A stretch of 53,456 nucleotides of DNA, taken from a bacterium (lineage in GTDB: Archaea; Nanobdellota; Nanobdellia; SCGC-AAA011-G17; GW2011-AR17). Below are positions 1 to 53,456 of the stretch, one piece after another. The number at the start of each line of letters is the position of its first letter. The stretch's first letter is position 1. The notes under the pieces are model-generated. The model did no database searches, had not been told where the DNA came from, and worked only from the letters and a program-made list of their open reading frames with translations. A program made the position numbers and the translations under genes. The stretch is from NCBI GenBank assembly GCA_030697685.1, contig JAUYPF010000035.1, positions 1 through 53,456 on the forward strand, given 5' to 3'.

Positions 1-650
1 TTTTCTAATAAAGCCCCAGAAATAAAAATGCCTTTTTTTCTCCTTTTGAAAAAATATATAGCAAGAGGAATGAGGAAGAGGAGGATCAAAAGATACCAAG
101 GAAAGGAAGAACTTTTTTCTTGATACAAGACAGAGGTGCTAAAGTCCTCTTCAAAAGATTTTTCTTCCCAGACTAAAACTGTTCTTCTTCCATCAAAGTA
201 TGTTCTTTCTGGCTGTGGAACAAGAAGCTGTTGCTCAATCATTGTTGCTTGTTCAGGTAATTTTAGGATAAATATGAATTCTTCTGCAGAGATCTCTTCA
301 TTCCATTGAAAAGCAGCATTTCCTTCAGATAAAGAAAGGAGAGGAGCATTTGTATGATAGAGTATTTGCACAAAGTGAATGCCTTGTTCCAAAGAACAAC
401 TGAGTTTTGTATTTGTTTCTTCTTCAAGGGCTGTACAAGAGATTTCTTTTTCATCCACAAAGACAGAGAGATCTTCTATACGCAGGGGTAAAGACAAAGA
501 AAGCTTTGATGCAAAAGACCCTTGTATTTCTGTATTCACATAGGCTTGTTCATCTTCCATTTCCACTTCTGTATGATAGGAATCATAGCTATAGGCAAGG
601 CTCAAAGGAAGCAGAGCAAGAAAGATACAGAGTAGTACAAGAATTTTCAT
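1..650 (-). CDS. Secreted/membrane-anchored protein, truncated at the window start (signal peptide, extracellular domain, TM helix)
   Basis: Manual translation from ATG at 650: MKILVLLCIFLALLPLSLAYSYDS...FPWYLLILLFLIPLAIYFFKRRKKG..., open to position 1; not in the ORF track. Confidence 0.75.
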   Translation of the reverse strand, partial: MKILVLLCIFLALLPLSLAYSYDSYHTEVEMEDEQAYVNTEIQGSFASKLSLSLPLRIEDLSVFVDEKEISCTALEEETNTKLSCSLEQGIHFVQILYHTNAPLLSLSEGNAAFQWNEEISAEEFIFILKLPEQATMIEQQLLVPQPERTYFDGRRTVLVWEEKSFEEDFSTSVLYQEKSSSFPWYLLILLFLIPLAIYFFKRRKKGIFISGALLE

Positions 651-728
651 AGTCTGTAGAAAGGAGAGAGAGTATAAAAAGCTTCATAGAAAGTCTTATA
701 AATCTTTGAGAATCTTTCAGAATAGAAT

Positions 729-803
729 GCCCCTGTAGTGTAGTTCGGTCAATCATTCCACCCTTTCGAGGTGAAGACCCGGGTTCAAATCCCGGCGGGG
801 GCA
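729..803 (+). tRNA. tRNA-Glu(TTC), no intron, CCA not encoded
   Basis: GCCCCTG/CGGGGGC acceptor stem, anticodon loop CT-TTC-GA, T arm CCGGG-TTCAAAT-CCCGG; TATA-like CTTATAAA at 695-702. Confidence 0.97.
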
Positions 804-847
804 CTATTATTATAATACCACAAGATAAAAATGAACAGCTATTCTTT

Positions 848-1486
848 TTACATCTCTTGTAAATAGCGCAAATATATTTTATTTCTTTCTATAGCATCTA
901 AAAGAACTCTTGCCATCTCAGCCCAATTTCCATAAGAATAAGTAAGCATATCTTTTTCTGTATTCAAAATATATACAGCATTATTTTTTAATAAACTTAT
1001 ATTAGAATTATCTTTTCCATGAATATAAACACGAGCAAGATGAAAAAGATGATTCTCATCAAAATGAAGAACAAATGCAAGTCCATCTCCTTTCCATCTA
1101 TCCCATTTCTCTTCTTCAGAAGAAAAATAAGGAGTTCTAATAAGAGCACTCAATCGCAGAAAATTATTTTTTTTCGATGAAGGAAATTTTTTACTTGAAC
1201 CTAATAAAGGAAGATTTCTTTCTTCTAATCCTTGAAGTATTGCTTTTCCTAATTTTTTTGTATCTTCCCTGCATCGAACATCAAAAGTCTTATACACAGC
1301 ATTCTCATTATCAAAAACAAAAGGAAACTTTTTATTTCCTTCAAAAAAACGAATATTGGAAGGATTTTTACCTGGATTTCCTGCAAGCCATTTAGCAAGA
1401 GGAGTATACGCTGCTGGAATTTTTACTCCCTTAATATACATTCCTTCTTTCTTTCGAGAACCAAACAACCAATCCCATATGCCCAT
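848..1486 (-). CDS. Hypothetical protein with amphipathic N-terminus (MGIWDWLFGSRKK)
   Basis: 212-aa ORF; no motif recognised. Confidence 0.7.
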   Translation of the reverse strand: MGIWDWLFGSRKKEGMYIKGVKIPAAYTPLAKWLAGNPGKNPSNIRFFEGNKKFPFVFDNENAVYKTFDVRCREDTKKLGKAILQGLEERNLPLLGSSKKFPSSKKNNFLRLSALIRTPYFSSEEEKWDRWKGDGLAFVLHFDENHLFHLARVYIHGKDNSNISLLKNNAVYILNTEKDMLTYSYGNWAEMARVLLDAIERNKIYLRYLQEM

Positions 1487-1626
1487 TATAACCTGTAAAG
1501 TGAGTAAAACTATTTAAAGTTTTGCAGAAAAAAAGAATGTATATTCTCCAATCTATCAAAGACAAATTTCTTATGAAAATAATAAAATAGTAGTTTAATT
1601 GTAACCACCTTCAAGGAGTATTAAAA

Positions 1627-1641
1627 CGAAAGGTTTATAAA
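1627..1641 (+). promoter_or_regulatory. Archaeal BRE/TATA promoter of the 1664-10247 operon (leaderless start)
   Basis: CGAAAGG followed by TTTATAAA (1634-1641), 22 nt before ATG 1664. Confidence 0.7.
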
Positions 1642-1663
1642 TCTAAGTCATTGCTAAAATTTT

Positions 1664-3925
1664 ATGGTTAATAGGCACAGAGACTTCATAACAGCATACC
1701 AATTAACATGCACAGAACCAAGATTTGCAGAAGCCCTAGAAAGAAAATTTATGGGCTTTATAGGAAATGGAAAACAGCATGCTGGAAGAAGAGAAGCCTT
1801 TGAAATCACAAGAGAAGGTTATACCTGTATAATAAAACTCTCTAATAAAGAATATGTTTCTGATTTGGCTTCATTTTTACATAGAGAAGTAAAAGATGGA
1901 ACAATAATTCAAACAATAGATCCTACAAGAGCACAAGAAAATATTGAAGAATATAAAAGGAGAATAGGAAGTTTAGAAGAGCAACTTAGTCTAACAAGTG
2001 ATAAAATTGAAAGATTAGGAAGTGATTATACGGCAGTAGAAAAAAGGGCTACAGATCTTACAAGAACGAATGAAGAACTAACAATAATATACCAACAAAC
2101 AGAAGAAAGATATAAAAGAGAAAGAACAGATCTGAATCTAAGACTTACAGATTTAGAAACAGCACTTGCAAATAAAGATTCATTTGACAAAGAAATAGAA
2201 CAATTTAAAGAAATAGAAAAAACATGGAAAAAAGTTAAAGAATGTATTGGAGAAAGAGAGCTAGAAGAAATTATTGCAATAACCAGAGAAGGAAGTGAGG
2301 CCTATCTCAAAGCACAAATACCTAATTATAAAAATATGGAAAAACTAGGTGGAAGAGAACAAATTCTTGCAGAAAAAGGAAGAGCATTTGAAGAGACAGA
2401 CATACACCAAGAAATACAAAAAGCAGAAGGGATTATAAAATATTACGATAGGTTAAAAAAATATTTCACAGAAGATGGAATGATTACAGATGCAAAAGCA
2501 GCAGTAAAAGATTTAGCTATTCCAGAAGCACTTCTCCAAAGACTATTTGCAACGACAAAAGAAGAAGTGCCAAAATATGAAGTAATTTTAAGTAAAAGAG
2601 AAGAAGCAAAAAGGCAGCATCAACAAAAGCAGGGAATTGCTGAATCTTTAGAAAGATTAGAGAAAGAATATCAAGATATTGCTAATATACGACAAAAAAT
2701 AGAAAGAATACTAGAAACAAATAGAACTATAGCATTAGAACTAAAATTACTAGGTGAAGACACAGAAAATATTATATTTGAGGGGAGGCTTCCTCTACAA
2801 AAAACAAATGCAGAAACAGAACTAGGAAGAACATTGCAATTATGTATGCTTGCAACAATAACAGATAAAGAAAATTTTCCAGGTTTAGAATATAGTGAAA
2901 TAGATAACAAAAATGTAACATATCAATTTAAACTTCCAAAAACAAACGCACAAACAGCACTACAAACAACACATACACTTGCAGAAAGAATGACTACTCT
3001 TCTTGGAGAAACGGACTTTGGACTTGCAGGAGGAAAACTAAGAATTCTTTATTCAGGGATAATTGGTGAGCTCCCAACAATAGAAACAGAACAAAGACCT
3101 GTAATAACAATAAAAGAAAATACTCCAAAAGTACAAAATATAGAACTAAATCAAGGATCTAAAATTCTAAGTTATGAAGATTTTATAAAATTACAAGATA
3201 AAGAAGCAGGCCAGTTAGGTATATATCTTCCAACAATAGAAGACTTAAATCTATCTCAAAGAAAAGAGGCAACAGAAGGAACAAAATTAAACCATCTTGG
3301 AGCAAGAGAAATTATTCTTGCAATGGCAGAAACAGGAAGAGTAAGATCTAAAAAAATTGCTCCGTACATAAAAGAAAGAATAAAAGAATTGTATGGATTT
3401 CATATTTTAGAAGAAAAAGAAAGAGATTTTAGATATTCTTCTAGAATGAATGGATGGCTTGCAAGTTTATCCACAGATTTTATTAAAAAACTAGACAATT
3501 TTATTCGTCCTAATCCTTGTTTTAATGTTACAGAAAGAATAATCAAAAGAGATCTAAAAGAGTATAATGAAGAAGATAGAAAACTTCTTTATACTTTCAA
3601 ATCAAAAATTCCATTAGGGTTGCATACAGTCAGGCAAGCAATAGAATATGAAAAAATGGCTGAAGAAAGAATTTCTGCAGGAGAAAGTTTTTCACCTGGA
3701 GAATCAAGATCTATTCTAGCAGTAAAAGCAGCAAGGGTTTTTGATCATTATGTCATCCTTGACATTCTTAAAAAGAATCCAACAACTGCAAATGAACTCC
3801 TATACAATGTTCAAGCTTTTCTACCAATGGCAAATGAGGAATTTATTGGAAGAAGTCTACATAGATTGAGAAAAGCAAAGTTAGAAGATAGATTAGAAAG
3901 AAGAATAGGAGTGCTGCATAGATGA
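1664..3925 (+). CDS. Large coiled-coil protein with probable C-terminal winged helix-turn-helix domain(s)
   Basis: Heptad-rich E/K/L segments at about aa 90-350; C-terminal VILDILKKNPTTANELL...FIGRSLHRLRKAKL fits a wHTH pattern; no Walker A motif. Confidence 0.6.
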   Translation: MVNRHRDFITAYQLTCTEPRFAEALERKFMGFIGNGKQHAGRREAFEITREGYTCIIKLSNKEYVSDLASFLHREVKDGTIIQTIDPTRAQENIEEYKRRIGSLEEQLSLTSDKIERLGSDYTAVEKRATDLTRTNEELTIIYQQTEERYKRERTDLNLRLTDLETALANKDSFDKEIEQFKEIEKTWKKVKECIGERELEEIIAITREGSEAYLKAQIPNYKNMEKLGGREQILAEKGRAFEETDIHQEIQKAEGIIKYYDRLKKYFTEDGMITDAKAAVKDLAIPEALLQRLFATTKEEVPKYEVILSKREEAKRQHQQKQGIAESLERLEKEYQDIANIRQKIERILETNRTIALELKLLGEDTENIIFEGRLPLQKTNAETELGRTLQLCMLATITDKENFPGLEYSEIDNKNVTYQFKLPKTNAQTALQTTHTLAERMTTLLGETDFGLAGGKLRILYSGIIGELPTIETEQRPVITIKENTPKVQNIELNQGSKILSYEDFIKLQDKEAGQLGIYLPTIEDLNLSQRKEATEGTKLNHLGAREIILAMAETGRVRSKKIAPYIKERIKELYGFHILEEKERDFRYSSRMNGWLASLSTDFIKKLDNFIRPNPCFNVTERIIKRDLKEYNEEDRKLLYTFKSKIPLGLHTVRQAIEYEKMAEERISAGESFSPGESRSILAVKAARVFDHYVILDILKKNPTTANELLYNVQAFLPMANEEFIGRSLHRLRKAKLEDRLERRIGVLHR

Positions 3926-5421
3926 AATCCCTCAAAGACCTTATTAAAGGGCAGCAACCTATTGGAGAAGCATTAAGGGATTTTAGAGCACAAGATTTGA
4001 ATATGGAAGATCTTCTTGAGGGAAGACTTTCCAGAGAAGAAATAACAAAAACACTAGGGCCATCATTAGATCTTGCAGCATTTGGAACAGGTGAATTAGG
4101 AGGAAGAATTATTGTTATTGAACCACCAGATACTTTAGTAGATGGAAAAGGAAGACCAGTACGATTATACTATGTCATTGGTGGAGAGACTTTAACTATT
4201 AATGGAGAACCAGGAGATAGGCCTTTTTATAAAAGAAAAGATATGGAAGCCATACTCCCATTAGACTTAACTGAAATTACTATAGATACAAGTGGACAAC
4301 CACAAATTCAAAGAAAAACAAAAGAAACAGAAAAAAGAAATCCAAATACACCAGAGAAATTAAAAGAAGGAAAAGCAACAACAAAAAGAAGAACAACACA
4401 ATTTGATGCATTATTATATTCTTACTTACTGAAGAACGGAGATGATATTGCACACTTAGTAAATGGTTTAGAAGAAATACCTAAAACAAAACAAGCTATT
4501 TCTGGAGAAGCAGCATTAAGAGAACATTTCCCAGAAGCCGATGCACTTCTTGCATTTGGTGTAACAAAAGTGCATTCATTAGAATCCTGGTTACAAGAAA
4601 TGGTTCAAGAAAGAATTTCAAATTTAAAAAGAGATATCAAAGAGTTTTATACAACAACAGAAGGAAAAGAATTTGTAAGAGAATTTATGAACCAAGAATT
4701 TCCACAAACATATGATCATGCACCAGAAGTCATGAAATGGATCATTAATTATGGAATAGAAGGAAGACAGCCTCAATTTTTACTTTCTGCAATAGGTGCA
4801 GGAATCTTAGGAGAAGAAAAAGAAAAGAAACAAGTATATAGATTCTGGGGCAGAGTTGCAAAAGCAACAAGAGAAGCTGCATCAAATACAGTATTAATCG
4901 AAAAAGGATATTTAGAAGGAAAACATAACATTGATGATATTTATATACCATTATTAAGAGAATTAAGAAATAGAAGAGGGATTTATTCTGGATCTACAGT
5001 TGAAGCAAGTTTATTTGGCCTGTTTGGTTTAGGATTATTACTAGATTCTAAAGGAGAAGTCATAAACGCACATTCTCTAAACAGAACATATACAGAAACA
5101 GGAAGATACATTATAAATAATTATCCTACTATAAAAATTTTAATTGATGAAATGGTAAAAGATGAGGAATTAAGAAAAAAATATTCCTCTTCTAAAACTA
5201 CATCAGGGCTTATTCAAAGAGCAATTCTAAACGAAGAAAGTTTACGTGAAAGACTAACCATGACCAAAGCAGAGAAAGGAGAAATGAAAACAGTTCCTAT
5301 TTCAGAAGCATTACTAAATTTTGTCATCCCAGCATATTTACGAGTAGAAATAGATAGATACAAACCATGTATGACATTAGAAACAGATGCACATTTCTTA
5401 AGAAACACCATGAGTGAGTGA
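3922..5421 (+). CDS. Hypothetical protein (possible MerR/Xis-like HTH at the N-terminus)
   Basis: 499-aa ORF, ATGA overlap with the upstream stop, SD AGGAG; LSREEITKTLG...PFYKRKDMEAI weakly resembles excisionase-type HTH. Confidence 0.55.
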   Translation: MKSLKDLIKGQQPIGEALRDFRAQDLNMEDLLEGRLSREEITKTLGPSLDLAAFGTGELGGRIIVIEPPDTLVDGKGRPVRLYYVIGGETLTINGEPGDRPFYKRKDMEAILPLDLTEITIDTSGQPQIQRKTKETEKRNPNTPEKLKEGKATTKRRTTQFDALLYSYLLKNGDDIAHLVNGLEEIPKTKQAISGEAALREHFPEADALLAFGVTKVHSLESWLQEMVQERISNLKRDIKEFYTTTEGKEFVREFMNQEFPQTYDHAPEVMKWIINYGIEGRQPQFLLSAIGAGILGEEKEKKQVYRFWGRVAKATREAASNTVLIEKGYLEGKHNIDDIYIPLLRELRNRRGIYSGSTVEASLFGLFGLGLLLDSKGEVINAHSLNRTYTETGRYIINNYPTIKILIDEMVKDEELRKKYSSSKTTSGLIQRAILNEESLRERLTMTKAEKGEMKTVPISEALLNFVIPAYLRVEIDRYKPCMTLETDAHFLRNTMSE

Positions 5422-5426
5422 GGCAT

Positions 5427-8400
5427 ATGGCACTCAACCTAAACAAATATTCTCTTGATGATCGTTTTAGAATGATTATGAGAGAAATAAAAAGAGTTCC
5501 AGATGAAGAAGAACTCCAAGAAGTTCCTTATTTTTCTGAAGTTCTAGAAACGATTACCAAAACCTACGGTACTTTAGAAAAATATCTCAGAACAACAAAT
5601 ATTGCAAATACTTTACAAGTGGAACAATCACCTTTCCCCTCAGTACAACAACTACATACAATGGTTTCCATAACCGAGAGAGAAAGAATTATCATTGGTG
5701 ACGAACCAGGAACAAGAAAAACTGCAGCAGCAGGTTTAGCAAAATATTCTATAGAAAGAAAATTAGGAAAGAAAATAAAAACACTTGTGCTTTGTCCAAG
5801 CTATTTGATTAGTAATTGGATGATGAGATTAGATGAATATCATCAAGAAGAACCAAGTTATTGTGTCATTACACCTGAAGATAAATGGGAAGATTTGAAA
5901 AGAGCAGCTTCTAATGATGTTGATTATATTTTTGTCAGCTATGATTTGCTTTACAAGGATGTAGAAACAACAAATGGTGGAAGCAAAGAAGAATATGAAC
6001 TTCACGCAACTATTTTAGCACAACAATATACAAATGACAAAACAGCTGCATGGAAACATCATCAAGGATTAAATTGTAATTATGGAGCAACAGAAGAAAG
6101 TACAATAGAAGAAATATGCTTAGGTATTGCTTTCGAAGAAGCAGTCCAAACAGAAAATGAAAACAAAAAAGTATGTGATACATTAGAAAGAATACTTACA
6201 AGAAATGATCCTGATGAGACAACAAAACATGATTTTTATTTAATTGCAGATGAATTTCACAACGTACGAGATGCAAGCCTAAAGAAAAAAACAAATGCTT
6301 TTTACAGACTTGCACAAAGAGCAAGGTTCGCAGCTTTTCTTTCTGGAACAAAAACACCAGACAACATAGGAGATATTGCAGTTATAGCGTCTATCCTAGA
6401 TAATCCACGATTCCCAAACCCTAAAGATTTTATTGATGCAGTAGGAAATAATCCCGCAGCAGTAAGAAGATTTTATGCACAATGGGAAAAAAAGCCAGTA
6501 TTAAAAACAACAGATATTGGTGAAGATAATATTCCAAAAGCAAAAGATATCACATTCACATTAAACGAAAAAGAATTCTCATTGTACTTTGCAATTCAGA
6601 ACCATTCTGAAATAGCAGAAGCAGAAAAACTTCTTCTTCTGCGCTATGTTACACTAGATGCAGCATTAATTGATCCCAGAAGATACTTAGGAAGTCCTAG
6701 TATGAGAAATAAATTGCTAAAAATTCAAAAAGAAGAACCAGAAGCTTTTGAAGATATAACAACAAATAATTCTACAAGATATCAAACATTAGAGGGAATA
6801 ATTGAAAATATTCCCTATCCTGAGAAGTATGTTATTTTTTCAAAATTTTCCCTTGGAGTTATTCCAGTTATTGAAGCAAGGCTAAGAGCAAAAGGAGAAA
6901 ATATTGTAAAGGTAGATCAAACTATTGGAACTGAAAATAAAAAAATAAAATTAACAACAAAAGAAATAGCAGAATTAAAAGAAAAAGGGATATATAGAGA
7001 ACAAAAATACAGAGTAGACTTAAAAAGATCCGAAAAAGAAGCAATACATCTAGCAGGAAGAAGAACCTTAAGGTATTCTGAAAGGGACATTGCAGTGCTT
7101 ACAGCACAGTGTAATCCAGACATTGATGGAGTACTTGCAACATACGGAACACTACGAGAAGGAAGAGACCTCACCGCAGTAAATCACATTATCAAGCTGG
7201 ACAGAGAATATCAACCAGGAGTAGAAAGGCAAGCAATTGGAAGGGCTGCTGGAAGAAGTGGACAGCAAAGAAAATGTCACATTTATGCACTACGTGCAAA
7301 TGCAACACAAGATGATGGAATTGAAGATCATGTAAATAGAAAAGAAAGAACCATTATCCTAGCAGAATCCTGCGAAGAAAGAATTTCTTCAGAAGATGCA
7401 CAAAGTCTCGCAGGAAAAATTCGGCCACATAACGAAAGAGAGATTCGTCCATATATGTTCAGCTCACACCAATTAGTACGAATGATTTTAGGAAATTTAA
7501 GTGGAGCAGGAGTTTCTGCAATGGAAGCTCTTGTAGAACAAGGACTAGGTGAACTCTTTGCACAAAATTATAATTACAAATGGGAACTAAGTAGTTCTGC
7601 AAACATTGGAAGGCTCATCGCAATGACCCTAGCATTTAAAGGAAAAGAATTCTCACAAGTGATTGAGTTAGGATCTGGTCCAGCTCAAATGGCAAGAGTC
7701 CTCGGAAGAACAACAACATGTATGGATTATTTAAAGGAACAACTAGAAATAGGAAAAAAAGAATGTGAAAAACTAGGATTCCAAATTAAAACACAACAAG
7801 GGTCTATACACCGAATACCACTCCCATCAGAAACATATGATCTTTCTGTTGCATCAAACGTTTTCAACTTATTAACACTCCAAGAAAGAGCAGAAGCAAT
7901 GAGAGAAAATCAAAGAATCCTCAAAAAAGGAGCAAGAGGAATTTGGGTATTCCCACCAAGTGCAACAGAACTAGAAGCAGGAGATTTAAGTATTATACAA
8001 AAGCTAAAAAGAGATTTTAAGAAAGCAGGTTTTAGTATTGATGAAGAAGTTACTGGAAGATATGTAGCAAGAAATGCTATTGACCTCAATACAGGAAATG
8101 AAATTACAAGTGAAACAAAAACCTTTCTTCTTGCAGCAGAAAATACAGAAAAAGGGATTATCGAAGAAGGAATGTTTGAATTAAAAGTAGACTATTCTTA
8201 TAGCAAAGGAAAAGGAAAACAAAGAAACGTACTAGAACCAATGCAGGGAATCCCACAAGCACAAGCAGAAGTCTGCTTAGCATTTGAAAATATAGACTCA
8301 GGTCTGGAATTAAAAACAAAAGAAAAACCAATTTCAAGAGAAGAGCTCAGGAGAAGAATTAATCAAGGTCTAAAAACGGGAGAATTAGCAGAAGAGGATA

Positions 8401-8444
8401 TTGCAAAAATAATTAGAGCCCTTATTGAAGGAGAACGAAATTGA
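5427..8444 (+). CDS. SNF2-family SF2 ATPase/translocase fused to a C-terminal class I SAM-dependent methyltransferase
   Basis: Motif I GDEPGTRKT, Ia LVLCPSYLISNW, II LIADEFH, III LSGT, IV YVIFSKF, V EGRDLT, VI QAIGRAAGRSGQ; MTase IELGSGP...MD...GSIHRIPLPSETYDL...RILKKG. ATG 5427 preferred over GTG 5418. Confidence 0.88.
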   Translation: MALNLNKYSLDDRFRMIMREIKRVPDEEELQEVPYFSEVLETITKTYGTLEKYLRTTNIANTLQVEQSPFPSVQQLHTMVSITERERIIIGDEPGTRKTAAAGLAKYSIERKLGKKIKTLVLCPSYLISNWMMRLDEYHQEEPSYCVITPEDKWEDLKRAASNDVDYIFVSYDLLYKDVETTNGGSKEEYELHATILAQQYTNDKTAAWKHHQGLNCNYGATEESTIEEICLGIAFEEAVQTENENKKVCDTLERILTRNDPDETTKHDFYLIADEFHNVRDASLKKKTNAFYRLAQRARFAAFLSGTKTPDNIGDIAVIASILDNPRFPNPKDFIDAVGNNPAAVRRFYAQWEKKPVLKTTDIGEDNIPKAKDITFTLNEKEFSLYFAIQNHSEIAEAEKLLLLRYVTLDAALIDPRRYLGSPSMRNKLLKIQKEEPEAFEDITTNNSTRYQTLEGIIENIPYPEKYVIFSKFSLGVIPVIEARLRAKGENIVKVDQTIGTENKKIKLTTKEIAELKEKGIYREQKYRVDLKRSEKEAIHLAGRRTLRYSERDIAVLTAQCNPDIDGVLATYGTLREGRDLTAVNHIIKLDREYQPGVERQAIGRAAGRSGQQRKCHIYALRANATQDDGIEDHVNRKERTIILAESCEERISSEDAQSLAGKIRPHNEREIRPYMFSSHQLVRMILGNLSGAGVSAMEALVEQGLGELFAQNYNYKWELSSSANIGRLIAMTLAFKGKEFSQVIELGSGPAQMARVLGRTTTCMDYLKEQLEIGKKECEKLGFQIKTQQGSIHRIPLPSETYDLSVASNVFNLLTLQERAEAMRENQRILKKGARGIWVFPPSATELEAGDLSIIQKLKRDFKKAGFSIDEEVTGRYVARNAIDLNTGNEITSETKTFLLAAENTEKGIIEEGMFELKVDYSYSKGKGKQRNVLEPMQGIPQAQAEVCLAFENIDSGLELKTKEKPISREELRRRINQGLKTGELAEEDIAKIIRALIEGERN

Positions 8445-9601
8445 GCCTTGATCAAATAGCACTAGGCCTTGTACGTGATTATCCCCAGATTAAATACTCT
8501 GTGTATGCAACATTACAAGGCTATGCCATGTATTGGGATGAAGAAAAAAAAGATAGTACAGAAAATCCAAGAAATTTTCCCAAAAATTCTTATTATCATA
8601 GCTGGAAAAGTTTTATAGAAAAATTAAAAACAAAAACAGAATGGAAAATCCCCAAATATAGATTACCAGACACTCCTATATTTGAGAAACAAAATATTTT
8701 AGCACAAGCATTAGCAAATAAAAAAATAGTAAGAGATGCATTTTTAGAAGAGATTAGTCCAGAATTACAAAGGACATTAGCAGACATCCTTTTTGAAAGA
8801 AATATTATTGCAGAAAGTGCAGATCTTTTTATTGATACATTTGATTACGAAAAAGTAAAAAAAGATCCAGAAAGAAATCCATTTGAACATTTTTTAGAAC
8901 ACTTTGATATAGACCAAAGATCCCACAAACAAAAACCAAAAAAATCCTATTTACCATTGCTCACAAGATTAAAAAATGAAGGAGATATCTGGGAAGAAAT
9001 CTATATAGAAAGACTAAAAGAAAAAGATGAGATTCTTGCACAAAGGATACAAAGTATTTTCGAAGGAATAGAAGCAAATAATTTTGACGAGCAAGAAAGA
9101 ATGAAAATTGTAGAACTCCTAACAGAAAAAGGCTGTGTAGGACTTGTAGAAAGACTTGGGCAAGATGCATATGATATTCTTGTTGCAATGTATGGTGAAG
9201 AACAATTTCCAGAAGAAAAAAGGCATATTTTGAGTTCAGGAAAAGCAATACGCCCATACTTAGGAAAATGCAGAAGAAAGATGATACGATCTGAATTTAA
9301 TATTTGGGAAAGGGACCTTATAAGAACCTTAAAAGAAAAAGGATTAAGGCCTTCAATTTATGATAAAAATATTACTGTACAAAGAATTTTACAAACAACA
9401 TTTCTTGCACCATATATAGAAATGGCCTCTAAAGGAGAAGATCCAATAGTCCCATTACAAGCACAGACAAAAGAAGAAGATGTACTTACAAAAAAACTTG
9501 CACGCTATGGATTAGAACATTTCCAAATGATGAGAGAAATCCAAGATTACCCAGAAATTAGCCATACTTTAGCAATAGTACGGGCAAAGAAAGATTTATA
9601 A
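8441..9601 (+). CDS. Hypothetical alpha-helical protein
   Basis: 386-aa ORF; TTG start overlaps the upstream stop (TTGA) with GGAG upstream. Confidence 0.7.
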   Translation: MSLDQIALGLVRDYPQIKYSVYATLQGYAMYWDEEKKDSTENPRNFPKNSYYHSWKSFIEKLKTKTEWKIPKYRLPDTPIFEKQNILAQALANKKIVRDAFLEEISPELQRTLADILFERNIIAESADLFIDTFDYEKVKKDPERNPFEHFLEHFDIDQRSHKQKPKKSYLPLLTRLKNEGDIWEEIYIERLKEKDEILAQRIQSIFEGIEANNFDEQERMKIVELLTEKGCVGLVERLGQDAYDILVAMYGEEQFPEEKRHILSSGKAIRPYLGKCRRKMIRSEFNIWERDLIRTLKEKGLRPSIYDKNITVQRILQTTFLAPYIEMASKGEDPIVPLQAQTKEEDVLTKKLARYGLEHFQMMREIQDYPEISHTLAIVRAKKDL

Positions 9602-9623
9602 ATCAGAGGAGAAAAAAAAACAT

Positions 9624-10247
9624 ATGGCATCAAGAGTAGAAGAATTATCCAGAGCAGCAAAAAAACTCTCTCCAGAGGATAGAGAAAGGTTAGCAAGAGA
9701 ACTAACAAGAACACTAACACAAAAAGTATCTCAAGCATTTAATTGGACAAGAGACCCTTTTACTGTGGCAGAAGATCTTTGCGGCGCTGTTCTAAAAAGC
9801 AACATACTCTCTGAAGAAGAATATAGAATCACAGATGTTCGTGCTTGGAGAGAAATGGATGCAAAAAGAGCAGGGATATATGATATTGTTCATAGAGAAG
9901 CAGGAACAATACATGCATTTCCTTTGAGAAGATACAAGCCAAGAGCTGAAAACGAAGAAAAAGCCCAGCCATATCACATTTTGTCTATCATTACAAATTC
10001 CCCTGCATATCCAATAGGTCTTATAACACTAAATGGAATAGTATTAGGAAAAGAAAGAATTTCTGCAACAGATATTTGGGAGAGATTAAATATTCCAGAA
10101 AGTGACATCATGAACATTCCATTTTCAGAAAGAGTAAAGATAGAACTACCAGATCTAAGAACACAAAACCTAAGAAGTACATATGAACTAAAAGAATTCT
10201 CTAATCTGAAAGTAAAAGGATATAAGATCACTTTACATTCTCTATAA
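9624..10247 (+). CDS. AAG/MPG (3-methyladenine DNA glycosylase)-like protein, probably catalytically altered, with an N-terminal helical extension
   Basis: FNWTRDPFTVAEDLCGAVL...YRITDVRAW...AGTIHAF...LSIITNSPAYPIGLITL follows the AAG pattern FFxRDxxxVARDLLGxxL...GRIVETEAY...PGxxYVY...LNVVT...AAVLIR; SD GAGGAG. Confidence 0.55.
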   Translation: MASRVEELSRAAKKLSPEDRERLARELTRTLTQKVSQAFNWTRDPFTVAEDLCGAVLKSNILSEEEYRITDVRAWREMDAKRAGIYDIVHREAGTIHAFPLRRYKPRAENEEKAQPYHILSIITNSPAYPIGLITLNGIVLGKERISATDIWERLNIPESDIMNIPFSERVKIELPDLRTQNLRSTYELKEFSNLKVKGYKITLHSL

Positions 10248-10334
10248 ATATCCAATATTGTAACCCCTTATAAGCAATAGAAATAACAAAATTAAATACA
10301 AAAGCATTTAAACAATAACTAAAATTTTACAGCT

Positions 10335-10745
10335 ATGCCATTAGAAGCAAAAGTAGACGGTAAAGCAATAGAATATACACCCAGTCCTATACAAACACTT
10401 TTTGAACGCCTTAGTTATAATCCTGAAAGAAATTTCTATACCAGAAGATTAGAAAATAATACTTTAGTAAGAATTTCTCCATCATATTATCACAGAGATA
10501 TATTCAAATATAAAGCTACAATATCTAATGATCTAAGAAATATTGGTGTAAGACTTTCAGAACCTCTTAGAGAATATTTAACAATTCATACCCAAAAAGA
10601 AAAAGAAATTATTGTTGAAAGAGATATGAAAAAAGGAAGTATACTTGTCAAACAAAACATCAAAAAAGAGAGATTCACAAGTAGAAGAATTTTTACATTT
10701 GATGATGATGTTGAATTAGAAAGATATGTGAGAGGTTTACTTTAA
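10335..10745 (+). CDS. Hypothetical protein
   Basis: 136-aa ORF preceded by BRE/TATA-like AAAGCATTTAAA. Confidence 0.65.
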   Translation: MPLEAKVDGKAIEYTPSPIQTLFERLSYNPERNFYTRRLENNTLVRISPSYYHRDIFKYKATISNDLRNIGVRLSEPLREYLTIHTQKEKEIIVERDMKKGSILVKQNIKKERFTSRRIFTFDDDVELERYVRGLL

Positions 10746-10746
10746 C

Positions 10747-11100
10747 ATGTATCCATTCAGAGACGCTATTTTAGAAACAATAAACGAACAAAAAAGTGGT
10801 ATTCTCTTTGGCCTAGCAACAATAGGAATAAGCGCAGCTTTAGGGGCATATTTATTCCCAAGAGAAGTCTCTAATATTGGAATTTATGATAAAGATCTTG
10901 ATGGATATGTTGATGTTATAGAAGATAAAAATTGGAAGATTATTCTCACGAATGATAGTAAAAATCTTATACAAGAAGAGAACAGAGATTTTCTATATAT
11001 CACCTGTTATTACTCTGAAACTATTTCTATGAAGAACATTGGGACAGAATTTGCACAAAGAGTAAGGCCATATTTAGAAGACTGCCTTAAAAAATATTAA
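10747..11100 (+). CDS. Single-TM membrane protein with a DxDxDG Ca-binding-like loop
   Basis: ILFGLATIGISAALGAYLF followed by DKDLDGYVD. Confidence 0.6.
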   Translation: MYPFRDAILETINEQKSGILFGLATIGISAALGAYLFPREVSNIGIYDKDLDGYVDVIEDKNWKIILTNDSKNLIQEENRDFLYITCYYSETISMKNIGTEFAQRVRPYLEDCLKKY

Positions 11101-12266
11101 TTTTTTTCTAAATCAGCAATATCAATCAAAGTTTTTGTATCATAGCCCATAGAATCTAATAAATTACAAGGATGTATGCAATCACAGGCTTTCGTTTTCT
11201 TCCGCATATCATCTGCATCTTGTGATTTCCAAAGCGCAGCAAAATTCATATCAAAATCATTCAAGTTTGCAAAAGGCCGCGTTGGCTCACACACAGAAAC
11301 GCCACCATTTGGATAGATAACACCAAAAGTCTTTCCTGCAGTGCAAGTAACAACCCGTTTTTCAGTTGCAAGCATTTGTATAGAATATTTCCATTTCAAT
11401 TTCTGAAAATTCTGCCATATCTTATCTCTATGTGTTTCAACTTCTTTTAATAACAAAGTATCATATAACTCTTGCAATTTTTCAACTGCTACAGATTCAG
11501 TCTTTCCTACTTCACCATCAAGATGACTAACAACATCTTTTGGAACTCTATAGGTTCCTAAATGCGCACCCCTAAGAATATTAAACTTATGCATGACTTC
11601 AGGAAATTTTGTTTTTATTTCTCCCACAAAAACAGGAAGTAAATCATAATTTGCAGTACAAATAGTTGTCATCACAGAAACTTCTAATTTTTTTGTAGTT
11701 TTTCGTAACTCAAGCAATTGTTTCAAAGTCTCTGAAGCTCTTTGATAACATTTAGGAATTCTTCTGAATTTATCATGCATTTCTTCAGGACCATCTAAAG
11801 AAACCTGCACATGAAAATATAAATCAGGGCACTCCGCAAGAATCTTTTTGGTCATAGCCAAAATTCTTTCAGTAGTCATTCCATTCGTAGGAGTAGTAAT
11901 TCTTCGTGTTCCATTAATTGTATGAAAAGCAATAATAATCTCATCAAGATCTTTTCGTAAATAAGGTTCTCCACCTGTAAGCATAAGCGTTCGCAAAGGA
12001 TGCTTCAAAGTTTTCGCAATTCTTCTCATATCATCTAAACTAAGTTCTGGTTTTCCAGTATTCAATTCTTCCCAATAAAAACAATGATCACATTTTGCAT
12101 TACAATAATTTGTCACATACAAAGTCATATTTATAGGCGTCTGTAATTTCTGCATTTGTACAACTCTAATTTTATTTGCTGCACGAATACCAGCATCACG
12201 CAAAGGCTTTGGTAAAGAACCTAAAGTACGAAAACCAATCTCTTCTATCTTTGTTGCTATAGCCAT
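11097..12266 (-). CDS. Radical SAM protein with SPASM/twitch domain
   Basis: CNAKCDHC, LTGGEP, SLDG, CTAG...YPNGGVSVCE, CDCIHPC. Confidence 0.92.
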   Translation of the reverse strand: MAIATKIEEIGFRTLGSLPKPLRDAGIRAANKIRVVQMQKLQTPINMTLYVTNYCNAKCDHCFYWEELNTGKPELSLDDMRRIAKTLKHPLRTLMLTGGEPYLRKDLDEIIIAFHTINGTRRITTPTNGMTTERILAMTKKILAECPDLYFHVQVSLDGPEEMHDKFRRIPKCYQRASETLKQLLELRKTTKKLEVSVMTTICTANYDLLPVFVGEIKTKFPEVMHKFNILRGAHLGTYRVPKDVVSHLDGEVGKTESVAVEKLQELYDTLLLKEVETHRDKIWQNFQKLKWKYSIQMLATEKRVVTCTAGKTFGVIYPNGGVSVCEPTRPFANLNDFDMNFAALWKSQDADDMRKKTKACDCIHPCNLLDSMGYDTKTLIDIADLEKN

Positions 12267-13252
12267 CTTTTTCTCGTCTCTTTCAAATAATCTTTCCTTT
12301 TAAATCTTATGTACATGGTCTCTGAAAAAAAAGCAAAATTATAGAAGTATGCTTTTACAAGTGAATATGCATAATCCAAACCAACAATCAAAAATTTAGA
12401 AGTGTTACTAGATTCTTGTACTTTCTTCTCTTGTGCAGAAACCCACTTTATCACATCTTTATTATTTTGTTTTAGCTCTCGAAATTTCTTTGGACTAAAT
12501 GCATAATAAACATCAAGAAGAGGTAAAAAAGGAATAAGAACAAAAGGATAATTCTTCAAGAATATTTTTATTCTATTCTTATGAAAAACATAGAACACAC
12601 TCTTTCTTCCTTTATCAGAAACATAATGGTATACTAAACATCTCGAATCAACAACACTCTGCAATCCCATTTGTCTCAATTTATATCCTATTTCTTTATC
12701 CTCACCTGCATACATAATAGAAGTATCAAAGCCACCGCATGCTTCAAGATCTTTTTTTCGCATCATACAATTACACGTTGCAATATAACCACAAGGATAT
12801 AATTGATAATCATCTGTCTCCATAATATAAGTAGATGTTTCACAATTTCCAGTAATTTCTTTCCTTTTTGTAATCACACCATTATCTACTTTATATGCTT
12901 CTCCACCCAAGGCACCAATCTCTGGATGCTCTTGAAGAATCTTTACCATATTTGAAATAACAGAATTATGAACCATTTCAATATCTGAATCAAGAAAATG
13001 CACATAGCTCCCAGTAGAAAGTATCACTCCTTGATTTTTTGCAATACTAACTCCAAGATTTTCTTTATTCCTATGCAAGCGCACAGAAGGAAAAGACTTC
13101 TCCACCAATCCCACAGAACCATCTGTACTTCCATTATCAATAACAATCACTTCAAAGTTTTTATAGTCCTGTTTCTCTACACTCTTCAAAGTTCTTCGTA
13201 AATCTTCTTTCCTATTCCATGAAGCAATAATGACTGAAACGTGAGGAAACAT
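12257..13252 (-). CDS. GT2 family glycosyltransferase
   Basis: VSVIIASWN, VIDNGSTDGS, FLDSD, GGFD...AGEDKEI. Confidence 0.93.
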   Translation of the reverse strand: MFPHVSVIIASWNRKEDLRRTLKSVEKQDYKNFEVIVIDNGSTDGSVGLVEKSFPSVRLHRNKENLGVSIAKNQGVILSTGSYVHFLDSDIEMVHNSVISNMVKILQEHPEIGALGGEAYKVDNGVITKRKEITGNCETSTYIMETDDYQLYPCGYIATCNCMMRKKDLEACGGFDTSIMYAGEDKEIGYKLRQMGLQSVVDSRCLVYHYVSDKGRKSVFYVFHKNRIKIFLKNYPFVLIPFLPLLDVYYAFSPKKFRELKQNNKDVIKWVSAQEKKVQESSNTSKFLIVGLDYAYSLVKAYFYNFAFFSETMYIRFKRKDYLKETRKRWL

Positions 13253-13306
13253 AAAGAAAAAAAAATAAGAATGTTTAAATAGTTTAGGTATAAAAATTCA
13301 AAAAAT

Positions 13307-13588
13307 ATGGTGCAAACAAAATACCAACTAATTACAGAAAAACCTAAAACCACATCCAATTCAATGGGTATCTTTTATATGGGTAGTATTGGCAGATATA
13401 TGTTGGATTTTAGATAACCTACAATATTTGATGAGTTTAGAGAAGAAAGAATAACCTCAGATTTAGGAAGCACACACTCTAACTTAGAAAATCCAACAAG
13501 AATTCCAGCATATCTCTACCATGGAATAGTCTCTGCAGCACCAATAGCATATGGTATCTACAAAGGACAAGAATATCTTCTACAATAA
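13307..13588 (+). pseudogene. Probable small gene interrupted by one in-frame TAA
   Basis: ATG 13307, TAA 13415-13417, then the same frame stays open to TAA 13586-13588, filling the intergenic gap. Confidence 0.4.
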
Positions 13589-13620
13589 GCCTTAAATAGA
13601 TTCTATTTATTCCTTTCTCT

Positions 13621-14502
13621 ATGTCCTATATAAAAATGCAAGTATTTGATCTTGGTGGCACCTGGATTCGCGCTGCAAATATTTCTAATGAAGGAAAGTT
13701 TGGTTCAATTATAAAAGAACCTACAGAAGAGGATTTCATAGGGCAAATAAAAAAAATCTCAGGACAACTAACACTTTCAACTGAAGAAAGAAACCATCTC
13801 GATTACATTGTAGTTGCCACACCTGGGCCAGTAAGAGATGGAATGCTTTTATCTGCACCACCATTGGGATTGAAAAACTCTCTTGACCTCAAAAAAGAAT
13901 TAGCTTCTTTGGTAACAGGAAAATCTACAGAAATAATTGTAGAAAATGATTTGAATGCTGCAGTATTAGCAGAACTTCACGAAGGTTATGGTAAACAATG
14001 GAACAATTTTTATTTACTAACTTTAAGCACAGGGATTGGCGCAGGGATTGTACTAAATGGAAAATCAGTAAAAGGTGGAGAATTTGGGCATAGCCCAATA
14101 AACCCATTAGAATATCCAGATCAAAGATGTAGTTGTGGAAGAACAAATTGTTGGAGTGCATACGCAAGTGGAAAAGGAATTGAATCACTCATCAAAAAAA
14201 TATACCCTAAATATGAAACAATAGAAGAAGTTTGTAAAGCCTACAAAAAAGAAGAAGCTGCAAGAACAATTATAAACATTGCAAATAATGCAAATGCACA
14301 AGGTCTAGCAATGATGATAAATGCTTTAGAAGTAGAAGGAATTGTGATCATGGGGTCTCTTGGATTACATCAATATAATCTTCTTATCCCTTCAAATATA
14401 GAAATAGAAGAATATGCAATAAATTCTATTCCAGAAATAGTCAAAACAAAACTTGGAGATACGATTGGCCTTTTAGGAGCATATTATAGAGCAATATCAT
14501 GA
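13621..14502 (+). CDS. ROK family sugar kinase
   Basis: DLGGT, ENDLNAA, STGIGAG, GEFGH, CSCG..NC..AYASG. Confidence 0.93.
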   Translation: MSYIKMQVFDLGGTWIRAANISNEGKFGSIIKEPTEEDFIGQIKKISGQLTLSTEERNHLDYIVVATPGPVRDGMLLSAPPLGLKNSLDLKKELASLVTGKSTEIIVENDLNAAVLAELHEGYGKQWNNFYLLTLSTGIGAGIVLNGKSVKGGEFGHSPINPLEYPDQRCSCGRTNCWSAYASGKGIESLIKKIYPKYETIEEVCKAYKKEEAARTIINIANNANAQGLAMMINALEVEGIVIMGSLGLHQYNLLIPSNIEIEEYAINSIPEIVKTKLGDTIGLLGAYYRAIS

Positions 14503-15251
14503 ACAAACTTATCATAAACGCAGATGATTTCGGTTACACAAAAGAAGTCAACTTAGGAATTCTTGATGCGCATCGTTTTGGCACAGTAACTTCAGCAACC
14601 ATTATGACAAACCAAAATTTTTTTGATCATGCAATTGGCATCTATCCTAAATCTCTTGGTATTGGAGTTCATCTAAATCTCACCTGGGGAAATTCCTTAT
14701 TCAATGGAAAACCTTTCAATAGATTCAATAAATACAAAATTATTCTGGGTATTATAGATGCAGAATTTGTAGAAAATGAATTTCGCAAACAAATAGAAAA
14801 GCTTCTTGAAGTAGGAATACGCCCAGATCATTTAGACACACATCATCATATGCATGCATTCCAACCAGTGACAAATGCAATTATAAAACTTGCACAAGAA
14901 TATCATATTTATAAAATTCGCTGGCCAAAAGAAAAAGGAAAAAAAATCCTTCTACAAACATCTTATATTAAACAAAAATTTATCAATAATAATCTAAAAA
15001 ATTGCCCAATAAAAACAACAGACCATTTTTATGGTATACTACATACAGGCTCTCCAAAGATGAAACACTTTATCTCTTATCTAAACTTTGAAGGAAGCGC
15101 AGAAATTTGTTGTCATCCAGGAAAAAAATCTTTAGTTCAAGACAAACTCTGGAAAACCAGAGAAAAAGAATTAAATATTCTAACCAATGATATTTTTTTT
15201 AATAAAATAAAAGAAAAAGATATTCAACTCATCACATTCAAGGAGCTTTAA
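14499..15251 (+). CDS. YdjC/ChbG/HpnK family carbohydrate deacetylase
   Basis: LIINADDFG, GVHLNLT, HLDTHHHMH, EICCHPG. Confidence 0.92.
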   Translation: MNKLIINADDFGYTKEVNLGILDAHRFGTVTSATIMTNQNFFDHAIGIYPKSLGIGVHLNLTWGNSLFNGKPFNRFNKYKIILGIIDAEFVENEFRKQIEKLLEVGIRPDHLDTHHHMHAFQPVTNAIIKLAQEYHIYKIRWPKEKGKKILLQTSYIKQKFINNNLKNCPIKTTDHFYGILHTGSPKMKHFISYLNFEGSAEICCHPGKKSLVQDKLWKTREKELNILTNDIFFNKIKEKDIQLITFKEL

Positions 15252-15253
15252 AT

Positions 15254-16399
15254 ATGCGTATCGCCATGCCTTGTGAAAATCTCAGTACAAACGTTTACTT
15301 GAGAGCTTATCCATTTGCAAAGCTAATGTCAGAAGATCATGATGTAACAGTTCTTGGTCCCATAGAAAAAAAAGGCCTCTTCCTTCCAATAAAAAATGAT
15401 CTCAGTATCAAATATTCTCCAATACCAAAAAAATACTTCCTCCCATGTTATTTGCAAAATCAAAAAGAAATCTACAAGCAACTTAACGATGCAGAACTCA
15501 TCCACGCATTCAAAGTCACTGCATGGAGCTACCTTCCATCATTACTCCAAAAAATAAAAAATAAAAAGAAAATTGTTCTTGACATAGACGATTGGGAAAG
15601 CCAATATATCCTAGACTACTACCTCAAACCTAACCCAATAAAATTAGCACAATTCACTTTCGTTGATGCATACACGCCAGAGTCTTATTTTATAAAAAAA
15701 ATTCTTGAAACACAAATAAAAAAAGCAGACGCAGTAATTACCAGCTCTAAAACTTTACAAAAAATGTTTGGAGGAACGTGGATTCCGACTGGCCCTAATA
15801 CAGACTATTTCAACCCAGAGAATTTTTCAGGAAAAAATATACGAAAAGAATTTCATATTGAAGACAAAACAATTATCCTCTTCATGGGCACACCAAAGAA
15901 ACACAAAGGTGTTGATGAACTCATTCAAGCAGTACAAGAACTAAAAGTGCAGAATGAATCAATCCACTTACTCATTGTAGGTGCAGAAAAAGATAATCCT
16001 TATGTCCAAACATTAAAAACAAATAAAGATATAACTCTAGTAGCTTACAGAGAGCACAAAGAAATGCCAGACTTTCTCGCAGCAGCAGACATAGTCTGCA
16101 TTCCTCACAAAAATAATAAATCTGCAAATGCACAACTTCCTATAAAAATATTCGAACCAATGGCAATGGAAAAACCAGTCATCACCACAGACACCACAGA
16201 CATGAAAGAAATTTTCCAAGACTGTGGCCAAATCATCAAACCTGATTCAGTGCCAGCACTCAAAGAATCTATTCTCACCTATCTCGATGATAAATCCTTA
16301 AGAATCAAGCATGGAAAACAAGCAAGGCAAGAATGTATAGAAAAATATTCATGGAAGATCATGAAAAAGAAAACACAACTAGTATATGATTCACTTTAA
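15254..16399 (+). CDS. GT4 family (GT-B) glycosyltransferase
   Basis: FMGTPKKHKGV, PIKIFEPMAMEKPVITT, YSW near the C-terminus. Confidence 0.92.
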   Translation: MRIAMPCENLSTNVYLRAYPFAKLMSEDHDVTVLGPIEKKGLFLPIKNDLSIKYSPIPKKYFLPCYLQNQKEIYKQLNDAELIHAFKVTAWSYLPSLLQKIKNKKKIVLDIDDWESQYILDYYLKPNPIKLAQFTFVDAYTPESYFIKKILETQIKKADAVITSSKTLQKMFGGTWIPTGPNTDYFNPENFSGKNIRKEFHIEDKTIILFMGTPKKHKGVDELIQAVQELKVQNESIHLLIVGAEKDNPYVQTLKTNKDITLVAYREHKEMPDFLAAADIVCIPHKNNKSANAQLPIKIFEPMAMEKPVITTDTTDMKEIFQDCGQIIKPDSVPALKESILTYLDDKSLRIKHGKQARQECIEKYSWKIMKKKTQLVYDSL

Positions 16400-16771
16400 A
16401 TTATTAATTAATTTCTTAATTTCATCTAAATCTTTTTGTATATTTTGTATTTCTCTTTCTGCTTTTCTATTCACATCATAATCATATTTCGCATGTAATC
16501 TATCTCTTTGTGCTTCCCTATTTTGGCTCATAAGAATAATCGGTGCTTGTATAGCCGCAAGCGTAGAAAGAATAAGATTTAATAAAATAAAAGGATAAAT
16601 ATCCCAATGATAAAAATATGCAAAAAAATTCAAGCTCATCCAAATAAAAAGAAATAGAAAAAAGAGAAAGATAAAAGTCCAGCTTCCAGCAAAAGAAGTC
16701 AGCTTATCTGAATATCGTTCACCAAAACTTAATCGATGATGTGGATACTTCTGTAATTTTTTTTTCACCAC
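16391..16771 (-). CDS. DUF1003 family membrane protein
   Basis: FAGSWTFI...DIYPFILLNL.LS.LAAIQAPIILMSQNR; start codon uncertain (GTG). Confidence 0.85.
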   Translation of the reverse strand: MVKKKLQKYPHHRLSFGERYSDKLTSFAGSWTFIFLFFLFLFIWMSLNFFAYFYHWDIYPFILLNLILSTLAAIQAPIILMSQNREAQRDRLHAKYDYDVNRKAEREIQNIQKDLDEIKKLINNLK

Positions 16772-16816
16772 TTTAAAAGATGCATAGGAGAACAAGCTTA
16801 TAAATATTTCCTACAC

Positions 16817-16839
16817 AAAACCGAAAATCTTCCGGAAAA
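16817..16839 (+). promoter_or_regulatory. Quasi-palindromic operator-like site, copy 1
   Basis: AAAACCGAAAATCTTCCGGAAAA, 13 nt upstream of TTTTTAAA (16853-16860); 21/23 match to the reverse complement of copy 2. Confidence 0.5.
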
Positions 16840-16882
16840 AATGCCTAAAGCTTTTTTAAAACAATATTCCTAAAAAAGTTCT

Positions 16883-17374
16883 ATGAAAAGCATCCAAGAG
16901 AAACAAATAGACGCAGAACAAAAATTTAAAGAATTCTTAGACAAACAAAATATGCCTTATTGGTACATAAACCAAGATATTGAAACCTTTTCACCAGCCT
17001 TAAAAAGACTTCAAGTACAAAGACCAGACTTTTTCATTCTCATTCCTAACTTCGGCTTCATCCTAGTGGATGTGGAACATAATATTCCTTTAGAGAAATA
17101 CAATAAATTCTGTATCTCAGAACCAGAAACATTTCGTTATAACAATCTACAAAAATATTTTAATATGCAAGTATGGTATGCATTTTCTAATGAGAAAATA
17201 CATTATACTACATGGTATTTCATACCTGTTGGAAAAGTTTTAGAACTAAGAAAACAATTTCTGGTAAGAGACAAGCATTATATTTCAGCCCCTATAAATG
17301 CATTCACGCAAATAGCAGGCTCAGAAAAGATTACAAAACTATTCAACAATGAAAATTTCCCACAAACTATATAA
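16883..17374 (+). CDS. PD-(D/E)XK nuclease-fold protein
   Basis: N-terminal AEQKF helix, RPDFFI...LVDVEH (E where the catalytic K is expected). Confidence 0.55.
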   Translation: MKSIQEKQIDAEQKFKEFLDKQNMPYWYINQDIETFSPALKRLQVQRPDFFILIPNFGFILVDVEHNIPLEKYNKFCISEPETFRYNNLQKYFNMQVWYAFSNEKIHYTTWYFIPVGKVLELRKQFLVRDKHYISAPINAFTQIAGSEKITKLFNNENFPQTI

Positions 17375-17400
17375 ACAAGAAGAAAATCCAAATTTTCATT

Positions 17401-17505
17401 ATGAAGAGAAGTTCACGAAGATGGAAAAAAAAAGGCCAGATGAGATGGAAATGGCAACGTAAACGAATGCGAAAAGAAAAAGCAAAACGTGCGCAGAAAA
17501 AATAA
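17401..17505 (+). CDS. rpl41e: Ribosomal protein eL41 (eS32), archaeal long form
   Basis: MKRSSRRWKKKGQMRWKWQRKRMRKEKAKRAQKK matches the archaeal L41e pattern WKKKGxMRWKW; below the ORF-track size cutoff. Confidence 0.88.
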   Translation: MKRSSRRWKKKGQMRWKWQRKRMRKEKAKRAQKK

Positions 17506-17516
17506 GTCTTCGTAAC

Positions 17517-17531
17517 AAAAGCTTTATATAG
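17517..17531 (+). promoter_or_regulatory. rRNA operon promoter (BRE/TATA)
   Basis: AAAAGCTTTATATAG upstream of the leader and processing stem. Confidence 0.65.
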
Positions 17532-17597
17532 AGCCTCTTTTTAAAAGAGCATGTGATTCATTTCACGATGATGAGTACTTGATTAAATAATCAAGTA

Positions 17598-17630
17598 TGA
17601 GGTATGGATACGAGCAGAGCTTAGTAGAAA
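17598..17630 (+). repeat. 16S processing stem, 5' arm (pairs with about 19197-19228; BHB/BHL-like motif)
   Basis: TGAGGTATGGA/TCCATACCTCA, GAGC/GCTT 4-bp helix, AGA bulge, GCTTAGTA/TACTAAGC. Confidence 0.8.
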
Positions 17631-17694
17631 CAAATAAAATAAGTGTGCATAAATTAATCCTTTAAGTAAATTAATATTCTTGCGCTAAAAAATT

Positions 17695-19166
<1,472 letters not shown>

Positions 19167-19239
19167 TTTATTTTAATCTAAAAAATTAAAATTTAATTTT
19201 TACTAAGCGCTTAAAAATCCATACCTCAATCATATTTAT

Positions 19240-19347
19240 GGGCCCGTAGCTCAGCCTGGTAGAGCACCTGCCTTGCAAGTAGGGGGCCTCGGGTTCGAAA
19301 GTGAATCCCCAATATTAAGAGGATCCTCGGAAGTCCCGACGGGTCCA
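19240..19347 (+). tRNA. tRNA-Ala(TGC) with a 34-nt intron (19300-19333) at position 59/60
   Basis: GGGCCCG/CGGGTCC acceptor stem, CT-TGC-AA loop; BHB with TTCG/CGGA helix and AAA, AGT bulges; splicing restores TTCGAAT. Confidence 0.92.
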
Positions 19348-19457
19348 TATCATAGTCACCATTTGACAAATATAATGCGGCGCATTTCTAAAAAGAAATG
19401 TGCTAAGGGTACTTAACCTCTTGAAACCCAAGAGAGAAATCATATTCAACAATTAGT

Positions 19458-19478
19458 ACCATGCATAGGTAAGAAGGA
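19458..19478 (+). repeat. 23S processing stem, 5' arm (perfect 21-bp inverted repeat with 22406-22426)
   Basis: ACCATGCATAGGTAAGAAGGA / TCCTTCTTACCTATGCATGGT. Confidence 0.85.
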
Positions 19479-19486
19479 AATTTAAA

Positions 19487-22396
19487 TAGTTACTACTAAC
19501 GCCATTAGATGGAAGACTTGGTTCAAGACACTGATGAAGGGCGTGGCAAGCAACGAAAAGCTTCGGCGAGCTGCATGCGAGCATTGAACCGAAGATACCC
19601 GAATGAGACTTCTCAGAAAATCCGAAAGGATAAGGAACCTAGGGAATTGAAGCGTCTCAGTACCTAGAGGAAAAAAAATCAATAGAGATTCCGTGAGTAT
19701 CAGCGAGAAAAAACGGAAGAGAGCAAACTGAATCCTACGCAGAAATGCGTTGGAGATGTGGTGTTACAGACTCACCTTTATACCTTAACTTGTTAACTCG
19801 AAGTCTCCTGGAAAGGAGTGCCAAAGAGGATGATAGCTCCGTAGAGAAAAACAAGAAGGAGAGTGAGTATCTTGAGTAATGTACATTGGAAATTGTGCAC
19901 GAATATGGGAGACATCAACTTCCAACTCTAAATATGTCTTGAGTCCGATAGCATATGAGTACCGTGAGGGAAAGTTGAAAAGAACTCGTGATAGAGAGCG
20001 AAAAGAACCTGAAATCTAATGGCTATGGTGAGATACGGCTCCTCGGAGTTGTATCGTACGTTTCGAATAACGAGCCAGGGAGTTTATCTTAGTGGCGAGG
20101 GTAAGTCCATCAAGGACGTACTCGAAGGGAAACCAATTTCTCGCAGTTTACAAGGAGAGAGGTATGAAAATGCCTTTAGTCATTAGGATATGACCCGAAA
20201 CCGGGCGATCTAGTCGTGAGTAAGGTGAAGCCGTTCTCTGAATGGTGGAGGCCTGAAGACGTGCTACGTGCATGTGTTGTTCTAACTTGCGGCTAGGGGT
20301 GAAAAGCCAATCGAGCCCGGTCATAGCTGGTTCCTACCGAAATAGGCCTAAGTCTAGTCTCAGTGGAGATAGTTGAAGAGGTAGAGCGACGGATTTGAGG
20401 ACTCGGGAGAGAAATCTCTCATCCTCTTGTCCAACTCCAAATTTTCCAACATCGTAGAAGCTGGGAAACGGGGATGCTGGGGTAAACTTGCATTCCAAGA
20501 GGGGAACAACCCCAACTATTGTTAAGGTCCCTAAATAGCAACTAAGTGTTAAAGGGTGAAAGGTGTTCATCACCACAGACAGCGGGGAGGTTGGCTTAGA
20601 AGCAGCCATCCTTTAAAGAAAGCGTAACAGCTCACCTGTCAAGGTCATGTGCCCTGAAAATGGACAGGACTAAGTTGTTTACCGATACAATAGTCCTTCA
20701 TACAAGAGTATGAAGAGAGGTAGGTAGGTGTTCTGTGAGGGCAGAACTGCATTCGAGAGAGTGTTGGGACCTCATAGAATTAAGAATCCTGGTAGTAGTA
20801 GGATCTATTTAAAGTGAGAATCTTTAAGACCGAAAGGGCAAGGGTTTCTCAGCAATGTAAATCAGCTGAGAGTTAGTTAGTCCTAACCACAATCCTAACA
20901 GGAACTGTGGGAAAGGGAAAACGGTTAATATTCCGTTACTATAGAAGTACGCGCGGCAACGCAAGCTTTGTTTCTGACACTTTGGAATAGACTCACAAGT
21001 ACCATCGTGCTTGTTAAAAAGAACAAATCAATGGAGTATCATAACGATGAGAAATTGATTACATCTTTGAGGAGCTCATTTTGTGAGTTGAGTTGATATC
21101 TAGAGTCAGTGAAAAAGGAACAGAGAAGGATCTTCTATAACTATACCTAGATCCGACACTGGTGTCCCTGCGTGAGAAGCGCAAGGTCTGAGGGAGTAAT
21201 TTTGTTTAGGGAACTCGACAGATTGGCCCCGTACCTTCGGTATAAGGGGTCCCTGCGATTGTATTTGTATAAGTGCGATTACAGGGTTCAATAACTCGGG
21301 CGATCCGACTGTTTAACAAAAACATAACAAACTGCGAGCCAGAAATGGTGTGTATAGTTTGTGACGTCTGCCCAGTGCTAGTACTTCAAACTCCGGTTCA
21401 ACGGAGCTAAGAGCTAGTAAACGGCGGGAATAACTATAATTCTCTTAAGGTAGCGAAATGCCTTGTCGTTTAATTGACGACCTGCATGAAGGGCGTAACG
21501 AGATCGCTATTGTCCCAAACAAGATCCCCCCGAACATTACATTCTGGTGCAAAGTCCAGAGACTTCCAGTGGGAAGCGGAGACCCCATGGAACTTTACTG
21601 TAGCTTATTGTTGCGATGCGAGTTTTATTGTGTAGCGTAGGTGGGAGTCGCTATGTTCTGGTCGCTAGATCAGGAATAGACAACAATGAAACACCACTCT
21701 ATAGAGCTTGCATTGCTCACTTTCGCAAGAAAGGACAGCAGTTGGTGGACAGTTTGGCTGGGGCGGCACCCAGCTGAAAAGATATCAGTTGGGCCCAAAG
21801 GTAAGCTCATCAGGTTCAGAAATCCTGAGTAGAGTGCAAGAGCAAAAGCTTGCCTGACTGTATTTCGAACAGTAAGAAATGCAGCACCGAAAGGTTGGTC
21901 TAGCGAACCCCTGTGTCCCAATTGATGGGGGCCAGGTATGACAGAAAAGCTATCCTGGGGATAACTGAGTCGTCGCGCCTAAGAGCTCAAATCGACGGCG
22001 CGGCTTGCTACTTCGTTGTCGGCTCATCGCATCCTGGGTGTGCAGAAGCACCCAAGGGTGGAGGTGTTCACTCATTAAAGCGGTTCGTGAGCTGGGTTAA
22101 GAACGTTGCGAGACAGTTTGTATGATATCTACTGGAAGTGCAAAAAGGTCTGAGAGGAAGGAGTATTTAGTACGAGAGGAACGGTACCTCGACGCCTCTG
22201 GTGTATCGCTTATCTGATAAGGTAGGGCGAGCAGCTACGCGTTACATCATAAGTGCTGAAAGCATCTAAGCACGAAAGATACCTCGAAAAGAGACCGAGA
22301 ACTCCTGCAGAAGACAGGGTTGATGGGACTGGCGTGTACGCATCAAGCTTCGGCGAGATGTTCAGCGCGCAGTTACCAATCGTTCGATTTTAGCTA
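19487..22396 (+). rRNA. rrl: 23S rRNA (ends approximate), no large insertion
   Basis: P-loop GGCTGGGGCGG, GGGATAAC, GAGCTGGGTT, sarcin-ricin loop AGTACGAGAGGAAC, GCTGAAAGCATCTAAG. Confidence 0.98.
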
Positions 22397-22625
22397 TTTT
22401 CAAAATCCTTCTTACCTATGCATGGTTTTTTTCTAAATAATATTATTCAGAATAAAAATAAATATTTTTCAATGTTTAAATAAATAATAAAGATAAATAA
22501 AATAATTTTTCTAAAATCTATCTTTGTCGCTCGTTTCACTCGCTGTGCTCAAACGCCGCAGGGCTGCACATATTTGCACTGTATACATACTTCTGAGCAA
22601 CAAGGAAAAAAGACAGATACAAAAA

Positions 22626-23228
22626 TTATAATTTTTTATACATACAAGAGAATTTTTTATTACCAATTTCTTTATCTTGGAAACAAGCTTCTTCTCGAAA
22701 GCCTAATTTCTTATAGAAGGGTATAACATGTTCTGGCGTGAAAAGCGCAACGCCCTGACAATGATTTTTTTCTCGAGCAATAACTTCCCTAGTAAGCAAT
22801 TCTCCATAAGATTTTCCTCGATGCAATGGATCAATATATAAGCGATCCACATACAAATCTATTCCTCTCTTTCCTTGTTCCAAATAATACCACAATGCTC
22901 CAACAACAGTATGTTCTACATCTAAAACAAAACAGCTCCCTTCTCTTTGTATTTCAGATCTTCTTCTTCCTTCCAAAACTTCTCTATCAAATGCTTCAAG
23001 ATACTGACGCAGTATGTCCATATCCTTTCTTTCTTCAGAGCGCACACAAGGATGATTCTGTCTTTCTCTTGGCAGAGTGTCTATATCTAAAAGAACATCC
23101 AAAAATTCTCCATCAAAAGAAAATTTCCGTGGTATTCGAAATCCTTGAAGCTGTATTCGAAGTTCAGATGGAGAAATTCTTCCTGCAAGAAAATCTTCTT
23201 GATATAAACACAAAATTTCAAAATCCAT
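22626..23228 (-). CDS. GNAT N-acetyltransferase (paralog 1)
   Basis: LYIDPLHRGKSYG, VIPFYKKLGF; ATG 23228 with AGGTG upstream. Confidence 0.9.
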   Translation of the reverse strand: MDFEILCLYQEDFLAGRISPSELRIQLQGFRIPRKFSFDGEFLDVLLDIDTLPRERQNHPCVRSEERKDMDILRQYLEAFDREVLEGRRRSEIQREGSCFVLDVEHTVVGALWYYLEQGKRGIDLYVDRLYIDPLHRGKSYGELLTREVIAREKNHCQGVALFTPEHVIPFYKKLGFREEACFQDKEIGNKKFSCMYKKL

Positions 23229-23326
23229 TTGCACCTTTTACAAAGGATTATTTATAAACGAGGGGTTGAAAAATTTTTCAACAAAAAAGAACAGCTTTAT
23301 ATAAGGAATAAAATTTGTTTTTTTAC

Positions 23327-24181
23327 ATGGAAATATATTCACACCCTATTTTTTCTGTGCAAGGAAGAGACTTTCCAGGTCAAGAGCATCCAAATAGATT
23401 ATCACGTGTATGGAATCTCGTTCAAGAAACAGAAAGAGTATATTCCCGAGATCACGATCAGGATCCAGAAATTCGCAGCAAAATTGAAGATGTACACAAT
23501 TACATTGACACAATACAATATACTGGACCTAGTTACACAACAATTGATGAAGAGAGAGAAACTTTCATAGATAGACTTACTTATCGAGCAGGGATTGCAG
23601 CAGTAGTAACAAGCATCTACGCTGCACAAGCAGAAGGTTTTGCCCTTGTTCGCCCACCAGGCCATCACGCTCACGCAGATTATACGCATGGCTTTTGCAT
23701 TTTCAACAATATGGCCATTGCAGCAAAGCAACTTTTGAAAGATGGAGAAAGAGTTCTTGTTTTAGACCTAGACATTCATCATGGCTGTGGAACAGAAGAG
23801 CTTTTAAAAAAAGAACCTGATGCAAAAATGATTTCTCTCTATCAAAGAGGCACAAAAAGAGATTGGCCGGCAAATAATCATTTTACCTATGCCAAAAATT
23901 GTGATCACATTCCCATTAAAGGTGAGGTACATGATAAACGTTATTGCAAAATCTTTGATAAAATTCTCCCTACTATTGATGCTTTTCAACCAACAATCAT
24001 TGGTGTAAGCCTTGGTCTAGATACATTCGAAGGAGAAGCATATGCTTGGAATCTTACAGGAAAATCCTTACAGCATATTCGCCAAAGATTAAAAGGAAGA
24101 AGAATATTTGCTATTCTGGAGGGTGGCTATACAGAAATAGCAATTGAACAAGGCCTTGCAGCTTTTATTGAAGACCCTTAA
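23327..24181 (+). CDS. Zn-dependent histone-deacetylase-family amidohydrolase
   Basis: EHPNR, RPPGHHA, GFCIFNN, DLDIHHGCGT, LEGGY; TATA TTTATATA at 23296-23303 favours ATG 23327. Confidence 0.93.
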   Translation: MEIYSHPIFSVQGRDFPGQEHPNRLSRVWNLVQETERVYSRDHDQDPEIRSKIEDVHNYIDTIQYTGPSYTTIDEERETFIDRLTYRAGIAAVVTSIYAAQAEGFALVRPPGHHAHADYTHGFCIFNNMAIAAKQLLKDGERVLVLDLDIHHGCGTEELLKKEPDAKMISLYQRGTKRDWPANNHFTYAKNCDHIPIKGEVHDKRYCKIFDKILPTIDAFQPTIIGVSLGLDTFEGEAYAWNLTGKSLQHIRQRLKGRRIFAILEGGYTEIAIEQGLAAFIEDP

Positions 24182-24828
24182 ACTAATCTTTTAATTAAAG
24201 ATCGACATGTTCCAGCTTCATTTTTCCTTTTAGGATCATAAGAAAATCCTAATTTTTTATAAAAAGGAACAACCTCTTCTGGAGAACGTAAAGCCACGCT
24301 TCGGCAACCAAAACTTTCGGCATACTCATTAAGTACTTCTTCCATGAGTCTTTTTCCACAATGAAATTTTCGTAGTTCTGGTTTCACATACAAAGAATGA
24401 ACAAAAAATTGATCCTGAGAATTAATTTGGTACCATAATGCTCCTGCAATTCCAGGTTCAAAAACAGAAACTCCAAGTTGAGAAAGATCTTCTGGACTAT
24501 GTTCAAGAACAAGCACATTATCTGGAGCACTATCTTTTACTTTCCCATACAATTCTTTTTCAAAATTATAAAAAAGTTCTTCTATAACAGAAGCATCCTT
24601 TTTAGAAGCGAGTCGCACCAACCCAATAGAATCAATATTTCTTCTCTTTGCTGGTATAAAAGTTTTTTCTGTTGCTTGAAAATTTATGATTGCGAGAAAA
24701 GTAGGATCATAATTTCTTCCTTCTAATTCTTCTGTAGAAATATTTTGCCCTTGAAAAGCAAGAGCAACCTCTCTAATAGTATATATCCCTCCTTTATATC
24801 CAGAATAATACCTCTCAAAGAGATCCAT
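24178..24828 (-). CDS. GNAT N-acetyltransferase (paralog 2)
   Basis: GALWYQ, LYVKPELRKFHCG, VVPFYKKLGF. Confidence 0.9.
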   Translation of the reverse strand: MDLFERYYSGYKGGIYTIREVALAFQGQNISTEELEGRNYDPTFLAIINFQATEKTFIPAKRRNIDSIGLVRLASKKDASVIEELFYNFEKELYGKVKDSAPDNVLVLEHSPEDLSQLGVSVFEPGIAGALWYQINSQDQFFVHSLYVKPELRKFHCGKRLMEEVLNEYAESFGCRSVALRSPEEVVPFYKKLGFSYDPKRKNEAGTCRSLIKRLV

Positions 24829-24950
24829 GAACGTTTTTTTCTTTAAATGTTTATAAAGCTTCAGAGGAGAAATAATACAACAAAACAGTTGAAAGGAAAG
24901 CCTTATAAATAATGACTACTCATTGATAATAACAAAAAGGAGACAAAAAC

Positions 24951-25406
24951 ATGACAAACACATTAGGATATGTTACAGGAGCAGTTTCAGGATTAGCAGT
25001 ACTTTGTGGCTTAGGTTATAGCCTTGAAAACCCGCAACGAGCACTTGTTCCTTTTAATGATACAAAAAGTTCTGTAGAAAGAACACTTGTAAAACCAGAA
25101 GGGTACATTGGAGAGGGAAATCTTTTTGAAGTGCTTGGAGATGCAATCCATGATCTCAGACAAAGAAACCTTCCAACAAGACTAGGAACAATAAATGTAG
25201 GTTTTGGCAACACACCCTATCAAGATCAAAGATTACGTTCTTCACATTATGAGAATGGAAGAGATTTGGCAGAATATCTTGATGATGAATTGCAGGAAAA
25301 AGAGCGAGTAACAGGAATGACAAAAGGAGATCTTACTCTTGCTGGAGCAGGACTTGGTCTTGGGCTTTTAGCAGTCTTAGGATATGCGAATAAGAAGAAA
25401 CCATAA
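24951..25406 (+). CDS. Membrane protein with N- and C-terminal TM helices
   Basis: Gly-rich hydrophobic termini; SD AGGAG; TATA CTTATAAA near 24902. Confidence 0.7.
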   Translation: MTNTLGYVTGAVSGLAVLCGLGYSLENPQRALVPFNDTKSSVERTLVKPEGYIGEGNLFEVLGDAIHDLRQRNLPTRLGTINVGFGNTPYQDQRLRSSHYENGRDLAEYLDDELQEKERVTGMTKGDLTLAGAGLGLGLLAVLGYANKKKP

Positions 25407-25420
25407 AGGAGAATAAAAAA

Positions 25421-26047
25421 ATGAATGAAGAAGAAATACAAAGAATATTTGCAGATCCAGAGAATCAAAGAAGAGTAAATGTATGGTATCAAAGAGAAGT
25501 AGATTATACGGAGCAAGCATTATACAAACAACTGGGTGAAAAACAGCCTTATATAAAGGAAATTTTTGATAGTACAAAATCACAAACAGGTATAGAAAAT
25601 AGAAATAATTTAAAAGTAATGAGAGATACATTAGAAATTTTACTAGGATTACAAACTCTTGAATCTACTCTAACAATTCTTGTAAGGAAGGCACAAGAAA
25701 TTGTTGATAGATGTATTCCAGAGATAGATAGATTTTATCTAGCACTTATAGCACAGACAAAATCTCTCGAAAGAGAATACGGAAAGACTATGGAAGAAAT
25801 TGTTAAGGAAGAACAATATAGAGATGAAATTTACAGAAGAATTTTCCCTACAAGAGAAGAAGCAGAAATGTATATGGTATTATCACATGAACTAGCAAAA
25901 GGAGTAATAGGAATAGAAAAAGTTCTAAACAAAAATCAAAAGACAACAGAATCAGAAAGAGAAGAAGAAATGAAACTAGAATTTCTAAAAGCAATAAGAG
26001 GATATAAAAGAAAAGAATTTGACAGAATTTATGATATATATAATTAA
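25421..26047 (+). CDS. Hypothetical helical protein
   Basis: 208-aa ORF with SD AGGAG. Confidence 0.7.
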   Translation: MNEEEIQRIFADPENQRRVNVWYQREVDYTEQALYKQLGEKQPYIKEIFDSTKSQTGIENRNNLKVMRDTLEILLGLQTLESTLTILVRKAQEIVDRCIPEIDRFYLALIAQTKSLEREYGKTMEEIVKEEQYRDEIYRRIFPTREEAEMYMVLSHELAKGVIGIEKVLNKNQKTTESEREEEMKLEFLKAIRGYKRKEFDRIYDIYN

Positions 26048-26059
26048 AAAAAGGAGAAA

Positions 26060-26701
26060 ATGAACAAAAGTCTTAACCTTGAACTCCAAGTTATCCCAAA
26101 TACTGATAGACTAAGCAGAGCTTTTTTCAGTTCAAAAAAAGAGGTAGTGATAGAAAATCTTTTTGCTCCTACAAGAAGAACCTTTCAAGAAGGTTTAGGT
26201 ATCCCCATTGAAGTTAGTACGAATGAATATGGACAATTTCCTAGAGGAGATATTCTTATTTCCTACACAACACGAGAAGAGTTTGATAGAAGAACAGAAA
26301 TAATTTCAGAATTCAATATGATTAGAGCGTTTTATCTTTCATTCTCTAAAAGAGATTTTCCTGGAGCAGAACTTAACTGGAGAAAAGTTTTAGGGCATTC
26401 AAGAGAAAACAACATTTTCATCTTTTCTGGTCTCCCAAAAATGTTTGCTCTTCGGTATCCTAAAGAGAGAACGGATTTAGAGAAATATTGTACATTCCAA
26501 GGCCATGTTCTTCTCCATGAATTAGGACACACTTTCGGATTAGAACATGCAAGTTATAGAGACATAAGACAGGGAACAACAGACATTATGAGCCAAGGAT
26601 CATCCTATGATTGTTATAAATGGGGAAGATATGATTTTTCAAAAGAAGACAAAGAGAGAATAGCTAAACGAATGAGTGAAGGATGGTCAGATAAAAAATG
26701 A
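26060..26701 (+). CDS. Metzincin zinc metalloprotease (archaemetzincin/matrixin-like)
   Basis: HELGHTFGLEH (HExxHxxGxxH) and Met-turn DIMS. Confidence 0.85.
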   Translation: MNKSLNLELQVIPNTDRLSRAFFSSKKEVVIENLFAPTRRTFQEGLGIPIEVSTNEYGQFPRGDILISYTTREEFDRRTEIISEFNMIRAFYLSFSKRDFPGAELNWRKVLGHSRENNIFIFSGLPKMFALRYPKERTDLEKYCTFQGHVLLHELGHTFGLEHASYRDIRQGTTDIMSQGSSYDCYKWGRYDFSKEDKERIAKRMSEGWSDKK

Positions 26702-26814
26702 TAGACCTTAAACAATTTTTTTCTTTTCAAAATCCAAATCAAGGAAGGTATGCTTCACTTCATGCAGAATCTTATGCCCCTTATTTAGAGACATCATACG
26801 GAAATACCCAATGG
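26698..26814 (+). repeat. 117-bp coding repeat, copy 1 (copy 2 at 28120-28236)
   Basis: 33/39 aa identical; 12 synonymous codon differences by manual count. Confidence 0.92.
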
Positions 26815-27348
26815 GGATTTCTAACACCAGAATGGAATGGAACAATGTATTCTACAGACCCAGAAAAAGCAAAAGAATTTTTTCGCGAAAAACTAAAAGG
26901 AAAACCTCTTATTGATTTAGGCTGTGGACCTTGGCATTGGGCAGAAAGACTTGCTGAAGAATTAGATTTGTCTTTATACATTGGAATAGACCATAGTTTT
27001 GGAAGAAAAGAAGAACAAAGCCTCGAAAGAAATCTTATGAAAGGAAACGGAAAAGTTATTCTCTTAAATGCAAGTATACTACATGCAGTCGCACATCTTC
27101 AATCAGGAGCATATAACATAACAATAAATGGAATTGACCACCACATGATTAGGAATGAAAAATATAGAGATGCAATCGTAGAAGAACTCTGGAGAGCACT
27201 ACAACCAGAATCAACAATCTTTGGATGTAATTCCATATTTTTTGAAAGACTAAAACAAAGAGGGTTTATACAAACAGATTTCCCAGGAAGAAAGAGTCCA
27301 GAATTTCTGGGTGATGAATGGAATGGCTGGTTCTTGGAGAGAAAATGA
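26698..27348 (+). CDS. Class I SAM-dependent methyltransferase-like protein carrying the shared 39-aa N-terminal peptide
   Basis: LIDLGCG, YIGID, ELWRALQPES. Confidence 0.8.
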   Translation: MIDLKQFFSFQNPNQGRYASLHAESYAPYLETSYGNTQWGFLTPEWNGTMYSTDPEKAKEFFREKLKGKPLIDLGCGPWHWAERLAEELDLSLYIGIDHSFGRKEEQSLERNLMKGNGKVILLNASILHAVAHLQSGAYNITINGIDHHMIRNEKYRDAIVEELWRALQPESTIFGCNSIFFERLKQRGFIQTDFPGRKSPEFLGDEWNGWFLERK

Positions 27349-27722
27349 ACAAACAACAACTAGAAGATCTTCTTTTCTTGTCTCAAGAGGAGTATAACGA
27401 TGATAAAAAGGTCAGAAAAAAGGCTATACTTGCAACAACAAATGCTTTTCTCTATGTAGGTTCACATATTCTTGGAAAAAATCTTCAAAATCAAATCATT
27501 GAAAATAATACTGGAGATGCATTTCTCTGTGGTGGATGGTATTTCATAATGAGAATGTGCTTCAATAAAAAAGCCTCAGCAATAGGGGCTTTTGGTGGTG
27601 CAAGTTTTGCGGAGTTCCTCCAATGGGGGTTTAAAGGTTATGATCCAAAAGATTTTGCAGCATATGCTATAGGGGCAGGTCTTGCATATACTTTAGATAA
27701 CCTACTCACAAAACAAAAATGA
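27345..27722 (+). CDS. Small multi-pass membrane protein
   Basis: Hydrophobic helices, AEFLQ...YDPKDFAAYAIG; ATGA overlap at 27345. Confidence 0.7.
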   Translation: MNKQQLEDLLFLSQEEYNDDKKVRKKAILATTNAFLYVGSHILGKNLQNQIIENNTGDAFLCGGWYFIMRMCFNKKASAIGAFGGASFAEFLQWGFKGYDPKDFAAYAIGAGLAYTLDNLLTKQK

Positions 27723-28123
27723 AAACACTACAAGCATTAGTCTTTGCAGCGCTCACATCTTGTGGACCAAAACAGATAGTAATGGAAGTACAAGAAGAAA
27801 TACCTCAAGAAATTCTGCAAGGTTTTGCACGCAAGTATGAAGAGTGTGAAAAGCTTTCCGCACAAGAAAAGATAAATAATTTGGAAAACCCTTATCTTTT
27901 TGCACAACATATTTGTGATACCTATGGTATGGGAACATACAATACACATAGCTGCGAAAAGGAATCCTGGCAGATCGACTGTCACGAAAACAATAGTTTT
28001 GCTTTTACACTAGACAATGATATCGTTTGTTATTCAGACCAAAAAAAATGTATGCAAATAAGTAAAGGATATAAATGGATTGAGTCACCATGGCAAAGAC
28101 CAAAAAGTATGGAGCAGCAATGA
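27719..28123 (+). CDS. Cys-rich putative lipoprotein
   Basis: MKTLQALVFAALTSCG lipobox-like signal. Confidence 0.65.
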   Translation: MKTLQALVFAALTSCGPKQIVMEVQEEIPQEILQGFARKYEECEKLSAQEKINNLENPYLFAQHICDTYGMGTYNTHSCEKESWQIDCHENNSFAFTLDNDIVCYSDQKKCMQISKGYKWIESPWQRPKSMEQQ

Positions 28124-28236
28124 TAGACCTGAAACAACTTTTTTCTTTTGAAAATCCTAATCAAGAAAGATATGCGTCACTCCATGCAGGATCATACACA
28201 CCTTTTTTAGAAACATCTTATGGAAATACTCAGTGG
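28120..28236 (+). repeat. 117-bp coding repeat, copy 2
   Basis: Encodes MIDLKQLFSFENPNQERYASLHAGSYTPFLETSYGNTQW. Confidence 0.92.
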
Positions 28237-29121
28237 TCATTAATGAGATTATTTAGAATTTATAGAAAACTTAAACAGGGAGAAACTGAAGCCTATAAGG
28301 TGTTAGAAGATTTTGTTAGTGAAAATCATTCTTCTCAATTTCCTACTTATCAAAGATGGTCTTCTACTCCTCGTAAACTTGCTTGTCCAGCCTTAACTAC
28401 TATGCTTGGAGAACAATTTTGTTATTTAGAAGATCAAGAATTAACAAGACAGAGAAAAGATATTGCATTATTTTCTGGAGCTGCTGCAAGAATTTCTGAC
28501 GATTTAACTGATTCAAGATTAGTTGAACCAGCAGAAGTTTATTTACTTGATGCTAAACAAAGAGATAATGTAACTGAAGAACAATCTCTTTTTTATTTGT
28601 TTAATGAAAGATTAGAAGAATTAGTTTCACCATTTGATTTTAAGAATAGATTTAGGAACTTAATAAAAAAATATAATGAAGCACAACAAAGAGGAAGAGA
28701 CCTACAAAATCCTCTATCAACTCAAGAAGTAGTAACCATAAAAGACCAAACTGGGGGATATCCTTTTTTATTACTTCATGCTTTAATGTTTCCACATCAA
28801 GAAGACCCTTCTTTAAATTTCTCTCCTAATTATAATCCTAATAATGGAACTGTAAAGACAAAATCTGAAGCATTATTTAATTTGGGTGCTTTAGTTAGTA
28901 GACTCGATGATATTTATGATGAAAAGCTTGATAGGAAAACAGGTCATAAATCATTAGCTACAGAAGGAGTCACTAGTTGGAAAACTATAGAAAAAGAAAT
29001 AGTGTATGTTGATGGTGGGTTGAGACAATTTTATCCTGATGATAGAGTTGAAAAAACAATGGATGATTATAAGGCACAAATTTCAAGATTAGCAGTTCTA
29101 GTTAATAACTGGCTTTTATAA
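28120..29121 (+). CDS. Class I isoprenoid synthase/terpene cyclase-fold protein carrying the shared 39-aa N-terminal peptide
   Basis: Two Asp-rich motifs, SDDLTD and LDDIYDEKLD, plus KDQTGG; start 28120 (ATGA overlap, GGAG upstream). Confidence 0.7.
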   Translation: MIDLKQLFSFENPNQERYASLHAGSYTPFLETSYGNTQWSLMRLFRIYRKLKQGETEAYKVLEDFVSENHSSQFPTYQRWSSTPRKLACPALTTMLGEQFCYLEDQELTRQRKDIALFSGAAARISDDLTDSRLVEPAEVYLLDAKQRDNVTEEQSLFYLFNERLEELVSPFDFKNRFRNLIKKYNEAQQRGRDLQNPLSTQEVVTIKDQTGGYPFLLLHALMFPHQEDPSLNFSPNYNPNNGTVKTKSEALFNLGALVSRLDDIYDEKLDRKTGHKSLATEGVTSWKTIEKEIVYVDGGLRQFYPDDRVEKTMDDYKAQISRLAVLVNNWLL

Positions 29122-29259
29122 TTTTGAAAAATTACAAAAGAGTGAGTTAAATGCTTTAAAAAATTTCTATTGTTTTTATGAAATGCTAAAAATCAGGTGA
29201 TTTTAACTTAACAGCCCACTAAACCAAAACCTTAAATACTCTCTATATCTCATTTCTAA

Positions 29260-29565
29260 TGTAGGCAGGGAGCTCATCACGGCAGAAATGCTGAGGAAAG
29301 TCCAGCCACCAAAGAACTTCGGTTCGAAAAGTTTGCTCTTCAAAAAGAGTTCCTGAAAAGGAAGGCAACCATCCAGAAACGACACGTCCTTGATTTAGGA
29401 TGATAATGGCGAAGTTTCCTGCAAGGGAAATGAGTTAACCCATGGACATTTTTCAAGGGAACGATGAAACGATGAGCCCCAAATGGTGCAAGTCTTTAAG
29501 ACGCTAAGTTGAATCATGAGCACTTCCATAGGCGAAGAACAGAAGCTGGCTTATCCCTGTCTACA
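29260..29565 (+). ncRNA. rnpB: Archaeal RNase P RNA
   Basis: CR-I GAGGAAAGTCC, CAGAAA, TGAAAC, GTGCAA, CR-V AACAGAAGCTGGCTTA; P1 TGTAGGCAGGGA/TCCCTGTCTACA; TATA upstream. Confidence 0.95.
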
Positions 29566-29567
29566 CA

Positions 29568-29939
29568 TTATTCTTTCACAAACTCAACATGAGAAATCGC
29601 TCGAAAACCTTCATCTCCTGTAAGAAAAGGAATCTCGAGTTTCCGTGCAAGAGCGTATCCTAAACAATCAACATAGGAAAGTTTTTTTGCTCTATGTTTT
29701 AATTTAAAGTGCATAGCCAGCTCAACATCATCAAGTGTAGGTGTAATAATGAGTGAACGAAAAATAGTAAGAACTTCTTGTGCATCTTCATAACCATATT
29801 CACGAAGAACAAAATAATATACCTCCATAATATTATAAAGGCTCGTAACTCCTACATATTCACTAAAATAAGGAACATAATTTTCACTCTTATTAATATA
29901 TGCAAGAATCGCATAAGAGTCATAATAATATTTATTCAT
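29568..29939 (-). CDS. vapC: PIN-domain VapC toxin
   Basis: YDSYA, E, LSYVDC, LTGD.F acidic tetrad. Confidence 0.9.
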   Translation of the reverse strand: MNKYYYDSYAILAYINKSENYVPYFSEYVGVTSLYNIMEVYYFVLREYGYEDAQEVLTIFRSLIITPTLDDVELAMHFKLKHRAKKLSYVDCLGYALARKLEIPFLTGDEGFRAISHVEFVKE

Positions 29940-30144
29940 AGTATTCCTCTTTAAGCTCCTTTTTTATCTGATCCACAGATTTCTTAAACTTGCAAAGACC
30001 AAACAAAGGAGTGAAGTCTACTTTTTTCTTTTCTTTAATATCAATTTCAATAACATCCCCTACATGAAGATCTTTTCCTTTTAATTCATCTTTTCTCAAA
30101 AGAACTCCATAAGAATTACCCCATTTTTTGATTGTTGCTTCCAT
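29932..30144 (-). CDS. vapB: AbrB/MazE-type antitoxin
   Basis: MEATIKKWGNSYGV; start at ATG 30144. Confidence 0.88.
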   Translation of the reverse strand: MEATIKKWGNSYGVLLRKDELKGKDLHVGDVIEIDIKEKKKVDFTPLFGLCKFKKSVDQIKKELKEEYYE

Positions 30145-30186
30145 GTTTAAACATATGTATAACTCATTAATAAAACTATCTGAGAC

Positions 30187-30209
30187 TTTTCCGAAAGATT
30201 TCCGGTTTT
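30187..30209 (-). promoter_or_regulatory. Quasi-palindromic operator-like site, copy 2
   Basis: Minus strand AAAACCGGAAATCTTTCGGAAAA, 12 nt upstream of TTTATTAA (30174-30167). Confidence 0.55.
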
Positions 30210-30273
30210 CAACCATTTACTCTACTTATCCCTCACAGCAAGATATTTAAAGAAGATATACATTATTTTATAG

Positions 30274-30432
30274 ATGTCAAACGACAAAATCTCTATGCCT
30301 CAATCAGGTGGCGGTTTAATGAGGTATTTTGATGATTATAAAAGTAAAATACAAATCAATAAAAATTGGGTGCTAGTTGCTATTGTTCTAGTGATCGTTA
30401 TCGAACTAGCTCTACAAAAAGGTTTATTTTAA
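30274..30432 (+). CDS. secG: Preprotein translocase subunit Sec61beta
   Basis: MSNDKISMPQSGGGLMRYFDDYKSKIQI plus C-terminal TM helix; not in the ORF track. Confidence 0.92.
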   Translation: MSNDKISMPQSGGGLMRYFDDYKSKIQINKNWVLVAIVLVIVIELALQKGLF

Positions 30433-30433
30433 A

Positions 30434-30757
30434 ATGTTTCAAGGTATGGATCCTCGCTTGGTAAAGCAGGCAATGAAGAAAATGGGAATGAAACAAGAGG
30501 ATATTCCTGCAATAGAGGTAATTATTAAATGTGGAGACAAAAACCTTATCATTCACAACCCTAATGTCCAAAAAATGATTATGATGGGTGAAGAGAGTTT
30601 TCAGATTACAGGTCAAATAGAAGAAACATCTGCAATCAGTGAAGAAGACATTCAGACAGTAATGGAACAAGCATCCTGTTCAAAAGAAACAGCAAAAAAA
30701 GCATTAGAAAAAAGCAATGGAGATCTTGCGCAAGCAATCATCAATGTACAATCCTAA
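30434..30757 (+). CDS. nac: Nascent polypeptide-associated complex protein
   Basis: MDPR..KQAMKKMGM, C-terminal UBA-like EDIQTVMEQA...GDLAQAI. Confidence 0.93.
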   Translation: MFQGMDPRLVKQAMKKMGMKQEDIPAIEVIIKCGDKNLIIHNPNVQKMIMMGEESFQITGQIEETSAISEEDIQTVMEQASCSKETAKKALEKSNGDLAQAIINVQS

Positions 30758-31112
30758 CCTTGATGAAGCAAAAAAAGCATTCAGTAAAGCAGAAGGCATT
30801 ATCGAAAAAAGTTATGCTTTTACAGGAGAACTAAAATTGCTTCCTCTTGCACTACAGCAATTACAGAAAGCAACAAAGTATGCATGGGAATTTCAAGGAG
30901 AGAAAAAACCAAAACTCCTAATAGACTTGGAAAAAATAAACCAAAATAGAAAAGATAGTCCTCTTGAATTCAAAAGAAAAGAAAAACTAGTGATTTGCAC
31001 AAAAGATTACAAAACGACAATCATTGATGAAAAAATAATAAGAAAATATTTACAAAAAACAAAGAGTTACTTACAAAAATGCAAGAAGAAGACCCAGCAC
31101 GAGAAGAATTAA
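30744..31112 (+). CDS. Hypothetical protein
   Basis: ORF coupled to nac; probable start ATG 30744. Confidence 0.65.
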   Translation: MYNPNLDEAKKAFSKAEGIIEKSYAFTGELKLLPLALQQLQKATKYAWEFQGEKKPKLLIDLEKINQNRKDSPLEFKRKEKLVICTKDYKTTIIDEKIIRKYLQKTKSYLQKCKKKTQHEKN

Positions 31113-31513
31113 AAAGAATAGATCATTTGATCTTTGTAACATTAAAATACACAAGAACAGCTGATATTATTCGTACGATTATTGGAAAATTTATTCTCAC
31201 ATTAGACCACCAAACAGAAAAGTATTATAGTTTACAATTTGAAAGAGGGAAAATAAAAGAAACTCCTCGTGTTCCATTAATGCGTATGAAAAAGCTGGAA
31301 CAGATTCATGCAAAAGATAGCAAAGTCAAAGATATTATTGATTTTTACGTTCAATTAAAAGCAATTTACAATGCAGATTTCAAGGCCAAAGAAGAATATA
31401 GAAAAAATGTGACATTAGTTACAAAAGGGAAAGAGATAAATATTGCAATGCTTAAAGAGTATGTAAATATAATTAAGGAGCATGTCAATTATATCGATGA
31501 ACTTATCAAATGA
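31079..31513 (+). CDS. Hypothetical protein
   Basis: EELKRIDHLIFVTLKYTRT motif; coupled to minD. Confidence 0.7.
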   Translation: MQEEDPAREELKRIDHLIFVTLKYTRTADIIRTIIGKFILTLDHQTEKYYSLQFERGKIKETPRVPLMRMKKLEQIHAKDSKVKDIIDFYVQLKAIYNADFKAKEEYRKNVTLVTKGKEINIAMLKEYVNIIKEHVNYIDELIK

Positions 31514-32274
31514 AAACAATTGGACTCTTAAGTGGAAAAGGTGGTGTGGGAAAAACAAGTACTGCAATTAATCTTGCTGCAGGCCTAAATTCATATGGAA
31601 AACAAACTATCATTATCGACGCAAACCTAACAACTCCAAACATTGGCATACATTTAGGAAGTCCATCAAATTCTATAACTCTCCACCATGTTCTCCAAGG
31701 AAAAAATTCTATTCATGAAGCACTCTATCGTCATCATTCTGGCTTGTATTTCATTCCAGGTTCTCTCGCATTAGAAAACATGGAAAAGCTCAAGGTAAAT
31801 AATCTAAAGGCAATAAAAGAACTAAAAACAGATTATATTATTCTTGATGGCGCTGCAGGCCTTGGAAAAGAAGCCCTAGCAACCTTAGAGCATTGTGATG
31901 AACTCCTTATTGTTACAAATCCAGAACTTCCTGCAATGACAGATGCATTGAAAACAATTCGTATTGCAGAGGAATTAGGAAAAGAAGTAAAAGGAATCAT
32001 AGTCACAAGAACAAAAAAAGATAAATTTGATATTTCCCTGCGCAACATTGAAGCAATGCTGGAAAAACCAATTATTGGAGTCATCCCTGAAGATCCTACC
32101 CTAAGAGAAGCGCTTGCTTTAAAAGGATCTATTGTCTATACACATCCACATTCCAATGCAGCACGAAGTTATCTAAGACTTGCAGCTGCAATTTGCGGAC
32201 AAAAAGGAGAAGAAGAGATGAAACTCAATTGGATTGATAAATTCTTTAAAGTGTTCAAAAGAGTTCCACAGTAA
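31510..32274 (+). CDS. minD: MinD/ParA family ATPase
   Basis: SGKGGVGKT, DANLTTPN, VTNPELPAMTDA, IPED. Confidence 0.92.
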   Translation: MKTIGLLSGKGGVGKTSTAINLAAGLNSYGKQTIIIDANLTTPNIGIHLGSPSNSITLHHVLQGKNSIHEALYRHHSGLYFIPGSLALENMEKLKVNNLKAIKELKTDYIILDGAAGLGKEALATLEHCDELLIVTNPELPAMTDALKTIRIAEELGKEVKGIIVTRTKKDKFDISLRNIEAMLEKPIIGVIPEDPTLREALALKGSIVYTHPHSNAARSYLRLAAAICGQKGEEEMKLNWIDKFFKVFKRVPQ

Positions 32275-32283
32275 AGGAGAAAA

Positions 32284-32532
32284 ATGACAGAATATCTTGC
32301 AGTAACAGAAAACGGAACCTGCTACAAAATTACAGAAAGAAAAAATGGATGGATAATAATGCCTTGGGCTTCTAAAATTGGAACCAATGTGGAAATTGTC
32401 ACAAAAGGAGTATCAAAAGAAGCTCAAGATATAAAAAACATAAAAGAGTTTATTGGAGCTATAGTCTGGTATAAACAAGGAGCAAAAACTTTCAAGACGG
32501 GAAGAATAGAAAAGGTCTATATGGAAATTTAA
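32284..32532 (+). CDS. Small beta-rich hypothetical protein
   Basis: 82-aa ORF with SD AGGAG. Confidence 0.65.
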   Translation: MTEYLAVTENGTCYKITERKNGWIIMPWASKIGTNVEIVTKGVSKEAQDIKNIKEFIGAIVWYKQGAKTFKTGRIEKVYMEI

Positions 32533-32586
32533 AATATATCCTTCACTACCTATGTTTTTTTAAAAAACAAAAAATAAAGAATAACT

Positions 32587-32871
32587 ATGGCAACAGAACT
32601 ACACCCAACACATCTAGAATCTTTAGATCCTGAAAAGACATTTCTTGTTGAAACAGAAGACAGCTCTTTTGTATTCCACCTAACAAAAGGTATATTTTAT
32701 GCACGACGTACCACGAGCAAAGATCCAAGGTATTGTCTAGTCACAAAAATCAATGGGAAAAATAAATATAAAGAATCAGATTTAGATTTATACGCAGAAA
32801 TTTCCTATATGCATCCAAAACTCAATCAAGAAGTTCTTGGTGGCAAAGTAAAGAGCGTTGCATTACGGTAA
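32587..32871 (+). CDS. Small beta-rich hypothetical protein
   Basis: 94-aa ORF; weak similarity to 32284-32532. Confidence 0.65.
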   Translation: MATELHPTHLESLDPEKTFLVETEDSSFVFHLTKGIFYARRTTSKDPRYCLVTKINGKNKYKESDLDLYAEISYMHPKLNQEVLGGKVKSVALR

Positions 32872-32970
32872 ACAAGTAAAGCTATTTTAGCCTATTTAGT
32901 TTACAATCTAAACAGCTGAGTATGAACAGAAAGATTTATATATTTTAAAGTACGTATAAATACTAATAAA

Positions 32971-33201
32971 ATGAAACAAATTAGCTTAAGCATACCTGAA
33001 AATCTTTTAGAAGCATCTAAAGAATACTCTGAAGAATATGGCTATAGAACTGTTCAAGAATTAATAATTGATATTCTAAGGAAAAGAGTCATCTTAGAAA
33101 ATGCAGAAAGATATAGAGAAATCGAAGAACGAATGAAAAAAGGAATAGGCGTAAAAAAAATGAATCAGAAAGATGCAATGAAATATTTGAGGGATCTTTA
33201 A
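32971..33201 (+). CDS. Ribbon-helix-helix antitoxin
   Basis: MKQISLSIPENL...GYRTVQELIIDILR. Confidence 0.82.
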   Translation: MKQISLSIPENLLEASKEYSEEYGYRTVQELIIDILRKRVILENAERYREIEERMKKGIGVKKMNQKDAMKYLRDL

Positions 33202-33453
33202 GTGTATTCTATTGAATTTAGTGATGAGTTTGAAAAAAGTATGCAAAAACTAAAGAAAAAAGACTTAATTATGTTTAAAAATATCCAAAAAAAGCTTCTT
33301 CAGCTTGTAGAAAATCCAGAACACTACAAACCATTAAGAAATGTTCTTGCAGGGTATAGAAGAATCCATTTTGGAAGTTATGTTCTCATTTATAAAATAG
33401 AAGAGGAAACAATTAGAATTATTAATATCGACCATCATGATCATTCTTATTAA
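33202..33453 (+). CDS. relE: RelE/ParE family toxin
   Basis: YSIEFSDEFEK...KPLRNVLAGYRRIHFGSYVLIYKI...DHHD. Confidence 0.9.
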   Translation: MYSIEFSDEFEKSMQKLKKKDLIMFKNIQKKLLQLVENPEHYKPLRNVLAGYRRIHFGSYVLIYKIEEETIRIINIDHHDHSY

Positions 33454-34169
33454 GAAGCACTAAACTTATGTATATGTATCTCAGCAAATGCTTCTTCTTG
33501 TTCTAAATTCACTTTTTTATTATTATGAAGATAGAGAAGTGGAAGCATGGTAAGGATAGTTTCTTCTTTTCCTTTTCCAGGATCTAATTCAGAGAATGGG
33601 ATCATTTTTCTCTGTTTAAACAATCCAGCCAGTTTCTTATACACTTCATCAATGAGAAGAATAATATCAACTTTTTTCTCAGGGATTTCAGGTACACTCC
33701 AAGCCAGGAATTTTTGCAAACGCAATTTTCTTCTTGTATCCACATGTAATGCTTTTTCTAAAGCTCCGATAAGATCTGCAATAGAAACTTTTCTCTTTCT
33801 CGCCTGTGGCGTTCGCACACCCAATCGAGGAATTTCTACTTTATGTTCATGATAAGGAAGATACTCTCCTAACTCTTCAAACTCCTGATTTTCTTGATGA
33901 AAAAGAAAAGCATCAAAATTATTAATATCTTCTTGGACGAGCCTATTTGATTTCATTTTCAAAAGAATCGCAGAAGCAAGAAGCACTTTTCCAGAGATAA
34001 AATAATCCATCTCCTTCATTTTTTTAACAGCAACAATATATTTATGTGTTAATTTTGTCAAATCAACATCCCAAGGATCCATCTGTTCATCCTTCACAAG
34101 GTTATGGAGAATATCTTGCCAAGTAACTTCACTCTCTTTCAAGAGCATATCATAAATTTTTTCTTGCAT
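33450..34169 (-). CDS. scpA: Segregation/condensation kleisin ScpA
   Basis: MDPWDVDL, SGKVLLASAILLKMKS, C-terminal LLYL...LEQEEAFAEI. Confidence 0.9.
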   Translation of the reverse strand: MQEKIYDMLLKESEVTWQDILHNLVKDEQMDPWDVDLTKLTHKYIVAVKKMKEMDYFISGKVLLASAILLKMKSNRLVQEDINNFDAFLFHQENQEFEELGEYLPYHEHKVEIPRLGVRTPQARKRKVSIADLIGALEKALHVDTRRKLRLQKFLAWSVPEIPEKKVDIILLIDEVYKKLAGLFKQRKMIPFSELDPGKGKEETILTMLPLLYLHNNKKVNLEQEEAFAEIHIHKFSAS

Positions 34170-34202
34170 AAATAAATAAGAGAAAAAGAAGTTTATAAAA
34201 CT

Positions 34203-37200
34203 TTAGGGTTTATATTGGATAAGCCAATTCCAGAAAGATTTTTTCTCCTGTTCTGGTGCCTGAGATCTTTCATAATCTCTAACTGCACTTAAGAACAATT
34301 GTTCATCACCAGGACAATAAATCTTTACTTCAAGATAATCGCTAGTATCAAGTACACCACAAGAATCAGAGCCATCTATAATAAAACCTTCTAAAAATCG
34401 TGTAGAAACATCAGAATTCTCTGTAACAAGATATGCAAAGTCTGTAATTAGCGTTCCATTATTAGGACCTATTTCTATTGTACTTTCATCAATTATTGCC
34501 TTATAGACAGCATAAGCCTTTCCTTCTTCCAAAGAACAGCCTCCACAAGTATAACTTCCAGTTTGAAGAGATTCACCAACACATTCTCCATCTATACATG
34601 AATACCCTTCATCACATTCTCTATCATCCTCACAAGGGACACATTCTTCTGGAGCCAAAGAAGGAGCACGAGAAGAACCTGAAGCGTAACACATATTTTT
34701 CTTTTCCACATTAGAAAGAAGCACATCATCATCTAAACAAAGTGCTGCAGTTGCTCCAGCATTATTCCCAACAAAAAGCTCACCAGGATTTTCACAAGTC
34801 CCAGAACAATCATTAGATCTTGTCCATATACCAATACTTCCTCTTTGTCCTAAACAATACATCAAAGTATTTTCATCCGCACAAGACCAATAATTACTTC
34901 TTACAAGATCTTGTTCACAATTATTGCCTAAAACAGGGGTTTCATCAAAAGTCACTTCTTGAGAAGAAGACTTCAGAGTACCACAACCTCCATTTCCTAC
35001 AGAATTAGTCACCCAATGTCCTCTATCAGCATTAGAAGTAAGATAAGGACCATCAACTTCTCCAATACCAGCAACATCTTCACAAGCAGAATATGATCCT
35101 ACTTGTGCACACTTATAATAATAATCATCACCGTCAACATTTCTATCATTGGAAAAACCTTTTTCAACACAATTTTGAGTCTGCTCAACAGAAGTTCTAA
35201 AAAGAGCTGCTCTTTCATCCAACGCATCTTTTACAACCTCTTTTGCCTCTGCTGGAGTTTCTATAACTTCTACAGTATTTCCCCCTATTGAACTAACAAC
35301 TTTATTACCTTTATCATTAGAATATGAAGTCCCATCAATTACACAAGCATTTTTCAATTGTATTGGACCTAAAGGTATAGAAAAAGGGCTTTGAGAAAAA
35401 AAAGTTTTAGGTTCTGTATGTGGGCAAGAATAATCCACACCTTCACCATTAGTGGGTTTTACTCCACAACAACTAATCCAATTTAATGCTGGATCATTTA
35501 TATTGCCATTTTCTTTAGAGAAATCAAGAGTATACGATGAATCCCCTTCTTCTAAATCATAAGAAATTTTTCCATCATAATCCTGTACCTCTCCGCCTTT
35601 TAATTTAAATAGAAGAGAAGCACCTTTTAGAATATCAACCTCTCCATCATCAGCTTTCACTAAATATCCCAAAGAAGGAGAAGAAGAAACAGAAGGGTCA
35701 TAGCCCACATAAAATCTTTTTGCAATAAGAGTATATTGATCATTATAACTAATCAAATCTTTAAAAGCATTATTAACCAATTGAAGAGAAGGCTCATCAT
35801 TATATAAAGTCACTTTTACAGGATCTGCAGCAAAACAAGCATTTCCACGAACAGAAACATCATCATCATAACAACTCCAAATTCCAAGTAAAGATTGAAA
35901 AGATTGCCCCCTATCTATATCACTAATCTCCCAAAGTGGATAAGCATCTCCACACCAAAGTTTTGTAAGAGAACCTATATCCTTTTCAACACCTTGATAA
36001 GAACATGCATTTATAGAACAAGCACCATTATCTAAACTAAATTGAAAATTTGTCCCTGATCCAAAAGCATACTCTGAATTAGAATTATCACTATACTGAG
36101 ACTTTCCACATATTTGTATAGGAACAGCTCCTTTAGGATCTTTTAAGATTAAATTCCCCTTAAAAAGAGTATCATCTATATTTAAAACTAACACATCATC
36201 TTTATTCAAAAGAAAAGGATATTCTAAATATGAATTCTTTCCATCAACAACACTAACTATTTTAAAAAGAATATCTTCACCATTTTCAGGGGAAGAAATA
36301 ATATAACTATAATTCAATGGTTCAGAGACAGTATATTTAAATTTCTCATCAATATAAGTTACCCCATAACTAAAATAGTTATTAGGAGATAAAACTAAGC
36401 CAGTATTACAACTAATTTCACCGTTAGAATTAGAAACAGCATACTTCCCAATAAGATTTTTAGCATAAGGATCATAAGGCCCATACGTCAAAAAATAAGG
36501 CTGAGCAGAGTTAAAATTACAAACACTTTGTTTATTAAATGTCACTTCAAGGGTTTTATCCTCATAATTATAACGAACAACATCCTTTTTACTAGTTAAA
36601 ACAAGATAATACCCATTCAATAAAAAATAAGAATTTTGTGTACTAGATAATGTCGAAGTAGGAGATAAAAAAAGTTGCGAATTACGAATACCCACTCCTA
36701 AAATAGAATCAGTATTTACACTACTATAGGTTATAGTTGTATCAAAATTACCATCAGTCCTTTTAGTATAAGAAAAATAAGTACTTGTATAAGTCTCCAA
36801 ATCATAATCATCAGCTTGTATATCTACACCTTGGTTATTTCCTTTGTCTACTAAAGAAACTTTTTGTTTAGGAGCTAAATAAACTTCAACAAAATTTGGG
36901 CCACCAAGCTCTATTTTAGTCCCCTCATCAGCAGTTAGTTTATATCCTAATAAAGAGCCAGTTGTATCTTTTTGATATTTTAATTGAAAATAAACCTTCT
37001 CCTCACTATCAGGATTAAAAATAACAGTTACTTTTTCAAGATTAGTATCATCAATAGAAGAGACCATAGAACAATCTTTATATTCCCTTTTAGTTCCTCC
37101 TTTCAACAGACTTCCATCCTTTGTAAGCTCATTCCCGGCAAGAATCAAATAATAACCATATTCTCCACTCTGATCTAAAGCAAAAATATTTTCTCCACAA

Positions 37201-37280
37201 ACAATCTTACCAGTAGATTCAGCACCAACAACAAAAGGAAGCAATAAAAGCAGCATTATAAGAATCAATAACTTTTTCAT
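34203..37280 (-). CDS. Large secreted Cys-rich surface protein
   Basis: Signal MKKLLILIMLLLLLPFVVG (ATG 37280), Cys-rich modules such as CEDDRECDEGYSCIDGEC, amphipathic end KKSFWNWL. Confidence 0.8.
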   Translation of the reverse strand: MKKLLILIMLLLLLPFVVGAESTGKIVCGENIFALDQSGEYGYYLILAGNELTKDGSLLKGGTKREYKDCSMVSSIDDTNLEKVTVIFNPDSEEKVYFQLKYQKDTTGSLLGYKLTADEGTKIELGGPNFVEVYLAPKQKVSLVDKGNNQGVDIQADDYDLETYTSTYFSYTKRTDGNFDTTITYSSVNTDSILGVGIRNSQLFLSPTSTLSSTQNSYFLLNGYYLVLTSKKDVVRYNYEDKTLEVTFNKQSVCNFNSAQPYFLTYGPYDPYAKNLIGKYAVSNSNGEISCNTGLVLSPNNYFSYGVTYIDEKFKYTVSEPLNYSYIISSPENGEDILFKIVSVVDGKNSYLEYPFLLNKDDVLVLNIDDTLFKGNLILKDPKGAVPIQICGKSQYSDNSNSEYAFGSGTNFQFSLDNGACSINACSYQGVEKDIGSLTKLWCGDAYPLWEISDIDRGQSFQSLLGIWSCYDDDVSVRGNACFAADPVKVTLYNDEPSLQLVNNAFKDLISYNDQYTLIAKRFYVGYDPSVSSSPSLGYLVKADDGEVDILKGASLLFKLKGGEVQDYDGKISYDLEEGDSSYTLDFSKENGNINDPALNWISCCGVKPTNGEGVDYSCPHTEPKTFFSQSPFSIPLGPIQLKNACVIDGTSYSNDKGNKVVSSIGGNTVEVIETPAEAKEVVKDALDERAALFRTSVEQTQNCVEKGFSNDRNVDGDDYYYKCAQVGSYSACEDVAGIGEVDGPYLTSNADRGHWVTNSVGNGGCGTLKSSSQEVTFDETPVLGNNCEQDLVRSNYWSCADENTLMYCLGQRGSIGIWTRSNDCSGTCENPGELFVGNNAGATAALCLDDDVLLSNVEKKNMCYASGSSRAPSLAPEECVPCEDDRECDEGYSCIDGECVGESLQTGSYTCGGCSLEEGKAYAVYKAIIDESTIEIGPNNGTLITDFAYLVTENSDVSTRFLEGFIIDGSDSCGVLDTSDYLEVKIYCPGDEQLFLSAVRDYERSQAPEQEKKSFWNWLIQYKP

Positions 37281-38116
37281 TCCTCCTCCTCCACACACAT
37301 TTCTTCTTCACAAATGTACCCATCTGCACAATCAAGATCTATGAAACACTCCGCATCTGAAACTAAAGTCACATAATGCTCAGCAAAGAGAAAAGTCATA
37401 TTCTGCTCTCCACCAAAAGACGTCGTATCCTGTAATACATATACATAGGTAAAATTATCCACAGGTGCAACAATAATAGAGGCAACACCATAGGATAACA
37501 ATGTCGTATAATCAATCTCATCAGGATTCGCTATGTCAGCATCCACAATCTGCGTCGCAATACCATACACCCACCCTAATTTTGCCTCAACAAAAGTTTC
37601 ATACGAATCAGTCAAACTATAACTACTCTCAGCAACAGAAACAGTCAAAGGATACTTCACCACAACAGACACAATATTCTGTTCAATATCTACATCAGCA
37701 GAAGCCTCTCCTGTACTAATCGTAAACTCAGGGAATTGCTCTACATTCACACAAGAATTCACCAAAGCAGTAATATAATCATTCAATTCAGAAGTCAATT
37801 GTTCAGAAGAAAGAGTAAGATCCTCTCCATCATAGAGATAATAAGGAACAGCATAAGAATCAGCAACATAACTTTGCTCAGGAAGAGTATAATAGCCACC
37901 AGTATAGCCTATATTAATAACAGCCTCATAGGCAGAAGCATCTACACATTCCTGCACATGTTCAACAACTTCCTGTATTTCAGAAGGATAACTAAGCTCT
38001 TTGCTTATTCCAGTAAAACCCAAAATATCATCTTTGAAAATAAAAAGTAATCCAATAAGAAGTACAATAAGAATTCCTAATACTACAAATAATGTAAACT
38101 GCCCTCTTTTATTCAT
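37277..38116 (-). CDS. Class III signal peptide (pilin-like) surface protein with a C-terminal Cys module
   Basis: MNKRGQFTLFVVLGILIV; CFIDLDCADGYICEEEMC. Confidence 0.8.
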   Translation of the reverse strand: MNKRGQFTLFVVLGILIVLLIGLLFIFKDDILGFTGISKELSYPSEIQEVVEHVQECVDASAYEAVINIGYTGGYYTLPEQSYVADSYAVPYYLYDGEDLTLSSEQLTSELNDYITALVNSCVNVEQFPEFTISTGEASADVDIEQNIVSVVVKYPLTVSVAESSYSLTDSYETFVEAKLGWVYGIATQIVDADIANPDEIDYTTLLSYGVASIIVAPVDNFTYVYVLQDTTSFGGEQNMTFLFAEHYVTLVSDAECFIDLDCADGYICEEEMCVEEEE

Positions 38117-38143
38117 TACAATATTTTCTATGTAATACACTGT

Positions 38144-38572
38144 TTAAATATCTTTCGTACAATCGAGGCGTTGCTGCATATATTTTCCAATAAATTCCTG
38201 AAACTGCAAACCTTCTTTTTGTAATTGAGAATAACTCACAAGAAAATTTTTTCCTTTTGATTTAGGAATTTTTTTTGCTTCTAAAAAAAACCACCCCTTG
38301 TTATCAAAACGAATTGCCAACCAAGCTTCTGCACCAAAAGTATTTGCAAAAATATGCAATTGTTCAAGTTCATCTGCAGAAAAATATTTTTTTTCATCCT
38401 TAATAGATTTACATTCAATTGCAAATATTTTACTTCCATTACTTGCAAGCAAATCTGGCGAAGGTTGTGATGTACTTCCTGATCCTGCACTCCTAACCGT
38501 CGCATAACCCTCTTTCCACAGTAAGTGAAATAATTCCCTTTCCGCGCGACTTCCTTTTGCTTTTTTGGACAT
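38144..38572 (-). CDS. hjc: Holliday junction resolvase Hjc
   Basis: KGSRAEREL, RSAGSG, PDLLA, IECKS. Confidence 0.95.
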   Translation of the reverse strand: MSKKAKGSRAERELFHLLWKEGYATVRSAGSGSTSQPSPDLLASNGSKIFAIECKSIKDEKKYFSADELEQLHIFANTFGAEAWLAIRFDNKGWFFLEAKKIPKSKGKNFLVSYSQLQKEGLQFQEFIGKYMQQRLDCTKDI

Positions 38573-38614
38573 AAAAAAATAAAAGAATAAAGAAATTTAA
38601 AAAGATATCTACAA

Positions 38615-38785
38615 TTAAAGATCTCTTGCCTGAATTGTGCTTCTCTTGTTTGCTTTAGCTCTTTCACAAGCTTTCTTTATCAAAGCAGTAACTTCTTCAT
38701 TTAAATGCTCAGCAAAGTCCCCAGCAACATTCATACCTTCTGCAATCTCTTTAATTTTACTTCGTACAACAACCATTTCTGTCAT
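38615..38785 (-). CDS. Archaeal single histone-fold protein
   Basis: VVRSKIKE...NVAGDF...IKKACERAKANKRSTIQARDL; SD GGAGGT before ATG 38785. Confidence 0.88.
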   Translation of the reverse strand: MTEMVVVRSKIKEIAEGMNVAGDFAEHLNEEVTALIKKACERAKANKRSTIQARDL

Positions 38786-38853
38786 TTTGCATACCTCCAC
38801 TCTATATTGTAATAGTCTGTTTCAAAAAGTCTTGCTATATAAATCTTTCTCAG

Positions 38854-39810
38854 TTACTTTTTAAAGACAACAACAGAATACGATAAATTGTTTGTAGAAA
38901 CTTCCCTTTCCTCAACAATCTCTAATCCTTCACACATACTTTTGAATAACACTAAATGTGGAGCAATACAAACGACTCTCCCTTTTTTCTTTAAAATAAA
39001 AGAAACATGATAAAAAAAGTCTTTATACAGATTCTTCACTTCATTTTCACGCAAAGTTTTCGAAACAAAAGGTACAGCTGTGACAACACAATCCACTTCT
39101 TCTTCACCAAACTTTGTATCTAGCCATTCTGTTTCTATACGAGAAACTTGCAAATCTTTTCGTACTTTCGCTAAAGTTGCATTAATTTCAGTACTTCGTA
39201 CATTCGGAAAAAGAGAATCATACGCAATGACTTTTCCTTTTTTATAAATCAAAGCTTCAATAGAAATAATACCATCTCGACAAAAAGGATCAAGAAGGAT
39301 TTTCTTTGCATTATATCCAGAAAGTCGCACTAAACCATATGCAATACAAGCATTGAGAGATTGATTATGAATTTTTACACGATATTTTCTTTTAGAAAGT
39401 AATTCAGGAGTTTGATCTACTCCAACAAATATTTTTTCATCAATAATATCTATAAAAACAATACTCTTAGGATTCTTTAAATCAACACTATTTCCTCCTT
39501 TGTGAAATTTTTCTCCAATAATTTTTTCTACATCCTGAGAGTTAAAACTTTGTTCACCAAATCGAGAGCAAACAACACGAAAAGGGGTTATTACCGAAAA
39601 GACTTTGATCTCTTTAAGATCAGAACACTCTTGTTGCAAAGAATAAACTTTTATAATACTCTGTGTTTTTTTCAATAATTTAGCTAAACTACTCGTAGAA
39701 AAGAGAACTCGTCCTGGAAGAACTACTTTTGAAAGTACATCAAGAATTTCTTTAATCTCTTTCTGAGTAATATCCTCCAATCCTTTAGGACAAATGGCAA
39801 TGTATTTCAT
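38854..39810 (-). CDS. THUMP-domain RNA methyltransferase-like protein (Trm11/Trm14 family)
   Basis: THUMP FRV...VDLKNP, LSKRKYRV, LLDPFC. Confidence 0.8.
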   Translation of the reverse strand: MKYIAICPKGLEDITQKEIKEILDVLSKVVLPGRVLFSTSSLAKLLKKTQSIIKVYSLQQECSDLKEIKVFSVITPFRVVCSRFGEQSFNSQDVEKIIGEKFHKGGNSVDLKNPKSIVFIDIIDEKIFVGVDQTPELLSKRKYRVKIHNQSLNACIAYGLVRLSGYNAKKILLDPFCRDGIISIEALIYKKGKVIAYDSLFPNVRSTEINATLAKVRKDLQVSRIETEWLDTKFGEEEVDCVVTAVPFVSKTLRENEVKNLYKDFFYHVSFILKKKGRVVCIAPHLVLFKSMCEGLEIVEEREVSTNNLSYSVVVFKK

Positions 39811-40754
39811 TTTGCAAGATAAATGTTATTCTTGGTTTCTAATATCTTCACATTTATTAAATCTCCCTCATTTTTTGTACAATCCTTCACAGTAACAGTC
39901 CTTCCTCTTCCTACAGCAATCATTTGATCCTTAAACCATCCTTTTAATCTCACTTCTAATTTTACTCTTTCTCCTTTTTTAAAAACTTCCTCTACACGTG
40001 AAGCTTTATGAATTCCCAAATCTTTTGCAGTAACTTGTAAAGATAATCCAAACTCCTTCTCCCATTTTTTAATTTGAGAATAAAATTGATACCAACTTTG
40101 AGCTTTTATTTTCTCATGCTTTCGTGAATAAGCATATACTTCATATTTTTGTATTCCTAAAAAATAATCTTTCTCTTTTGCATATTGAATAATCTTTGGT
40201 ATCTCTGTATCATTAACTCCAGGAATCCACACAGGGCACAAACGAACAATAATACCTTTCTTCTTATATCTTTCTCCAAAATCTTTCACTTTGTCTATAT
40301 CCATACAAGGAGAGTTTGCTAATTTCCTCGCAAGAATAGGATCAATTGCATGAAATGAAAGATTCACCACATCAACATTGATATCCTTCCATATCGTCCC
40401 ATTTGTTTGTATAGAGATTTTTTTCACACATTGGATTTCACGCAATCCTTCAACTAATTTTTCTAACTGAGGATAACAAAAAGGCTCTCCTACAGAATCA
40501 ATATTAATCTCCACATCATTTCCTTTCAATGCAACAACCTTTCCTACTTCTTCTAATAAATAATCGCAATCTACTTCATAAAAAACCTTGTGCTGCTGAG
40601 AAAACATTCCACCATCTACGGAACAAAACGTACAATTGATATTACACACTGACGTAGCACGCACTTGCAAAAGATTCGTTCCTCTGTCAATGATTCCAAA
40701 CGCAATATTTCCAAAAAGAGGAATGCCACTTTCCCGAGATATATGAATAAGCAT
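39807..40754 (-). CDS. Radical SAM protein with C-terminal TRAM domain (conserved archaeal family)
   Basis: FGIIDRGTNLLQVR, CNINCTFCSVD, GEP, C-terminal TRAM-like beta barrel. Confidence 0.88.
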   Translation of the reverse strand: MLIHISRESGIPLFGNIAFGIIDRGTNLLQVRATSVCNINCTFCSVDGGMFSQQHKVFYEVDCDYLLEEVGKVVALKGNDVEINIDSVGEPFCYPQLEKLVEGLREIQCVKKISIQTNGTIWKDINVDVVNLSFHAIDPILARKLANSPCMDIDKVKDFGERYKKKGIIVRLCPVWIPGVNDTEIPKIIQYAKEKDYFLGIQKYEVYAYSRKHEKIKAQSWYQFYSQIKKWEKEFGLSLQVTAKDLGIHKASRVEEVFKKGERVKLEVRLKGWFKDQMIAVGRGRTVTVKDCTKNEGDLINVKILETKNNIYLAK

Positions 40755-40776
40755 AGTCTTTCTGTCGATAAGAGCT

Positions 40777-42546
40777 TTATAAAGCTTTCTTACTCAAATC
40801 TTCTAACGCATCAAGCATAACTTCAATAGCAACAAATCCTCGATTCCAAAAAGCTTCTGACTCTAAATCAATACCTAACTCCAAAGCAATCTCTTTCGGA
40901 CTCTTCGAACCACCATAAGAGAGAAATTTCAAATATTTTGGAACAAAAGCCTTCCCTTCTTTTTTATACATTGCATACAAAGCAAGAGTAAGTAAATTTC
41001 CAAAACTATAACTATAACAATAAAAAGGACTATTATATATGTGAGGAATATACAACCACTCATACTGAAAATTCTTTGAGACTACAACAGAACTTCCAAA
41101 TTGTTCTTCTAAATTCGCTAAATACAATGCAGAAAGTTGGTCAATGGTCGCACCTTTTTCTACTGCTTCATGTGCTTTTTTCTCAAAAAGAACAAAATAA
41201 CTTTGTCTAATTATAGTTGCATACATATCATCTAACTTTGACATGAGCAATGCTTGTTTACTCTGAACATTCTTTTCATCTTCTAATAATTTCTCTGTCA
41301 AAAGCATCTCCGCAAACACAGATGCAGTCTCTGCAAAAACAAGAGGTGGATGAGAAAGAAGAGATACCTGTTTTTTCGTCAACAAATCATGCACACCATG
41401 TCCCAACTCATGCGCAAGCGTAGAAACATCTCTCTCCATACCAAGATAATTAATCAAAACATAAGGAGTGTGTCCAGCGACATCATAACAATAAGCACCA
41501 TGCATTTTTCCTTCTTGAATAAGCGAATGCACATGTTTTTCTTCTAAGATTTTTCTTCCCATGACTTCCATTTGTGGTGAAAAGTGTCTATAAGAATCTA
41601 AAACAACAGTCACTGCATCAGAAAAACTTCTTTTCTTTTCTTTAACAAAAAAAGGTGCATAAAGGTCATAGCGAGTCATTTTTTTCATCTTCAAAAGTTT
41701 TGTTTTCAAGAGAAAATAACGATGAAACACAGAAATATTTTTTTGCACAGAAGCAAGCATGACTTCAACAGCCTTATCAGAAATATTATTTCCTAAATTT
41801 CTTGGAGAAATAGGCTTAGCATATCCTCGTAAAGTCAAAAAGTCATTCTTCCAATCACTTACAATAAGTTTATAGAGTTCACCAAGCATATCTTTATTCT
41901 GTGCATACTTCTCTAAAAGAAGCTCATAGGCTTGTTTTCTTTCTGCAGCAGAAGAGCTTCGTACATACACAGTCAACTGCTCTTTATTCAATTTCTTCAC
42001 TTTTTTCCCAACATAAAAATCATACGAAAAGGACGTTGTCATCAAACTATACAAAGTAAAGAATGCACTTGACCCAGTAGTCTCTTTCAAAAGAAGTATT
42101 TGTTCCTCTTTCTCACTAAGAGTATAAGGTTTTTCTAATAACAACTTCTGAAAATAATAACGATACTCTCCTGCACCTGCAATGATCTTTTGAGCAGATT
42201 TCTCATCCAAAGACTTAAACCAAATATGAAAAAACAAAATCCTATTTCCAACAGCAGCAGTAAATTGCTTCATCCTATCTTGAAAAGCTCGTGCTTCTTG
42301 GGATTTTGTATTCTCAGAAAACCAAAGGTAAGAATAACAAATTAAAACAGAACATCGCTGCTCTACAGATTCAATGTCCTTCAACAAAAGAATAATTTTT
42401 TGAAGAGAAAAAGAATCTAACTGCATTCGTGAACTCTCAATAGCAACAATATTCGTTTCTAATTTTTTTAAAAAAGCATCAAAATCTTTTCCTTGAGGAG
42501 CTTTAAACAAATGTGTAAGATCCCAAGAAGATTGTACATAAGCCAT
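40777..42546 (-). CDS. pepF: Oligoendopeptidase F (M3B)
   Basis: WDLT, TLAHELGHGVH, AETAS, WLYIPH, FYCYSY. Confidence 0.95.
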   Translation of the reverse strand: MAYVQSSWDLTHLFKAPQGKDFDAFLKKLETNIVAIESSRMQLDSFSLQKIILLLKDIESVEQRCSVLICYSYLWFSENTKSQEARAFQDRMKQFTAAVGNRILFFHIWFKSLDEKSAQKIIAGAGEYRYYFQKLLLEKPYTLSEKEEQILLLKETTGSSAFFTLYSLMTTSFSYDFYVGKKVKKLNKEQLTVYVRSSSAAERKQAYELLLEKYAQNKDMLGELYKLIVSDWKNDFLTLRGYAKPISPRNLGNNISDKAVEVMLASVQKNISVFHRYFLLKTKLLKMKKMTRYDLYAPFFVKEKKRSFSDAVTVVLDSYRHFSPQMEVMGRKILEEKHVHSLIQEGKMHGAYCYDVAGHTPYVLINYLGMERDVSTLAHELGHGVHDLLTKKQVSLLSHPPLVFAETASVFAEMLLTEKLLEDEKNVQSKQALLMSKLDDMYATIIRQSYFVLFEKKAHEAVEKGATIDQLSALYLANLEEQFGSSVVVSKNFQYEWLYIPHIYNSPFYCYSYSFGNLLTLALYAMYKKEGKAFVPKYLKFLSYGGSKSPKEIALELGIDLESEAFWNRGFVAIEVMLDALEDLSKKAL

Positions 42547-42588
42547 ACTTTAAAAAAAGACCTACTATTTATATGCCTTCCCTCATCT

Positions 42589-42628
42589 TACCCTTTAATA
42601 GTATTAATAAAAAATAAAGGGTAAAGCT
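42589..42628 (+). repeat. Palindromic site TACCCTTTA-N17-TAAAGGGTA-AAGCT, copy 1 (upstream of fic, abutting its TATA)
   Basis: Read directly; direct repeat of 43659-43698. Confidence 0.9.
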
Positions 42629-42655
42629 TATAAAAGGCAAGAACCACCTAAAACT

Positions 42656-43657
42656 ATGGTATATATCTATAAAAAGAAAAGTGGAGAAAAAAACTACTAT
42701 TATCTACGAGCTTCACAAAAGAAAGGGAAAAAAACAATCGTCAAAGACATTGCATATTTAGGAACAACAATAGAAGAGGTAGAACAAGCAATCATAAAAC
42801 TTCCTAAATGGGAGAAAGAAATTAGAAAAGCATATCACACTATCAATAATTTTCTCAAATCAAACCATTACAAAGAGAAAGCAAAAAAAGAAAAAAGAAA
42901 AAAAGATGAATACCTAGAACAAGATCTCTTACTGGAAATAGAAGCTACAAAAATACATTTTCAATCAGTATTCAAAAAGAAAAACACACTCACACAAAAA
43001 GAAACAATAAAAATTTTTACCATTGAGTTTGCATTCAACACTACTTCTCTAGAAGGAAACACAATAAAACTACAAGAAGCAAAAATATTACTTGAAGAAG
43101 GATTAACACCTAAGAATAAAACTCTCAGAGAAGTTTATGATCTTCAAAACACGGAAGAAGTACTTGTAGAAGTAATTTCTGATAAAGAAGATCTCAGCCA
43201 TGAGAAAATACAGGATATACACCTTAAGCTCATGAAGAATATTGACGAGAGAAAGGGCTATAGAAGAGAAGAAGTCAGAGTCTTCAAATCAAATTTTGAT
43301 GCAAGTCCAGCACCTTATGTCAAAACAGATATGGATCTTCTTCTCAAATGGTACAACGAAAATAAAAAAAAGCTCCACCCCTTGATTCTTGCAGGGATAT
43401 TTCATCATAAATTTGAAAAAATACATCCATTTATGGATGGAAATGGAAGAACAGGAAGAATGCTACTCAATAAGATTCTACTTTTGAATGAATACCCACC
43501 GCTCATTATTAGAAAAAAAGAAAGAAAAGGGTATATCCAAGCATTAAGAGAAGCAGATAAAAGCAACCCTTTAGAAAGAGAGAGAAAAAACTATGCCAGC
43601 CTCAATCAGTTTTTAGGAAAAGAACTCATAAGCAGTTATTGGGATATATTTCTCTAA
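42656..43657 (+). CDS. fic: Fic family protein (class II) with a basic N-terminal beta-hairpin domain
   Basis: HPFMDGNGRTGR; inhibitory motif TTSLEGN; N-terminus YIYKKKSGEKNYYYL...IAYLG. Confidence 0.93.
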   Translation: MVYIYKKKSGEKNYYYLRASQKKGKKTIVKDIAYLGTTIEEVEQAIIKLPKWEKEIRKAYHTINNFLKSNHYKEKAKKEKRKKDEYLEQDLLLEIEATKIHFQSVFKKKNTLTQKETIKIFTIEFAFNTTSLEGNTIKLQEAKILLEEGLTPKNKTLREVYDLQNTEEVLVEVISDKEDLSHEKIQDIHLKLMKNIDERKGYRREEVRVFKSNFDASPAPYVKTDMDLLLKWYNENKKKLHPLILAGIFHHKFEKIHPFMDGNGRTGRMLLNKILLLNEYPPLIIRKKERKGYIQALREADKSNPLERERKNYASLNQFLGKELISSYWDIFL

Positions 43658-43658
43658 C

Positions 43659-43698
43659 TACCCTTTAAAATAATATTCTAAAAATAAAGGGTAAAGCT
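43659..43698 (+). repeat. Palindromic site TACCCTTTA-N17-TAAAGGGTA-AAGCT, copy 2 (1 nt after the fic stop)
   Basis: Read directly; same arms and spacer length as copy 1. Confidence 0.9.
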
Positions 43699-45382
43699 AT
43701 TTTTTCGCTGTATGATATGCTAAAAATATATGGTACAATTCCTTTGCATTCAACACATGGTCTAAAGAAATCTTATCTCGAGAGATAAAAAACGCATCAC
43801 ACTGCCTTCCCCCTATAGAATCATGTGAACCAAAATGGAAATGTTCAAAAGCTATAATTCTCTCCCCATCAAAAGCACCATTGATAATCAAATCTCCAGA
43901 ATATTTCAACTCCGCAAAATATTTTATTTGCTTGACTAATTTTTTCTCATCACCATATTTTTGTAAAAATCTTTCTCCAACAAACTTCACATCTTTATCA
44001 GTGAGGATAACTTTTCCTTTTGCATGAAGAACAATAATATCCTTGCCTTCTTTCCCAATAGCAAAACCAACACCAGGATGCCCAACAAGTTTCTCCACAA
44101 AGCCAGGATATTTTTTTTCAATCTCAGAAATGTCACAACGATGAGCACTATCGGTAAAATACATCTGTGCTAAAGAAGAAGAATAAAGCATCAAAATTTG
44201 CTTTCTATTCTTCCAATCTATGCTAGGGTCTTTATGTTCCTTACGTAATTGTCTTCCCATATATTTCAATAAAGCATGTATTCCTATGCGCAAAGGAAAA
44301 GACATGTGTTCATAATAATAATGCAACTTATAGTAGATATATTTCATACGACTACTTCGTTCATCTTGATCTGAATGCAAACCTTTCGTAGGAAGATGAC
44401 TAATTCTCTCCACAAAAGTTTCAAAACTTTCATAATAAAGTCGATCAAAAGGAATCGCAGGAACTTGCCCATGATCGGAAAGCACATAGAAGTCATATTC
44501 ATTTTTTCTCGCAACTTTATACATTCGACGAAGATCTGCATCAATCCCCTTAAGCAAAGTAAATGCACTCAAAGAATTAGGTCCTCGATAATGCGAAATC
44601 CAATCATATCCTCCATAGGTAAGATAAATACAAGGGACATTTCTTTGCATTTCTAATAGTGCTGTTTCAGTAGAAATCTCTCTCACTGTAGCATTAATAA
44701 AAGTACGAAAAAAAGGGAAATAAGGAAAGATGAATGGCCAATTAAAATGTTTATTATACAAAAGACCTTTCAAAATCTCTAAAGAACTTTCATAAAGCTC
44801 CACACAAAATTCTATACAACTAGAAAAAATAACTTTTGTCGTTGCAAAAGGATTGAGAAGAATAAGCGCTAGAATATCTCTCAAATTTTTTTGTCCTGTT
44901 TCGGTTTTATAGAGATGAGCCACAGTAATTATAGAACGTGCAGCTCCTCCACAAAAAATATTTCCTATAGATGTTCCACCAGTAAGTATACCATAATTCT
45001 TTGCACTGATTTCCTCTTCTATTGCTCGTGCACTATCAGCAGTACCCATAACATACTGCTTCTGATTTTTTTTATCAAGAAAGCGAAAACCAGGAATATT
45101 TGAATTCTCATTATACATAATACCTGCTTGCACAAAAGGAGTTGTAGAAGGGTAGCCCGGATCAAAACGAGCAACATGATAACTCTTGAGAAGTTTTGTT
45201 AAAAAAGGAATATAGCGAGTATTTCGTAATTGTTGAAGAAGAGAATAAGAAAGCCCATCTACTTGAACGATAATAAATTTTTTATGTTGATGCGAAAGAT
45301 CTTGCAGCTTGAGTCTTCTTTTAAGAAGTGCTGATCTGCTTAAGCGTTTGCGATAAAAATCCTGTACTTTTTTTCTATTCAT
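43697..45382 (-). CDS. Alkaline phosphatase superfamily (nucleotide pyrophosphatase/phosphodiesterase-like) protein
   Basis: QVDGL, PSTT, YDWISHYRGP, LSDHGQ, GSH; start 45382 avoids overlapping the tRNA. Confidence 0.85.
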   Translation of the reverse strand: MNRKKVQDFYRKRLSRSALLKRRLKLQDLSHQHKKFIIVQVDGLSYSLLQQLRNTRYIPFLTKLLKSYHVARFDPGYPSTTPFVQAGIMYNENSNIPGFRFLDKKNQKQYVMGTADSARAIEEEISAKNYGILTGGTSIGNIFCGGAARSIITVAHLYKTETGQKNLRDILALILLNPFATTKVIFSSCIEFCVELYESSLEILKGLLYNKHFNWPFIFPYFPFFRTFINATVREISTETALLEMQRNVPCIYLTYGGYDWISHYRGPNSLSAFTLLKGIDADLRRMYKVARKNEYDFYVLSDHGQVPAIPFDRLYYESFETFVERISHLPTKGLHSDQDERSSRMKYIYYKLHYYYEHMSFPLRIGIHALLKYMGRQLRKEHKDPSIDWKNRKQILMLYSSSLAQMYFTDSAHRCDISEIEKKYPGFVEKLVGHPGVGFAIGKEGKDIIVLHAKGKVILTDKDVKFVGERFLQKYGDEKKLVKQIKYFAELKYSGDLIINGAFDGERIIAFEHFHFGSHDSIGGRQCDAFFISRDKISLDHVLNAKELYHIFLAYHTAKK

Positions 45383-45464
45383 TGTTTTCCAAGAAAAAGA
45401 AAAGAAAGCTCTCTTAAAAAAGCTTACCCAAAGATTTATAAGGCATTGAAAAGTCATAATCGAC

Positions 45465-45568
45465 AGCGAGGTAGGGCAGAGAATTAAAGGAAACTTTAAG
45501 TCGTCCAATCAGGAGTGCCCGTCGGGCTCATAACCCGGAGGTCGTCGGTTCAAATCCAACCCTCGCTA
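45465..45568 (+). tRNA. Initiator tRNA-Met(CAT) with a 29-nt intron (45480-45508) at position 15/16
   Basis: A1-U72, GGG/CCC anticodon stem, CTCATAA loop; GGGC/GTCC helix with AGA and AAT bulges; intron hairpin TTAAAG-GAAA-CTTTAA. Confidence 0.92.
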
Positions 45569-45595
45569 CTTTTTTTTAAAAATATATCCTATTTA

Positions 45596-46153
45596 ATGAA
45601 AGAAAAAATCTCAAAAAAACAACTAGGCTATGTAGTAGGAGTATACTATGGAGATGGGTATATATATTATGATAAGAAATCAAGACACTATAGCATAGAG
45701 TTTTCTCTAAATTCTTTAAAAGATTTAGACATTCTTAAATTTTTAAAAGAGATACTCATAAAAGAAGGATATAATCTTTTCATTAAAAAAGATAAAAGAG
45801 GAAACTGGTTTGTAATTAAAATGTATTCAAAACAACTCTATTCTTATTTGAAAGAATACAAACTACAAAATCTCAAAAGGGAAACAAAAGATTTCAAAAT
45901 AGGATTTATTTCTGGTGTCATTGACGCAGAAGCCTATGTAGGCAATAGTACTATTGAAGTCATAAATACAGACTTAGAATTACTCAAAATCACTAAACAA
46001 ATACTTAATGAAATCAACATTAGTTCAAGTCTTAAAAAACGAGTAAGATCTAAAAAAGATACAAAAGATTCTTTCAGATTACTAGTCTCTACAAAGATCA
46101 AAAAAGCAAAGCATATCTCCCAAAAAGTTTTAAGACTATACCCTACAAAATAG
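45596..46153 (+). CDS. Free-standing double-motif LAGLIDADG homing-endonuclease-like protein
   Basis: LGYVVGVYYGDG and FISGVIDAEA, then NTDLELL; ATG 45596 lies 27 nt after the tRNA. Confidence 0.88.
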   Translation: MKEKISKKQLGYVVGVYYGDGYIYYDKKSRHYSIEFSLNSLKDLDILKFLKEILIKEGYNLFIKKDKRGNWFVIKMYSKQLYSYLKEYKLQNLKRETKDFKIGFISGVIDAEAYVGNSTIEVINTDLELLKITKQILNEINISSSLKKRVRSKKDTKDSFRLLVSTKIKKAKHISQKVLRLYPTK

Positions 46154-46191
46154 AAAGCATTATTAAACAAAAAACCTCCACAATAGAAAGG

Positions 46192-49100
46192 ATGAGGAAA
46201 AAGATTGGTATCATTATAGTATTATGTATTCTTTTACTCAGTCAAATAAATTCTGAAGATACTATTATTGAACCAGAAGTACTCAATACTTTAGAAAATA
46301 ATAACGAAGTTCAAGTAATTGTAGAACTCAAGGAACCATTACAAGAACTTTCAATACTAAAACAGCTTTCAACTGCTGATGTCGAACTCAATCATTTCTC
46401 AGGAAACTCCTACGCAGCAAAAGTCAATGAAGAAGAACTTCAAGAACTCATTAATGATCCTAATGTCAAAAGCATACAGCAAGATGAAATTTTTCATATC
46501 CTTCTCGCAGACACAGTCCCGCTCATCAACGCATCAATAATACATTCGAGACAAAATGGCACAACAAACATGACAGGTCTTGGACAAAGTGTTTGTGTGA
46601 TTGATACAGGAATAAATACAACACATCCCGGACTCGCAGGTCGCATTGTCGCCCAAAAATGTTTCTGCGCAGTCTCTGACGCAGGTTCAGGAGGTTGCTG
46701 TCCAGGAAATGTTGCAGAGAACAGCACTGCCGCAACAGACGACCAAGGCCATGGAACGCATATCTCTGGTATCGCCGCAGGGAATGGCTCAGGTATTACA
46801 GGAGTTGCACCAGAAGCATCCATTATCGCAGTAAAAGTTGCCGATGCTGCTGGTGACGCACTTTTTTCAGATATTACCTCAGCAGTAAATTGGTGTACAA
46901 GCAATGCATCAAAATATAATATTTCAGTTATTTCAATCAGTTTAGGAGGAGGTTCTTACGCTACTTCTTGTGATTCCTCCTACACATCACTCTCTTCTGA
47001 AATTAACACTGCATGGAATAACAATGTATCTGTTGTTGTCGCTTCAGGAAATTCTGGTTTCACCACAAACATGACTGCTCCTGCATGTATCAACAAAACA
47101 ATCTCAGTATCTTCAACTACAAAAGCTGACGCAATTTCTTCTTTCTCAAATAGAAACGCATTAACAGACCTCTTCGCTCCAGGCTCTTCCATTAATTCAA
47201 CAAACCTATCCAGCATCACCAAAGTTAGTTCAGGAACATCCATGTCTGCTCCTCATGTTGCTGGGGTAGTTCTCCTGATGCAACAATATAAAGAAACAGT
47301 TGAACGAAGAAATCTAACAGTCAGTGAAATAAACATGACACTTGCAACAAATGGAACAAGTATTGATGATAATGCAGGATCAGGAAGAACTTTCATTCGT
47401 GTAGACGCAAAAAAAGCAGTTACTGCTGGAGATACTCTTTTCCCACAAATAGAAAACCCAAATACAACTTCTACAACATTATTTATTTATAGCAATATTA
47501 CTTTTATTGCAAATGTCACTGATGTCAACAGGGAAACAGTATGGATTGAAGGAAACTGGTCTGGTTCTCGAGTAAACTATACCATAACAAACAAAGTAGG
47601 AGATCAATATAATTATTCTTTGCATAATAATAGTTTTACTGCAGGTCAAGTATTTCATTGGCGTATTCACGCAAATGATAGTAATAACAATGAAAATATA
47701 ACAAGCTGGTTTACAATAACCATACTTACTGGCGCACCAAGAATAACTCTCCATAATCCTAATAACCTAACAAACACAAACAATCTTTCAAACACATTTA
47801 ACTTTACTGCTATAGAAGATGTTTCTGGAAATTTTAATTGTAGTATATACATAAACAGCATAAAAAATCAAACATCAACAACCGTCTCGAATAATACACT
47901 TACAGAATTCAGACAAAATCTTACAGAAGGAACACATCTCTGGAACATTGCATGTACAGATTCTCATAATCTTATTGGCAACTCTTCACTTAGAACATTA
48001 ATTTTGGATACAACATCCCCAACATTCAACGCAGAAGGATATACATCTCTTGTAGAACTTGGTGATAATCAATCCTATTCTATTAATCTGACAGAGCTAT
48101 ATCTCAATTATGCCAACTTCTCCTATATTGGAGTAAACTACACCCTCACAAACAGCTCCACAAATTTCTCTCGAGTATGGAGAACCTTCCAAAATGGAAC
48201 AAACCTTTTTACAATCTATGCATTAGATACTGCAAGGAATCTCAACACAACAACAGGAAATTTCACAGTCAATGATACCATAACTGGTCCGAGAATTCTC
48301 AATACTCTCTATAGCAGTAGCATAACACAAAACACCACACAAAATATTACAGTCTGGGTTTTGAACAACTTTCCTCTTTCTGCAATTCTCATCAATCCAA
48401 ATGGCTCAAACTACTCCATGGCAAATAATACTGCATATAATTTCACTTTTGCATTTACTGCAACAACTTGTGGTTCACAAAGCTTCAAAATATTTTCAAA
48501 TGACACAGCCAATGCTGGGGTAACAAATACAACATCCTATACAGTAACAGGCTGTTGTGGCGACTCCTCGTGTAGTTCTGGAGAATCCTGTTCTACATGT
48601 GCAGCAGACTGTGGAGCATGTTCCACTTCAAGTTCTACAACAACAGGAGCAGGCGGAGGAGGTGGTGGAGGAGGAACAACACCAACAACAAAATCTTTAG
48701 CACCAAGTGCAGTTATAGAAGCACCAAAAATAATAACAGAAACATTTGCGGCAGCAAGCCCAGATACAGGAATCCAAATTGAACTTGTAAGTGAAAACAT
48801 TCCTATAAGCATGGTTGATATCACACTAAATAGTGCTCTAGAAAATGTAGAAGTAACAATAGAAGCACTTGATGCTCGACCTACAGAAATTGAAAGTCCA
48901 GATGGAGTTATTTATCAATATTTAAAATTTACTACAGTCAACTTAGAAAATACAGCAATTGATTCTGCAAAGCTAGAATTTTATGTTCCAAATATTTGGT
49001 TTTTAGAAAATGCTGTTAATGAAAAGACAATACAATTACTGAGATATAATGAAGAATGGCAAGAACTCCCAACAGAATATCTTCGCTTAGAAAATGCAAA

Positions 49101-49350
49101 TCATTATTATAGTGCAACAACAGAAGGCTTTTCCTATTTTGTGATTAAAGGAGAAAAAGCAATGATTGCAACAGAAAATATCACTGCAATAGAAGAGCAA
49201 ATTCAAGCACAACAGAAAGCAGAAATAGCCCTCAAAAAAACAAACATACTCAAAGTTTTAATTATAGGGATAGGAAGTATTCTCCTCTTAATCCTTGGTA
49301 TTATTTTCCTTGTCTGGTATGAAAGAAGAAAAGAACAACAGAACCTTTAA
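46192..49350 (+). CDS. Membrane-anchored S8 subtilase with Ig-like repeats and a PGF-pre-PGF-like domain
   Basis: Signal peptide, IDTG, HGTH, GTSMSAPH, many NxS/T sequons, Gly linker, YSATTEGFSYFVI, C-terminal TM helix. Confidence 0.93.
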   Translation: MRKKIGIIIVLCILLLSQINSEDTIIEPEVLNTLENNNEVQVIVELKEPLQELSILKQLSTADVELNHFSGNSYAAKVNEEELQELINDPNVKSIQQDEIFHILLADTVPLINASIIHSRQNGTTNMTGLGQSVCVIDTGINTTHPGLAGRIVAQKCFCAVSDAGSGGCCPGNVAENSTAATDDQGHGTHISGIAAGNGSGITGVAPEASIIAVKVADAAGDALFSDITSAVNWCTSNASKYNISVISISLGGGSYATSCDSSYTSLSSEINTAWNNNVSVVVASGNSGFTTNMTAPACINKTISVSSTTKADAISSFSNRNALTDLFAPGSSINSTNLSSITKVSSGTSMSAPHVAGVVLLMQQYKETVERRNLTVSEINMTLATNGTSIDDNAGSGRTFIRVDAKKAVTAGDTLFPQIENPNTTSTTLFIYSNITFIANVTDVNRETVWIEGNWSGSRVNYTITNKVGDQYNYSLHNNSFTAGQVFHWRIHANDSNNNENITSWFTITILTGAPRITLHNPNNLTNTNNLSNTFNFTAIEDVSGNFNCSIYINSIKNQTSTTVSNNTLTEFRQNLTEGTHLWNIACTDSHNLIGNSSLRTLILDTTSPTFNAEGYTSLVELGDNQSYSINLTELYLNYANFSYIGVNYTLTNSSTNFSRVWRTFQNGTNLFTIYALDTARNLNTTTGNFTVNDTITGPRILNTLYSSSITQNTTQNITVWVLNNFPLSAILINPNGSNYSMANNTAYNFTFAFTATTCGSQSFKIFSNDTANAGVTNTTSYTVTGCCGDSSCSSGESCSTCAADCGACSTSSSTTTGAGGGGGGGGTTPTTKSLAPSAVIEAPKIITETFAAASPDTGIQIELVSENIPISMVDITLNSALENVEVTIEALDARPTEIESPDGVIYQYLKFTTVNLENTAIDSAKLEFYVPNIWFLENAVNEKTIQLLRYNEEWQELPTEYLRLENANHYYSATTEGFSYFVIKGEKAMIATENITAIEEQIQAQQKAEIALKKTNILKVLIIGIGSILLLILGIIFLVWYERRKEQQNL

Positions 49351-49375
49351 ATAGAAAAAGAGAAAAAAGAAATAC

Positions 49376-50230
49376 ATGGAATTTATTGGTGGACAAGCAG
49401 TTATCGAAGGAGTTCTTATGAAATCTGGCTCGAGGGTAGCAATTGCAGTTCGTGACCAAGAAGGAAAAATAAAAATAAAAGAAGAAAAGCACACAAGTAT
49501 AACCAAAAAATACAAAAATCTAAACATCCCATTTGTTCGTGGTCCTATTATTCTTTTTGAAACAACCATTCTTGGTCTCAAAGCCTTAAATTATTCTGCA
49601 AACATGAATCTTGGTGACCAGAAAGAAGAAAAATTTGGCACAGTAACTCTTATTGCAACAGTTCTTTTTTCTTTACTGTTTGCACTTGCTTTATTCAAAT
49701 TATTACCTCTGGGGATTGCACAAATAACAGCAAACAATTTTGCAAGCTTTGAAAATAGATATTTATTCAATCTTCTTGAAGGCCTAACAAAAATAACAAT
49801 TTTAATTTTGTATATTTACTTGATTTCTCTCATGCCAGACATTCGAAGAACATTTCAATATCATGGAGCAGAACATAAAGTAGTAAATGCTTATGAAAAT
49901 AATGATCTCAAAAATGCAAAGAAATACTCTCGCATCCATGTACGTTGTGGCACAAGTTTTATTCTTTTTGTTTTTGCATTAAGTATTATAGTCTATTTAT
50001 TCCTCCCAATAGATATTAGTTTTCTCAGTAAATATGGATTAAGATTATTATTACTTCCAGTAATTGCCGGAATAGGCTACGAGCTAATTCGTATCAGTCC
50101 AAAATGGGAGAAAAATATCTTCTTTAAAATAATCATGACCCCTGGTTTATTATTACAAAGATTAACGACAAGAGAACCAAATGAAGAACAATTAGAAGTT
50201 GCAAAAGCTGCTTTAAATGCAGTAAAGTAA
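49376..50230 (+). CDS. DUF1385 family membrane protein
   Basis: GGQAVIEGV, FQYHGAEHK, HVRCGTSF, LQRLTTREP. Confidence 0.92.
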   Translation: MEFIGGQAVIEGVLMKSGSRVAIAVRDQEGKIKIKEEKHTSITKKYKNLNIPFVRGPIILFETTILGLKALNYSANMNLGDQKEEKFGTVTLIATVLFSLLFALALFKLLPLGIAQITANNFASFENRYLFNLLEGLTKITILILYIYLISLMPDIRRTFQYHGAEHKVVNAYENNDLKNAKKYSRIHVRCGTSFILFVFALSIIVYLFLPIDISFLSKYGLRLLLLPVIAGIGYELIRISPKWEKNIFFKIIMTPGLLLQRLTTREPNEEQLEVAKAALNAVK

Positions 50231-50232
50231 TC

Positions 50233-50835
50233 TTAAGTAGAATTTCTTTGTAAACAAGATTCTAAATGCCTATAAATGGGAACAACTTCTGAATGGAGAT
50301 AAGCAGGGAACTTTAATCGTAAACAAATTTTTCCCAAAGAAAGTGCTTTTTCTTCTTTTGTTCCGACATGAAAAGCTTCCCAAGCGTCATGCAATGTTTC
50401 TGCTTCAATAAGATAGCCTTGCATTCTTTGTACAAGATCAGAAGTATTATCCTTCCTCACAGGGTGATGAATAGAGTGAAGTAACTGAAAAGCATCAAAA
50501 TCTTCCTCTTGTTCGTCTCCATCTCGTAAAGGTTCATATCCAGAAATAAAATCTTTTTTTACTGCAGCAAAATCCAATCCAAAAGAAACAATCCCATAAG
50601 AGATAGAATTTCCTTGATCAAGGCCATAGCAAAGGTCATAGCCGGCAGCAAGATGCGCAAGCTGTGTTGCAACACGAACTTCTCTCTCATCAACATCTTT
50701 TTTAAGAAGAATCCAAATAACTCTATCTCGAAGATCAAAATATTCAAAACTCTTGCAACGAGAATAATTTTTATATGCTAAAGCTGAATGCGATGCTTCT
50801 ATGAGGAGAGAATCTCTATCTTTTTCGAAAAACAT
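50233..50835 (-). CDS. Hypothetical protein
   Basis: 200-aa ORF; no motif recognised. Confidence 0.6.
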   Translation of the reverse strand: MFFEKDRDSLLIEASHSALAYKNYSRCKSFEYFDLRDRVIWILLKKDVDEREVRVATQLAHLAAGYDLCYGLDQGNSISYGIVSFGLDFAAVKKDFISGYEPLRDGDEQEEDFDAFQLLHSIHHPVRKDNTSDLVQRMQGYLIEAETLHDAWEAFHVGTKEEKALSLGKICLRLKFPAYLHSEVVPIYRHLESCLQRNST

Positions 50836-50883
50836 TTAGATTTTGGAGGAAGAATCCTATTTAAAGCTATGGTTGAAATTTTT

Positions 50884-51681
50884 TTAAAATGGTTTGCATA
50901 CTCCATAAAAATCACACTGTCCAGTTCTCCATTTACATAAAGGTGTAATATTCTTTTTATATTCTTCTTTCTTTTCACATGTACTTGTATGCGCATGTAT
51001 AGAAGATATTGCTACCTTTGCTCTCTGAAGAAATGGCTGATCTACAGGTAATAAATAAAGTTTATCTTTGAGAAAAAAAACTCCAACCTTATCTGGAGTC
51101 TTGCCATGCTTTTCTTGATACAAGAGAGAATAAATTCCTAACTGCAATTTTATACTATCTTTTATATCAGAATTAGCATTAGTTTTGTAATCAATTATAT
51201 GCACCTCTTCTCCTTCAGAACGAATTGCATCAATAAATCCTCGCACAGAAAGAGTATCAGAGCTATATTCTGCTTCAGTAATAGGTTTAATTTTTGTAAA
51301 AGTTTCTTCAATACCTTCAGAGAATTTTTCTTTAAAATCCTTGAGAAAAAAATTACACCAGTTCATCAGCATAATCAAAGTTTCTTCAAAATATCCGGCT
51401 AATTCTTTTTGTGGCAACTGTAAAGCAAACAATTCTTCTTTATACTCGTCCCATTGTTCTAAGAATAATTTTTGTATAGCTACTTTGAAATCTTTTTCAT
51501 AATTTGTAAAAGAAGAAACATCCAAATCATAAAAATGTTCTAAAGTAGAATGTGCAATATTTCCTCGTACCAAGTGAATACTTCCTTTCGTAGGCAGTTT
51601 TTCAATATACTGATAATAATATTTTCTATTACATTGAAAAAATGTATTAATAGACGATGGAGACTCAACTCTTTTTGGCAT
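50884..51681 (-). CDS. Stand-alone RecB/Cas4-like PD-(D/E)XK exonuclease with probable Fe-S cysteines
   Basis: SPS...C..KYYY, GFIDAI, IIDYKT, QLGIYS, C-terminal CKW...CDFYGVC. Confidence 0.88.
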   Translation of the reverse strand: MPKRVESPSSINTFFQCNRKYYYQYIEKLPTKGSIHLVRGNIAHSTLEHFYDLDVSSFTNYEKDFKVAIQKLFLEQWDEYKEELFALQLPQKELAGYFEETLIMLMNWCNFFLKDFKEKFSEGIEETFTKIKPITEAEYSSDTLSVRGFIDAIRSEGEEVHIIDYKTNANSDIKDSIKLQLGIYSLLYQEKHGKTPDKVGVFFLKDKLYLLPVDQPFLQRAKVAISSIHAHTSTCEKKEEYKKNITPLCKWRTGQCDFYGVCKPF

Positions 51682-51718
51682 CTATCCTTGTGATAAAAAA
51701 GAATTTAAAAAGATTTAG

Positions 51719-52081
51719 TTACTTAGGAACAAATTCAACACCAGGAAGAGACTTAAACTCTTTATCTCCAGTAACAAAAGGAATTCCCTGCTCACGTGCA
51801 AACATATAGCCAACTGCATCAAAAAAAGAAATGTTATGCTTTGCATACCTTTGTTTAAACTGTATTGCAGATAAAAAAATGGCTAAAGAACAAGAACTGC
51901 TATAACTTTGAAATTGCTCTACCCAATAAAGAGCTGTTTGTTTGTTAAATTCCCGAAGAAGCACACCGTAGAATTCTGCAAGAGTAAGTTCTGGAATAAT
52001 AAAATCTTTTTCGAAATAATTTTTATATTTTTCATTTCCAGTAACATATTCCCATAAAACATAAGTATCTAAACATTTCAT
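51719..52081 (-). CDS. vapC: PIN-domain VapC toxin
   Basis: LDTY, LAE, ISFFDA, VTGDKEF. Confidence 0.9.
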   Translation of the reverse strand: MKCLDTYVLWEYVTGNEKYKNYFEKDFIIPELTLAEFYGVLLREFNKQTALYWVEQFQSYSSSCSLAIFLSAIQFKQRYAKHNISFFDAVGYMFAREQGIPFVTGDKEFKSLPGVEFVPK

Positions 52082-52308
52082 AGCCACTTGCTCTCCTTAA
52101 AGTCTTTTCTAAATTCCTTAAGTACTTGATCAGCAGATTTTTTTGATTGTAGTTTTCCAAAAAGATCCTTTACAGCTGTGTGCTTCCTCTCAACTGTAAT
52201 AATAAGCTCTTCTCCAGGTTTTATATGCTCTGTTTGGACAAGTTCAGAAGGGAGAATCACACCTAAAGAATTTCCCCATTTCTTTGCTGTTACGAGAGCT
52301 TCTTCCAT
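52078..52308 (-). CDS. vapB: AbrB/MazE-type antitoxin
   Basis: TAKKWGNSLGVILP; ATG 52308 (in-frame alternative at 52353). Confidence 0.88.
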   Translation of the reverse strand: MEEALVTAKKWGNSLGVILPSELVQTEHIKPGEELIITVERKHTAVKDLFGKLQSKKSADQVLKEFRKDFKESKWL

Positions 52309-52394
52309 AGTATAACTATCAAGTATAACTTCCTTAAGTACTTTGTGTTCCATAGATCCATTAGGATTATTGAATTAATAAAAACTTCTGAGAA

Positions 52395-52416
52395 AAATCC
52401 GGAAGATTTCCGCTTT
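52395..52416 (-). promoter_or_regulatory. Quasi-palindromic operator-like site, copy 3
   Basis: Minus strand AAAGCGGAAATCTTCCGGATTT, 12 nt upstream of TTTATTAA (52382-52375). Confidence 0.5.
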
Positions 52417-52933
52417 ATTCTGATGCACTTTCTAATTTTTGTTCTATGGTGTTGTAAACTCTTGCACGATTATATCTTTGTACCATTATACAACCAACGT
52501 TTACAGCAGTGGATCCAACACCTAAAGTAGAAAAAAGTAGGTTATCATCAATAAAATTATCTATAGTTCAAATACCTGAGTATAATCCAAAAAAAAGATG
52601 AAATACTTCATTGAATCTCGTTCCTTTTTCAAATTTTTTTAATGCATTAACTGACCTATCATTCTGGCCAACAAAATAATTACTTGCATCTCTATTTGCT
52701 CCAATTTTTCTGCTAAAACTTCCAAACGTACCCATTATTACTTTTTTTAAATATCTTACACCTAAAGCTTCATATAATCTTCCCCTTCTTTCAAAAGATT
52801 GAGGTTCAAAATACACATCAGATATCTTTTGTACTAGACTTTTTGGTTTATTGACTTCTAACAAGTATAGTTCTCTCTCTAATGGAGACATATTTCTTAC
52901 TCCAGCAATTATGGGAAGATTTTTGGTTTTCAT
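52415..52933 (-). pseudogene. CrtO-like (glycosyl-diaponeurosporenoate acyltransferase family) membrane protein gene with an in-frame TGA at 52570-52568
   Basis: FERRGRLYEALGVR...TRFNEVFH before the TGA; the same frame continues to the family motif IMVQRYNRAR and ends at TAA 52417-52415. Confidence 0.75.
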
Positions 52934-52934
52934 T

Positions 52935-53456
52935 TTACTCAGGATTAAAAATCTCATCTAGTGACTCTAAAACAACACGAGACTCGGAATACTTTTCACC
53001 TTGTTCAATTGCAAGTCTATATGCTTCTTCAAGAGATTTTTTAATAAGTCTAGGATCTTCAGCTTGATAAAAAGGATTAGAAGGATCACAAACATAAACC
53101 TCTGAAAGAAAATTAAATCTTGTACAACCAAGACCAGAATAAACCCAAACTGATGTACAAGAGCCATCGCTGTTACATCCAAATCCAAAAGTACGTTTAG
53201 CATCACTAATACTATCAATCTCTATACCCTCTCTATCGTTTATAATAACCCGTGCTTCTAAAGATGGAGAAACATAAGAATACACTTCAGTAGTAAAGAC
53301 ATCTTTAAGCATATCAATAATCTCTCCTTTTTCTTCATAGGTACAACTTAGGGAATCGTTATGTCGTTGGCATAAATCACTAATAAATTGATTACAAGCC
53401 AACAAAGAAACTCCACTACCAATTAGAAAAGATGGAATAGATAAATATTTTAGAAG
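52935..53456 (-). CDS. Putative lipoprotein, 5' end outside the window
   Basis: Frame open to the window end: LLKYLSIPSFLIGSGVSLLAC lipobox-like, Cys-rich body. Confidence 0.6.
   Translation of the reverse strand, partial: LLKYLSIPSFLIGSGVSLLACNQFISDLCQRHNDSLSCTYEEKGEIIDMLKDVFTTEVYSYVSPSLEARVIINDREGIEIDSISDAKRTFGFGCNSDGSCTSVWVYSGLGCTRFNFLSEVYVCDPSNPFYQAEDPRLIKKSLEEAYRLAIEQGEKYSESRVVLESLDEIFNPE

Follow-up and report, generated by a model that had tools for sequence, protein, structure and literature searches.

What does a tightly packed block of five genes, with a predicted helicase-like motor joined to a methyltransferase at its centre, do for a small groundwater archaeon? The window, the whole stretch of 53,456 nucleotides analysed here, holds exactly five + strand open reading frames between positions 1664 and 10247, co-oriented and closely coupled (Table 1). 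There are 4-nt overlaps at the g1/g2 and g3/g4 junctions (g4 starts with TTG), 22 nt between g4 and g5, and 5 nt between the g2 stop and the probable g3 start, ATG 5427, which gives a product of 1005 aa, in agreement with the 1005-aa product of a gene caller. GGAG-type motifs lie 4 to 12 nt upstream of the g2, g3, g4 and g5 starts. The block itself, and the near-abutting or overlapping junctions with Shine-Dalgarno motifs that a sequence-only reading had described, are real.

Table 1. Features of the five-gene locus and its surroundings, in window coordinates
Feature	Position	Strand	Product	Remark
tRNA-Glu	729-804			860 nt upstream of g1
BRE/TATA-like element GAAAGGTTTATAAATC	1628-1643	+		36 nt upstream of g1 ATG
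g1	1664-3925	+	753 aa	ORF list
g2	3922-5421	+	499 aa	ORF list
g3	5418-8444	+	1008 aa	ORF list
g3 SNF2 ATPase core (predicted)	5622-7367	+		~residues 69-650; long insert in lobe 1
g3 methyltransferase domain (predicted)	7515-8162	+		~residues 700-915; Pfam span 748-840
g4	8441-9601	+	386 aa	ORF list
Second BRE/TATA-like element GAAAGATTTATAAATC	9589-9604	+		35 nt upstream of g5 ATG; overlaps g4 stop
g5	9624-10247	+	207 aa	ORF list

The element GAAAGGTTTATAAATC is probably the promoter of g1, with a leaderless or near-leaderless transcript, and similar (A/G)AAAG-N-TTTATAAA elements lie upstream of g1 in L049, L012 and L025. The second element, GAAAGATTTATAAATC, shares 15 of its 16 bases with the first and is possibly an internal promoter for g5. 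Matches to the GAAAGGTTTATAAATC-type pattern are confined to these two sites in the whole window, against 0.01 expected by chance for a pattern that was built from the two sites themselves. A TATA-like (T/C)TTATAAAT stands 25-35 nt upstream of g5 at all five loci read of the window's family and is absent before g5 at both loci read of the other family.

The same five genes occur in identical order in all seven distinct relatives with contigs long enough to show it, so the conservation of the neighbourhood, on which the sequence-only reading had left its proposal to depend, holds. Complete ordered sets were found in G001, G010 (on two contigs), G064, G090, G091 and the metagenome species L045/L047/L049, and the contig-cut loci of G013, G063, L046 and L050 carry the expected remainder. 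Because the genes, their order, their similar lengths and their tight junctions recur in other genomes, the block is more than a chance arrangement: the five genes make up a single operon conserved in a few DPANN lineages, the carriers, all DPANN archaea, being recorded as Woesearchaeota or Nanoarchaeota. With a g4 profile, matches were obtained in 7 of the 240 genomes searched from the order and at five loci among 185,579 species genomes, and the operon is absent from 8 of the 11 searched genomes of its own genus, including one that is 100% complete (G004). An in-frame TGA near the N terminus of g3 in G001 and a frameshift in g2 of G010 possibly reflect decay or assembly error, and count against the reading proposed below. 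Flanking genes vary from genome to genome. Most loci have housekeeping neighbours (RNA polymerase, proteasome, FttA, RuBisCO), an observation that speaks against an accessory role; toxin-like neighbours occur at G010 and G518 only, the G010 locus being flanked by PIN, MazF, PIN_2 and Bro-N genes.

The third protein, g3, is predicted to combine an SNF2-family ATPase and a class-I SAM methyltransferase in one fusion, as had been proposed, with Pfam SNF2-rel_dom (32.9 bits, cut-off 24.9), Helicase_C (25.9 bits, cut-off 23.5) and Methyltransf_11/25 (46.6 bits for Methyltransf_11, cut-off 21.2) all above their cut-offs. Walker A R100 K101 T102, DExH D278 E279 H281, motif VI Q605 R609 and the SAM site G752 G754 P755 A756 with D770 are invariant across six orthologues. 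The solved chain nearest to the SNF2 core is 1z63, a Snf2/Rad54-family helicase (E 5.4e-7), and the PHROGs family phrog_62, 'DNA helicase', matches g3 with E 1.6e-18. For the methyltransferase, uncharacterised class-I methyltransferases give the best PDB sequence matches (3dlc, E 1.7e-4), the NCBIfam matches are to UbiE, ArsM and BioC types, every one below cut-off, and the orthologues show weak matches to Methyltransf_8, the Rrp8 rRNA methyltransferase family. Inspection of g3 by eye found no DPPY-type motif of the kind that DNA amino-methyltransferases carry. By its sequence this domain is of generic class-I, small-molecule/RNA/protein type. Both its type and the missing DPPY-type motif speak against a DNA-marking role.

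The AAG-like fold suggested earlier for g5 is borne out by structure prediction. The AF2 model (pLDDT 93.5) has human AAG in all of the top nine Foldseek rows (prob 1.00), and VIA aligns g5 32-207 onto AAG 80-284 with Z 13.4 and an rmsd of 3.4 over 158 residues, the next fold reaching Z 6.7. The window's g5 itself has no Pfam match at E<=0.01 (it lies below the PF02245 threshold); a profile of seven orthologues led to 174 proteins, and PF02245 was matched by 88 of the 150 scanned. The equivalents of AAG Arg182 and His136 are likewise not retained in the g5 alignment. W75 aligns with AAG Tyr127 and F99 with Tyr159, and each of the 17 SNF2-linked MPG-like proteins has W, Y or F at the aromatic position. 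R73 aligns with AAG Glu125, the water-activating residue according to PMC12347255. The Glu125 equivalent is replaced in 16 of the 17 SNF2-linked proteins, whereas canonical MPGs from the same genomes (n=3) read IVETEAY. On the evidence of its model, g5 is an AAG/MPG-fold protein in which the base-stacking aromatics are kept and the catalytic glutamate is lost, and the idea that g5 may act as a reader gains from this loss in g5 and its SNF2-linked relatives. Only the G001 protein retains the Glu, which speaks against a dead glycosylase there.

The pairing of these two proteins reaches further than the sequence-only reading had noticed, since a core pair of SNF2-methyltransferase and Glu-less MPG-like protein recurs elsewhere in the class in two further architectures. 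When we started from MPG-like genes in 401 genomes of the class and took the best 30 loci, which overlap those found earlier and include kin that are not independent, an SNF2-methyltransferase was nearby at 12 of the 15 Glu-less loci (the contig ended at two and one was without) and within 1.5 kb at none of the 15 canonical ones. In a FastTree phylogeny the canonical Glu-bearing rows form one clade (SH-like 98), with every SNF2-linked row outside it. Long SNF2 proteins of other families (~1140-1185 aa) are the same fusion (hhalign prob 100, E 4.8e-44), aligned over g3 residues 69-927 with the SAM motif included, and an MPG-like gene adjoins six of seven, the seventh stopping at a contig edge. 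Glu-less MPG-like genes without an SNF2-methyltransferase stand at G494 and G013:C6, which speaks against a fixed pairing.

One sister architecture joins the long SNF2-methyltransferase to a Glu-less MPG-like protein of 157-179 aa and HTH-family proteins. The other has a short SNF2-methyltransferase (707-785 aa) and multi-HTH proteins, and an MPG-like gene may be present or absent. In G518 the order is MPG-like, multi-HTH, SNF2-methyltransferase, multi-HTH. The sister architectures have homologues of the window's SNF2-methyltransferase and of its Glu-less MPG-like protein (for the latter, hhalign prob 94.4 against that of G518). They differ in that the HTH family is present at all seven long-type loci, the long SNF2 type bears an N-terminal extension of ~270 aa, and an extra N-terminal helical hairpin (~residues 1-35) is found on g5 of the five-gene type. 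No relation of the HTH partners to g1, g2 or g4 was detectable, and we regard these three as architecture-specific partners standing in place of the multi-HTH DNA-binding proteins.

Neither g1 nor g2 belongs to a family in Pfam, PADLOC, NCBIfam or PHROGs. A winged helix-turn-helix had been assigned to g1 and was not supported: Pfam gave only weak coiled-coil matches in its orthologues (Crescentin rod in two of five, and tropomyosin and ATG16 in a single one each), and the PDB sequence matches were to designed coiled coils (E 0.05-0.8), so that g1 appears to be a coiled-coil-rich protein. Its orthologues were found in G010, G001, G064 and G091, and that of G090 matched a g1 profile built without G090 at E 1.1e-16. 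For g2, orthologues were found and aligned; the PDB contained no sequence matching it at E<=10, and Atlas gave no usable match. The TTG start of g4 aligns with the MSL... starts of its orthologues. Its AF2 model (pLDDT 74.8) contains helices only and found no fold match, the best Foldseek E being 0.07 and the best VIA wide Z, 6.4, being confined to a 56-residue helical hairpin, so that the g4 model is all-alpha and fits no known fold, nor does g4 match a known family.

Our results lead us to propose, tentatively and at a little short of an even chance, that the operon is an accessory, ATP-driven system for DNA marking and surveillance, defence-like or epigenetic in nature and separate from core repair. 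The accessory character is suggested by a unit that is rare, patchy, variably placed among genomes and modular. In such a system g3 would track along DNA with ATP and transfer a methyl group, while g5 would flip out and hold, without excising it, a modified or methylated purine, thereby sensing the mark or coupling the g3 motor to it; g1, g2 and g4 might target or scaffold the complex. The operon would then act on methylated bases. Neither a nuclease nor any other effector domain could be recognised in the five proteins by Pfam, PADLOC, NCBIfam or PHROGs, which counts against an accessory, defence-like system, as does the lack of a family match for three of the five proteins (g1, g2 and g4).

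The same parts could serve repair, with g5 recognising alkylpurine or abasic lesions, the SNF2 motor clearing or remodelling protein-bound DNA for base excision repair, and excision itself left to a canonical MPG encoded elsewhere. The AAG fold fits this, SNF2 ATPases such as Rad54 and CSB act in repair, a canonical MPG gene (PF02245, E ~1e-59) is convergent with g5 and overlaps its 3' end in G013, G063 and G064 (one genus), G000 has one on a different contig, and in G040 a related SNF2-methyltransferase adjoins Mre11/Rad50 genes. However, that adjacency is seen in G040 only, the catalytic Glu is gone in nearly all SNF2-linked proteins, the fused methyltransferase has no obvious repair role, and the unit is missing from most genomes of the order and genus, so we consider repair unlikely. 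By analogy, an ATP-dependent DNA methyltransferase might instead write a heritable mark, read by g5, that controls expression or chromosome organisation, for which fungal DNMT5, in which a DNA methyltransferase is joined to an SNF2 ATPase, offers a parallel. The motor and methyltransferase in a single chain with intact motifs, the non-catalytic base-flipping partner, the multi-HTH DNA-binding partners of the sister architectures, the lack of an effector nuclease and the mainly housekeeping neighbours would all suit this, but the patchy distribution even inside one genus, the wholesale exchange of partners between architectures, a trait more characteristic of conflict systems, and a methyltransferase outside the known DNA-methyltransferase classes make it rather improbable.

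The methyltransferase might also act on RNA or protein, the operon remodelling a ribonucleoprotein or modifying a chromatin protein with g5 as a nucleic-acid-binding adaptor, and the Methyltransf_11/25 and UbiE/ArsM/BioC-type matches, the weak Rrp8-family matches and the absent DPPY-type motif all point that way. SNF2-family motors are double-stranded-DNA translocases, though, AAG-fold proteins bind DNA, and the sister architectures have HTH DNA-binding partners, and we give this only a slim chance. Very improbable, in our view, is integrated virus or plasmid cargo, such as an anti-restriction or replication module beside tRNA-Glu. The nearby tRNA gene, the variable genomic location, the phrog_62 match and the Bro-N gene near the G010 locus could be read in its favour. 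Yet the tRNA-adjacent island that the sequence-only reading had suggested is not borne out: no att-like or tRNA-derived direct repeats were found at the window locus, no integrase is among the window's Pfam matches, the GC content equals that of the rest of the window, and flanks differ between genomes. In addition, pattern scans of viral_contigs, limited in reach, found no relatives of g2, g3, g4 or g5, and the G090 and G091 locus sits between RNA polymerase/NusA-like and RDD/S49 peptidase genes.

No described system appears to match the operon, as had been supposed: no description was found in the literature searched, and PADLOC gave only partial SNF2-domain matches, to DpdE, DrmD, ZorD, BrxHI/HII and HmaA, g3 of the window scoring 12-35 bits. 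DISARM, BREX, Dpd, Zorya and Hma are likewise multi-gene, with an SNF2-like helicase, in some cases a methyltransferase, and a patchy distribution. Unlike them, however, the operon is reached by PADLOC in parts of the g3 helicase domain only, their other signature proteins being unmatched by g1, g2, g4 and g5 of the window (4/4) and by 12 of 12 orthologues of these proteins; its methyltransferase shares a chain with the motor and falls outside the N6A/N4C/C5 DNA methyltransferase types, and none of these systems includes a glycosylase-fold partner. With human AAG and bacterial and archaeal MPGs (PF02245), g5 shares the fold and the aromatic Tyr127 and Tyr159 equivalents, but it has Arg in place of Glu125, lacks the ~14-residue insert of canonical MPGs, adds the N-terminal hairpin and always adjoins an SNF2-methyltransferase gene, as none of the 15 canonical ones does. 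Type ISP restriction-modification enzymes, e.g., LlaGI, carry nuclease, ATPase and methyltransferase in one chain. DNMT5 and LlaGI have a C5 or gamma-N6A methyltransferase where g3 has a generic class-I one, g3 is without a nuclease or target-recognition domain, and neither enzyme is known to have a dead-glycosylase partner; as these enzymes are generally described, what they have in common with g3 is that a DNA motor driven by ATP and a methyltransferase are combined in one polypeptide.

The five co-oriented plus-strand genes g1 to g5, all recovered exactly as described in our ORF listing, form the conserved unit that had been proposed from the sequence alone, and all five occur in order in 7/7 distinct loci with enough contig, the window counted. 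Operon order, similar lengths and tight junctions recur in the compared genomes G001, G010, G064, G090 and G091 and in one metagenome species (loci L045, L047 and L049; about 70% identity). G090 and G091 belong to a different family from the window, the operon of G010 is split over two contigs and has a frameshifted g2, and locus L048 is a repeat of that in G064. Where contigs cut the operon (genomes G013 and G063, contig stretches L046 and L050), its expected remainder is present. In the window, g1 overlaps g2, and g3 overlaps g4, by 4 nt in each case, the probable g3 start is ATG 5427, with the g2 stop 5 nt upstream and in agreement with the gene caller's 1005-aa product, a gap of 22 nt separates g4 from g5, and GGAG-type motifs precede the starts of g2, g3, g4 and g5. 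Archaeal 16S and 23S rRNA genes and an archaeal RNase P RNA in the window (GC ~32%) mark the host as archaeal; the source genome measures 1.07 Mb (92% complete, 65 contigs), and its closest relatives are labelled Woesearchaeota or Nanoarchaeota archaeon.

The BRE/TATA-like element reported ahead of g1, its probable promoter, is indeed there (GAAAGGTTTATAAATC, 36 nt upstream of the ATG), and a second copy with 15/16 bases the same lies 35 nt upstream of the g5 ATG; these are the only 2 matches in 53 kb, versus 0.01 expected, to a search pattern that was itself derived from the same two sites. As a TATA-like element stands upstream of g5 in 5/5 loci read from the window's family and is missing in 2/2 loci of the second family, where g5 abuts g4, g5 may also be driven by a promoter of its own. 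A scan for sigma-70 promoters and terminators, with a sigma-70 model that is ill-suited to archaea, gave no excess over shuffles, and no RNA sequencing runs carrying the sequence are listed, only DNA runs from one groundwater-metagenome study, among which the source run may be included. After g5, the window has a pair of small ORFs (136 and 117 aa) without a known family; both also sit at this position in the closest metagenome relative, at 67-68% and 40% identity, and were not seen after g5 in other genomes. Just downstream, on the opposite strand, a family-2 glycosyltransferase gene overlaps one for a radical SAM/SPASM protein; genes of the radical SAM type flank the G001 operon too. Within the 16S-23S spacer, Rfam gives a short tRNA match of 34.5 bits where ARAGORN makes no call, perhaps a spacer tRNA that is divergent or interrupted.

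The distribution of the operon is rare and patchy. Matches to a g4 profile were found in 7/240 genomes of the order, including 3/11 searched genomes of the window's own genus, with none in the 100% complete G004, and our scans returned 5 loci among 185,579 species genomes and 6 loci in metagenomes. An in-frame TGA near residue 59 of the G001 g3, and the G010 frameshift, which falls in a lysine- and arginine-rich linker of g2, could be decay or assembly error.

Among the five proteins, g3 alone matches known families in Pfam, and the SNF2-methyltransferase fusion that had been read in it is borne out. SNF2-rel_dom (32.9 bits, cut-off 24.9), Helicase_C (25.9 bits, cut-off 23.5), Methyltransf_11 (46.6 bits, cut-off 21.2) and Methyltransf_25 (45.2, cut-off 27) all score above cut-off. 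Walker A (R100 K101 T102), the DExH box (D278 E279 H281) and motif VI (Q605 R609) are invariant in 6 orthologues, as are the glycine-rich stretch (G752 G754 P755 A756) and acidic motif II (D770) of the SAM site. These domains and intact motifs show g3 to be a predicted SNF2-family ATPase fused to a class-I SAM methyltransferase.

The assignment of g5 to AAG also holds, through a profile link to PF02245, an AF2 model, Foldseek and VIA-align. The g5 of the window by itself finds no Pfam family at E<=0.01, PF02245 included. A profile of 7 orthologues, searched against 1.84 billion representatives, returned 174 proteins at E<=0.001, and PF02245 was matched by 88 of 150 scanned sequences (the window's g5 and 149 of the 150 listed matches, the match P0005 being omitted because it was taken as the window's own g5), so that the link to PF02245 exists at profile level only. 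The AF2 model (pLDDT 93.5) has human AAG as all nine of its best Foldseek matches (probability 1.00, TM about 0.5) and aligns to human AAG in VIA-align with Z 12.1-13.4 (best Z 13.4, rmsd 3.4 over 158 residues), while the runner-up, the fold of the formyltransferase C-terminal domain, reaches Z 6.7; as modelled, g5 is predicted to have the AAG fold. According to PMC12347255, the water that attacks in AAG loses its proton to Glu125, and the base is kept in place by Tyr127 and Tyr159. In g5, the Glu125 column carries R73 in place of the catalytic Glu, and the base-stacking aromatics are retained as W75 (at Tyr127) and F99 (at Tyr159). An aromatic residue (Y, W or F) occupies column 75 in 147/150 rows of the g5-profile alignment, whose Glu125 column holds 44 Glu, 15 Asp, 89 other residues and 2 gaps. 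Among 17 SNF2-linked MPG-like proteins, the latter column is R, Q, L, Y, A, G or S in 16, only that of G001 keeping E, and the aromatic position is W, Y or F in all 17; the canonical MPGs from the same genomes (n=3) keep Glu within IVETEAY. Judged by these columns, g5 is not a normal MPG, and is predicted to be a base-flipping fold without the catalytic base.

The finding extends beyond the operon of the sequence-only reading to a broader gene pair. Other families of the class encode SNF2 proteins of ~1140-1185 aa that represent the same fusion as g3; their alignment, compared by hhalign with that of g3, reaches probability 100 (E 4.8e-44) across g3 residues 69-927, a stretch that takes in the SAM motif. 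This long form was found in 7/401 sampled genomes; a short MPG-like gene (157-179 aa) directly adjoins it in 6/7 (in G350 it is one gene away), in the seventh genome, G454, the SNF2 and MPG-like genes both lie at contig ends, and one HTH-containing family is found downstream of the long form in 7/7. In a third architecture, seen in G518, G040, G490 and G336, the fusions are shorter (707-785 aa) and accompanied by multi-HTH proteins, and the G518 locus also has an MPG-like gene; a complex prediction with the full-length SNF2-methyltransferase and MPG-like protein of G518 scored 0.00 (mark 0.32).

Starting from the MPG side, a search of 401 genomes of the class with an MPG-like profile matched 75, and among the best 30 loci, which were read, 15 lacked a glutamate at the position of human AAG Glu125 (Glu-less) and 15 were canonical with ETE. 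An SNF2-methyltransferase lies nearby in 12/15 Glu-less loci (10 within 1.5-kb flanks, 2 one gene further) and within 1.5 kb in 0/15 canonical loci; the Glu-less loci of G174 and G454 are at contig edges, and that of G494, next to an IS66 transposase, has no SNF2 in its vicinity. One more Glu-less copy (G013:C6) has a multi-HTH gene as its neighbor and likewise no SNF2. Because these loci overlap those already known and relatives are non-independent, we give counts only and no statistic. In a FastTree tree of 155 rows, from which rows <140 aa were dropped and whose support values are weak evidence, all canonical Glu-bearing proteins fall into one clade (27 rows, SH-like 98) and all SNF2-linked proteins outside it. 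The motor-methyltransferase and the Glu-less fold are linked across three architectures, and their partners are exchangeable.

Several neighbors of these genes deserve mention in their own right. In one genus (G013, G064 and G063), a canonical MPG convergent to g5 overlaps the g5 3' end by ~14 nt, which may be a relic of the duplication from which g5 arose, or chance. The multi-HTH proteins of 390-673 aa that flank short SNF2-methyltransferases have an unusual architecture, with 20-48 different HTH Pfam families matched per protein. In G490, the short SNF2-methyltransferase precedes genes for an HNH_repeat protein (678 aa) and a DUF488-N3a ('active subclade') protein (137 aa), which could represent a further set of partners for this core. 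Directly upstream of the Glu-less MPG-like gene of G174, ~200 nt beyond which the contig ends, is a 2257-aa ORF whose sole domain is a C-terminal SLT transglycosylase, and in G040, and this genome only, Mre11-like and Rad50-like genes adjoin a multi-HTH/SNF2-methyltransferase/multi-HTH trio.

Locations of the operon genes and of neighboring or related features in the window and in other loci
Feature	Location	Strand	Remark
Upstream gene	window 848-1486		
g1	window 1664-3925	+	
g2	window 3922-5421	+	
g3	window 5418-8444	+	
g4	window 8441-9601	+	
g5	window 9624-10247	+	
136-aa ORF	window 10335-10745		
117-aa ORF	window 10747-11100		
Radical SAM/SPASM gene and family-2 glycosyltransferase	window 11097-13252	-	
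Rfam tRNA match	window 19240-19297		
g3 with in-frame TGA	L013:8986-9255		G001
g2 with frameshift	L012:4491-5962		G010
Canonical MPG	L014:2826-3377	-	PF02245, E about 1e-59, IVETEAY
Canonical MPG	L025:13556-14107	-	PF02245, E about 1e-59, IVETEAY
Canonical MPG	L028:3486-4037	+	PF02245, E about 1e-59, IVETEAY
Multi-HTH proteins	L044:5297-7012, 9368-10540, 10537-12558		
Multi-HTH proteins	L015:10045-11217, 6388-7728		
HNH_repeat and DUF488-N3a proteins	L059:8138-10174, 10581-10994		G490
2257-aa ORF	L106:4701-11471		G174
Mre11-like and Rad50-like genes	L015:2864-6071		G040

The remaining partners are of no known family: g1, g2 and g4, like g5, find none in Pfam, PADLOC, NCBIfam or PHROGs. The wHTH that had been suggested in g1 could not be confirmed; g1 yields weak coiled-coil matches only, and among PDB sequences designed coiled coils only, and g2 and g4 have no PDB sequence match at E<=10. 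In the ESM Atlas, g2 gave no usable match, and the g4 matches are meaningless since the Atlas's own model has a pLDDT of 0.40; the AF2 model of g4 is all-helical (pLDDT 74.8), and a fold search with it gave no credible structural neighbor. Word-index protein searches returned close relatives only. Kinship of g1, g2 and g4 with the multi-HTH partners of the sister architectures found no support (hhalign probabilities <=2.4%), and two hmmsearch matches in a small local set, from the g2 profile to a 275-aa protein of G409 (E 0.0019) and from the g4 profile to a 199-aa HTH protein of G135 (E 0.012), were not borne out.

DPANN archaea have tiny genomes and depend on hosts, and to our knowledge few defense or epigenetic systems have been recognized in them. 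The function that we infer for the operon, with a confidence just short of even, is that of an accessory system that would mark and survey DNA for defense or epigenetic control. The g3 motor would track DNA and methylate a putative DNA target, g5 would hold a modified purine without cutting, and g1, g2 and g4 would target or scaffold. No effector domain was recognized in the five proteins. A role in repair is unlikely, g5 presenting the fold of a repair glycosylase together with an arginine in the catalytic column, and a role as an epigenetic regulator is distinctly unlikely. That g3 methylates RNA or protein seems very improbable to us. Its methyltransferase is, by its sequence matches, of generic class-I type, with UbiE, ArsM and BioC-like matches in NCBIfam that are sub-threshold only and uncharacterized methyltransferases as best PDB sequence matches. 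The catalytic motif of DNA amino-methyltransferases (N6A/N4C) is (D/N/S)PP(Y/F/W), and g3, read by eye, contains no DPPY-type motif, only FPPS (845-848), and has no Pfam match of the N6_Mtase or MethyltransfD12 type.

Carriage as mobile-element cargo is the remotest of these readings. The sequence-only reading was accurate in what it observed, and right in interpreting the conserved unit, the fusion and the AAG fold, but its wHTH and its tRNA-adjacent island were not confirmed. There is no integrase among the Pfam matches, there are no att-like tRNA-derived repeats, and there is no GC shift (operon GC 0.31-0.38, the same as the rest of the window); pattern scans of viral_contigs for g2, g3, g4 and g5 found no relatives. 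The flanks vary among genomes: the window has tRNA-Glu and unknown genes there, G001 has genes for RuBisCO and radical-SAM proteins, G010 has PIN, MazF, PIN_2 and Bro-N genes, G064 has genes for proteasome, FttA, canonical MPG and SMC, and G090 has those for RNA polymerase and an S49 peptidase. Homologues of the gene upstream of the operon occur in G005 and G009, both without the operon, and no empty site is definable because no further flank gene of G005 is syntenic with the window.

A bolder form of the marking and surveying system, which we think rather unlikely as it stands, would be a class of DPANN systems, so far unrecognized, for ATP-driven 'write and read' methylation of DNA bases, in which the SNF2-borne methyltransferase would write a ring-nitrogen methylpurine, the disarmed glycosylase would be its dedicated reader, and the pair, with exchangeable DNA-binding partners, would tell self from foreign DNA or condemn the latter to the active MPG of the cell itself. 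If true, the union of a motor-methyltransferase with a disarmed repair glycosylase would put the base-flipping AAG fold to a new use, as a sensor and not an enzyme, and since the Glu-less group is large (89/150 rows carry a residue other than Glu or Asp), such a role may be general.

The sequence-only reading had recognized no described system in this gene set, and we agree: our literature search, which covered the papers themselves, found none on it, and PADLOC gave partial helicase-domain matches of g3 and its orthologues only (DpdE, DrmD, ZorD, BrxH and HmaA), with nothing for g1, g2, g4 and g5 in four loci. DISARM comprises DrmA, DrmB and DrmC/DrmE together with DrmD and a Drm methyltransferase, whereas here only g3 has a partial DrmD match (28.5 bits, residues 585-644), with none for g1, g2, g4, g5 or orthologues. 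In Zorya, ZorA/ZorB/ZorC stand beside ZorD, which bears an Mrr-like nuclease, whereas the helicase C-lobe of g3 alone matches ZorD models (<=23.7 bits), and there is no ZorA, ZorB or ZorC match. The 7-deazaguanine DNA modification system Dpd (TGT-like DpdA, DpdB and DpdC beside the DpdE helicase) shares a partial DpdE match over g3 residues 92-184 (35.2 bits) and no other Dpd protein, and BREX, with PglX, PglZ and BrxC beside BrxH, has no match among the window's proteins, only weak BrxHI/HII matches to the helicase of g3 orthologues. As the resemblance is confined to these partial helicase matches and the other four proteins match nothing, the operon, on its predicted proteins, belongs to none of DISARM, Zorya, Dpd and BREX; what it has in common with all four is an SNF2-like motor combined with methylation.

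Follow-up and report, generated by a model that had tools for sequence, protein, structure and literature searches.

An archaeal SNF2 ATPase fused to a Methyltransf_11-type methyltransferase, encoded in a five-gene module with a protein of predicted AAG fold

What does a protein modify that joins a Swi2/Snf2 ATPase to a SAM-dependent methyltransferase outside the usual DNA-modifying types? To our knowledge, in every motor-methyltransferase fusion described so far (DarB, type ISP enzymes and polyvalent proteins) the methylase is a classical DNA adenine methylase, and the type of methyltransferase found here is not known to act on DNA. The protein is encoded by gene C in a window of 53,456 nucleotides, the whole stretch of DNA analysed. 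According to the ORF listing its frame has an alternative GTG start at 5418 (5418-8444, + strand), which overlaps the stop of gene B; the ATG at 5427 is the start used in the database protein and in the homologues, so the earlier placement of the gene at 5427..8444 fits. A preliminary description of this DNA had proposed an SNF2 ATPase fused to a Methyltransf_11-type methyltransferase. Pfam bears this out with matches above the curated cut-offs, namely SNF2-rel_dom (residues 87-343, 32.9 bits vs 24.9), Helicase_C (residues 539-611, 25.9 bits vs 23.5), Methyltransf_11 (residues 750-839, 46.6 bits vs 21.2, E 5.4e-12) and Methyltransf_25 (45.2 bits vs 27).

Table 1 Features of the module in the window.
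Feature	Position	Strand	Description and basis
TATA-like box tttataaa	1634..1641	+	~26 nt before gene A ATG; read from sequence
Gene A, 753 aa	1664..3925	+	ORF; N-terminal domain, long coiled coil, C-terminal region; no known family
Gene B, 499 aa	3922..5421	+	ORF; Lys/Arg-rich linker; no known family
Gene C (SNF2 ATPase + class I SAM methyltransferase)	5427..8444	+	1005 aa from ATG; Pfam, homologues, alignment
SNF2 ATPase core	5649..7367	+	residues ~78-650 counted from 5418; SNF2-rel_dom and Helicase_C
Walker A GDEPGTRKT	5697-5723	+	gene C SNF2 core
Walker B DEFH	6249-6260	+	gene C SNF2 core
Motif VI QAIGRAAGRSGQ	7230-7265	+	gene C SNF2 core
Helical lid and Rossmann-fold methyltransferase domain	7380..8117	+	residues ~655-900; Pfam, AlphaFold model, fold searches
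Methyltransferase motif I ELGSGPA	7665-7685	+	gene C
C-terminal tail: beta-hairpin and two helices	8118..8441	+	residues ~901-1008; model secondary structure, partly low confidence
Gene D, 386 aa	8441..9601	+	ORF; no known family
Gene E, 207 aa	9624..10247	+	AAG/MPG-fold (alkylpurine DNA glycosylase-like); predicted model and fold searches

The possibility that the fusion is an assembly or frameshift artefact, raised at the outset, is ruled out by the same architecture in all seven gene C homologues found (44-73% identity) and in the loci of six genomes. Together with a dN/dS of 0.16 against a 73%-identical relative, this makes it neither chance nor artefact. The rarity of the fusion that the preliminary description had implied did not hold: in a library of 1.84 billion proteins, a profile of the C-terminal methyltransferase region matches 120 of the 150 top-ranking representatives, in most of these 120 the region sits behind an SNF2 domain, and Pfam finds a helicase with Methyltransf_11/25/31 in 26 of 30 sampled representatives. 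A distant canonical relative in genome G052 (772 aa) is flanked by two multi-HTH genes; kinship of gene D or B to these neighbours was rejected at hhalign probabilities of 0.2-1.3%. In the literature searched, neither this type of fusion nor the five-gene module is described; the supplements of PMC5512222 and PMC12839542 might list such architectures.

By Pfam and motifs, gene C is a predicted member of the Swi2/Snf2 ATPases (SF2). At E<=1e-5 the gene C family profile matches 57 PDB sequences, every one a Swi2/Snf2 protein, with the chain 'Helicase of the snf2/rad54 family' (1z63, E 3.9e-15) as the best. The SF2/SNF2 motifs had been read as complete, and conservation agrees with this for K101/T102, D278/E279, S309-T311, E581/G582 and Q605/R609/R613 (motifs I, II, III, V and VI); across 21 sequences of 21-60% identity, G98, K101, D278, E279, G310, T311, E581, G582, Q605, R609 and R613 are invariant. 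The deviant Walker A (G-T-R-K-T) proved to be a family trait, as Arg replaces Gly before the Lys in seven of eight members, P0009 with Gly being the sole exception, and among 27 sequences from the wider clade of ~1000-aa proteins hmmalign places R at this position in 20, Q in five and G in two. This change from Gly to Arg or Gln could impair ATP hydrolysis. The extra residue noted in motif VI (GRAaGRSGQ) is real in gene C but confined to four of the eight family members, the other four having canonical R-x-x-R spacing. PADLOC returned weak partial matches of the SNF2 part to DpdE (7e-10), DrmD (1e-7, motif VI region) and ZorD (2.8e-6).

Concerning the methyltransferase half, motifs, Pfam, sequence-nearest structures and fold all agree with the earlier view that it is not of the DNA amino- or C5-type. 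None of the eight family members contains [NDS]PP[YFWH], and none has PC or ENV in the methyltransferase domain; the one 'PC' found, in a single member, belongs to the helicase part and is not at a homologous position. No DNA-methylase family of Pfam or NCBIfam matched gene C at E<=0.1, the nearest solved structures by sequence are not of the DNA amino- or C5-type, and among the matches listed in two fold searches (50 rows) all are class I enzymes of small-molecule, natural-product, protein or rRNA type. G752, G754, P755 and D770, the acidic residue of motif II, are invariant in the 8-sequence family alignment; in the 21-sequence alignment (21-60% identity) G754 and D770 are invariant and P755 is nearly so. 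The C-terminal tail shares 34-60% identity within the family and is barely reached by the fold-search matches; no fold could be assigned to it. A weak PADLOC match of the methyltransferase part to mad2 of MADS (E 5e-6), an N6-methyltransferase in the part of the source available to us (bioRxiv 10.1101/2023.03.30.534895), was set aside as generic Rossmann similarity.

The AlphaFold model of the methyltransferase region (mean pLDDT 74, pTM 0.76) matched many class I methyltransferases at Z 15-17.7 in the VIA search. Nucleomethylin (PDB 2zfu), which we take to be an Rrp8 homologue, is tied at the top with small-molecule enzymes (Z 17.7, rmsd 3.4, 204/211 residues), and the scores of dozens of small-molecule methyltransferases lie no more than 2 Z units away. 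Rrp8/nucleomethylin is an rRNA N1-adenine methyltransferase and has no motor, unlike gene C, in which the methyltransferase is fused to one. Methyltransf_8 (PF05148, the Rrp8 family) gave no Pfam match at E<=0.1 on the gene C protein itself; it exceeds the cut-off of 27 bits in three relatives (the G203 orthologue 27.8, P0021 27.2, P0043 28.8) and falls below it in two (P0040 25.0, the G052 relative 22.4). From sequence and model the domain is predicted to be a class I methyltransferase of Methyltransf_11 / Rrp8-like kind. A class I fold does not reveal the substrate, so protein, RNA and small molecules are possible targets of gene C.

Gene C lies in the middle of five genes, A-B-C-D-E, that span 1664-10247 on one strand (+) and are translationally coupled. 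Overlaps of 4 nt join A to B, C to D, and B to the upstream GTG start of C at 5418; 5 nt separate the B stop from the C ATG at 5427, and D and E are 22 nt apart. The TATA-like box ahead of gene A suggests a leaderless operon transcript. Gene A is the fastest-evolving member, with syntenic homologues of 19-44% identity and a dN/dS of 0.42; none of the families in Pfam, NCBIfam, PADLOC or PHROG matches it above noise, its PDB profile search yields coiled-coil noise only, and none of its seven database homologues has a Pfam domain. Syntenic homologues of gene B share 32-35% identity (dN/dS 0.22), and homologues of gene D (dN/dS 0.18) come after C in every locus reaching that far. Pfam, NCBIfam, PADLOC, PHROGs, PDB profiles and ESM Atlas gave nothing usable for A, B and D, and these family and profile searches revealed neither a nuclease nor any other effector domain in them; such failed searches are no proof of new folds. 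PADLOC gave no match on A, B, D or E, and no PADLOC system fits the module.

The remaining partner, gene E, was placed by structure prediction. The top nine Foldseek rows for its model (pLDDT 67.5, pTM 0.64) are all human AAG (E 9.4e-5 to 3.2e-3), and in the independent VIA search AAG is first at Z 13.1 with 156 residues aligned, the next fold following at Z 7.1. By sequence profile gene E has no AAG match in the PDB; Pfam's PF02245 (Pur_DNA_glyco) does not match the window's gene E and scores 20.8 bits on the G203 orthologue, below the cut-off of 27, and the hhalign alignment with two canonical MPGs covered the region expected, at a probability of 1.6%. Like AAG (alkyladenine DNA glycosylase; human, PDB 1ewn and 1bnk; PF02245), gene E aligns at 'VA..LxG', the 'EAY-like aromatic' and 'YG', keeping the base-stacking aromatic and the 'YG' tyrosine. 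Unlike AAG, it has an additional N-terminal helical extension, the Asn is not kept, and the Glu of the ETEAY motif (read from canonical MPGs aligned with the E sequences), presumably the AAG catalytic Glu, is kept in one of ten E sequences. Gene E is thus predicted to have an AAG fold without the catalytic Glu. With PF02245 absent or below cut-off and the Glu retained once in ten, it is an AAG-type base binder at most and not a member of the family, and loss of the Glu from the other nine makes an eraser or cutter role unlikely; it may instead act as a reader. Genome G000 encodes a separate canonical MPG elsewhere, so gene E is an additional copy that goes with the module, and in loci extending that far it is always two genes downstream of C. 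This constant partner of predicted AAG fold lends indirect support to the non-standard methylation suggested in the preliminary description, and it would make DNA purines a more probable target than a small molecule.

The same A-B-C-D-E order was found in G001, G027, G203 and G339 and in four metagenome loci; the G013 locus begins inside C, yet has D and E. The module is present in 5 of 61 relatives and in 8 of 401 genomes of the phylum (E<=1e-20). Its chromosomal sites differ between genomes, with different flanks in G001, G027, G203 and G339, and in most loci these flanks are housekeeping genes, not defence islands. The genomic context shared with the 73%-identical relative looks like vertical descent. 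Judged from its coding sequences, the module is under purifying selection.

How does the module compare with known systems? Type ISP enzymes (LlaGI, LlaBIII) are likewise single polypeptides with an SF2 motor and a methyltransferase, and they act on DNA. Their N6-adenine methyltransferase comes with nuclease and target-recognition domains; Pfam, PADLOC and motifs revealed none of the three in gene C. In the DarB-type dyad (archetype P1 DarB), according to the part of Iyer et al. 2017 (PMC5512222) available to us, an EcoKI/TaqI-like N6-adenine methylase with NPP(Y/F) lies N-terminal to the helicase, with LPD36 before it. Measured against that part of the source, gene C likewise joins a Swi2/Snf2 ATPase and a SAM methyltransferase in one polypeptide, and the dyad shares the logic we propose, in which a motor carries the methylase along DNA. 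Unlike the dyad, gene C has a C-terminal methylase of Methyltransf_11 / Rrp8-like kind without NPP(Y/F), and it is chromosomal in archaea with four fixed partner genes. The reversed domain order, the other methyltransferase type and the absence of relatives in the viral contigs and phage records searched place it outside the DarB type. DISARM class 1 combines DrmD with DrmMI, and SNF2-containing BREX / BR systems combine BrxHII with PglX (PMC12839542, available part). As far as that part goes, our module resembles both in being a multi-gene accessory set with an SNF2 ATPase and a methyltransferase, patchily distributed and with some components diverging fast; it differs in that motor and methylase are fused, in the AAG-fold protein, which the systems described there lack, and in having no recognised nuclease. 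PADLOC found no signature proteins of DISARM, BREX, Zorya or Dpd (DrmA/B/C, PglZ/BrxC, ZorA/B, DpdA/B) and no N6-methyltransferase equivalent in the module.

Taken together, these data suggest an undescribed DNA-marking system. Our best, still tentative, reading makes A-B-C-D-E a writer-reader module that tracks along DNA and sets a non-canonical methyl mark on purines, the probable purpose being defence-like self-marking. Just as provisionally, gene C would act as catalytic core of an accessory module of DPANN-type archaea whose five genes are transcribed together. The SNF2 motor would track double-stranded DNA and carry the methyltransferase along, which would methylate purines at a site outside the usual N6-A, N4-C and C5-C; a ring nitrogen would be the likely target, as in the rRNA enzymes that the domain most resembles. 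Gene E may flip out and read the modified base, or its unmodified counterpart, without excision, and the fast-evolving A and B together with the helical D may provide DNA binding, targeting or effector functions. The likeliest role would be a modification-based self/non-self (defence-like) system with a logic like that of DISARM or BREX, built from other parts. Sensor or specificity parts of defence systems often evolve fast, and we counted the rapid evolution of gene A in favour of the defence-like reading, as we did the patchy presence with differing flanks, among them PIN and MazF toxin genes in L011 and an integrase in L025. Counted against it were the lack of a recognised effector in A, B and D and of a PADLOC system, and the housekeeping flanks of most loci. 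Against the writer-reader reading stands the G052 relative, in whose 12-kb locus no AAG-like ORF was found among six-frame ORFs of 25 aa or more.

Several of these observations could be read differently. The housekeeping flanks would suit a damage surveillance or chromatin module, in which the SNF2 part scans DNA or remodels bound proteins, E senses alkylated or deaminated purines and the methyltransferase modifies a protein partner, such as the B linker or an abundant DNA-binding protein. The sequence matches include repair and chromatin SNF2 proteins (INO80, Chd1 and a chain named 'DNA excision repair protein ERCC-6'), protein N-terminal methyltransferases appear in the fold lists (NRMT1 and yeast NTM1, both Z 15.1), and the poly-Lys/Arg linker of gene B is present in all six aligned sequences. 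A 183-aa ORF, which in L013 and L015 is a canonical MPG, runs convergent with the end of E in the related loci L013, L015 and L033 and fits as well. However, presence in so few genomes at differing insertion sites argues against a core housekeeping role, the rapid divergence of A and B is unusual among repair factors, and none of the module's proteins was identified as histone-type or as a known chromatin protein; we consider this explanation unlikely. Less likely still is an RNA-directed enzyme, whose Rrp8/Methyltransf_11-like domain would methylate a base in rRNA, tRNA or other RNA with the SNF2-like ATPase as an RNP remodeller, the module serving as a ribosome or RNA-modification accessory. 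The nucleomethylin match would fit, as would a human pre-40S particle chain at Z 15.6, the Methyltransf_8 matches in relatives and the rRNA operon ~7.4 kb downstream of the module in the window. This closeness is not conserved, given the differing flanks in the other genomes, and a patchy distribution is unexpected of rRNA modification. The AAG fold, moreover, flips bases in duplex DNA. Swi2/Snf2 ATPases are likewise double-stranded-DNA translocases, as is well established and as the available part of PMC5512222 states.

A mobile-element function of DarB type seems to us very improbable. The module would in that case be part of an integrated element and would either modify DNA of the element or of its host as an escape from restriction or be of some other use to the element. 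This reading draws on a tRNA-Glu gene 860 nt upstream of gene A, a Phage_integrase gene found in L025 1 kb ahead of the module, the PIN and MazF toxin genes upstream in L011, and distant fused relatives of 1400-2600 aa, one with a weak sub-threshold Phage_tudor match (25 vs 27 bits, no passing stretch); helicase-methylase dyads are also typical of the polyvalent proteins of phages and conjugative elements, according to the available part of PMC5512222. Nevertheless, gene C has no relatives in IMG/VR viral contigs and none in phage records by tblastn, which speaks against a viral origin; in the large distant relative P0133, matches to phage and plasmid records are confined to the SNF2 part. No convincing direct repeats flank the module that would mark att sites of an element integrated at tRNA-Glu, capsid, replication and transfer genes are absent nearby, and the context shared with the close relative looks inherited. 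The DarB methylase, of N6-adenine type, is also arranged the opposite way round in the source as available to us.

Returning to the writer-reader module, its significance lies in the combination: a methyltransferase of a different kind is fixed in an operon together with three proteins that belong to no known family and one predicted to have an alkylpurine-glycosylase fold disabled in catalysis. If gene C acts on DNA, this would mean a new DNA modification chemistry, a new reader and a repair fold re-used for recognition. More boldly, and against our own expectation, the module may write and read a ring-nitrogen methylpurine (m1A, m3A or m7G type) as a DNA mark not yet known as a biological signal, written by the rRNA-type methyltransferase on its SNF2 motor and read by the disabled alkylpurine glycosylase. 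If true, ultra-small archaea would have turned 'DNA damage' chemistry and a repair fold into an epigenetic means of telling self from non-self, and such marking would perhaps extend to the wider fused family in archaea, bacteria and their elements. Since that family is large and apparently unstudied, one biochemical result would annotate many proteins, and the module would add to the few candidate accessory or defence systems of DPANN archaea.

Five genes, here called A to E, run in the same direction; the third, gene C, fuses an SNF2 ATPase to a methyltransferase. A and B, C and D, and B and the GTG upstream of the C start each overlap by 4 nt; 5 nt separate the B stop from the ATG of C, and 22 nt lie between D and E. 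A TATA-like tttataaa lies ~26 nt ahead of the ATG of gene A. The ATG of C, at the coordinate taken in the preliminary description, is the start in the database protein and in the homologs. The archaeal contig (G+C ~33%) also carries 16S and 23S rRNA genes, RNase P RNA and a tRNA-Glu gene, and it belongs to a genome of 1.07 Mb in 65 contigs (92% complete); the host is a DPANN-type organism. Within the 16S-23S spacer, Rfam matched a tRNA at 34.5 bits (58 nt against a 71-position model) that was not called by ARAGORN; the element may be a spacer tRNA of unusual or degenerate form.

Coordinates of the module genes and of associated features (G, archaeal genomes compared; L, loci from related genomes or metagenomes)
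Feature	Location	Coordinates	Strand	Size
ORF between tRNA-Glu and module	window	848-1486	-	212 aa
Gene A	window	1664-3925	+	753 aa
Gene B	window	3922-5421	+	499 aa
Gene C	window	5418/5427-8444	+	1008 aa from GTG, 1005 aa from ATG
Gene D	window	8441-9601	+	386 aa
Gene E	window	9624-10247	+	207 aa
ORF 3' of E	window	10335-10745	+	136 aa
ORF 3' of E	window	10747-11100	+	117 aa
Radical-SAM gene	window	11097-12266	-	
tRNA-like spacer element	window	19240-19297		58 nt
Split gene B	L011 (G010:C16)	4491-5962		
PIN and PemK/MazF genes	L011 (G010)	664-1781	-	
Interrupted gene C	L012 (G001:C7)	7986-11038		
Radical-SAM gene	L012 (G001)	12815-13915	+	
Radical-SAM gene	L012 (G001)	2928-3998	-	
Canonical fusion with its two HTH-repeat neighbors	L014 (G052:C2)	6388-11217	-	fusion 772 aa, neighbors 390 and 446 aa
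Phage_integrase gene	L025 (G339)	2305-2925	-	
ORF overlapping E	L013	13556-14107	-	183 aa
ORF overlapping E	L015	2826-3377	-	183 aa
ORF overlapping E	L033	14863-15414	-	183 aa

Pfam confirms the SNF2-methyltransferase fusion of the preliminary description, as SNF2-rel_dom, Helicase_C, Methyltransf_11 and Methyltransf_25 all lie above their cut-offs in C. The C-family profile matched 57 PDB sequences at E<=1e-5, every one of them Swi2/Snf2, with 1z63 ('Helicase of the snf2/rad54 family') at the top. Among 5.8 billion clustered proteins, seven homologs of 945-1017 aa (44-73% identity) were found, all with both halves; this and a dN/dS of 0.16 against the 73%-identical metagenome relative (Nei-Gojobori; dS near saturation) show a real gene rather than an artefact. 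Motif I reads GDEPGTRKT, and the deviant Walker A described earlier recurs as arginine in place of the glycine preceding the lysine in seven of the eight family members. The extra motif VI residue reported earlier, which falls between the motif's paired arginines, is present in the window's C but in only four of the eight, and from these sequences it is a sub-lineage trait, not a family-wide one. In an alignment of 21 sequences with identity down to 21%, the helicase part is invariant at G98 and K101 (Walker A), D278 and E279 (Walker B), G310 and T311 (motif III), E581 and G582 (motif V) and Q605, R609 and R613 (motif VI), and the methyltransferase part at G754 in motif I and D770 in motif II. 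Given these residues and the low dN/dS, both catalytic centers are maintained, an argument for a P-loop that is still functional despite its unusual sequence. In G001, in-frame stops (one TGA in one search, two TGA and one TAA in another) cut off the first ~60 codons of C, and in G010 gene B is broken into two ORFs; each case is a copy in decay or an error of assembly.

The reported lack of DNA-methyltransferase motifs also stands: (N/D/S)PP(Y/F/W/H) occurs in none of the eight C-family proteins, and 'PC' once, within the helicase part of one. The sequence-nearest solved chains of this domain are structural-genomics 'putative methyltransferases'. Residues 655-1008 were modeled with AlphaFold from a 6-row alignment (pLDDT 74, pTM 0.76), and the 50 Foldseek rows listed for the model are all small-molecule, natural-product and similar class I enzymes. 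The independent VIA search placed nucleomethylin (2zfu; Z 17.7, rmsd 3.4, 204/211 residues) in a tie with ChlM, UbiG and others, and gave a human pre-40S particle chain Z 15.6 and protein N-terminal methyltransferases Z ~15; no DNA methyltransferase was among the VIA matches listed. Methyltransf_8, the Rrp8 family of Pfam, reached the cut-off in three relatives and gave no match on the window's own C. The modeled fold is class I, Rrp8-like or small-molecule-like, in agreement with the earlier assignment to a small-molecule rather than a DNA type, and it does not name the substrate.

In itself, the fusion is less unusual than had been supposed. When 1.84 billion representatives were searched with a profile, 23,344 matched at E<=1e-3, the majority of them plain SNF2 proteins, and 106 did so at E<=1e-30. 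An HMM of the C-terminal methyltransferase region matches 120 of the 150 best representatives (E<=1e-3). Thirty of the 150, spread over the score range, were scanned with Pfam: 26 combine a helicase module with Methyltransf_11/25/31, and four (P0024, P0027, P0029 and P0123) showed the helicase alone at E<=1e-4. The proteins are about 770 to 2635 aa long, under source names such as 'SNF2 family DNA or RNA helicase/SAM-dependent methyltransferase', 'methyltransferase domain-containing protein' and 'UbiE'. Fusions of this kind are widespread, with annotations assigned automatically. Most fused relatives carry the canonical ADEMGxGKT, and one large relative has a weak, sub-threshold Phage_tudor match (25 vs 27 bits). 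In a midpoint-rooted FastTree of 106 fused representatives, with grouping read from topology alone, the ~1000-aa proteins form one clade, which is nested among canonical forms and has as its sister an 885-928-aa group with Gly. In 27 sequences of the wider ~1000-aa clade, the residue preceding the Walker A lysine is Arg 20 times, Gln five times and Gly twice. Our literature search found no paper on an SNF2-Methyltransf_11-type fusion, and passages of PMC5512222 on polyvalent proteins describe as the sole arrangement an N6-adenine methylase N-terminal to SNF2.

The same gene order occurs in G001, G027 and G010, whose contig ends within D, and the G013 contig begins within C and has D and E. In the distant G203 (902-543-1034-364-216 aa) and G339 (1040-579-1035-372-295 aa) the order recurs, with E recognized by HMMs in both, D in G339 only, and A and B by place and size only. 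Four metagenome loci carry the module too, and D- and E-type genes are found in every locus extending far enough downstream. As for C, dN/dS is below 1 for the other genes (A 0.42, B 0.22, D 0.18, E 0.28; Nei-Gojobori). A encodes a long coiled coil and B a Lys/Arg-rich linker; searches with A, B and D returned neither a family nor a solved relative, and nothing usable from the Atlas.

Among 61 relatives, five have C-family members. Of 401 genomes sampled evenly over the phylum, eight match at E<=1e-20: six carry the fusion within the module, and two (G282 and G370) match in the SNF2 part only; 185,579 species, with one genome each and the window's own genome records possibly left out, gave three loci. 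No relatives of C were found in viral contigs. The flanks hold FttA, proteasome and MPG (methylpurine DNA glycosylase) genes in G027, RuBisCO and radical-SAM genes in G001, and RNA polymerase A'/A'' and NusA-like genes in G203; in G010 the module is immediately preceded by PIN and PemK/MazF toxin genes, and in G339 a Phage_integrase gene lies 1 kb upstream. The window's own context is retained in the 73% relative. We read this scattered occurrence with differing flanks as the pattern of a dispensable, occasionally moving cassette.

Radical-SAM genes adjoin the module in the window and in G001, where one overlaps the E stop by 4 nt; those of the two genomes share no similarity (blastp, 1e-5). 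Neither of the two small ORFs directly 3' of E has a family match. The 73%-identical relatives L030-L032 carry ORFs of 136 and 133 aa there, matched by position, and such ORFs are absent from the other module loci. The ORF upstream of the module likewise has no family match, and the 73% relative has a 214-aa ORF at its position and strand.

The alignment of E shows 'VA..LCG', 'R-I-x-E/D-V-x-A-W' and 'PGTI..FP..YG', which are reminiscent of methylpurine DNA glycosylases, and one ortholog has a sub-threshold Pur_DNA_glyco match (E 2.6e-4, 20.8 vs 27 bits). With an AlphaFold model from a 6-row alignment (pLDDT 67.5, pTM 0.64), the first nine Foldseek rows are human alkyladenine DNA glycosylase, AAG (E 9.4e-5 to 3.2e-3, TM 0.42-0.59), and the following rows have E >0.1. 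The independent VIA search gave AAG at Z 13.1 and 12.6 over 156 residues, the next matches being formyltransferase C-domains at Z 7.1 or below. At the position of the ETEAY Glu of canonical MPGs, which we take to be the AAG catalytic residue, only one of ten E sequences has Glu; the following aromatic is kept in all ten, and the 'YG' tyrosine in five of six aligned sequences. On its model, E therefore has the AAG fold; it is probably no longer active as a glycosylase and may still flip and bind a purine. A canonical MPG is encoded on another contig of the window's genome. In L013 and L015, a convergent ORF overlapping the E 3' end is a canonical MPG (Pfam E about 1e-59), and an ORF of equal length lies likewise in L033; the overlap may be chance or hint at the origin of E.

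SNF2 proteins are double-stranded-DNA motors, rRNA enzymes of C's methyltransferase type target purine ring nitrogens, and the AAG fold recognizes alkylated purines in duplex DNA. Because motor, methyltransferase type and partner fold come together here, we tentatively favor, as the parsimonious reading, a defence-like module that would write and read a non-canonical methyl mark on purines in DNA, similar in logic to DISARM and BREX and a member of neither. The main weaknesses of this reading are that no effector was recognized in the module and that a distant canonical relative, the fusion in G052 with ADEMGVGKT, has HTH-repeat neighbors (proteins of 390 and 446 aa, one on each side) and no AAG-like ORF found nearby. 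The G052 locus also adjoins Mre11/Rad50-like genes.

A repair or chromatin module acting by protein methylation, an activity also represented among the structural matches of C, is an unlikely explanation. RNA modification, for which the Rrp8-like matches speak and against which the duplex-DNA motor does, seems improbable, and slightly more so a mobile-element anti-restriction function, with the integrase at one locus in its favor and the lack of relatives in viral contigs against it. Under the favored writer-reader interpretation, the SNF2-driven enzyme would write the purine mark in DNA and E would read it. What is of interest is the module around C, which lies outside the reading frame described at the outset.

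Follow-up and report, generated by a model that had tools for sequence, protein, structure and literature searches.

A variable locus lies within the 53,456 nt stretch of archaeal DNA analysed here (the window), between a gene for a conserved transmembrane (TM) protein and the gene for RNase P RNA. Two genes at this locus of the 1.07-Mb genome (G000), one for a class I SAM methyltransferase (MTase) and one for a DDxxD protein, start with nearly the same 39 codons, here called the leader (copies A and B, Table 1). The peptides read as quoted in the first-pass annotation of this DNA, which drew attention to them, and 33 of the 39 residues are identical. Between 26698 and 28120, stop and start codons overlap as ATGA at each of the four gene junctions. 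The right anchor is conserved in four relatives (G003, G004, G007 and G009), while the content of the locus varies: in G003 everything between the TM protein and the small membrane protein is lost, G009 has the MTase without any synthase, and the Cys-rich protein has no homolog in the relatives' loci that were examined. Metzincins carry the zinc-binding motif HExxHxxGxxH; the metzincin-like protein encoded directly upstream of the MTase has this motif as HELGHTFGLEH, which is kept in G009, and its matches to Pfam M10, M12 and M66 and to NCBIfam archaemetzincin were all below cut-off.

Table 1. Genes and sequence elements of the variable locus (window coordinates)
Feature	Position	Strand	Evidence or remark
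Conserved TM protein, left anchor of the variable locus	24951..25406	+	
208-aa protein, no known family, first gene past the conserved TM protein	25421..26047	+	
Metzincin-like protein (HELGHTFGLEH)	26060..26701	+	Stop codon and copy A start share ATGA
Class I SAM methyltransferase (MTase), 216 aa, DLGCG at residues 73-77	26698..27348	+	Sub-cut-off Pfam match; nearest Atlas clusters
Leader copy A, MTase gene codons 1-39 (MIDLKQFFSF...GNTQW)	26698..26814	+	Also begins the G009 ortholog (26/39 identical)
Small membrane protein	27345..27722	+	Start and MTase stop overlap as ATGA; GGAG at 27336-27339; homologs in G007 and G003
Cys-rich protein, lipobox-like N-terminus (LTSC)	27719..28123	+	Stop codon and copy B start share ATGA
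GGAG Shine-Dalgarno-like site, 5 nt before the copy B ATG, within the 3′ end of the upstream gene	28111..28114	+	16S 3′ end ...GGATCACCTCCT
Leader copy B, DDxxD (isoprenoid-synthase-fold) gene codons 1-39	28120..28236	+	33/39 identical to copy A; absent from 23/23 aligned homologs of the host protein
Predicted core with the isoprenoid synthase fold, DDxxD protein residues 40-333	28237..29121	+	AF2 fold; D127DLTD131 and D263DxxD267xxxD271
Internal ATG (Met42), alternative start giving a protein of homolog length	28243..28245	+	Weak GGTCAT 2 nt upstream, nothing better
Archaeal RNase P RNA, right anchor of the variable locus	29260..29565	+	Rfam RF00373, 137.8 bits

In a Pfam search the MTase matched PF13649 (Methyltransf_25) with E 0.0048 and 18 bits, under the cut-off of 27 bits, and its nearest Atlas clusters are class I SAM methyltransferases (0.97). 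The glycine-rich SAM-binding motif I of such enzymes has the form D/ExGxGxG. It is present here as LIDLGCGPW (residues 70-78), with D73, L74, G75 and G77 invariant in a three-sequence alignment. For the Rossmann-like beta/alpha fold expected of this class, the AF2 model calculated from the same number of sequences has a mean pLDDT of only 53.6; it shows, at low confidence, alternating strands and helices from residue 55, and is uninformative on packing of the leader, which scores below 35.

The DDxxD protein gave an AF2 model with a pLDDT of 88 and a pTM of 0.85, in which the leader scores below 50 and its structure cannot be read. The best match found by VIA-align is 2ftz_A (Z 15.0, rmsd 4.2, 239 aligned residues), and the best 50 structural matches are all prenyltransferases or terpene synthases (Z 15.0-11.7) that align to model residues ~41-330; the best Foldseek E-value was only 3.1e-3. 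According to this model, the carrier of copy B is an all-helical isoprenoid-synthase-fold protein. Members of the isoprenoid synthase alpha-fold superfamily, with its trans-prenyltransferases and class I terpene synthases, possess a first aspartate-rich motif, DDxxD, and a second metal-binding motif which is either DDxxD or (N/D)Dxx(S/T)xxxE. Alignment of 24 sequences showed that the first motif is present as D127-D128-L-T-D131, with D128 invariant and D127 at least 90% conserved, and that D263, D264, D267 and D271 of the second motif are invariant; because the pattern DDxxDxxxD fits both forms of the second motif, the subclass stays undecided between them. The protein matched no Pfam or NCBIfam family at E ≤ 10⁻² (0.01), and the 18 full-length homologs scanned (P0003-P0024) gave no match to a polyprenyl- or terpene synthase family; among eight more distant matches, one reached 15.9 bits against PF00348, under the cut-off. 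Apart from the leader, the carrier thus represents a small unannotated family with the isoprenoid synthase fold, as modelled, and conserved Asp-rich motifs. Presence of such a family is unusual for a DPANN archaeon: in the phylum, one other of 400 sampled genomes gave a match, which was weak. A literature search on terpene synthases in DPANN archaea or Woesearchaeota returned nothing on this subject, as judged by titles and the first part of abstracts.

The similarity of copies A and B at the DNA level starts one base before the ATG and stops at the TGG codon of W39, in agreement with the abrupt end after TQW described in the first-pass annotation. Codons 40-50 all differ, and the flanks show background identity. 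This repeat (D1, 123 nt, 83%) is the sole direct repeat of at least 40 nt above 80% identity in the window, and the two copies are the only ones in the G000 genome (copy B, E 2.1e-19). Of the 19 differences over 117 nt, 13 fall on codon position 3, and the earlier count of 12 synonymous and 6 replacement codons was reproduced. Simulations with 19 random substitutions and 20,000 trials per model gave six or fewer residue changes without a stop codon at a frequency of no more than 0.015%. In another assembly of what is probably the source run, from the same sample, a Logan contig (record 4) covers positions 27445-29200 with 0 differences. The runs listed as containing this stretch comprise one DNA run, probably the source, and no RNA run. 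Because this assembly agrees, the junctions of copy B with the upstream gene and with the synthase are not an artefact of one assembler, and an assembly chimera can be rejected as far as one sample allows.

Searches for other carriers consistently led back to the MTase. With a leader profile, 240 genomes of the order gave matches in G000 (twice), G009 and G007; one further match, in G388 (E 0.004), was rejected as a chance match, being antisense to a YggS-like gene. In these genomes, in one genome each for 185,579 species and in metagenome contigs, the leader occurs only on the head of the MTase or on MTase remnants. Outside G000 it is found on the MTase of G009, a 74-77% identical ortholog, and on decayed MTase remains in G007 and G004, and nowhere else. 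The G007 locus harbors a pseudogene, with a TGA codon, in which leader residues 1-25 are fused in frame to residues ~167-216 of the MTase, and G004 retains a 36-nt leader relic (89% identical) that has no ATG. Pattern scans of genome and metagenome contigs returned the loci of two relatives plus chance 15-aa matches; those at 80% in gut "Brachyspira"-type contigs were rejected because they are forced by the search pattern in a low-complexity frame. No match was found in viral contigs scanned with A2. A word-index search with leader residues 1-42 returned the window's own MTase alone, but this method is insensitive, since the G009 leader has no 5-residue word in common with the query. Pfam searches with the three 42-aa leaders gave no family at E ≤ 10, and a query of the Atlas with the leader gave no usable match. 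In the more distant MTase homologs of G109 and G132 the alignment begins only at residue 43, and the G109 protein has its own, different N-terminal region of ~100 aa. From these comparisons, the leader is a native N-terminal extension of the MTase, located N-terminal to the part common to distant homologs and restricted to a few species within a single genus of Woesearchaeota type.

The synthase side gives the complementary result. When 1.84 billion representatives were searched exhaustively by phmmer with the DDxxD protein, 43 matches were obtained, 22 of them at E ≤ 1e-30 with the protein itself included. Query residues 1-38 are covered in none of the 41 matches that remain besides the protein itself and the window's MTase. 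In full-length homologs (287-310 aa), the alignment begins at query residues 39-46 and at their own residues 2-11; the leader is missing in all 23 aligned homologs, which start at window residues ~39-46. Since all homologs lack the peptide and begin at its end, the synthase gene is to be regarded as a lineage-specific chimera: on sequence grounds, it is a copied MTase head joined to a complete synthase, a one-off case present in G000 alone, and not a widespread tag. These results argue against a widespread leader. That the peptide elsewhere belongs to the MTase only, and that 23/23 synthase homologs start at or next to the internal Met, is the outcome which that annotation itself had named as speaking against its proposal; its alternative on the origin, an MTase head joined in frame before a complete gene, is favoured by the same two results.

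Translation of the chimera is predicted to start most likely at the copied ATG (28120), as indicated by the GGAG site and the ATGA stop/start overlap. GGAG is also found 3-9 nt upstream of five other nearby starts (24951, 25421, 26060, 32284 and 27345), and the sequence in which it lies at copy B is not related to that preceding copy A. A present start at the internal Met (MRLFRIY), as the first-pass annotation had suggested, is not favoured, with only the weak GGTCAT near that ATG. If translation starts at the copied ATG, the synthase would bear a 39-aa extension. Copying could have occurred through a deletion that truncated a second MTase copy or allele, as in G007; alternatively, the AATGA gene junctions could have been the sites of a templated duplication. 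The base composition of the MTase (GC 0.35-0.37) and of the synthase gene (GC 0.28-0.32) does not distinguish foreign from native DNA.

Comparison of the two copies by the Nei-Gojobori method gave 13 synonymous and 6 non-synonymous differences, with pS 0.545, pN 0.064 and ω ~0.07, estimates that refer to ~24 synonymous sites near saturation. For orthologs of G000 and G009, pS is 0.51-0.64 and ω of the MTase is 0.16. The synonymous divergence of A and B thus equals the level between species at an ω of ~0.07, which argues that the peptide was under selection for most of its history; the dN/dS check thereby upholds the earlier suggestion that selection acted on the peptide. The A/B split would be about as old as the species of the genus, and recent gene conversion between the copies was rejected, as their synonymous sites are about as diverged as those between species. 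When changes were polarised on the outgroups G009 and G007, which gave one conflict and left two sites unresolved, ~5 synonymous and 2-3 replacement changes were assigned to the copy B branch. In simulations with eight random substitutions, two or fewer residue changes occurred in 0.1-0.3% and three or fewer in 1.2-2.5% of the trials. Constraint on the peptide while attached to the synthase has, in our judgement, slightly less than an even chance of being real. The fusion is found in one genome only, and constraint on copy B is therefore inseparable from constraint in an earlier whole MTase. Recent truncation of an old paralog or of a foreign allele would yield the same codon pattern. Over the same 75 nt, the G007 leader is 85% identical to both A and B, as compared to 87% between A and B, whereas the housekeeping genes of G007 are more distant; these distances hint at exchange of the leader locus between species.

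Taken together, it is reasonably probable that the native MTase head was copied onto the synthase gene, that it is translated, and that the peptide was under purifying selection for most of its history. A competing view with a lesser, though appreciable, chance of being correct is that copy B is the vestige of a long-lived second MTase, a paralog or an allele of a congener, which stood upstream of the synthase until a deletion recently truncated it in frame and left 39 residues as a functionless, tolerated appendage. The locus indeed decays repeatedly in the genus, with the in-frame MTase deletion of G007 that spared the leader, the relic of G004 and the loss in G003; absence of the leader from all 23 synthase homologs and the hinted exchange of the MTase head between species also agree with this view. 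It requires that a second MTase persisted for long and then left no other trace, and that the truncation is recent, since neutral drift over more than about one fifth of the copy B branch would have given more replacements than the 2-3 assigned, and possibly stops. In addition, the copied ATG has its own good GGAG site, in sequence unrelated to the region before copy A. Relic status in another form, with copy B untranslated, the synthase starting at Met42 and the 117 nt being a relic 5′ leader region, is very unlikely. The starts of the homologs are at most a few residues away from Met42, such a start would give the normal family length, and a weak GGTCAT is located before this ATG; yet in an untranslated relic of this age, third positions should not account for 13 of 19 differences, nor should stops and indels be absent, and both GGAG and the ATGA overlap are at 28120 and not at 28243.

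If the peptide is functional on the synthase, the likeliest role would be a binding or assembly handle common to both enzymes and private to the lineage. A shared tag in the stricter sense, i.e. a portable handle for docking, co-assembly or cargo loading that unites the two enzymes with each other or with a common partner or compartment, which could for example serve channelling of a methylated prenyl diphosphate, seems unlikely. In its favour, ω between A and B (0.07) is lower than that of the MTase orthologs (0.16) despite species-level synonymous divergence, the peptide lies outside both catalytic cores, and gene overlaps place both genes in one translationally coupled operon. There is also a precedent in a terpene synthase encoded beside an MTase and reportedly loaded into an encapsulin shell via an N-terminal disordered domain (PMC11550324). 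On the other hand, the peptide is limited to two protein types of one genus and has neither a Pfam family nor a usable Atlas match, the G009 MTase occurs without any synthase, and searches for encapsulin shells of families 1 and 2B with the models PF04454 and NF041163 gave no match in G000 (92% complete). The family 2A model NF041162 likewise matched nothing in G000, but its control matched nothing anywhere. Neither a partner nor a shell for the peptide, nor a wider family to which it belongs, came out of the searches described above. That it is a self-contained handle kept by selection, which co-assembles the MTase and the previously unannotated class I isoprenoid-synthase-like enzyme or co-targets them to a partner, possibly for a methylated isoprenoid, we hold to be quite improbable. 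The first-pass annotation also named the metzincin as a candidate protease; that this co-operonic protein trims the 39 residues off both enzymes as a cleavable propeptide is barely credible. In G000 (ATGA) and in G009 (TAATG) there is translational coupling between its gene and the MTase gene with the leader. Prediction of a complex between the protein and the leader gave a score of 0.00, which is no evidence either way. The proposal gains nothing from the relatives: the G005 ortholog (258 aa) carries a signal-peptide-like N-terminus, and in G009 the protein comes in two pieces, one of 70 aa with the signal and one of 150 aa with the catalytic part. Such N-termini suggest that the enzyme is located outside the cytoplasm, but an export signal is absent from the leader. 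Copy B does not adjoin the protease gene.

In polymorphic toxin-type loci, a constant N-terminus is combined with swappable C-terminal cassettes. Similar to these, one N-terminal peptide is found here on different C-terminal domains within 1.4 kb; unlike them, there are two carriers with metabolic-enzyme folds, no array of orphan cassettes and no strain variation seen. With two carriers in G000 and only the MTase or its remnants elsewhere, the earlier comparison to polymorphic cassettes does not hold. Another parallel is 2-methylisoborneol synthase, which reportedly has an N-terminal cargo-loading domain and is loaded into a family 2B encapsulin (PMC11550324). Both cases involve an N-terminal, probably disordered extension, a class I terpene-synthase fold (here as modelled) and a SAM methyltransferase encoded nearby. 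At the present locus, however, no encapsulin shell was found, the MTase itself bears the same peptide, and the peptide is missing from every synthase homolog, as opposed to the conserved gene clusters described in that paper. Pairs of a prenyl-diphosphate methyltransferase and a terpene synthase are reported to make non-canonical terpenoids (PMC10881772, PMC5908152). The operon described here also combines a SAM MTase with an isoprenoid-synthase-fold enzyme, but no sequence-family link to those pairs emerged (the MTase match to Pfam is sub-cut-off and the synthase has none), and the pairing is not conserved, with G009 having the MTase alone.

Should both enzymes make use of the copied peptide, the locus would encode a minimal natural tag for docking or assembly; if the portable-handle reading is true, this would represent natural tagging via gene-head copying in a DPANN archaeon. 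Chimeric genes can form by partial gene duplication or by fusion. The synthase gene resembles such genes in that the 5′ coding end of a donor, including its start codon, appears to be joined in frame to a complete unrelated gene, and in that it is lineage-specific, with recipient homologs that have no added segment. It illustrates, in a clean and datable form, how a new protein N-terminus arises in a very compact archaeal genome by copying the head of a neighbour, exactly at gene boundaries and in a locus that otherwise decays in sister species. Different from other chimeric genes, both boundaries are located almost exactly on start codons, the ATG of the donor and the Met of the recipient family, and the peptide is strongly conserved at species-level synonymous divergence.

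The N-terminal peptides quoted in the first-pass annotation for the class I SAM methyltransferase (MTase) and the DDxxD protein (the synthase) were confirmed. The two copies of the 39-residue leader share 33 of 39 residues; as had been counted, 12 codons differ synonymously and 6 by a replacement, and of the 19 nucleotide differences over 117 positions 13 fall at third codon positions. The similarity ends as abruptly as reported, with the TGG of W39 as last matching codon and codons 40-50 differing throughout, and its 5' limit at the DNA level lies one base before the ATG. The copies form the only strong direct repeat of the window, and just two were found in the genome that holds it (G000; 1.07 Mb, 65 contigs, 92% complete). 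The region 27445-29200 is bridged with 0 differences by another assembler's contigs from the one public run holding the stretch, which is probably the source sample; in this run a G/A variant bubble at 27444, in the membrane-protein gene, is represented by two 61-nt contigs with a depth of about 2.6 each. Both copies lie within six consecutive genes on one strand (25421-29121), with an ATGA stop/start overlap at each of the last four junctions, from the metzincin-like gene to the synthase.

Features of the window and of related loci (L numbers)
Position	Feature	Remark
17695-22399	16S-23S rRNA operon	complete, archaeal
19240-19297	tRNA-like match in rRNA spacer	Rfam 34.5 bits, 58 nt; without ARAGORN call
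22626-24828	histone-deacetylase-family gene (23315-24181) between two opposite-strand GNAT acetyltransferase genes	arrangement kept in relatives' loci
25421-26047	p208	208 aa, family not known
26060-26701	metzincin-like protein	HELGHTFGLEH; 213 aa, without signal peptide
26698-27348	MTase	leader copy A, 26698-26814
27345-27722	small membrane protein	
27719-28123	Cys-rich protein	lipobox-like N-terminus
28120-29121	synthase (DDxxD protein)	leader copy B, 28120-28236
29568-30216, minus	PIN-domain-like and AbrB/SpoVT-like genes	beside RNase P RNA
L015 7047-7832, minus	metzincin-like protein of G009	split into 70-aa and 150-aa ORFs
L016 ~4182-4388, minus	MTase remnant of G007	
L034 1995-2030	leader relic of G004	36 nt
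L037 715-1491, minus	metzincin-like protein of G005	258 aa, signal-peptide-like N-terminus

When 150 relatives were searched with the MTase, the sole full ortholog came from G009, a member of the same genus (77% identity, leader included); the other matches were three distant homologs and a broken remnant in G007. In an index of 5.8 billion proteins only the window protein and that of G009 were found. The G007 remnant is an internally deleted pseudogene: leader residues 1-25 are fused in frame to MTase residues ~167-216, codon 28 is followed by a TGA, and the next gene encodes a protein homologous to the window's small membrane protein. The G004 relic, 89% identical to window positions 26707-26742, has no ATG, contains an in-frame stop and lies directly after a conserved TM gene and before the RNase P RNA. 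A leader profile run against 240 genomes of the order matched G000 (twice), G009 and G007, apart from one chance antisense match, and pattern scans of one genome per species (185,579 species) and of metagenome contigs returned only two relatives' loci; the other pattern matches, of 15 aa, were forced by the pattern and were rejected. A widespread leader is thus not borne out: beyond G000 it is carried only by the G009 MTase and the G007 and G004 remnants. Since, in addition, the alignment with the distant homologs of G109 and G132 does not begin before residue 43 (that of G109 has an unlike N-terminal region of ~100 aa), the leader is a genus-restricted N-terminal extension of the MTase, outside the region common to distant homologs.

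The second carrier matched no family in Pfam or NCBIfam. Its AF2 model (24-sequence alignment) is all-helical and confident (pLDDT 88), being low only at residues 1-36; the leader stays below pLDDT 50 in the models of both enzymes. In a VIA-align comparison with 48,161 chains the best 50 were all prenyltransferases or class I terpene synthases (Z 15.0 to 11.7), covering model residues ~41-330; Foldseek gave the same kind of match, weakly (best E-value 3.1e-3). Of the aspartates in the DDxxD and DDxxDxxxD motifs, D128, D263, D264, D267 and D271 are invariant in the alignment. The protein belongs to a small, unannotated family with a confidently modelled isoprenoid synthase fold. Searched exhaustively with phmmer, 1.84 billion representatives yielded 43 matches, 22 of them at E <= 1e-30 including the synthase itself. 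The family was not found in the 150 relatives, and 400 sampled genomes of the phylum gave one weak partial match. None of the 23 aligned homologs has the leader; full-length members have 287-310 aa, with their own residues 2-11 aligning to query residues 39-46, and the sole match to synthase residues 1-42 was the window's own MTase. The synthase is therefore a complete member of its family to which 39 foreign residues have been joined exactly at the start, and the gene is a lineage-specific chimera of an MTase head and a complete isoprenoid-synthase-like enzyme. This agrees with the alternative origin considered in the first-pass annotation, an MTase head fused before a complete gene.

By the Nei-Gojobori method copies A and B differ by 13 synonymous and 6 non-synonymous changes (pS 0.545, pN 0.064, omega ~0.07). 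Since pS is 0.51-0.64 for orthologs of G000 and G009 (MTase omega 0.16), either the copies have roughly the age of the species split or their synonymous sites are close to saturation; this species-level synonymous divergence excludes a recent gene conversion between them. In simulations, no more than 0.015% of the random-substitution trials reproduced the observed codon pattern. Polarised on G009 and G007, with one conflicting site and two without assignment, the copy A branch carries ~6 synonymous and 3-4 replacement changes and the copy B branch ~5 and 2-3; among eight simulated changes, two or fewer replacements occurred in 0.1-0.3% and three or fewer in 1.2-2.5% of trials. Because replacements on its branch are so few compared with random substitution, copy B has been maintained at peptide level through most of its history, attached either to the synthase or to a whole second MTase that was truncated recently. 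The proposed selection thus stands for the peptide, but whether it acted on the synthase is not separable within one genome. Over the first 75 nt the G007 leader is 85% identical to both A and B, which are 87% identical to each other, although the housekeeping proteins of G007 are the farthest from G000 among G003, G009 and G007; this hints at exchange of the leader locus between species.

The 3' end of the 16S rRNA reads ...GGATCACCTCCT, and GGAG lies 3-9 nt 5' of four neighbouring starts (24951, 25421, 26060 and 32284) and at 27336-27339 before the start at 27345. Translation of the synthase from 28120 is favoured, as GGAG at 28111-28114 with a 5-nt spacer precedes this ATG, which overlaps the upstream stop as ATGA, and the frame is open throughout. 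The database call (P0002, 343 aa) begins at ATG 28090, 10 codons further 5', with a 34-nt overlap with the upstream gene and no GGAG site, and is probably too long. A start at the internal Met, which would leave the leader untranslated on the synthase, is improbable, since ATG 28243 is preceded only by GGTCAT, 2 nt upstream.

A chimera read from a copied start is the account towards which we lean; within it, constraint on the leader while on the synthase has slightly less than an even chance. That the leader on the synthase is a functionless vestige appears rather unlikely. A shared functional tag, which overlaps with the copied-start chimera, is more doubtful still: the leader had neither a Pfam match nor a usable Atlas match, encapsulin shells of families 1 and 2B were not found in G000 (92% complete), and no partner was identified. 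A polymorphic cassette system is disfavoured by the presence of two carriers in G000 and of the MTase or remnants alone elsewhere. Cleavage of the leader as a propeptide by the adjacent metzincin-like protein, also suggested earlier, is very improbable; the ortholog in G005, with its signal-peptide-like N-terminus, tells against it.

Gene order between the TM protein and the RNase P RNA that limit the locus
Genome	Order
G000	TM - p208 - metzincin - MTase - membrane - lipoprotein-like - [leader]synthase - RNase P
G009	TM - p70 - metzincin (150 aa) - MTase - RNase P
G005	TM - metzincin (258 aa) - another secreted-looking protein - contig end
G007	TM - pseudo-MTase - membrane - RNase P
G003	TM - membrane - RNase P
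G004	TM - leader relic - RNase P

Across the genus this accessory locus is in flux, and deletions in it repeatedly end at gene boundaries. For copy A, copy B and the G007 leader, the stop codon that the leader ATG overlaps belongs each time to another upstream gene, and in G009 it is again that of the metzincin-like gene; a 5' boundary of copy B exactly at this point is therefore less unexpected. Together with the deletions, these overlaps make it plausible that a second MTase copy was truncated, leaving its head on the synthase; alternatively, a templated duplication between two AATGA junctions could have produced the chimera. The window's metzincin-like gene may be decaying, or its product may have become cytoplasmic. 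The minus-strand genes beside the RNase P RNA resemble a VapBC-type pair, which is kept in G009 and G007 and has a 26-aa AbrB-like trace in G003.

Follow-up and report, generated by a model that had tools for sequence, protein, structure and literature searches.

The fic gene described here is bracketed by two copies of one palindrome, and comparison with dozens of related genomes indicates that this palindrome is most likely a DNA site for the Fic protein itself, recognised through its N-terminal domain. The best explanation, to which we assign a probability of about 0.55, is that this class II Fic is autoregulated through a fused DNA-binding domain without a Pfam family, and that a duplicate of its operator stands at the 3' boundary of the gene. 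Under this reading, fic probably switches itself off and acts as a self-contained movable unit. The window, i.e. the whole stretch of 53,456 nucleotides that we analysed, lies on contig C11 of genome G000, and the features of the locus are listed in Table 1.

Table 1. Features of the fic locus and its surroundings, in window coordinates
Feature	Position	Strand	Remarks
M3 oligoendopeptidase gene (Pfam Peptidase_M3)	40777..42546	-	Extra paralogue, part of the inserted segment
Insertion, ~2.9 kb, M3 peptidase and fic module	40792..43698	.	Four same-genus genomes are without it; left breakpoint approximate, from alignment by eye
TATA-like box of the M3 peptidase gene, ATATAAAT on the minus strand	42567..42574	-	21-28 nt 5' of the gene start, 13 nt from the left arm of copy 1; putative
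Upstream palindrome, copy 1, TTACCCTTTA-N17-TAAAGGGTAA and AAGCT	42588..42628	.	Proposed autoregulatory operator; between two divergent TATA-like boxes
TATA-like box of fic, TTATAAAA	42628..42635	+	20 nt 5' of the ATG; preceding AAGC is BRE-like; putative promoter
fic, 333 aa, class II Fic	42656..43657	+	ORF; Pfam Fic; Fic-fold model
N-terminal domain, aa 1-80	42656..42895	+	Structure models; proposed sequence-specific DNA-binding domain
Downstream palindrome, copy 2, and AAGCT	43659..43698	.	Occupies the entire gap from the fic stop to the convergent phosphodiesterase stop; right-hand boundary of the insertion specific to this lineage
Phosphodiesterase / nucleotide pyrophosphatase family gene	43697..45457	-	Convergent with fic; stop codon within the last bases of copy 2 and AAGCT

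Copy 1 of the palindrome (TACCCTTTA-N17-TAAAGGGTA-AAGCT) occupies 42589-42628, with arms at 42589-42597 and 42615-42623, and copy 2 occupies 43659-43698, with arms at 43659-43667 and 43685-43693; AAGCT follows the right arm in each. The copies are 1070 bp apart, both have a spacer of 17 nt, and the arms of copy 1 extend to 10 nt (TTACCCTTTA/TAAAGGGTAA). When spacers of 10–25 nt are allowed, the pattern has 2 matches in the window and none in any of 100 dinucleotide-preserving shuffles, and these 2 sites are the only matches in the whole genome (1,065,959 bp, 65 contigs). The copies match at all 28 positions of arms and flank. Read by eye, their spacers share 9 of 17 nucleotides, and the inner 13 nt have 46% identity; the last five spacer positions (AAAAA) are the same in both, which gives an identical right block of 19 nt. 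The right end of copy 1 lies 3–4 nt 5' of TTATAAAA, and the location of this box 20 nt from the ATG implies a leaderless or near-leaderless fic mRNA. The stop codon of fic (TAA) is at 43655-43657 and, as such, copy 2 begins one base past it. The preliminary description had reported both copies with this separation, the same arms, and 17-nt spacers, the first abutting the fic TATA box and the second starting 1 nt after the stop, and the sequence bears this out. Its reasoning that conserved arms with drifting spacers argue for recognition by a protein is also sound.

The product of fic is a class II Fic by motifs and fold, and probably an AMP-transferase. Specifically, aa 180-275 match Pfam Fic (E = 5.6e-22), and the active-site motif HPFx[D/E]GN[G/K]R is present as HPFMDGNGRTGR at aa 257-268, with H257, P258, F259, D261, G262, N263, G264, and R265 invariant in the 17 orthologues compared. 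The inhibitory helix motif (S/T)xxxE(G/N) is found N-terminal to the Fic core in the same chain (T129-T-S-L-E133-G134), and E133, G134, and N135 are likewise invariant among the orthologues compared. The structure model (pLDDT 90.7) has a Fic fold, with Foldseek matches to 3cuc_A (E = 5e-13, TM 0.80 by target), FICD (6i7g, E = 1.5e-12), and CdFic (4x2d). A homodimer prediction of the full-length protein, made without control runs, scored 0.00. There is no HTH at the C-terminus, where Pfam gives Fic alone and the modelled chain stops just past the Fic core helices. A separate antitoxin gene is also absent: fic stands between genes for the M3 peptidase and the phosphodiesterase, and no small co-directional ORF besides fic lies between the palindromes.

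The model of the N-terminal domain has long antiparallel strands at residues 2-9, 12-23, and 26-36, followed by helices. Searches with this domain return nothing in Pfam at E up to 10, no sequence match in a PDB profile search (best E = 0.09, a ribosomal protein), and no recognisable DNA-binding fold (best Foldseek E = 0.84; best VIA Z = 5.7, a plastid ribosomal protein). We presumed a resemblance to the AP2 / integrase arm-type three-stranded DNA-binding domains; the arm-type domains 3ju0 and 3jtz match at chance level only (Foldseek E = 1.1–1.6, prob 0.12–0.13), and no such domain reaches a Z of 5. The idea that this is the DNA-binding domain of an IS1634-type transposase, with the palindromes as IS ends, was dropped because the domain carriers of 563-565 aa are glycine-tRNA ligases. 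On GlyRS, the domain could conceivably also bind RNA. There are also leads to ProRS and nucleotidyltransferases as further carriers of the module.

Conservation of the palindrome was surveyed in 43 non-redundant full-length fic orthologues from related Woesearchaeota-like genomes. The upstream copy is present in all 43, against the TATA box, with its right end 28–33 nt 5' of the ATG in 41, and the TATA-like sequence (TTTATA/TTTAAA) comes after the right arm. A downstream copy is found at 22/43 loci by script and 24/43 by eye, and at 18 of the 22 script-called loci it is at most 3 nt from the stop. Since it is missing in 19/43 orthologues (~45%), the downstream copy is not essential. The inner spacer distance is 13–14 nt in 60 of 65 sites, i.e. 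spacer length is kept and spacer sequence is not. The two arms match at half-site position 7 in 25/43 upstream sites, compared with 25.5 expected if they were independent, and arm positions 7-8 vary without compensation. That the arms are not kept complementary favours a protein reading of the half-sites and speaks against a hairpin. We also considered that the downstream copy insulates against convergent transcription; this was rejected, as the direction of the next gene is not associated with it (convergent/co-directional 12/10 with the downstream copy and 8/9 without). In a contig search with generic Fic motifs, most matches were bacterial Fic genes, and the useful ones were limited to L029 and a few from archaea; at L145 (G061:C13) the search pattern found no gene.

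The type of arm follows the class of the N-terminal domain. All six proteins of the IHVK/YY[TS]LR/CNLG type have arms TTCCCC...GGGGAA, and the 37 proteins of the IYKK/YYYLR/AYLG type have TTACCC...GGGTAA (left arm 36/37, right arm 37/37). On G012:C30 and G013:C5 both protein types occur together, each with its own site type. The two main classes probably reflect a single evolutionary split, and the covariation therefore counts few independent events; paralogues add more. For example, inverted repeats of other sequences flank the TATA box of two further Fic paralogues in this genome (CTTACCCTTACA...GTAAGGGTAAG at G000:C20 and ATTGTCCACA-N21-TGTGGACAAT at G000:C37). Among 7 distant Fic genes, 5 have an exact inverted repeat around the TATA box (Thermoplasmata, Woesearchaeota), L098 (Micrarchaeota) has two shorter repeats by eye, and L049 has TGTAG-type direct copies. 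Glycine-tRNA ligase genes with the domain as an N-terminal extension carry TGTA-type repeats on both sides of the TATA box in 3 of 3 cases, and no downstream copy is seen at the two loci whose 3' flank was inspected (L129 and L130). One of two readings offered by the preliminary description was that the palindromes serve the Fic N-terminal domain as operators, and the conserved promoter position, the match between arm type and domain class, and the repeats at GlyRS and distant Fic genes give it strong comparative support.

In the mechanism that we infer, the N-terminal three-stranded-sheet domain would read the half-site TGTA-RR-GGGTAA, and the palindrome would represent two inverted half-sites, with cores ~31 bp (three helical turns) apart, bound by a dimer. 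On the upstream copy, against the fic BRE/TATA and 13 nt from the TATA-like box of the divergent peptidase gene, this dimer would shut off transcription of fic itself, as with the bacterial Fic protein CccR. The downstream copy duplicates exactly the proposed operator and nothing else, is placed straight after the stop, and is probably maintained by selection, because all arm and flank positions are the same in copies whose inner spacers have drifted so far apart. It may provide a second protein site 1070 bp off, where bound dimers may cooperate, e.g. by looping. Because the copies are direct repeats of 37–40 bp, they may also recombine, which would homogenise them and would delete or insert fic, with a solo palindrome left behind.

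As judged from these comparisons, the locus points to a candidate DNA-binding domain with neither a Pfam family nor a clear structural match, found widely among archaea, DPANN included. In an unusually clean pattern, its variants each have their own site, sometimes with several per genome, and could supply protein-site pairs for a recognition code. The recently shown principle of a Fic toxin as its own repressor would reach beyond its single bacterial case, to a large family of archaeal proteins that use another domain. The architecture, in which the gene has a copy of its own proposed operator on either side, may link regulation with gene gain and loss, and the GlyRS fusions suggest repeated use of the module for autoregulating essential enzymes where genomes are poor in classical regulators.

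The locus is polymorphic among close relatives. In four congeners, the radical SAM gene directly follows the phosphodiesterase gene with no insertion, and the fic module forms the exact right edge of the segment inserted in the window. The M3 paralogue is found at this place only in this genome and in G005; G005:C31 holds a partial copy of the gene (81% identical), and the other copy in this genome (G000:C50, 52%) corresponds to the gene of the congeners. At the syntenic locus of G005, both palindromes have perfect arms and protein identity is 87%. The palindrome is missing from the empty sites of all four congeners. A target motif was also considered and rejected: ACCCTTTA is present at the empty site of G003, yet not at the other three.

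This polymorphism bears on the other reading in the preliminary description, a single-gene cassette, in which the palindromes are chiefly recombination sites and a circle (palindrome, TATA box, and fic) integrates at a solo palindrome by a recombinase whose gene lies elsewhere, with the downstream copy as a second att-like site. We regard it as rather unlikely to be the main explanation, despite a range of observations that fit it. At 20 of 22 loci, the repeat extends no more than a few bases past the palindrome, as site-specific recombination would leave it, and the module sits exactly at the edge of an insertion that the four congeners do not have. The two copies evolve in concert, with a mean spacer identity of 0.65 within loci (at least 0.9 in 6/22 pairs) compared with 0.44 between loci (at least 0.7 in 4/172 pairs), and upstream and downstream spacers do not differ at all in 5 loci. 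The genomic context of fic varies among genomes, fic units form arrays in G012 and G013, and 29 pattern matches in 61 genomes include ~4 convincing solo palindromes; G012 has a paralogous empty site, marked by a solo palindrome whose flanks match. Several units adjoin tRNA genes or tRNA-like fragments, e.g. the unit on G150:C50 is enclosed by a 34-nt tRNA-like direct repeat. The genome also encodes two tyrosine recombinases (Phage_integrase matches on C30 and C45) and one Y1 transposase (Y1_Tnp on C48). By contrast, a shared trans-acting recombinase leaves unexplained that, within single genomes, the type of site tracks the N-terminal domain that the gene inside encodes. The upstream copy is fixed at the TATA box in every orthologue, repeats occur at GlyRS promoters (L129 and L130 being without a downstream copy) and at distant Fic genes that have no second copy, and the empty sites of the congeners carry no palindrome. 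Assembled contigs of 4 runs, one of them the probable source, contain no circle junction and no join across the fic unit, although rare forms are invisible in contigs. No recombinase linked to the locus was found; in the family searches, C11 has no Phage_integrase or Y1_Tnp match and Resolvase has no match, and for these families the claim that no recombinase is nearby holds. The cassette proposal thus stands as regards the insertion polymorphism, the solo palindromes, the paralogous empty site, and the concerted copies, and not as regards a circle, an excised allele, or a linked recombinase; its support is real but weaker than that for the operators. The outcome that would have refuted the preliminary description, homologous fic genes without paired sites, did not occur, since 24 of the 43 loci are paired by eye. 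A combination of both ideas seems quite doubtful to us: domain and palindrome would form a self-recognising DPANN cassette system, in which the cargo protein binds both ends of its gene like a transposase domain on terminal repeats, pairs them, drives excision and re-insertion via host recombination, and silences the gene, with the module grafted onto GlyRS and other housekeeping enzymes as an autoregulator.

It is unlikely that the upstream copy alone works as an operator and that the downstream copy is a functionless, decaying by-product of gene arrival or duplication. The orthologues without a downstream copy, the graded series of spacer pairs from identical to unrelated, the degenerate downstream copy of L110, and the irrelevance of next-gene direction agree with decay, but the arms and flanks in the window are intact despite a diverged spacer, the syntenic G005 locus retains both copies at 87% protein identity, and arms are also intact where spacers are unrelated (e.g. 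L022, L023, L123, and L147). We find it very improbable that a transcription factor encoded by another gene uses the palindrome as its operator. In favour is that the N-terminal domain does not have a fold known to bind DNA; against this, the site is unique to this fic gene in the genome, shifts with the domain class inside genomes, and goes along with the domain onto GlyRS, and there is no conserved neighbouring regulator gene because the genes flanking fic differ among loci. Least credible is a role as RNA or single-strand hairpins, i.e. a terminator, a stability element, or a folded site of the attC/IS200 type. The predicted hairpins (-10.1 to -12.3 kcal/mol; z = -2.0 to -2.4 vs shuffles) and the T runs on both strands near copy 2 would suit it, but the upstream copy is 5' of the TATA box and is thus not transcribed from the fic promoter, position 7 is mismatched in 18/43 upstream sites, and the loop is 13–17 nt. 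Rfam gives no match at E of 1 or better at either palindrome, and only one chance-level row on 42000-47000.

The preferred reading, an autoregulated Fic, has its closest known case in CccR of Yersinia pseudotuberculosis. CccR is a class II Fic toxin and transcription factor with a fused DNA-binding domain, its dimer represses its own promoter on AGATAATCAT-N26-ATGATAATCT, and its inhibitory motif is S59ARIEG, under the definition (S/T)xxxE(G/N) (PMC9755527). Common to both proteins are a class II Fic, an inhibitory helix, and a DNA-binding domain (a candidate here) in one polypeptide, and both have a widely spaced inverted repeat at their own promoter (10-N26-10 in CccR, 12-N13-15-12 here). 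CccR binds via a C-terminal HTH to one operator at a bacterial -35/-10 promoter, whereas the candidate domain here is N-terminal, beta-sheet-based, and without a Pfam family, the promoter is an archaeal BRE/TATA, and fic has a second exact copy past its stop and is gained and lost in the manner of a cassette. For CccR, binding has been proven, whereas for the Fic of the window it is suggested by the linkage between domain and site.

Phd-Doc and VbhA-VbhT/FicTA also combine a Fic/Doc-fold enzyme with negative autoregulation at a palindromic operator, and occur as many paralogues per genome, located in variable regions. Unlike these type II toxin-antitoxin operons, fic here has no antitoxin gene, and alpha-inh and the proposed DNA-binding function are in one protein. 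Integron cassettes consist of a single ORF with an imperfect palindrome (attC) right after the stop, occur in arrays and with solo sites, and have an attC core consensus of GTTRRRY / RYYYAAC with paired arms. By contrast, the arms TTACCCTTTA/TAAAGGGTAA lack the GTTRRRY core and are not kept complementary, the unit has its own putative promoter, its site type tracks the N-terminal domain of the cargo, and no IntI-type integrase is adjacent to fic, the only Phage_integrase matches being on C30 and C45. For elements of the IS200/IS605 type or PATE, whose subterminal hairpins a Y1 transposase recognises as folded single strands, the genome offers the one Y1_Tnp on C48, and the uncompensated arms speak against hairpin recognition.

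Enzymes that control their own genes through a DNA-binding module are a further parallel, which the GlyRS fusions would fit. E. coli AlaRS is an enzyme that represses its own gene. Archaeal RbkR is of the enzyme-regulator fusion type (PMC5397151). Compared with AlaRS and RbkR, the fold here is different, and the unrelated Fic and GlyRS have one module in common but separate sites. Looping between paired operators far apart is known from lambda CI OL-OR, gal, and deo. The likeness lies in two copies of one operator ~1 kb apart by the regulated gene; the difference is that the second site is exactly at the 3' end of fic and missing in nearly half of the orthologues, and that looping is here a proposal.

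Two minor observations concern assemblies and copy arrangement. X3 contains one 'goes back 817' joint with an insert, which is compatible with tandem paralogues. A contig of 1100 nt from a relative, with 86% identity, spans only 42610-43695, as expected of a repeat-bounded unitig.

The fic gene is bracketed by two direct copies of TACCCTTTA-N17-TAAAGGGTA-AAGCT that lie 1070 bp apart, and the single ORF between them encodes 333 aa. The preliminary description of this layout, with equal spacers, copy 1 (upstream) abutting the fic TATA box and copy 2 (downstream) 1 nt after the stop, agrees with the sequence in every detail: TTATAAAA begins 3–4 nt past copy 1, 20 nt before the fic ATG, and the stop is one base ahead of copy 2. 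The arms of copy 1 are 10 nt long. The pattern matches twice in the window and never in 100 dinucleotide-preserving shuffles, and the same 2 matches are the only ones in the whole genome (1,065,959 bp), where a relaxed search (≤3 arm mismatches, spacers of 5–40 nt) found nothing comparable outside the pair. By eye, 9 of the 17 positions are the same in the 2 spacers, and the final five bring the identical block on the right up to 19 nt.

Coordinates of features in the window and in related loci (L, individual locus; G, genome; C, contig)
Feature	Locus	Position	Strand	Remarks
Palindrome copy 1	window	42589-42628		
fic	window	42656-43657	+	
Palindrome copy 2	window	43659-43698		
tRNA-like gene	window	45465-45569	+	by eye tRNA-Met, anticodon CAT, acceptor stem AGCGAGG/CCTCGCT
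Free-standing LAGLIDADG-type endonuclease gene	window	45597-46153	+	Pfam LAGLIDADG_3
GC-rich segment	window	18001-22000		GC 0.43-0.50 vs ~0.32 elsewhere
GlyRS gene with N-terminal domain	L129	1471-3162	-	
GlyRS gene with N-terminal domain	L130	1502-3199	+	
GlyRS gene with N-terminal domain	L131	1485-3179	+	
Deletion derivative	L136 (G008:C108)	994-1100		upstream palindrome joined to last ~66 nt of fic (...DEMVKSYWDIFL)
Solo palindrome beside gene pair	L137 (G034:C30)	444-1570		HTH-nucleotidyltransferase + HEPN-type (Pfam)
Solo palindrome beside gene pair	L134 (G042:C1)	1535-2824		HTH-nucleotidyltransferase + HEPN-type (Pfam)
Shared 3' flanks in fic array	L133 (G013:C5)	~2655-2800 and after 5044		
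tRNA-like direct repeat	L148 (G150:C50)	3451-3484 and 4618-4651		34 nt, 97% identical; flanks whole palindrome-fic-palindrome unit

The gene product is a class II Fic. The Pfam Fic domain spans aa 180–275 (E 5.6e-22), neither the active-site motif HPFMDGNGRTGR (aa 257–268) nor the inhibitory motif T129-xxx-E133-G134 varies among 17 orthologues, and the AlphaFold model (pLDDT 90.7) matches solved Fic structures, i.e. BT_2513 (3cuc, E 5e-13), FICD, and CdFic. The N-terminal ~80 residues are modeled as three long, antiparallel strands that lead into helices. Searches with this region gave no Pfam family up to E 10, no match to a PDB sequence (best E 0.09), and no convincing fold match (Foldseek best E 0.84; VIA best Z 5.7, a plastid ribosomal protein); integrase arm-type domains came up at chance level only. 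The host is a small archaeon (GC ~33%), and database homologues carry the names of Woesearchaeota, Pacearchaeota, or Nanoarchaeota Fic family proteins. Six more Fic paralogues are found in the 1.07 Mb genome that holds the window, G000 (contigs C36, C47, C20, C37, C41, and C35), and its relatives have up to 12 Fic matches, a striking expansion given such small genomes.

Full-length orthologues of the gene occur widely. A Fic match is present in 46 of 61 related genomes, and the 80-aa N-terminal part alone has matches in 82 of the 240 genomes of the order. A scan of the flanks of homologous fic genes, which had been proposed as a check, covered 43 non-redundant full-length loci, after exclusion of duplicates (L019 and L020), truncated genes (L024, L025, and L028), distant genes whose repeats are arranged differently (L026 and L027), and one locus where no gene was found by pattern (L145). 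The upstream palindrome is present in all 43, with its right end 28–33 nt before the ATG in 41; the other two are L127, probably with a miscalled start codon, and a locus for which a neighboring palindrome was taken by the script. In each orthologue, a TATA-like element (TTTATA or TTTAAA) comes after the right arm. The script detected a downstream palindrome in 22 of 43 loci, ≤3 nt from the stop in 18 of these, and two degenerate ones seen by eye (L110 and L146) raise the paired loci to 24. The paired layout is thus a recurrent trait of this fic family and not an accident of the window.

The arms vary with the N-terminal domain of the adjacent protein. Six proteins of the IHVK/YY[TS]LR/CNLG type all have TTCCCC...GGGGAA arms, and 37 of the IYKK/YYYLR/AYLG type have TTACCC...GGGTAA (left arms 36/37, right arms 37/37). 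Simple lineage drift would be one explanation for this covariation; however, single contigs of G012 and G013 hold both types, each gene with its own arms, which excludes it. Repeats also occur at paralogues: the TATA box lies inside CTTACCCTTACA...GTAAGGGTAAG at the G000 Fic gene on C20, inside ATTGTCCACA-N21-TGTGGACAAT at that on C37, and between two direct copies of TGTAGTCACCTCTA at a third Fic gene of the G013 array. In five of seven distant Fic genes examined, the five being from Thermoplasmata and Woesearchaeota, the TATA box sits within an exact inverted repeat of 10–13 nt; of the others, L098 (Micrarchaeota) has two shorter inverted repeats by eye and L049 has TGTAG-type direct copies. 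The same domain forms a ~65-aa N-terminal extension of glycine-tRNA ligase (GlyRS) in three genomes, where the NCBIfam equivalog match, above cut-off, begins at residue 64–70, and TGTA-type repeats flank the TATA box on both sides in all three genes. Such a GlyRS seems to be a synthetase that carries its own candidate autoregulator. Atlas rows also give leads to the domain on ProRS, nucleotidyltransferases, and B12-binding proteins.

As for a hairpin, the arms agree at half-site position 7 in 25 of 43 loci (25.5 expected if independent) and at position 8 in 31 (24.6 expected), i.e. about as independent sites would, which argues that they are not maintained as one. Given the covariation, the paralogue repeats, the GlyRS domain with its repeats, and the non-hairpin arms, the most favored reading of the palindromes is that Fic's own N-terminal domain recognizes them as its cognate sites. 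TGTA or TGTG opens many of the sites, a pattern suggestive of a conserved contact combined with a variable specificity part.

In archaea, a repressor operator usually abuts or encloses the BRE/TATA. The upstream palindrome is best read as an autoregulatory operator at the fic promoter, where a Fic dimer would repress its own expression; we infer binding, dimerization, and repression alike. The conserved cores in the window lie ~31 bp apart, or three helical turns, and therefore on the same DNA face. Copy 1 is 13 nt from the TATA-like box of a divergent M3 peptidase gene (by eye) and may influence that gene as well. Fic proteins offer a direct precedent: CccR of Yersinia pseudotuberculosis, which belongs to class II and has an HTH domain fused to it, represses its own promoter by binding there, as a dimer, to AGATAATCAT-N26-ATGATAATCT (PMC9755527). 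The window Fic is likewise a candidate autoregulating Fic protein, but differs in its unclassified candidate DNA-binding domain, archaeal promoter context, and two-operator bracket. No description of this domain or layout was found in a literature search on DPANN or archaeal Fic, palindromes, and DNA-binding autoregulation.

What is duplicated downstream is the palindrome alone. In 20 of 22 loci, the exact repeat ends no more than a few bases away from the palindrome's edges. Spacer identity between the upstream and downstream copies of a locus averages 0.65 (≥0.9 in 6/22 pairs), compared with 0.44 between loci (≥0.7 in 4/172 pairs). In the syntenic G005 locus, whose protein is 87% identical, the two spacers do not differ from each other and match, by eye, 13/17 positions of the window's downstream spacer and 10/17 of the upstream one. 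Because spacers are more alike within loci and the G005 pair is identical, the copies must exchange sequence, through either gene conversion or recombination that recurs. The window copies are identical at all 28 positions of arms and flank despite the diverged spacer, which speaks for selection acting on the arms of the downstream copy. The downstream copy is absent in 19 of 43 orthologues, and its presence showed no relation to the direction of the next gene. It is best read as a conserved duplicate marking where a compact and self-contained unit ends on its 3' side; a reasonable proposal is that the two sites cooperate, e.g. by looping.

The unit also behaves as a cassette. In four congeners (G003, G007, G009, and G010), a phosphodiesterase gene is directly followed by radical SAM and THUMP methyltransferase genes, and in G000 and G005 ~2.9 kb is inserted there, comprising an additional paralogue of the M3 peptidase together with the fic unit. 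The right junction falls exactly where copy 2 and its AAGCT end, a sequence that now provides the phosphodiesterase stop codon, and the left junction lies within the former last codons of that gene. Elsewhere, fic units occur in varied contexts, including arrays. A survey of 61 genomes, classified partly by eye, gave 29 distinct pattern hits: 17 flank fic orthologues, one is the deletion derivative in L136, ~4 are convincing solo palindromes (G012, G034, G042, and G055), and ~7 resemble chance (in line with the 6 hits of a reversed control pattern). The L136 derivative is without the promoter and ~930 nt of coding sequence.

The G012 solo palindrome equals the downstream copy of a neighboring unit except at two positions. 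Its left flank is nearly identical to that unit's upstream-copy flank over ~55 nt beside the palindrome (by eye; 85% mean column identity over 142 columns), and its right flank matches the region beyond the unit. This site thereby shows three features of a paralogous empty site. The search for empty sites with one palindrome yielded this paralogous site in G012; the empty sites of the four congeners have no palindrome. Gain and loss of the unit probably proceed through recombination between its two copies.

Of the two readings offered initially, the single-gene cassette stands as regards gain and loss, but a dedicated trans-acting recombinase is much less supported than the operator for the Fic N-terminal domain. 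Two tyrosine recombinases and one Y1 transposase do occur in the genome, all on contigs other than the window's, consistent with the earlier remark that none is near fic, and no circle or excision junction was seen in assembled contigs. Several units do have tRNA genes or tRNA-like fragments next to them, e.g. ARAGORN calls a tRNA-Ser in L119 and a tRNA-Gly in L017, which lie 44 and 95 nt past the fic stop, respectively. The L148 repeat resembles the 3' part of a tRNA, and its right copy runs into an apparent full intron-containing tRNA on the minus strand (by eye; no ARAGORN call). Such a repeat is the classic footprint of tRNA-gene integration, but the unit has no integrase.

At L137 and L134, the solo palindrome lies 4 nt after the stop of the gene pair in one and 119 nt before the pair in the other; toxin–antitoxin-like units seem to share these variable spots. 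In L133, an IHVK-type and an IYKK-type fic of one array share nearly identical 3' flanks over >130 nt, last codons included, and an element containing GGCGGGGGCAT recurs ahead of the next units.

The window's tRNA-like gene has an extra insert in the D-arm region and is called by neither ARAGORN nor Rfam. Metagenome contigs pile up over 45359–45575 (depths 440–930), as expected of a conserved tRNA part. The LAGLIDADG gene directly follows this gene and its T run, and a longer ORF from 45515 is mere read-through. The GC rise is probably the rRNA operon.
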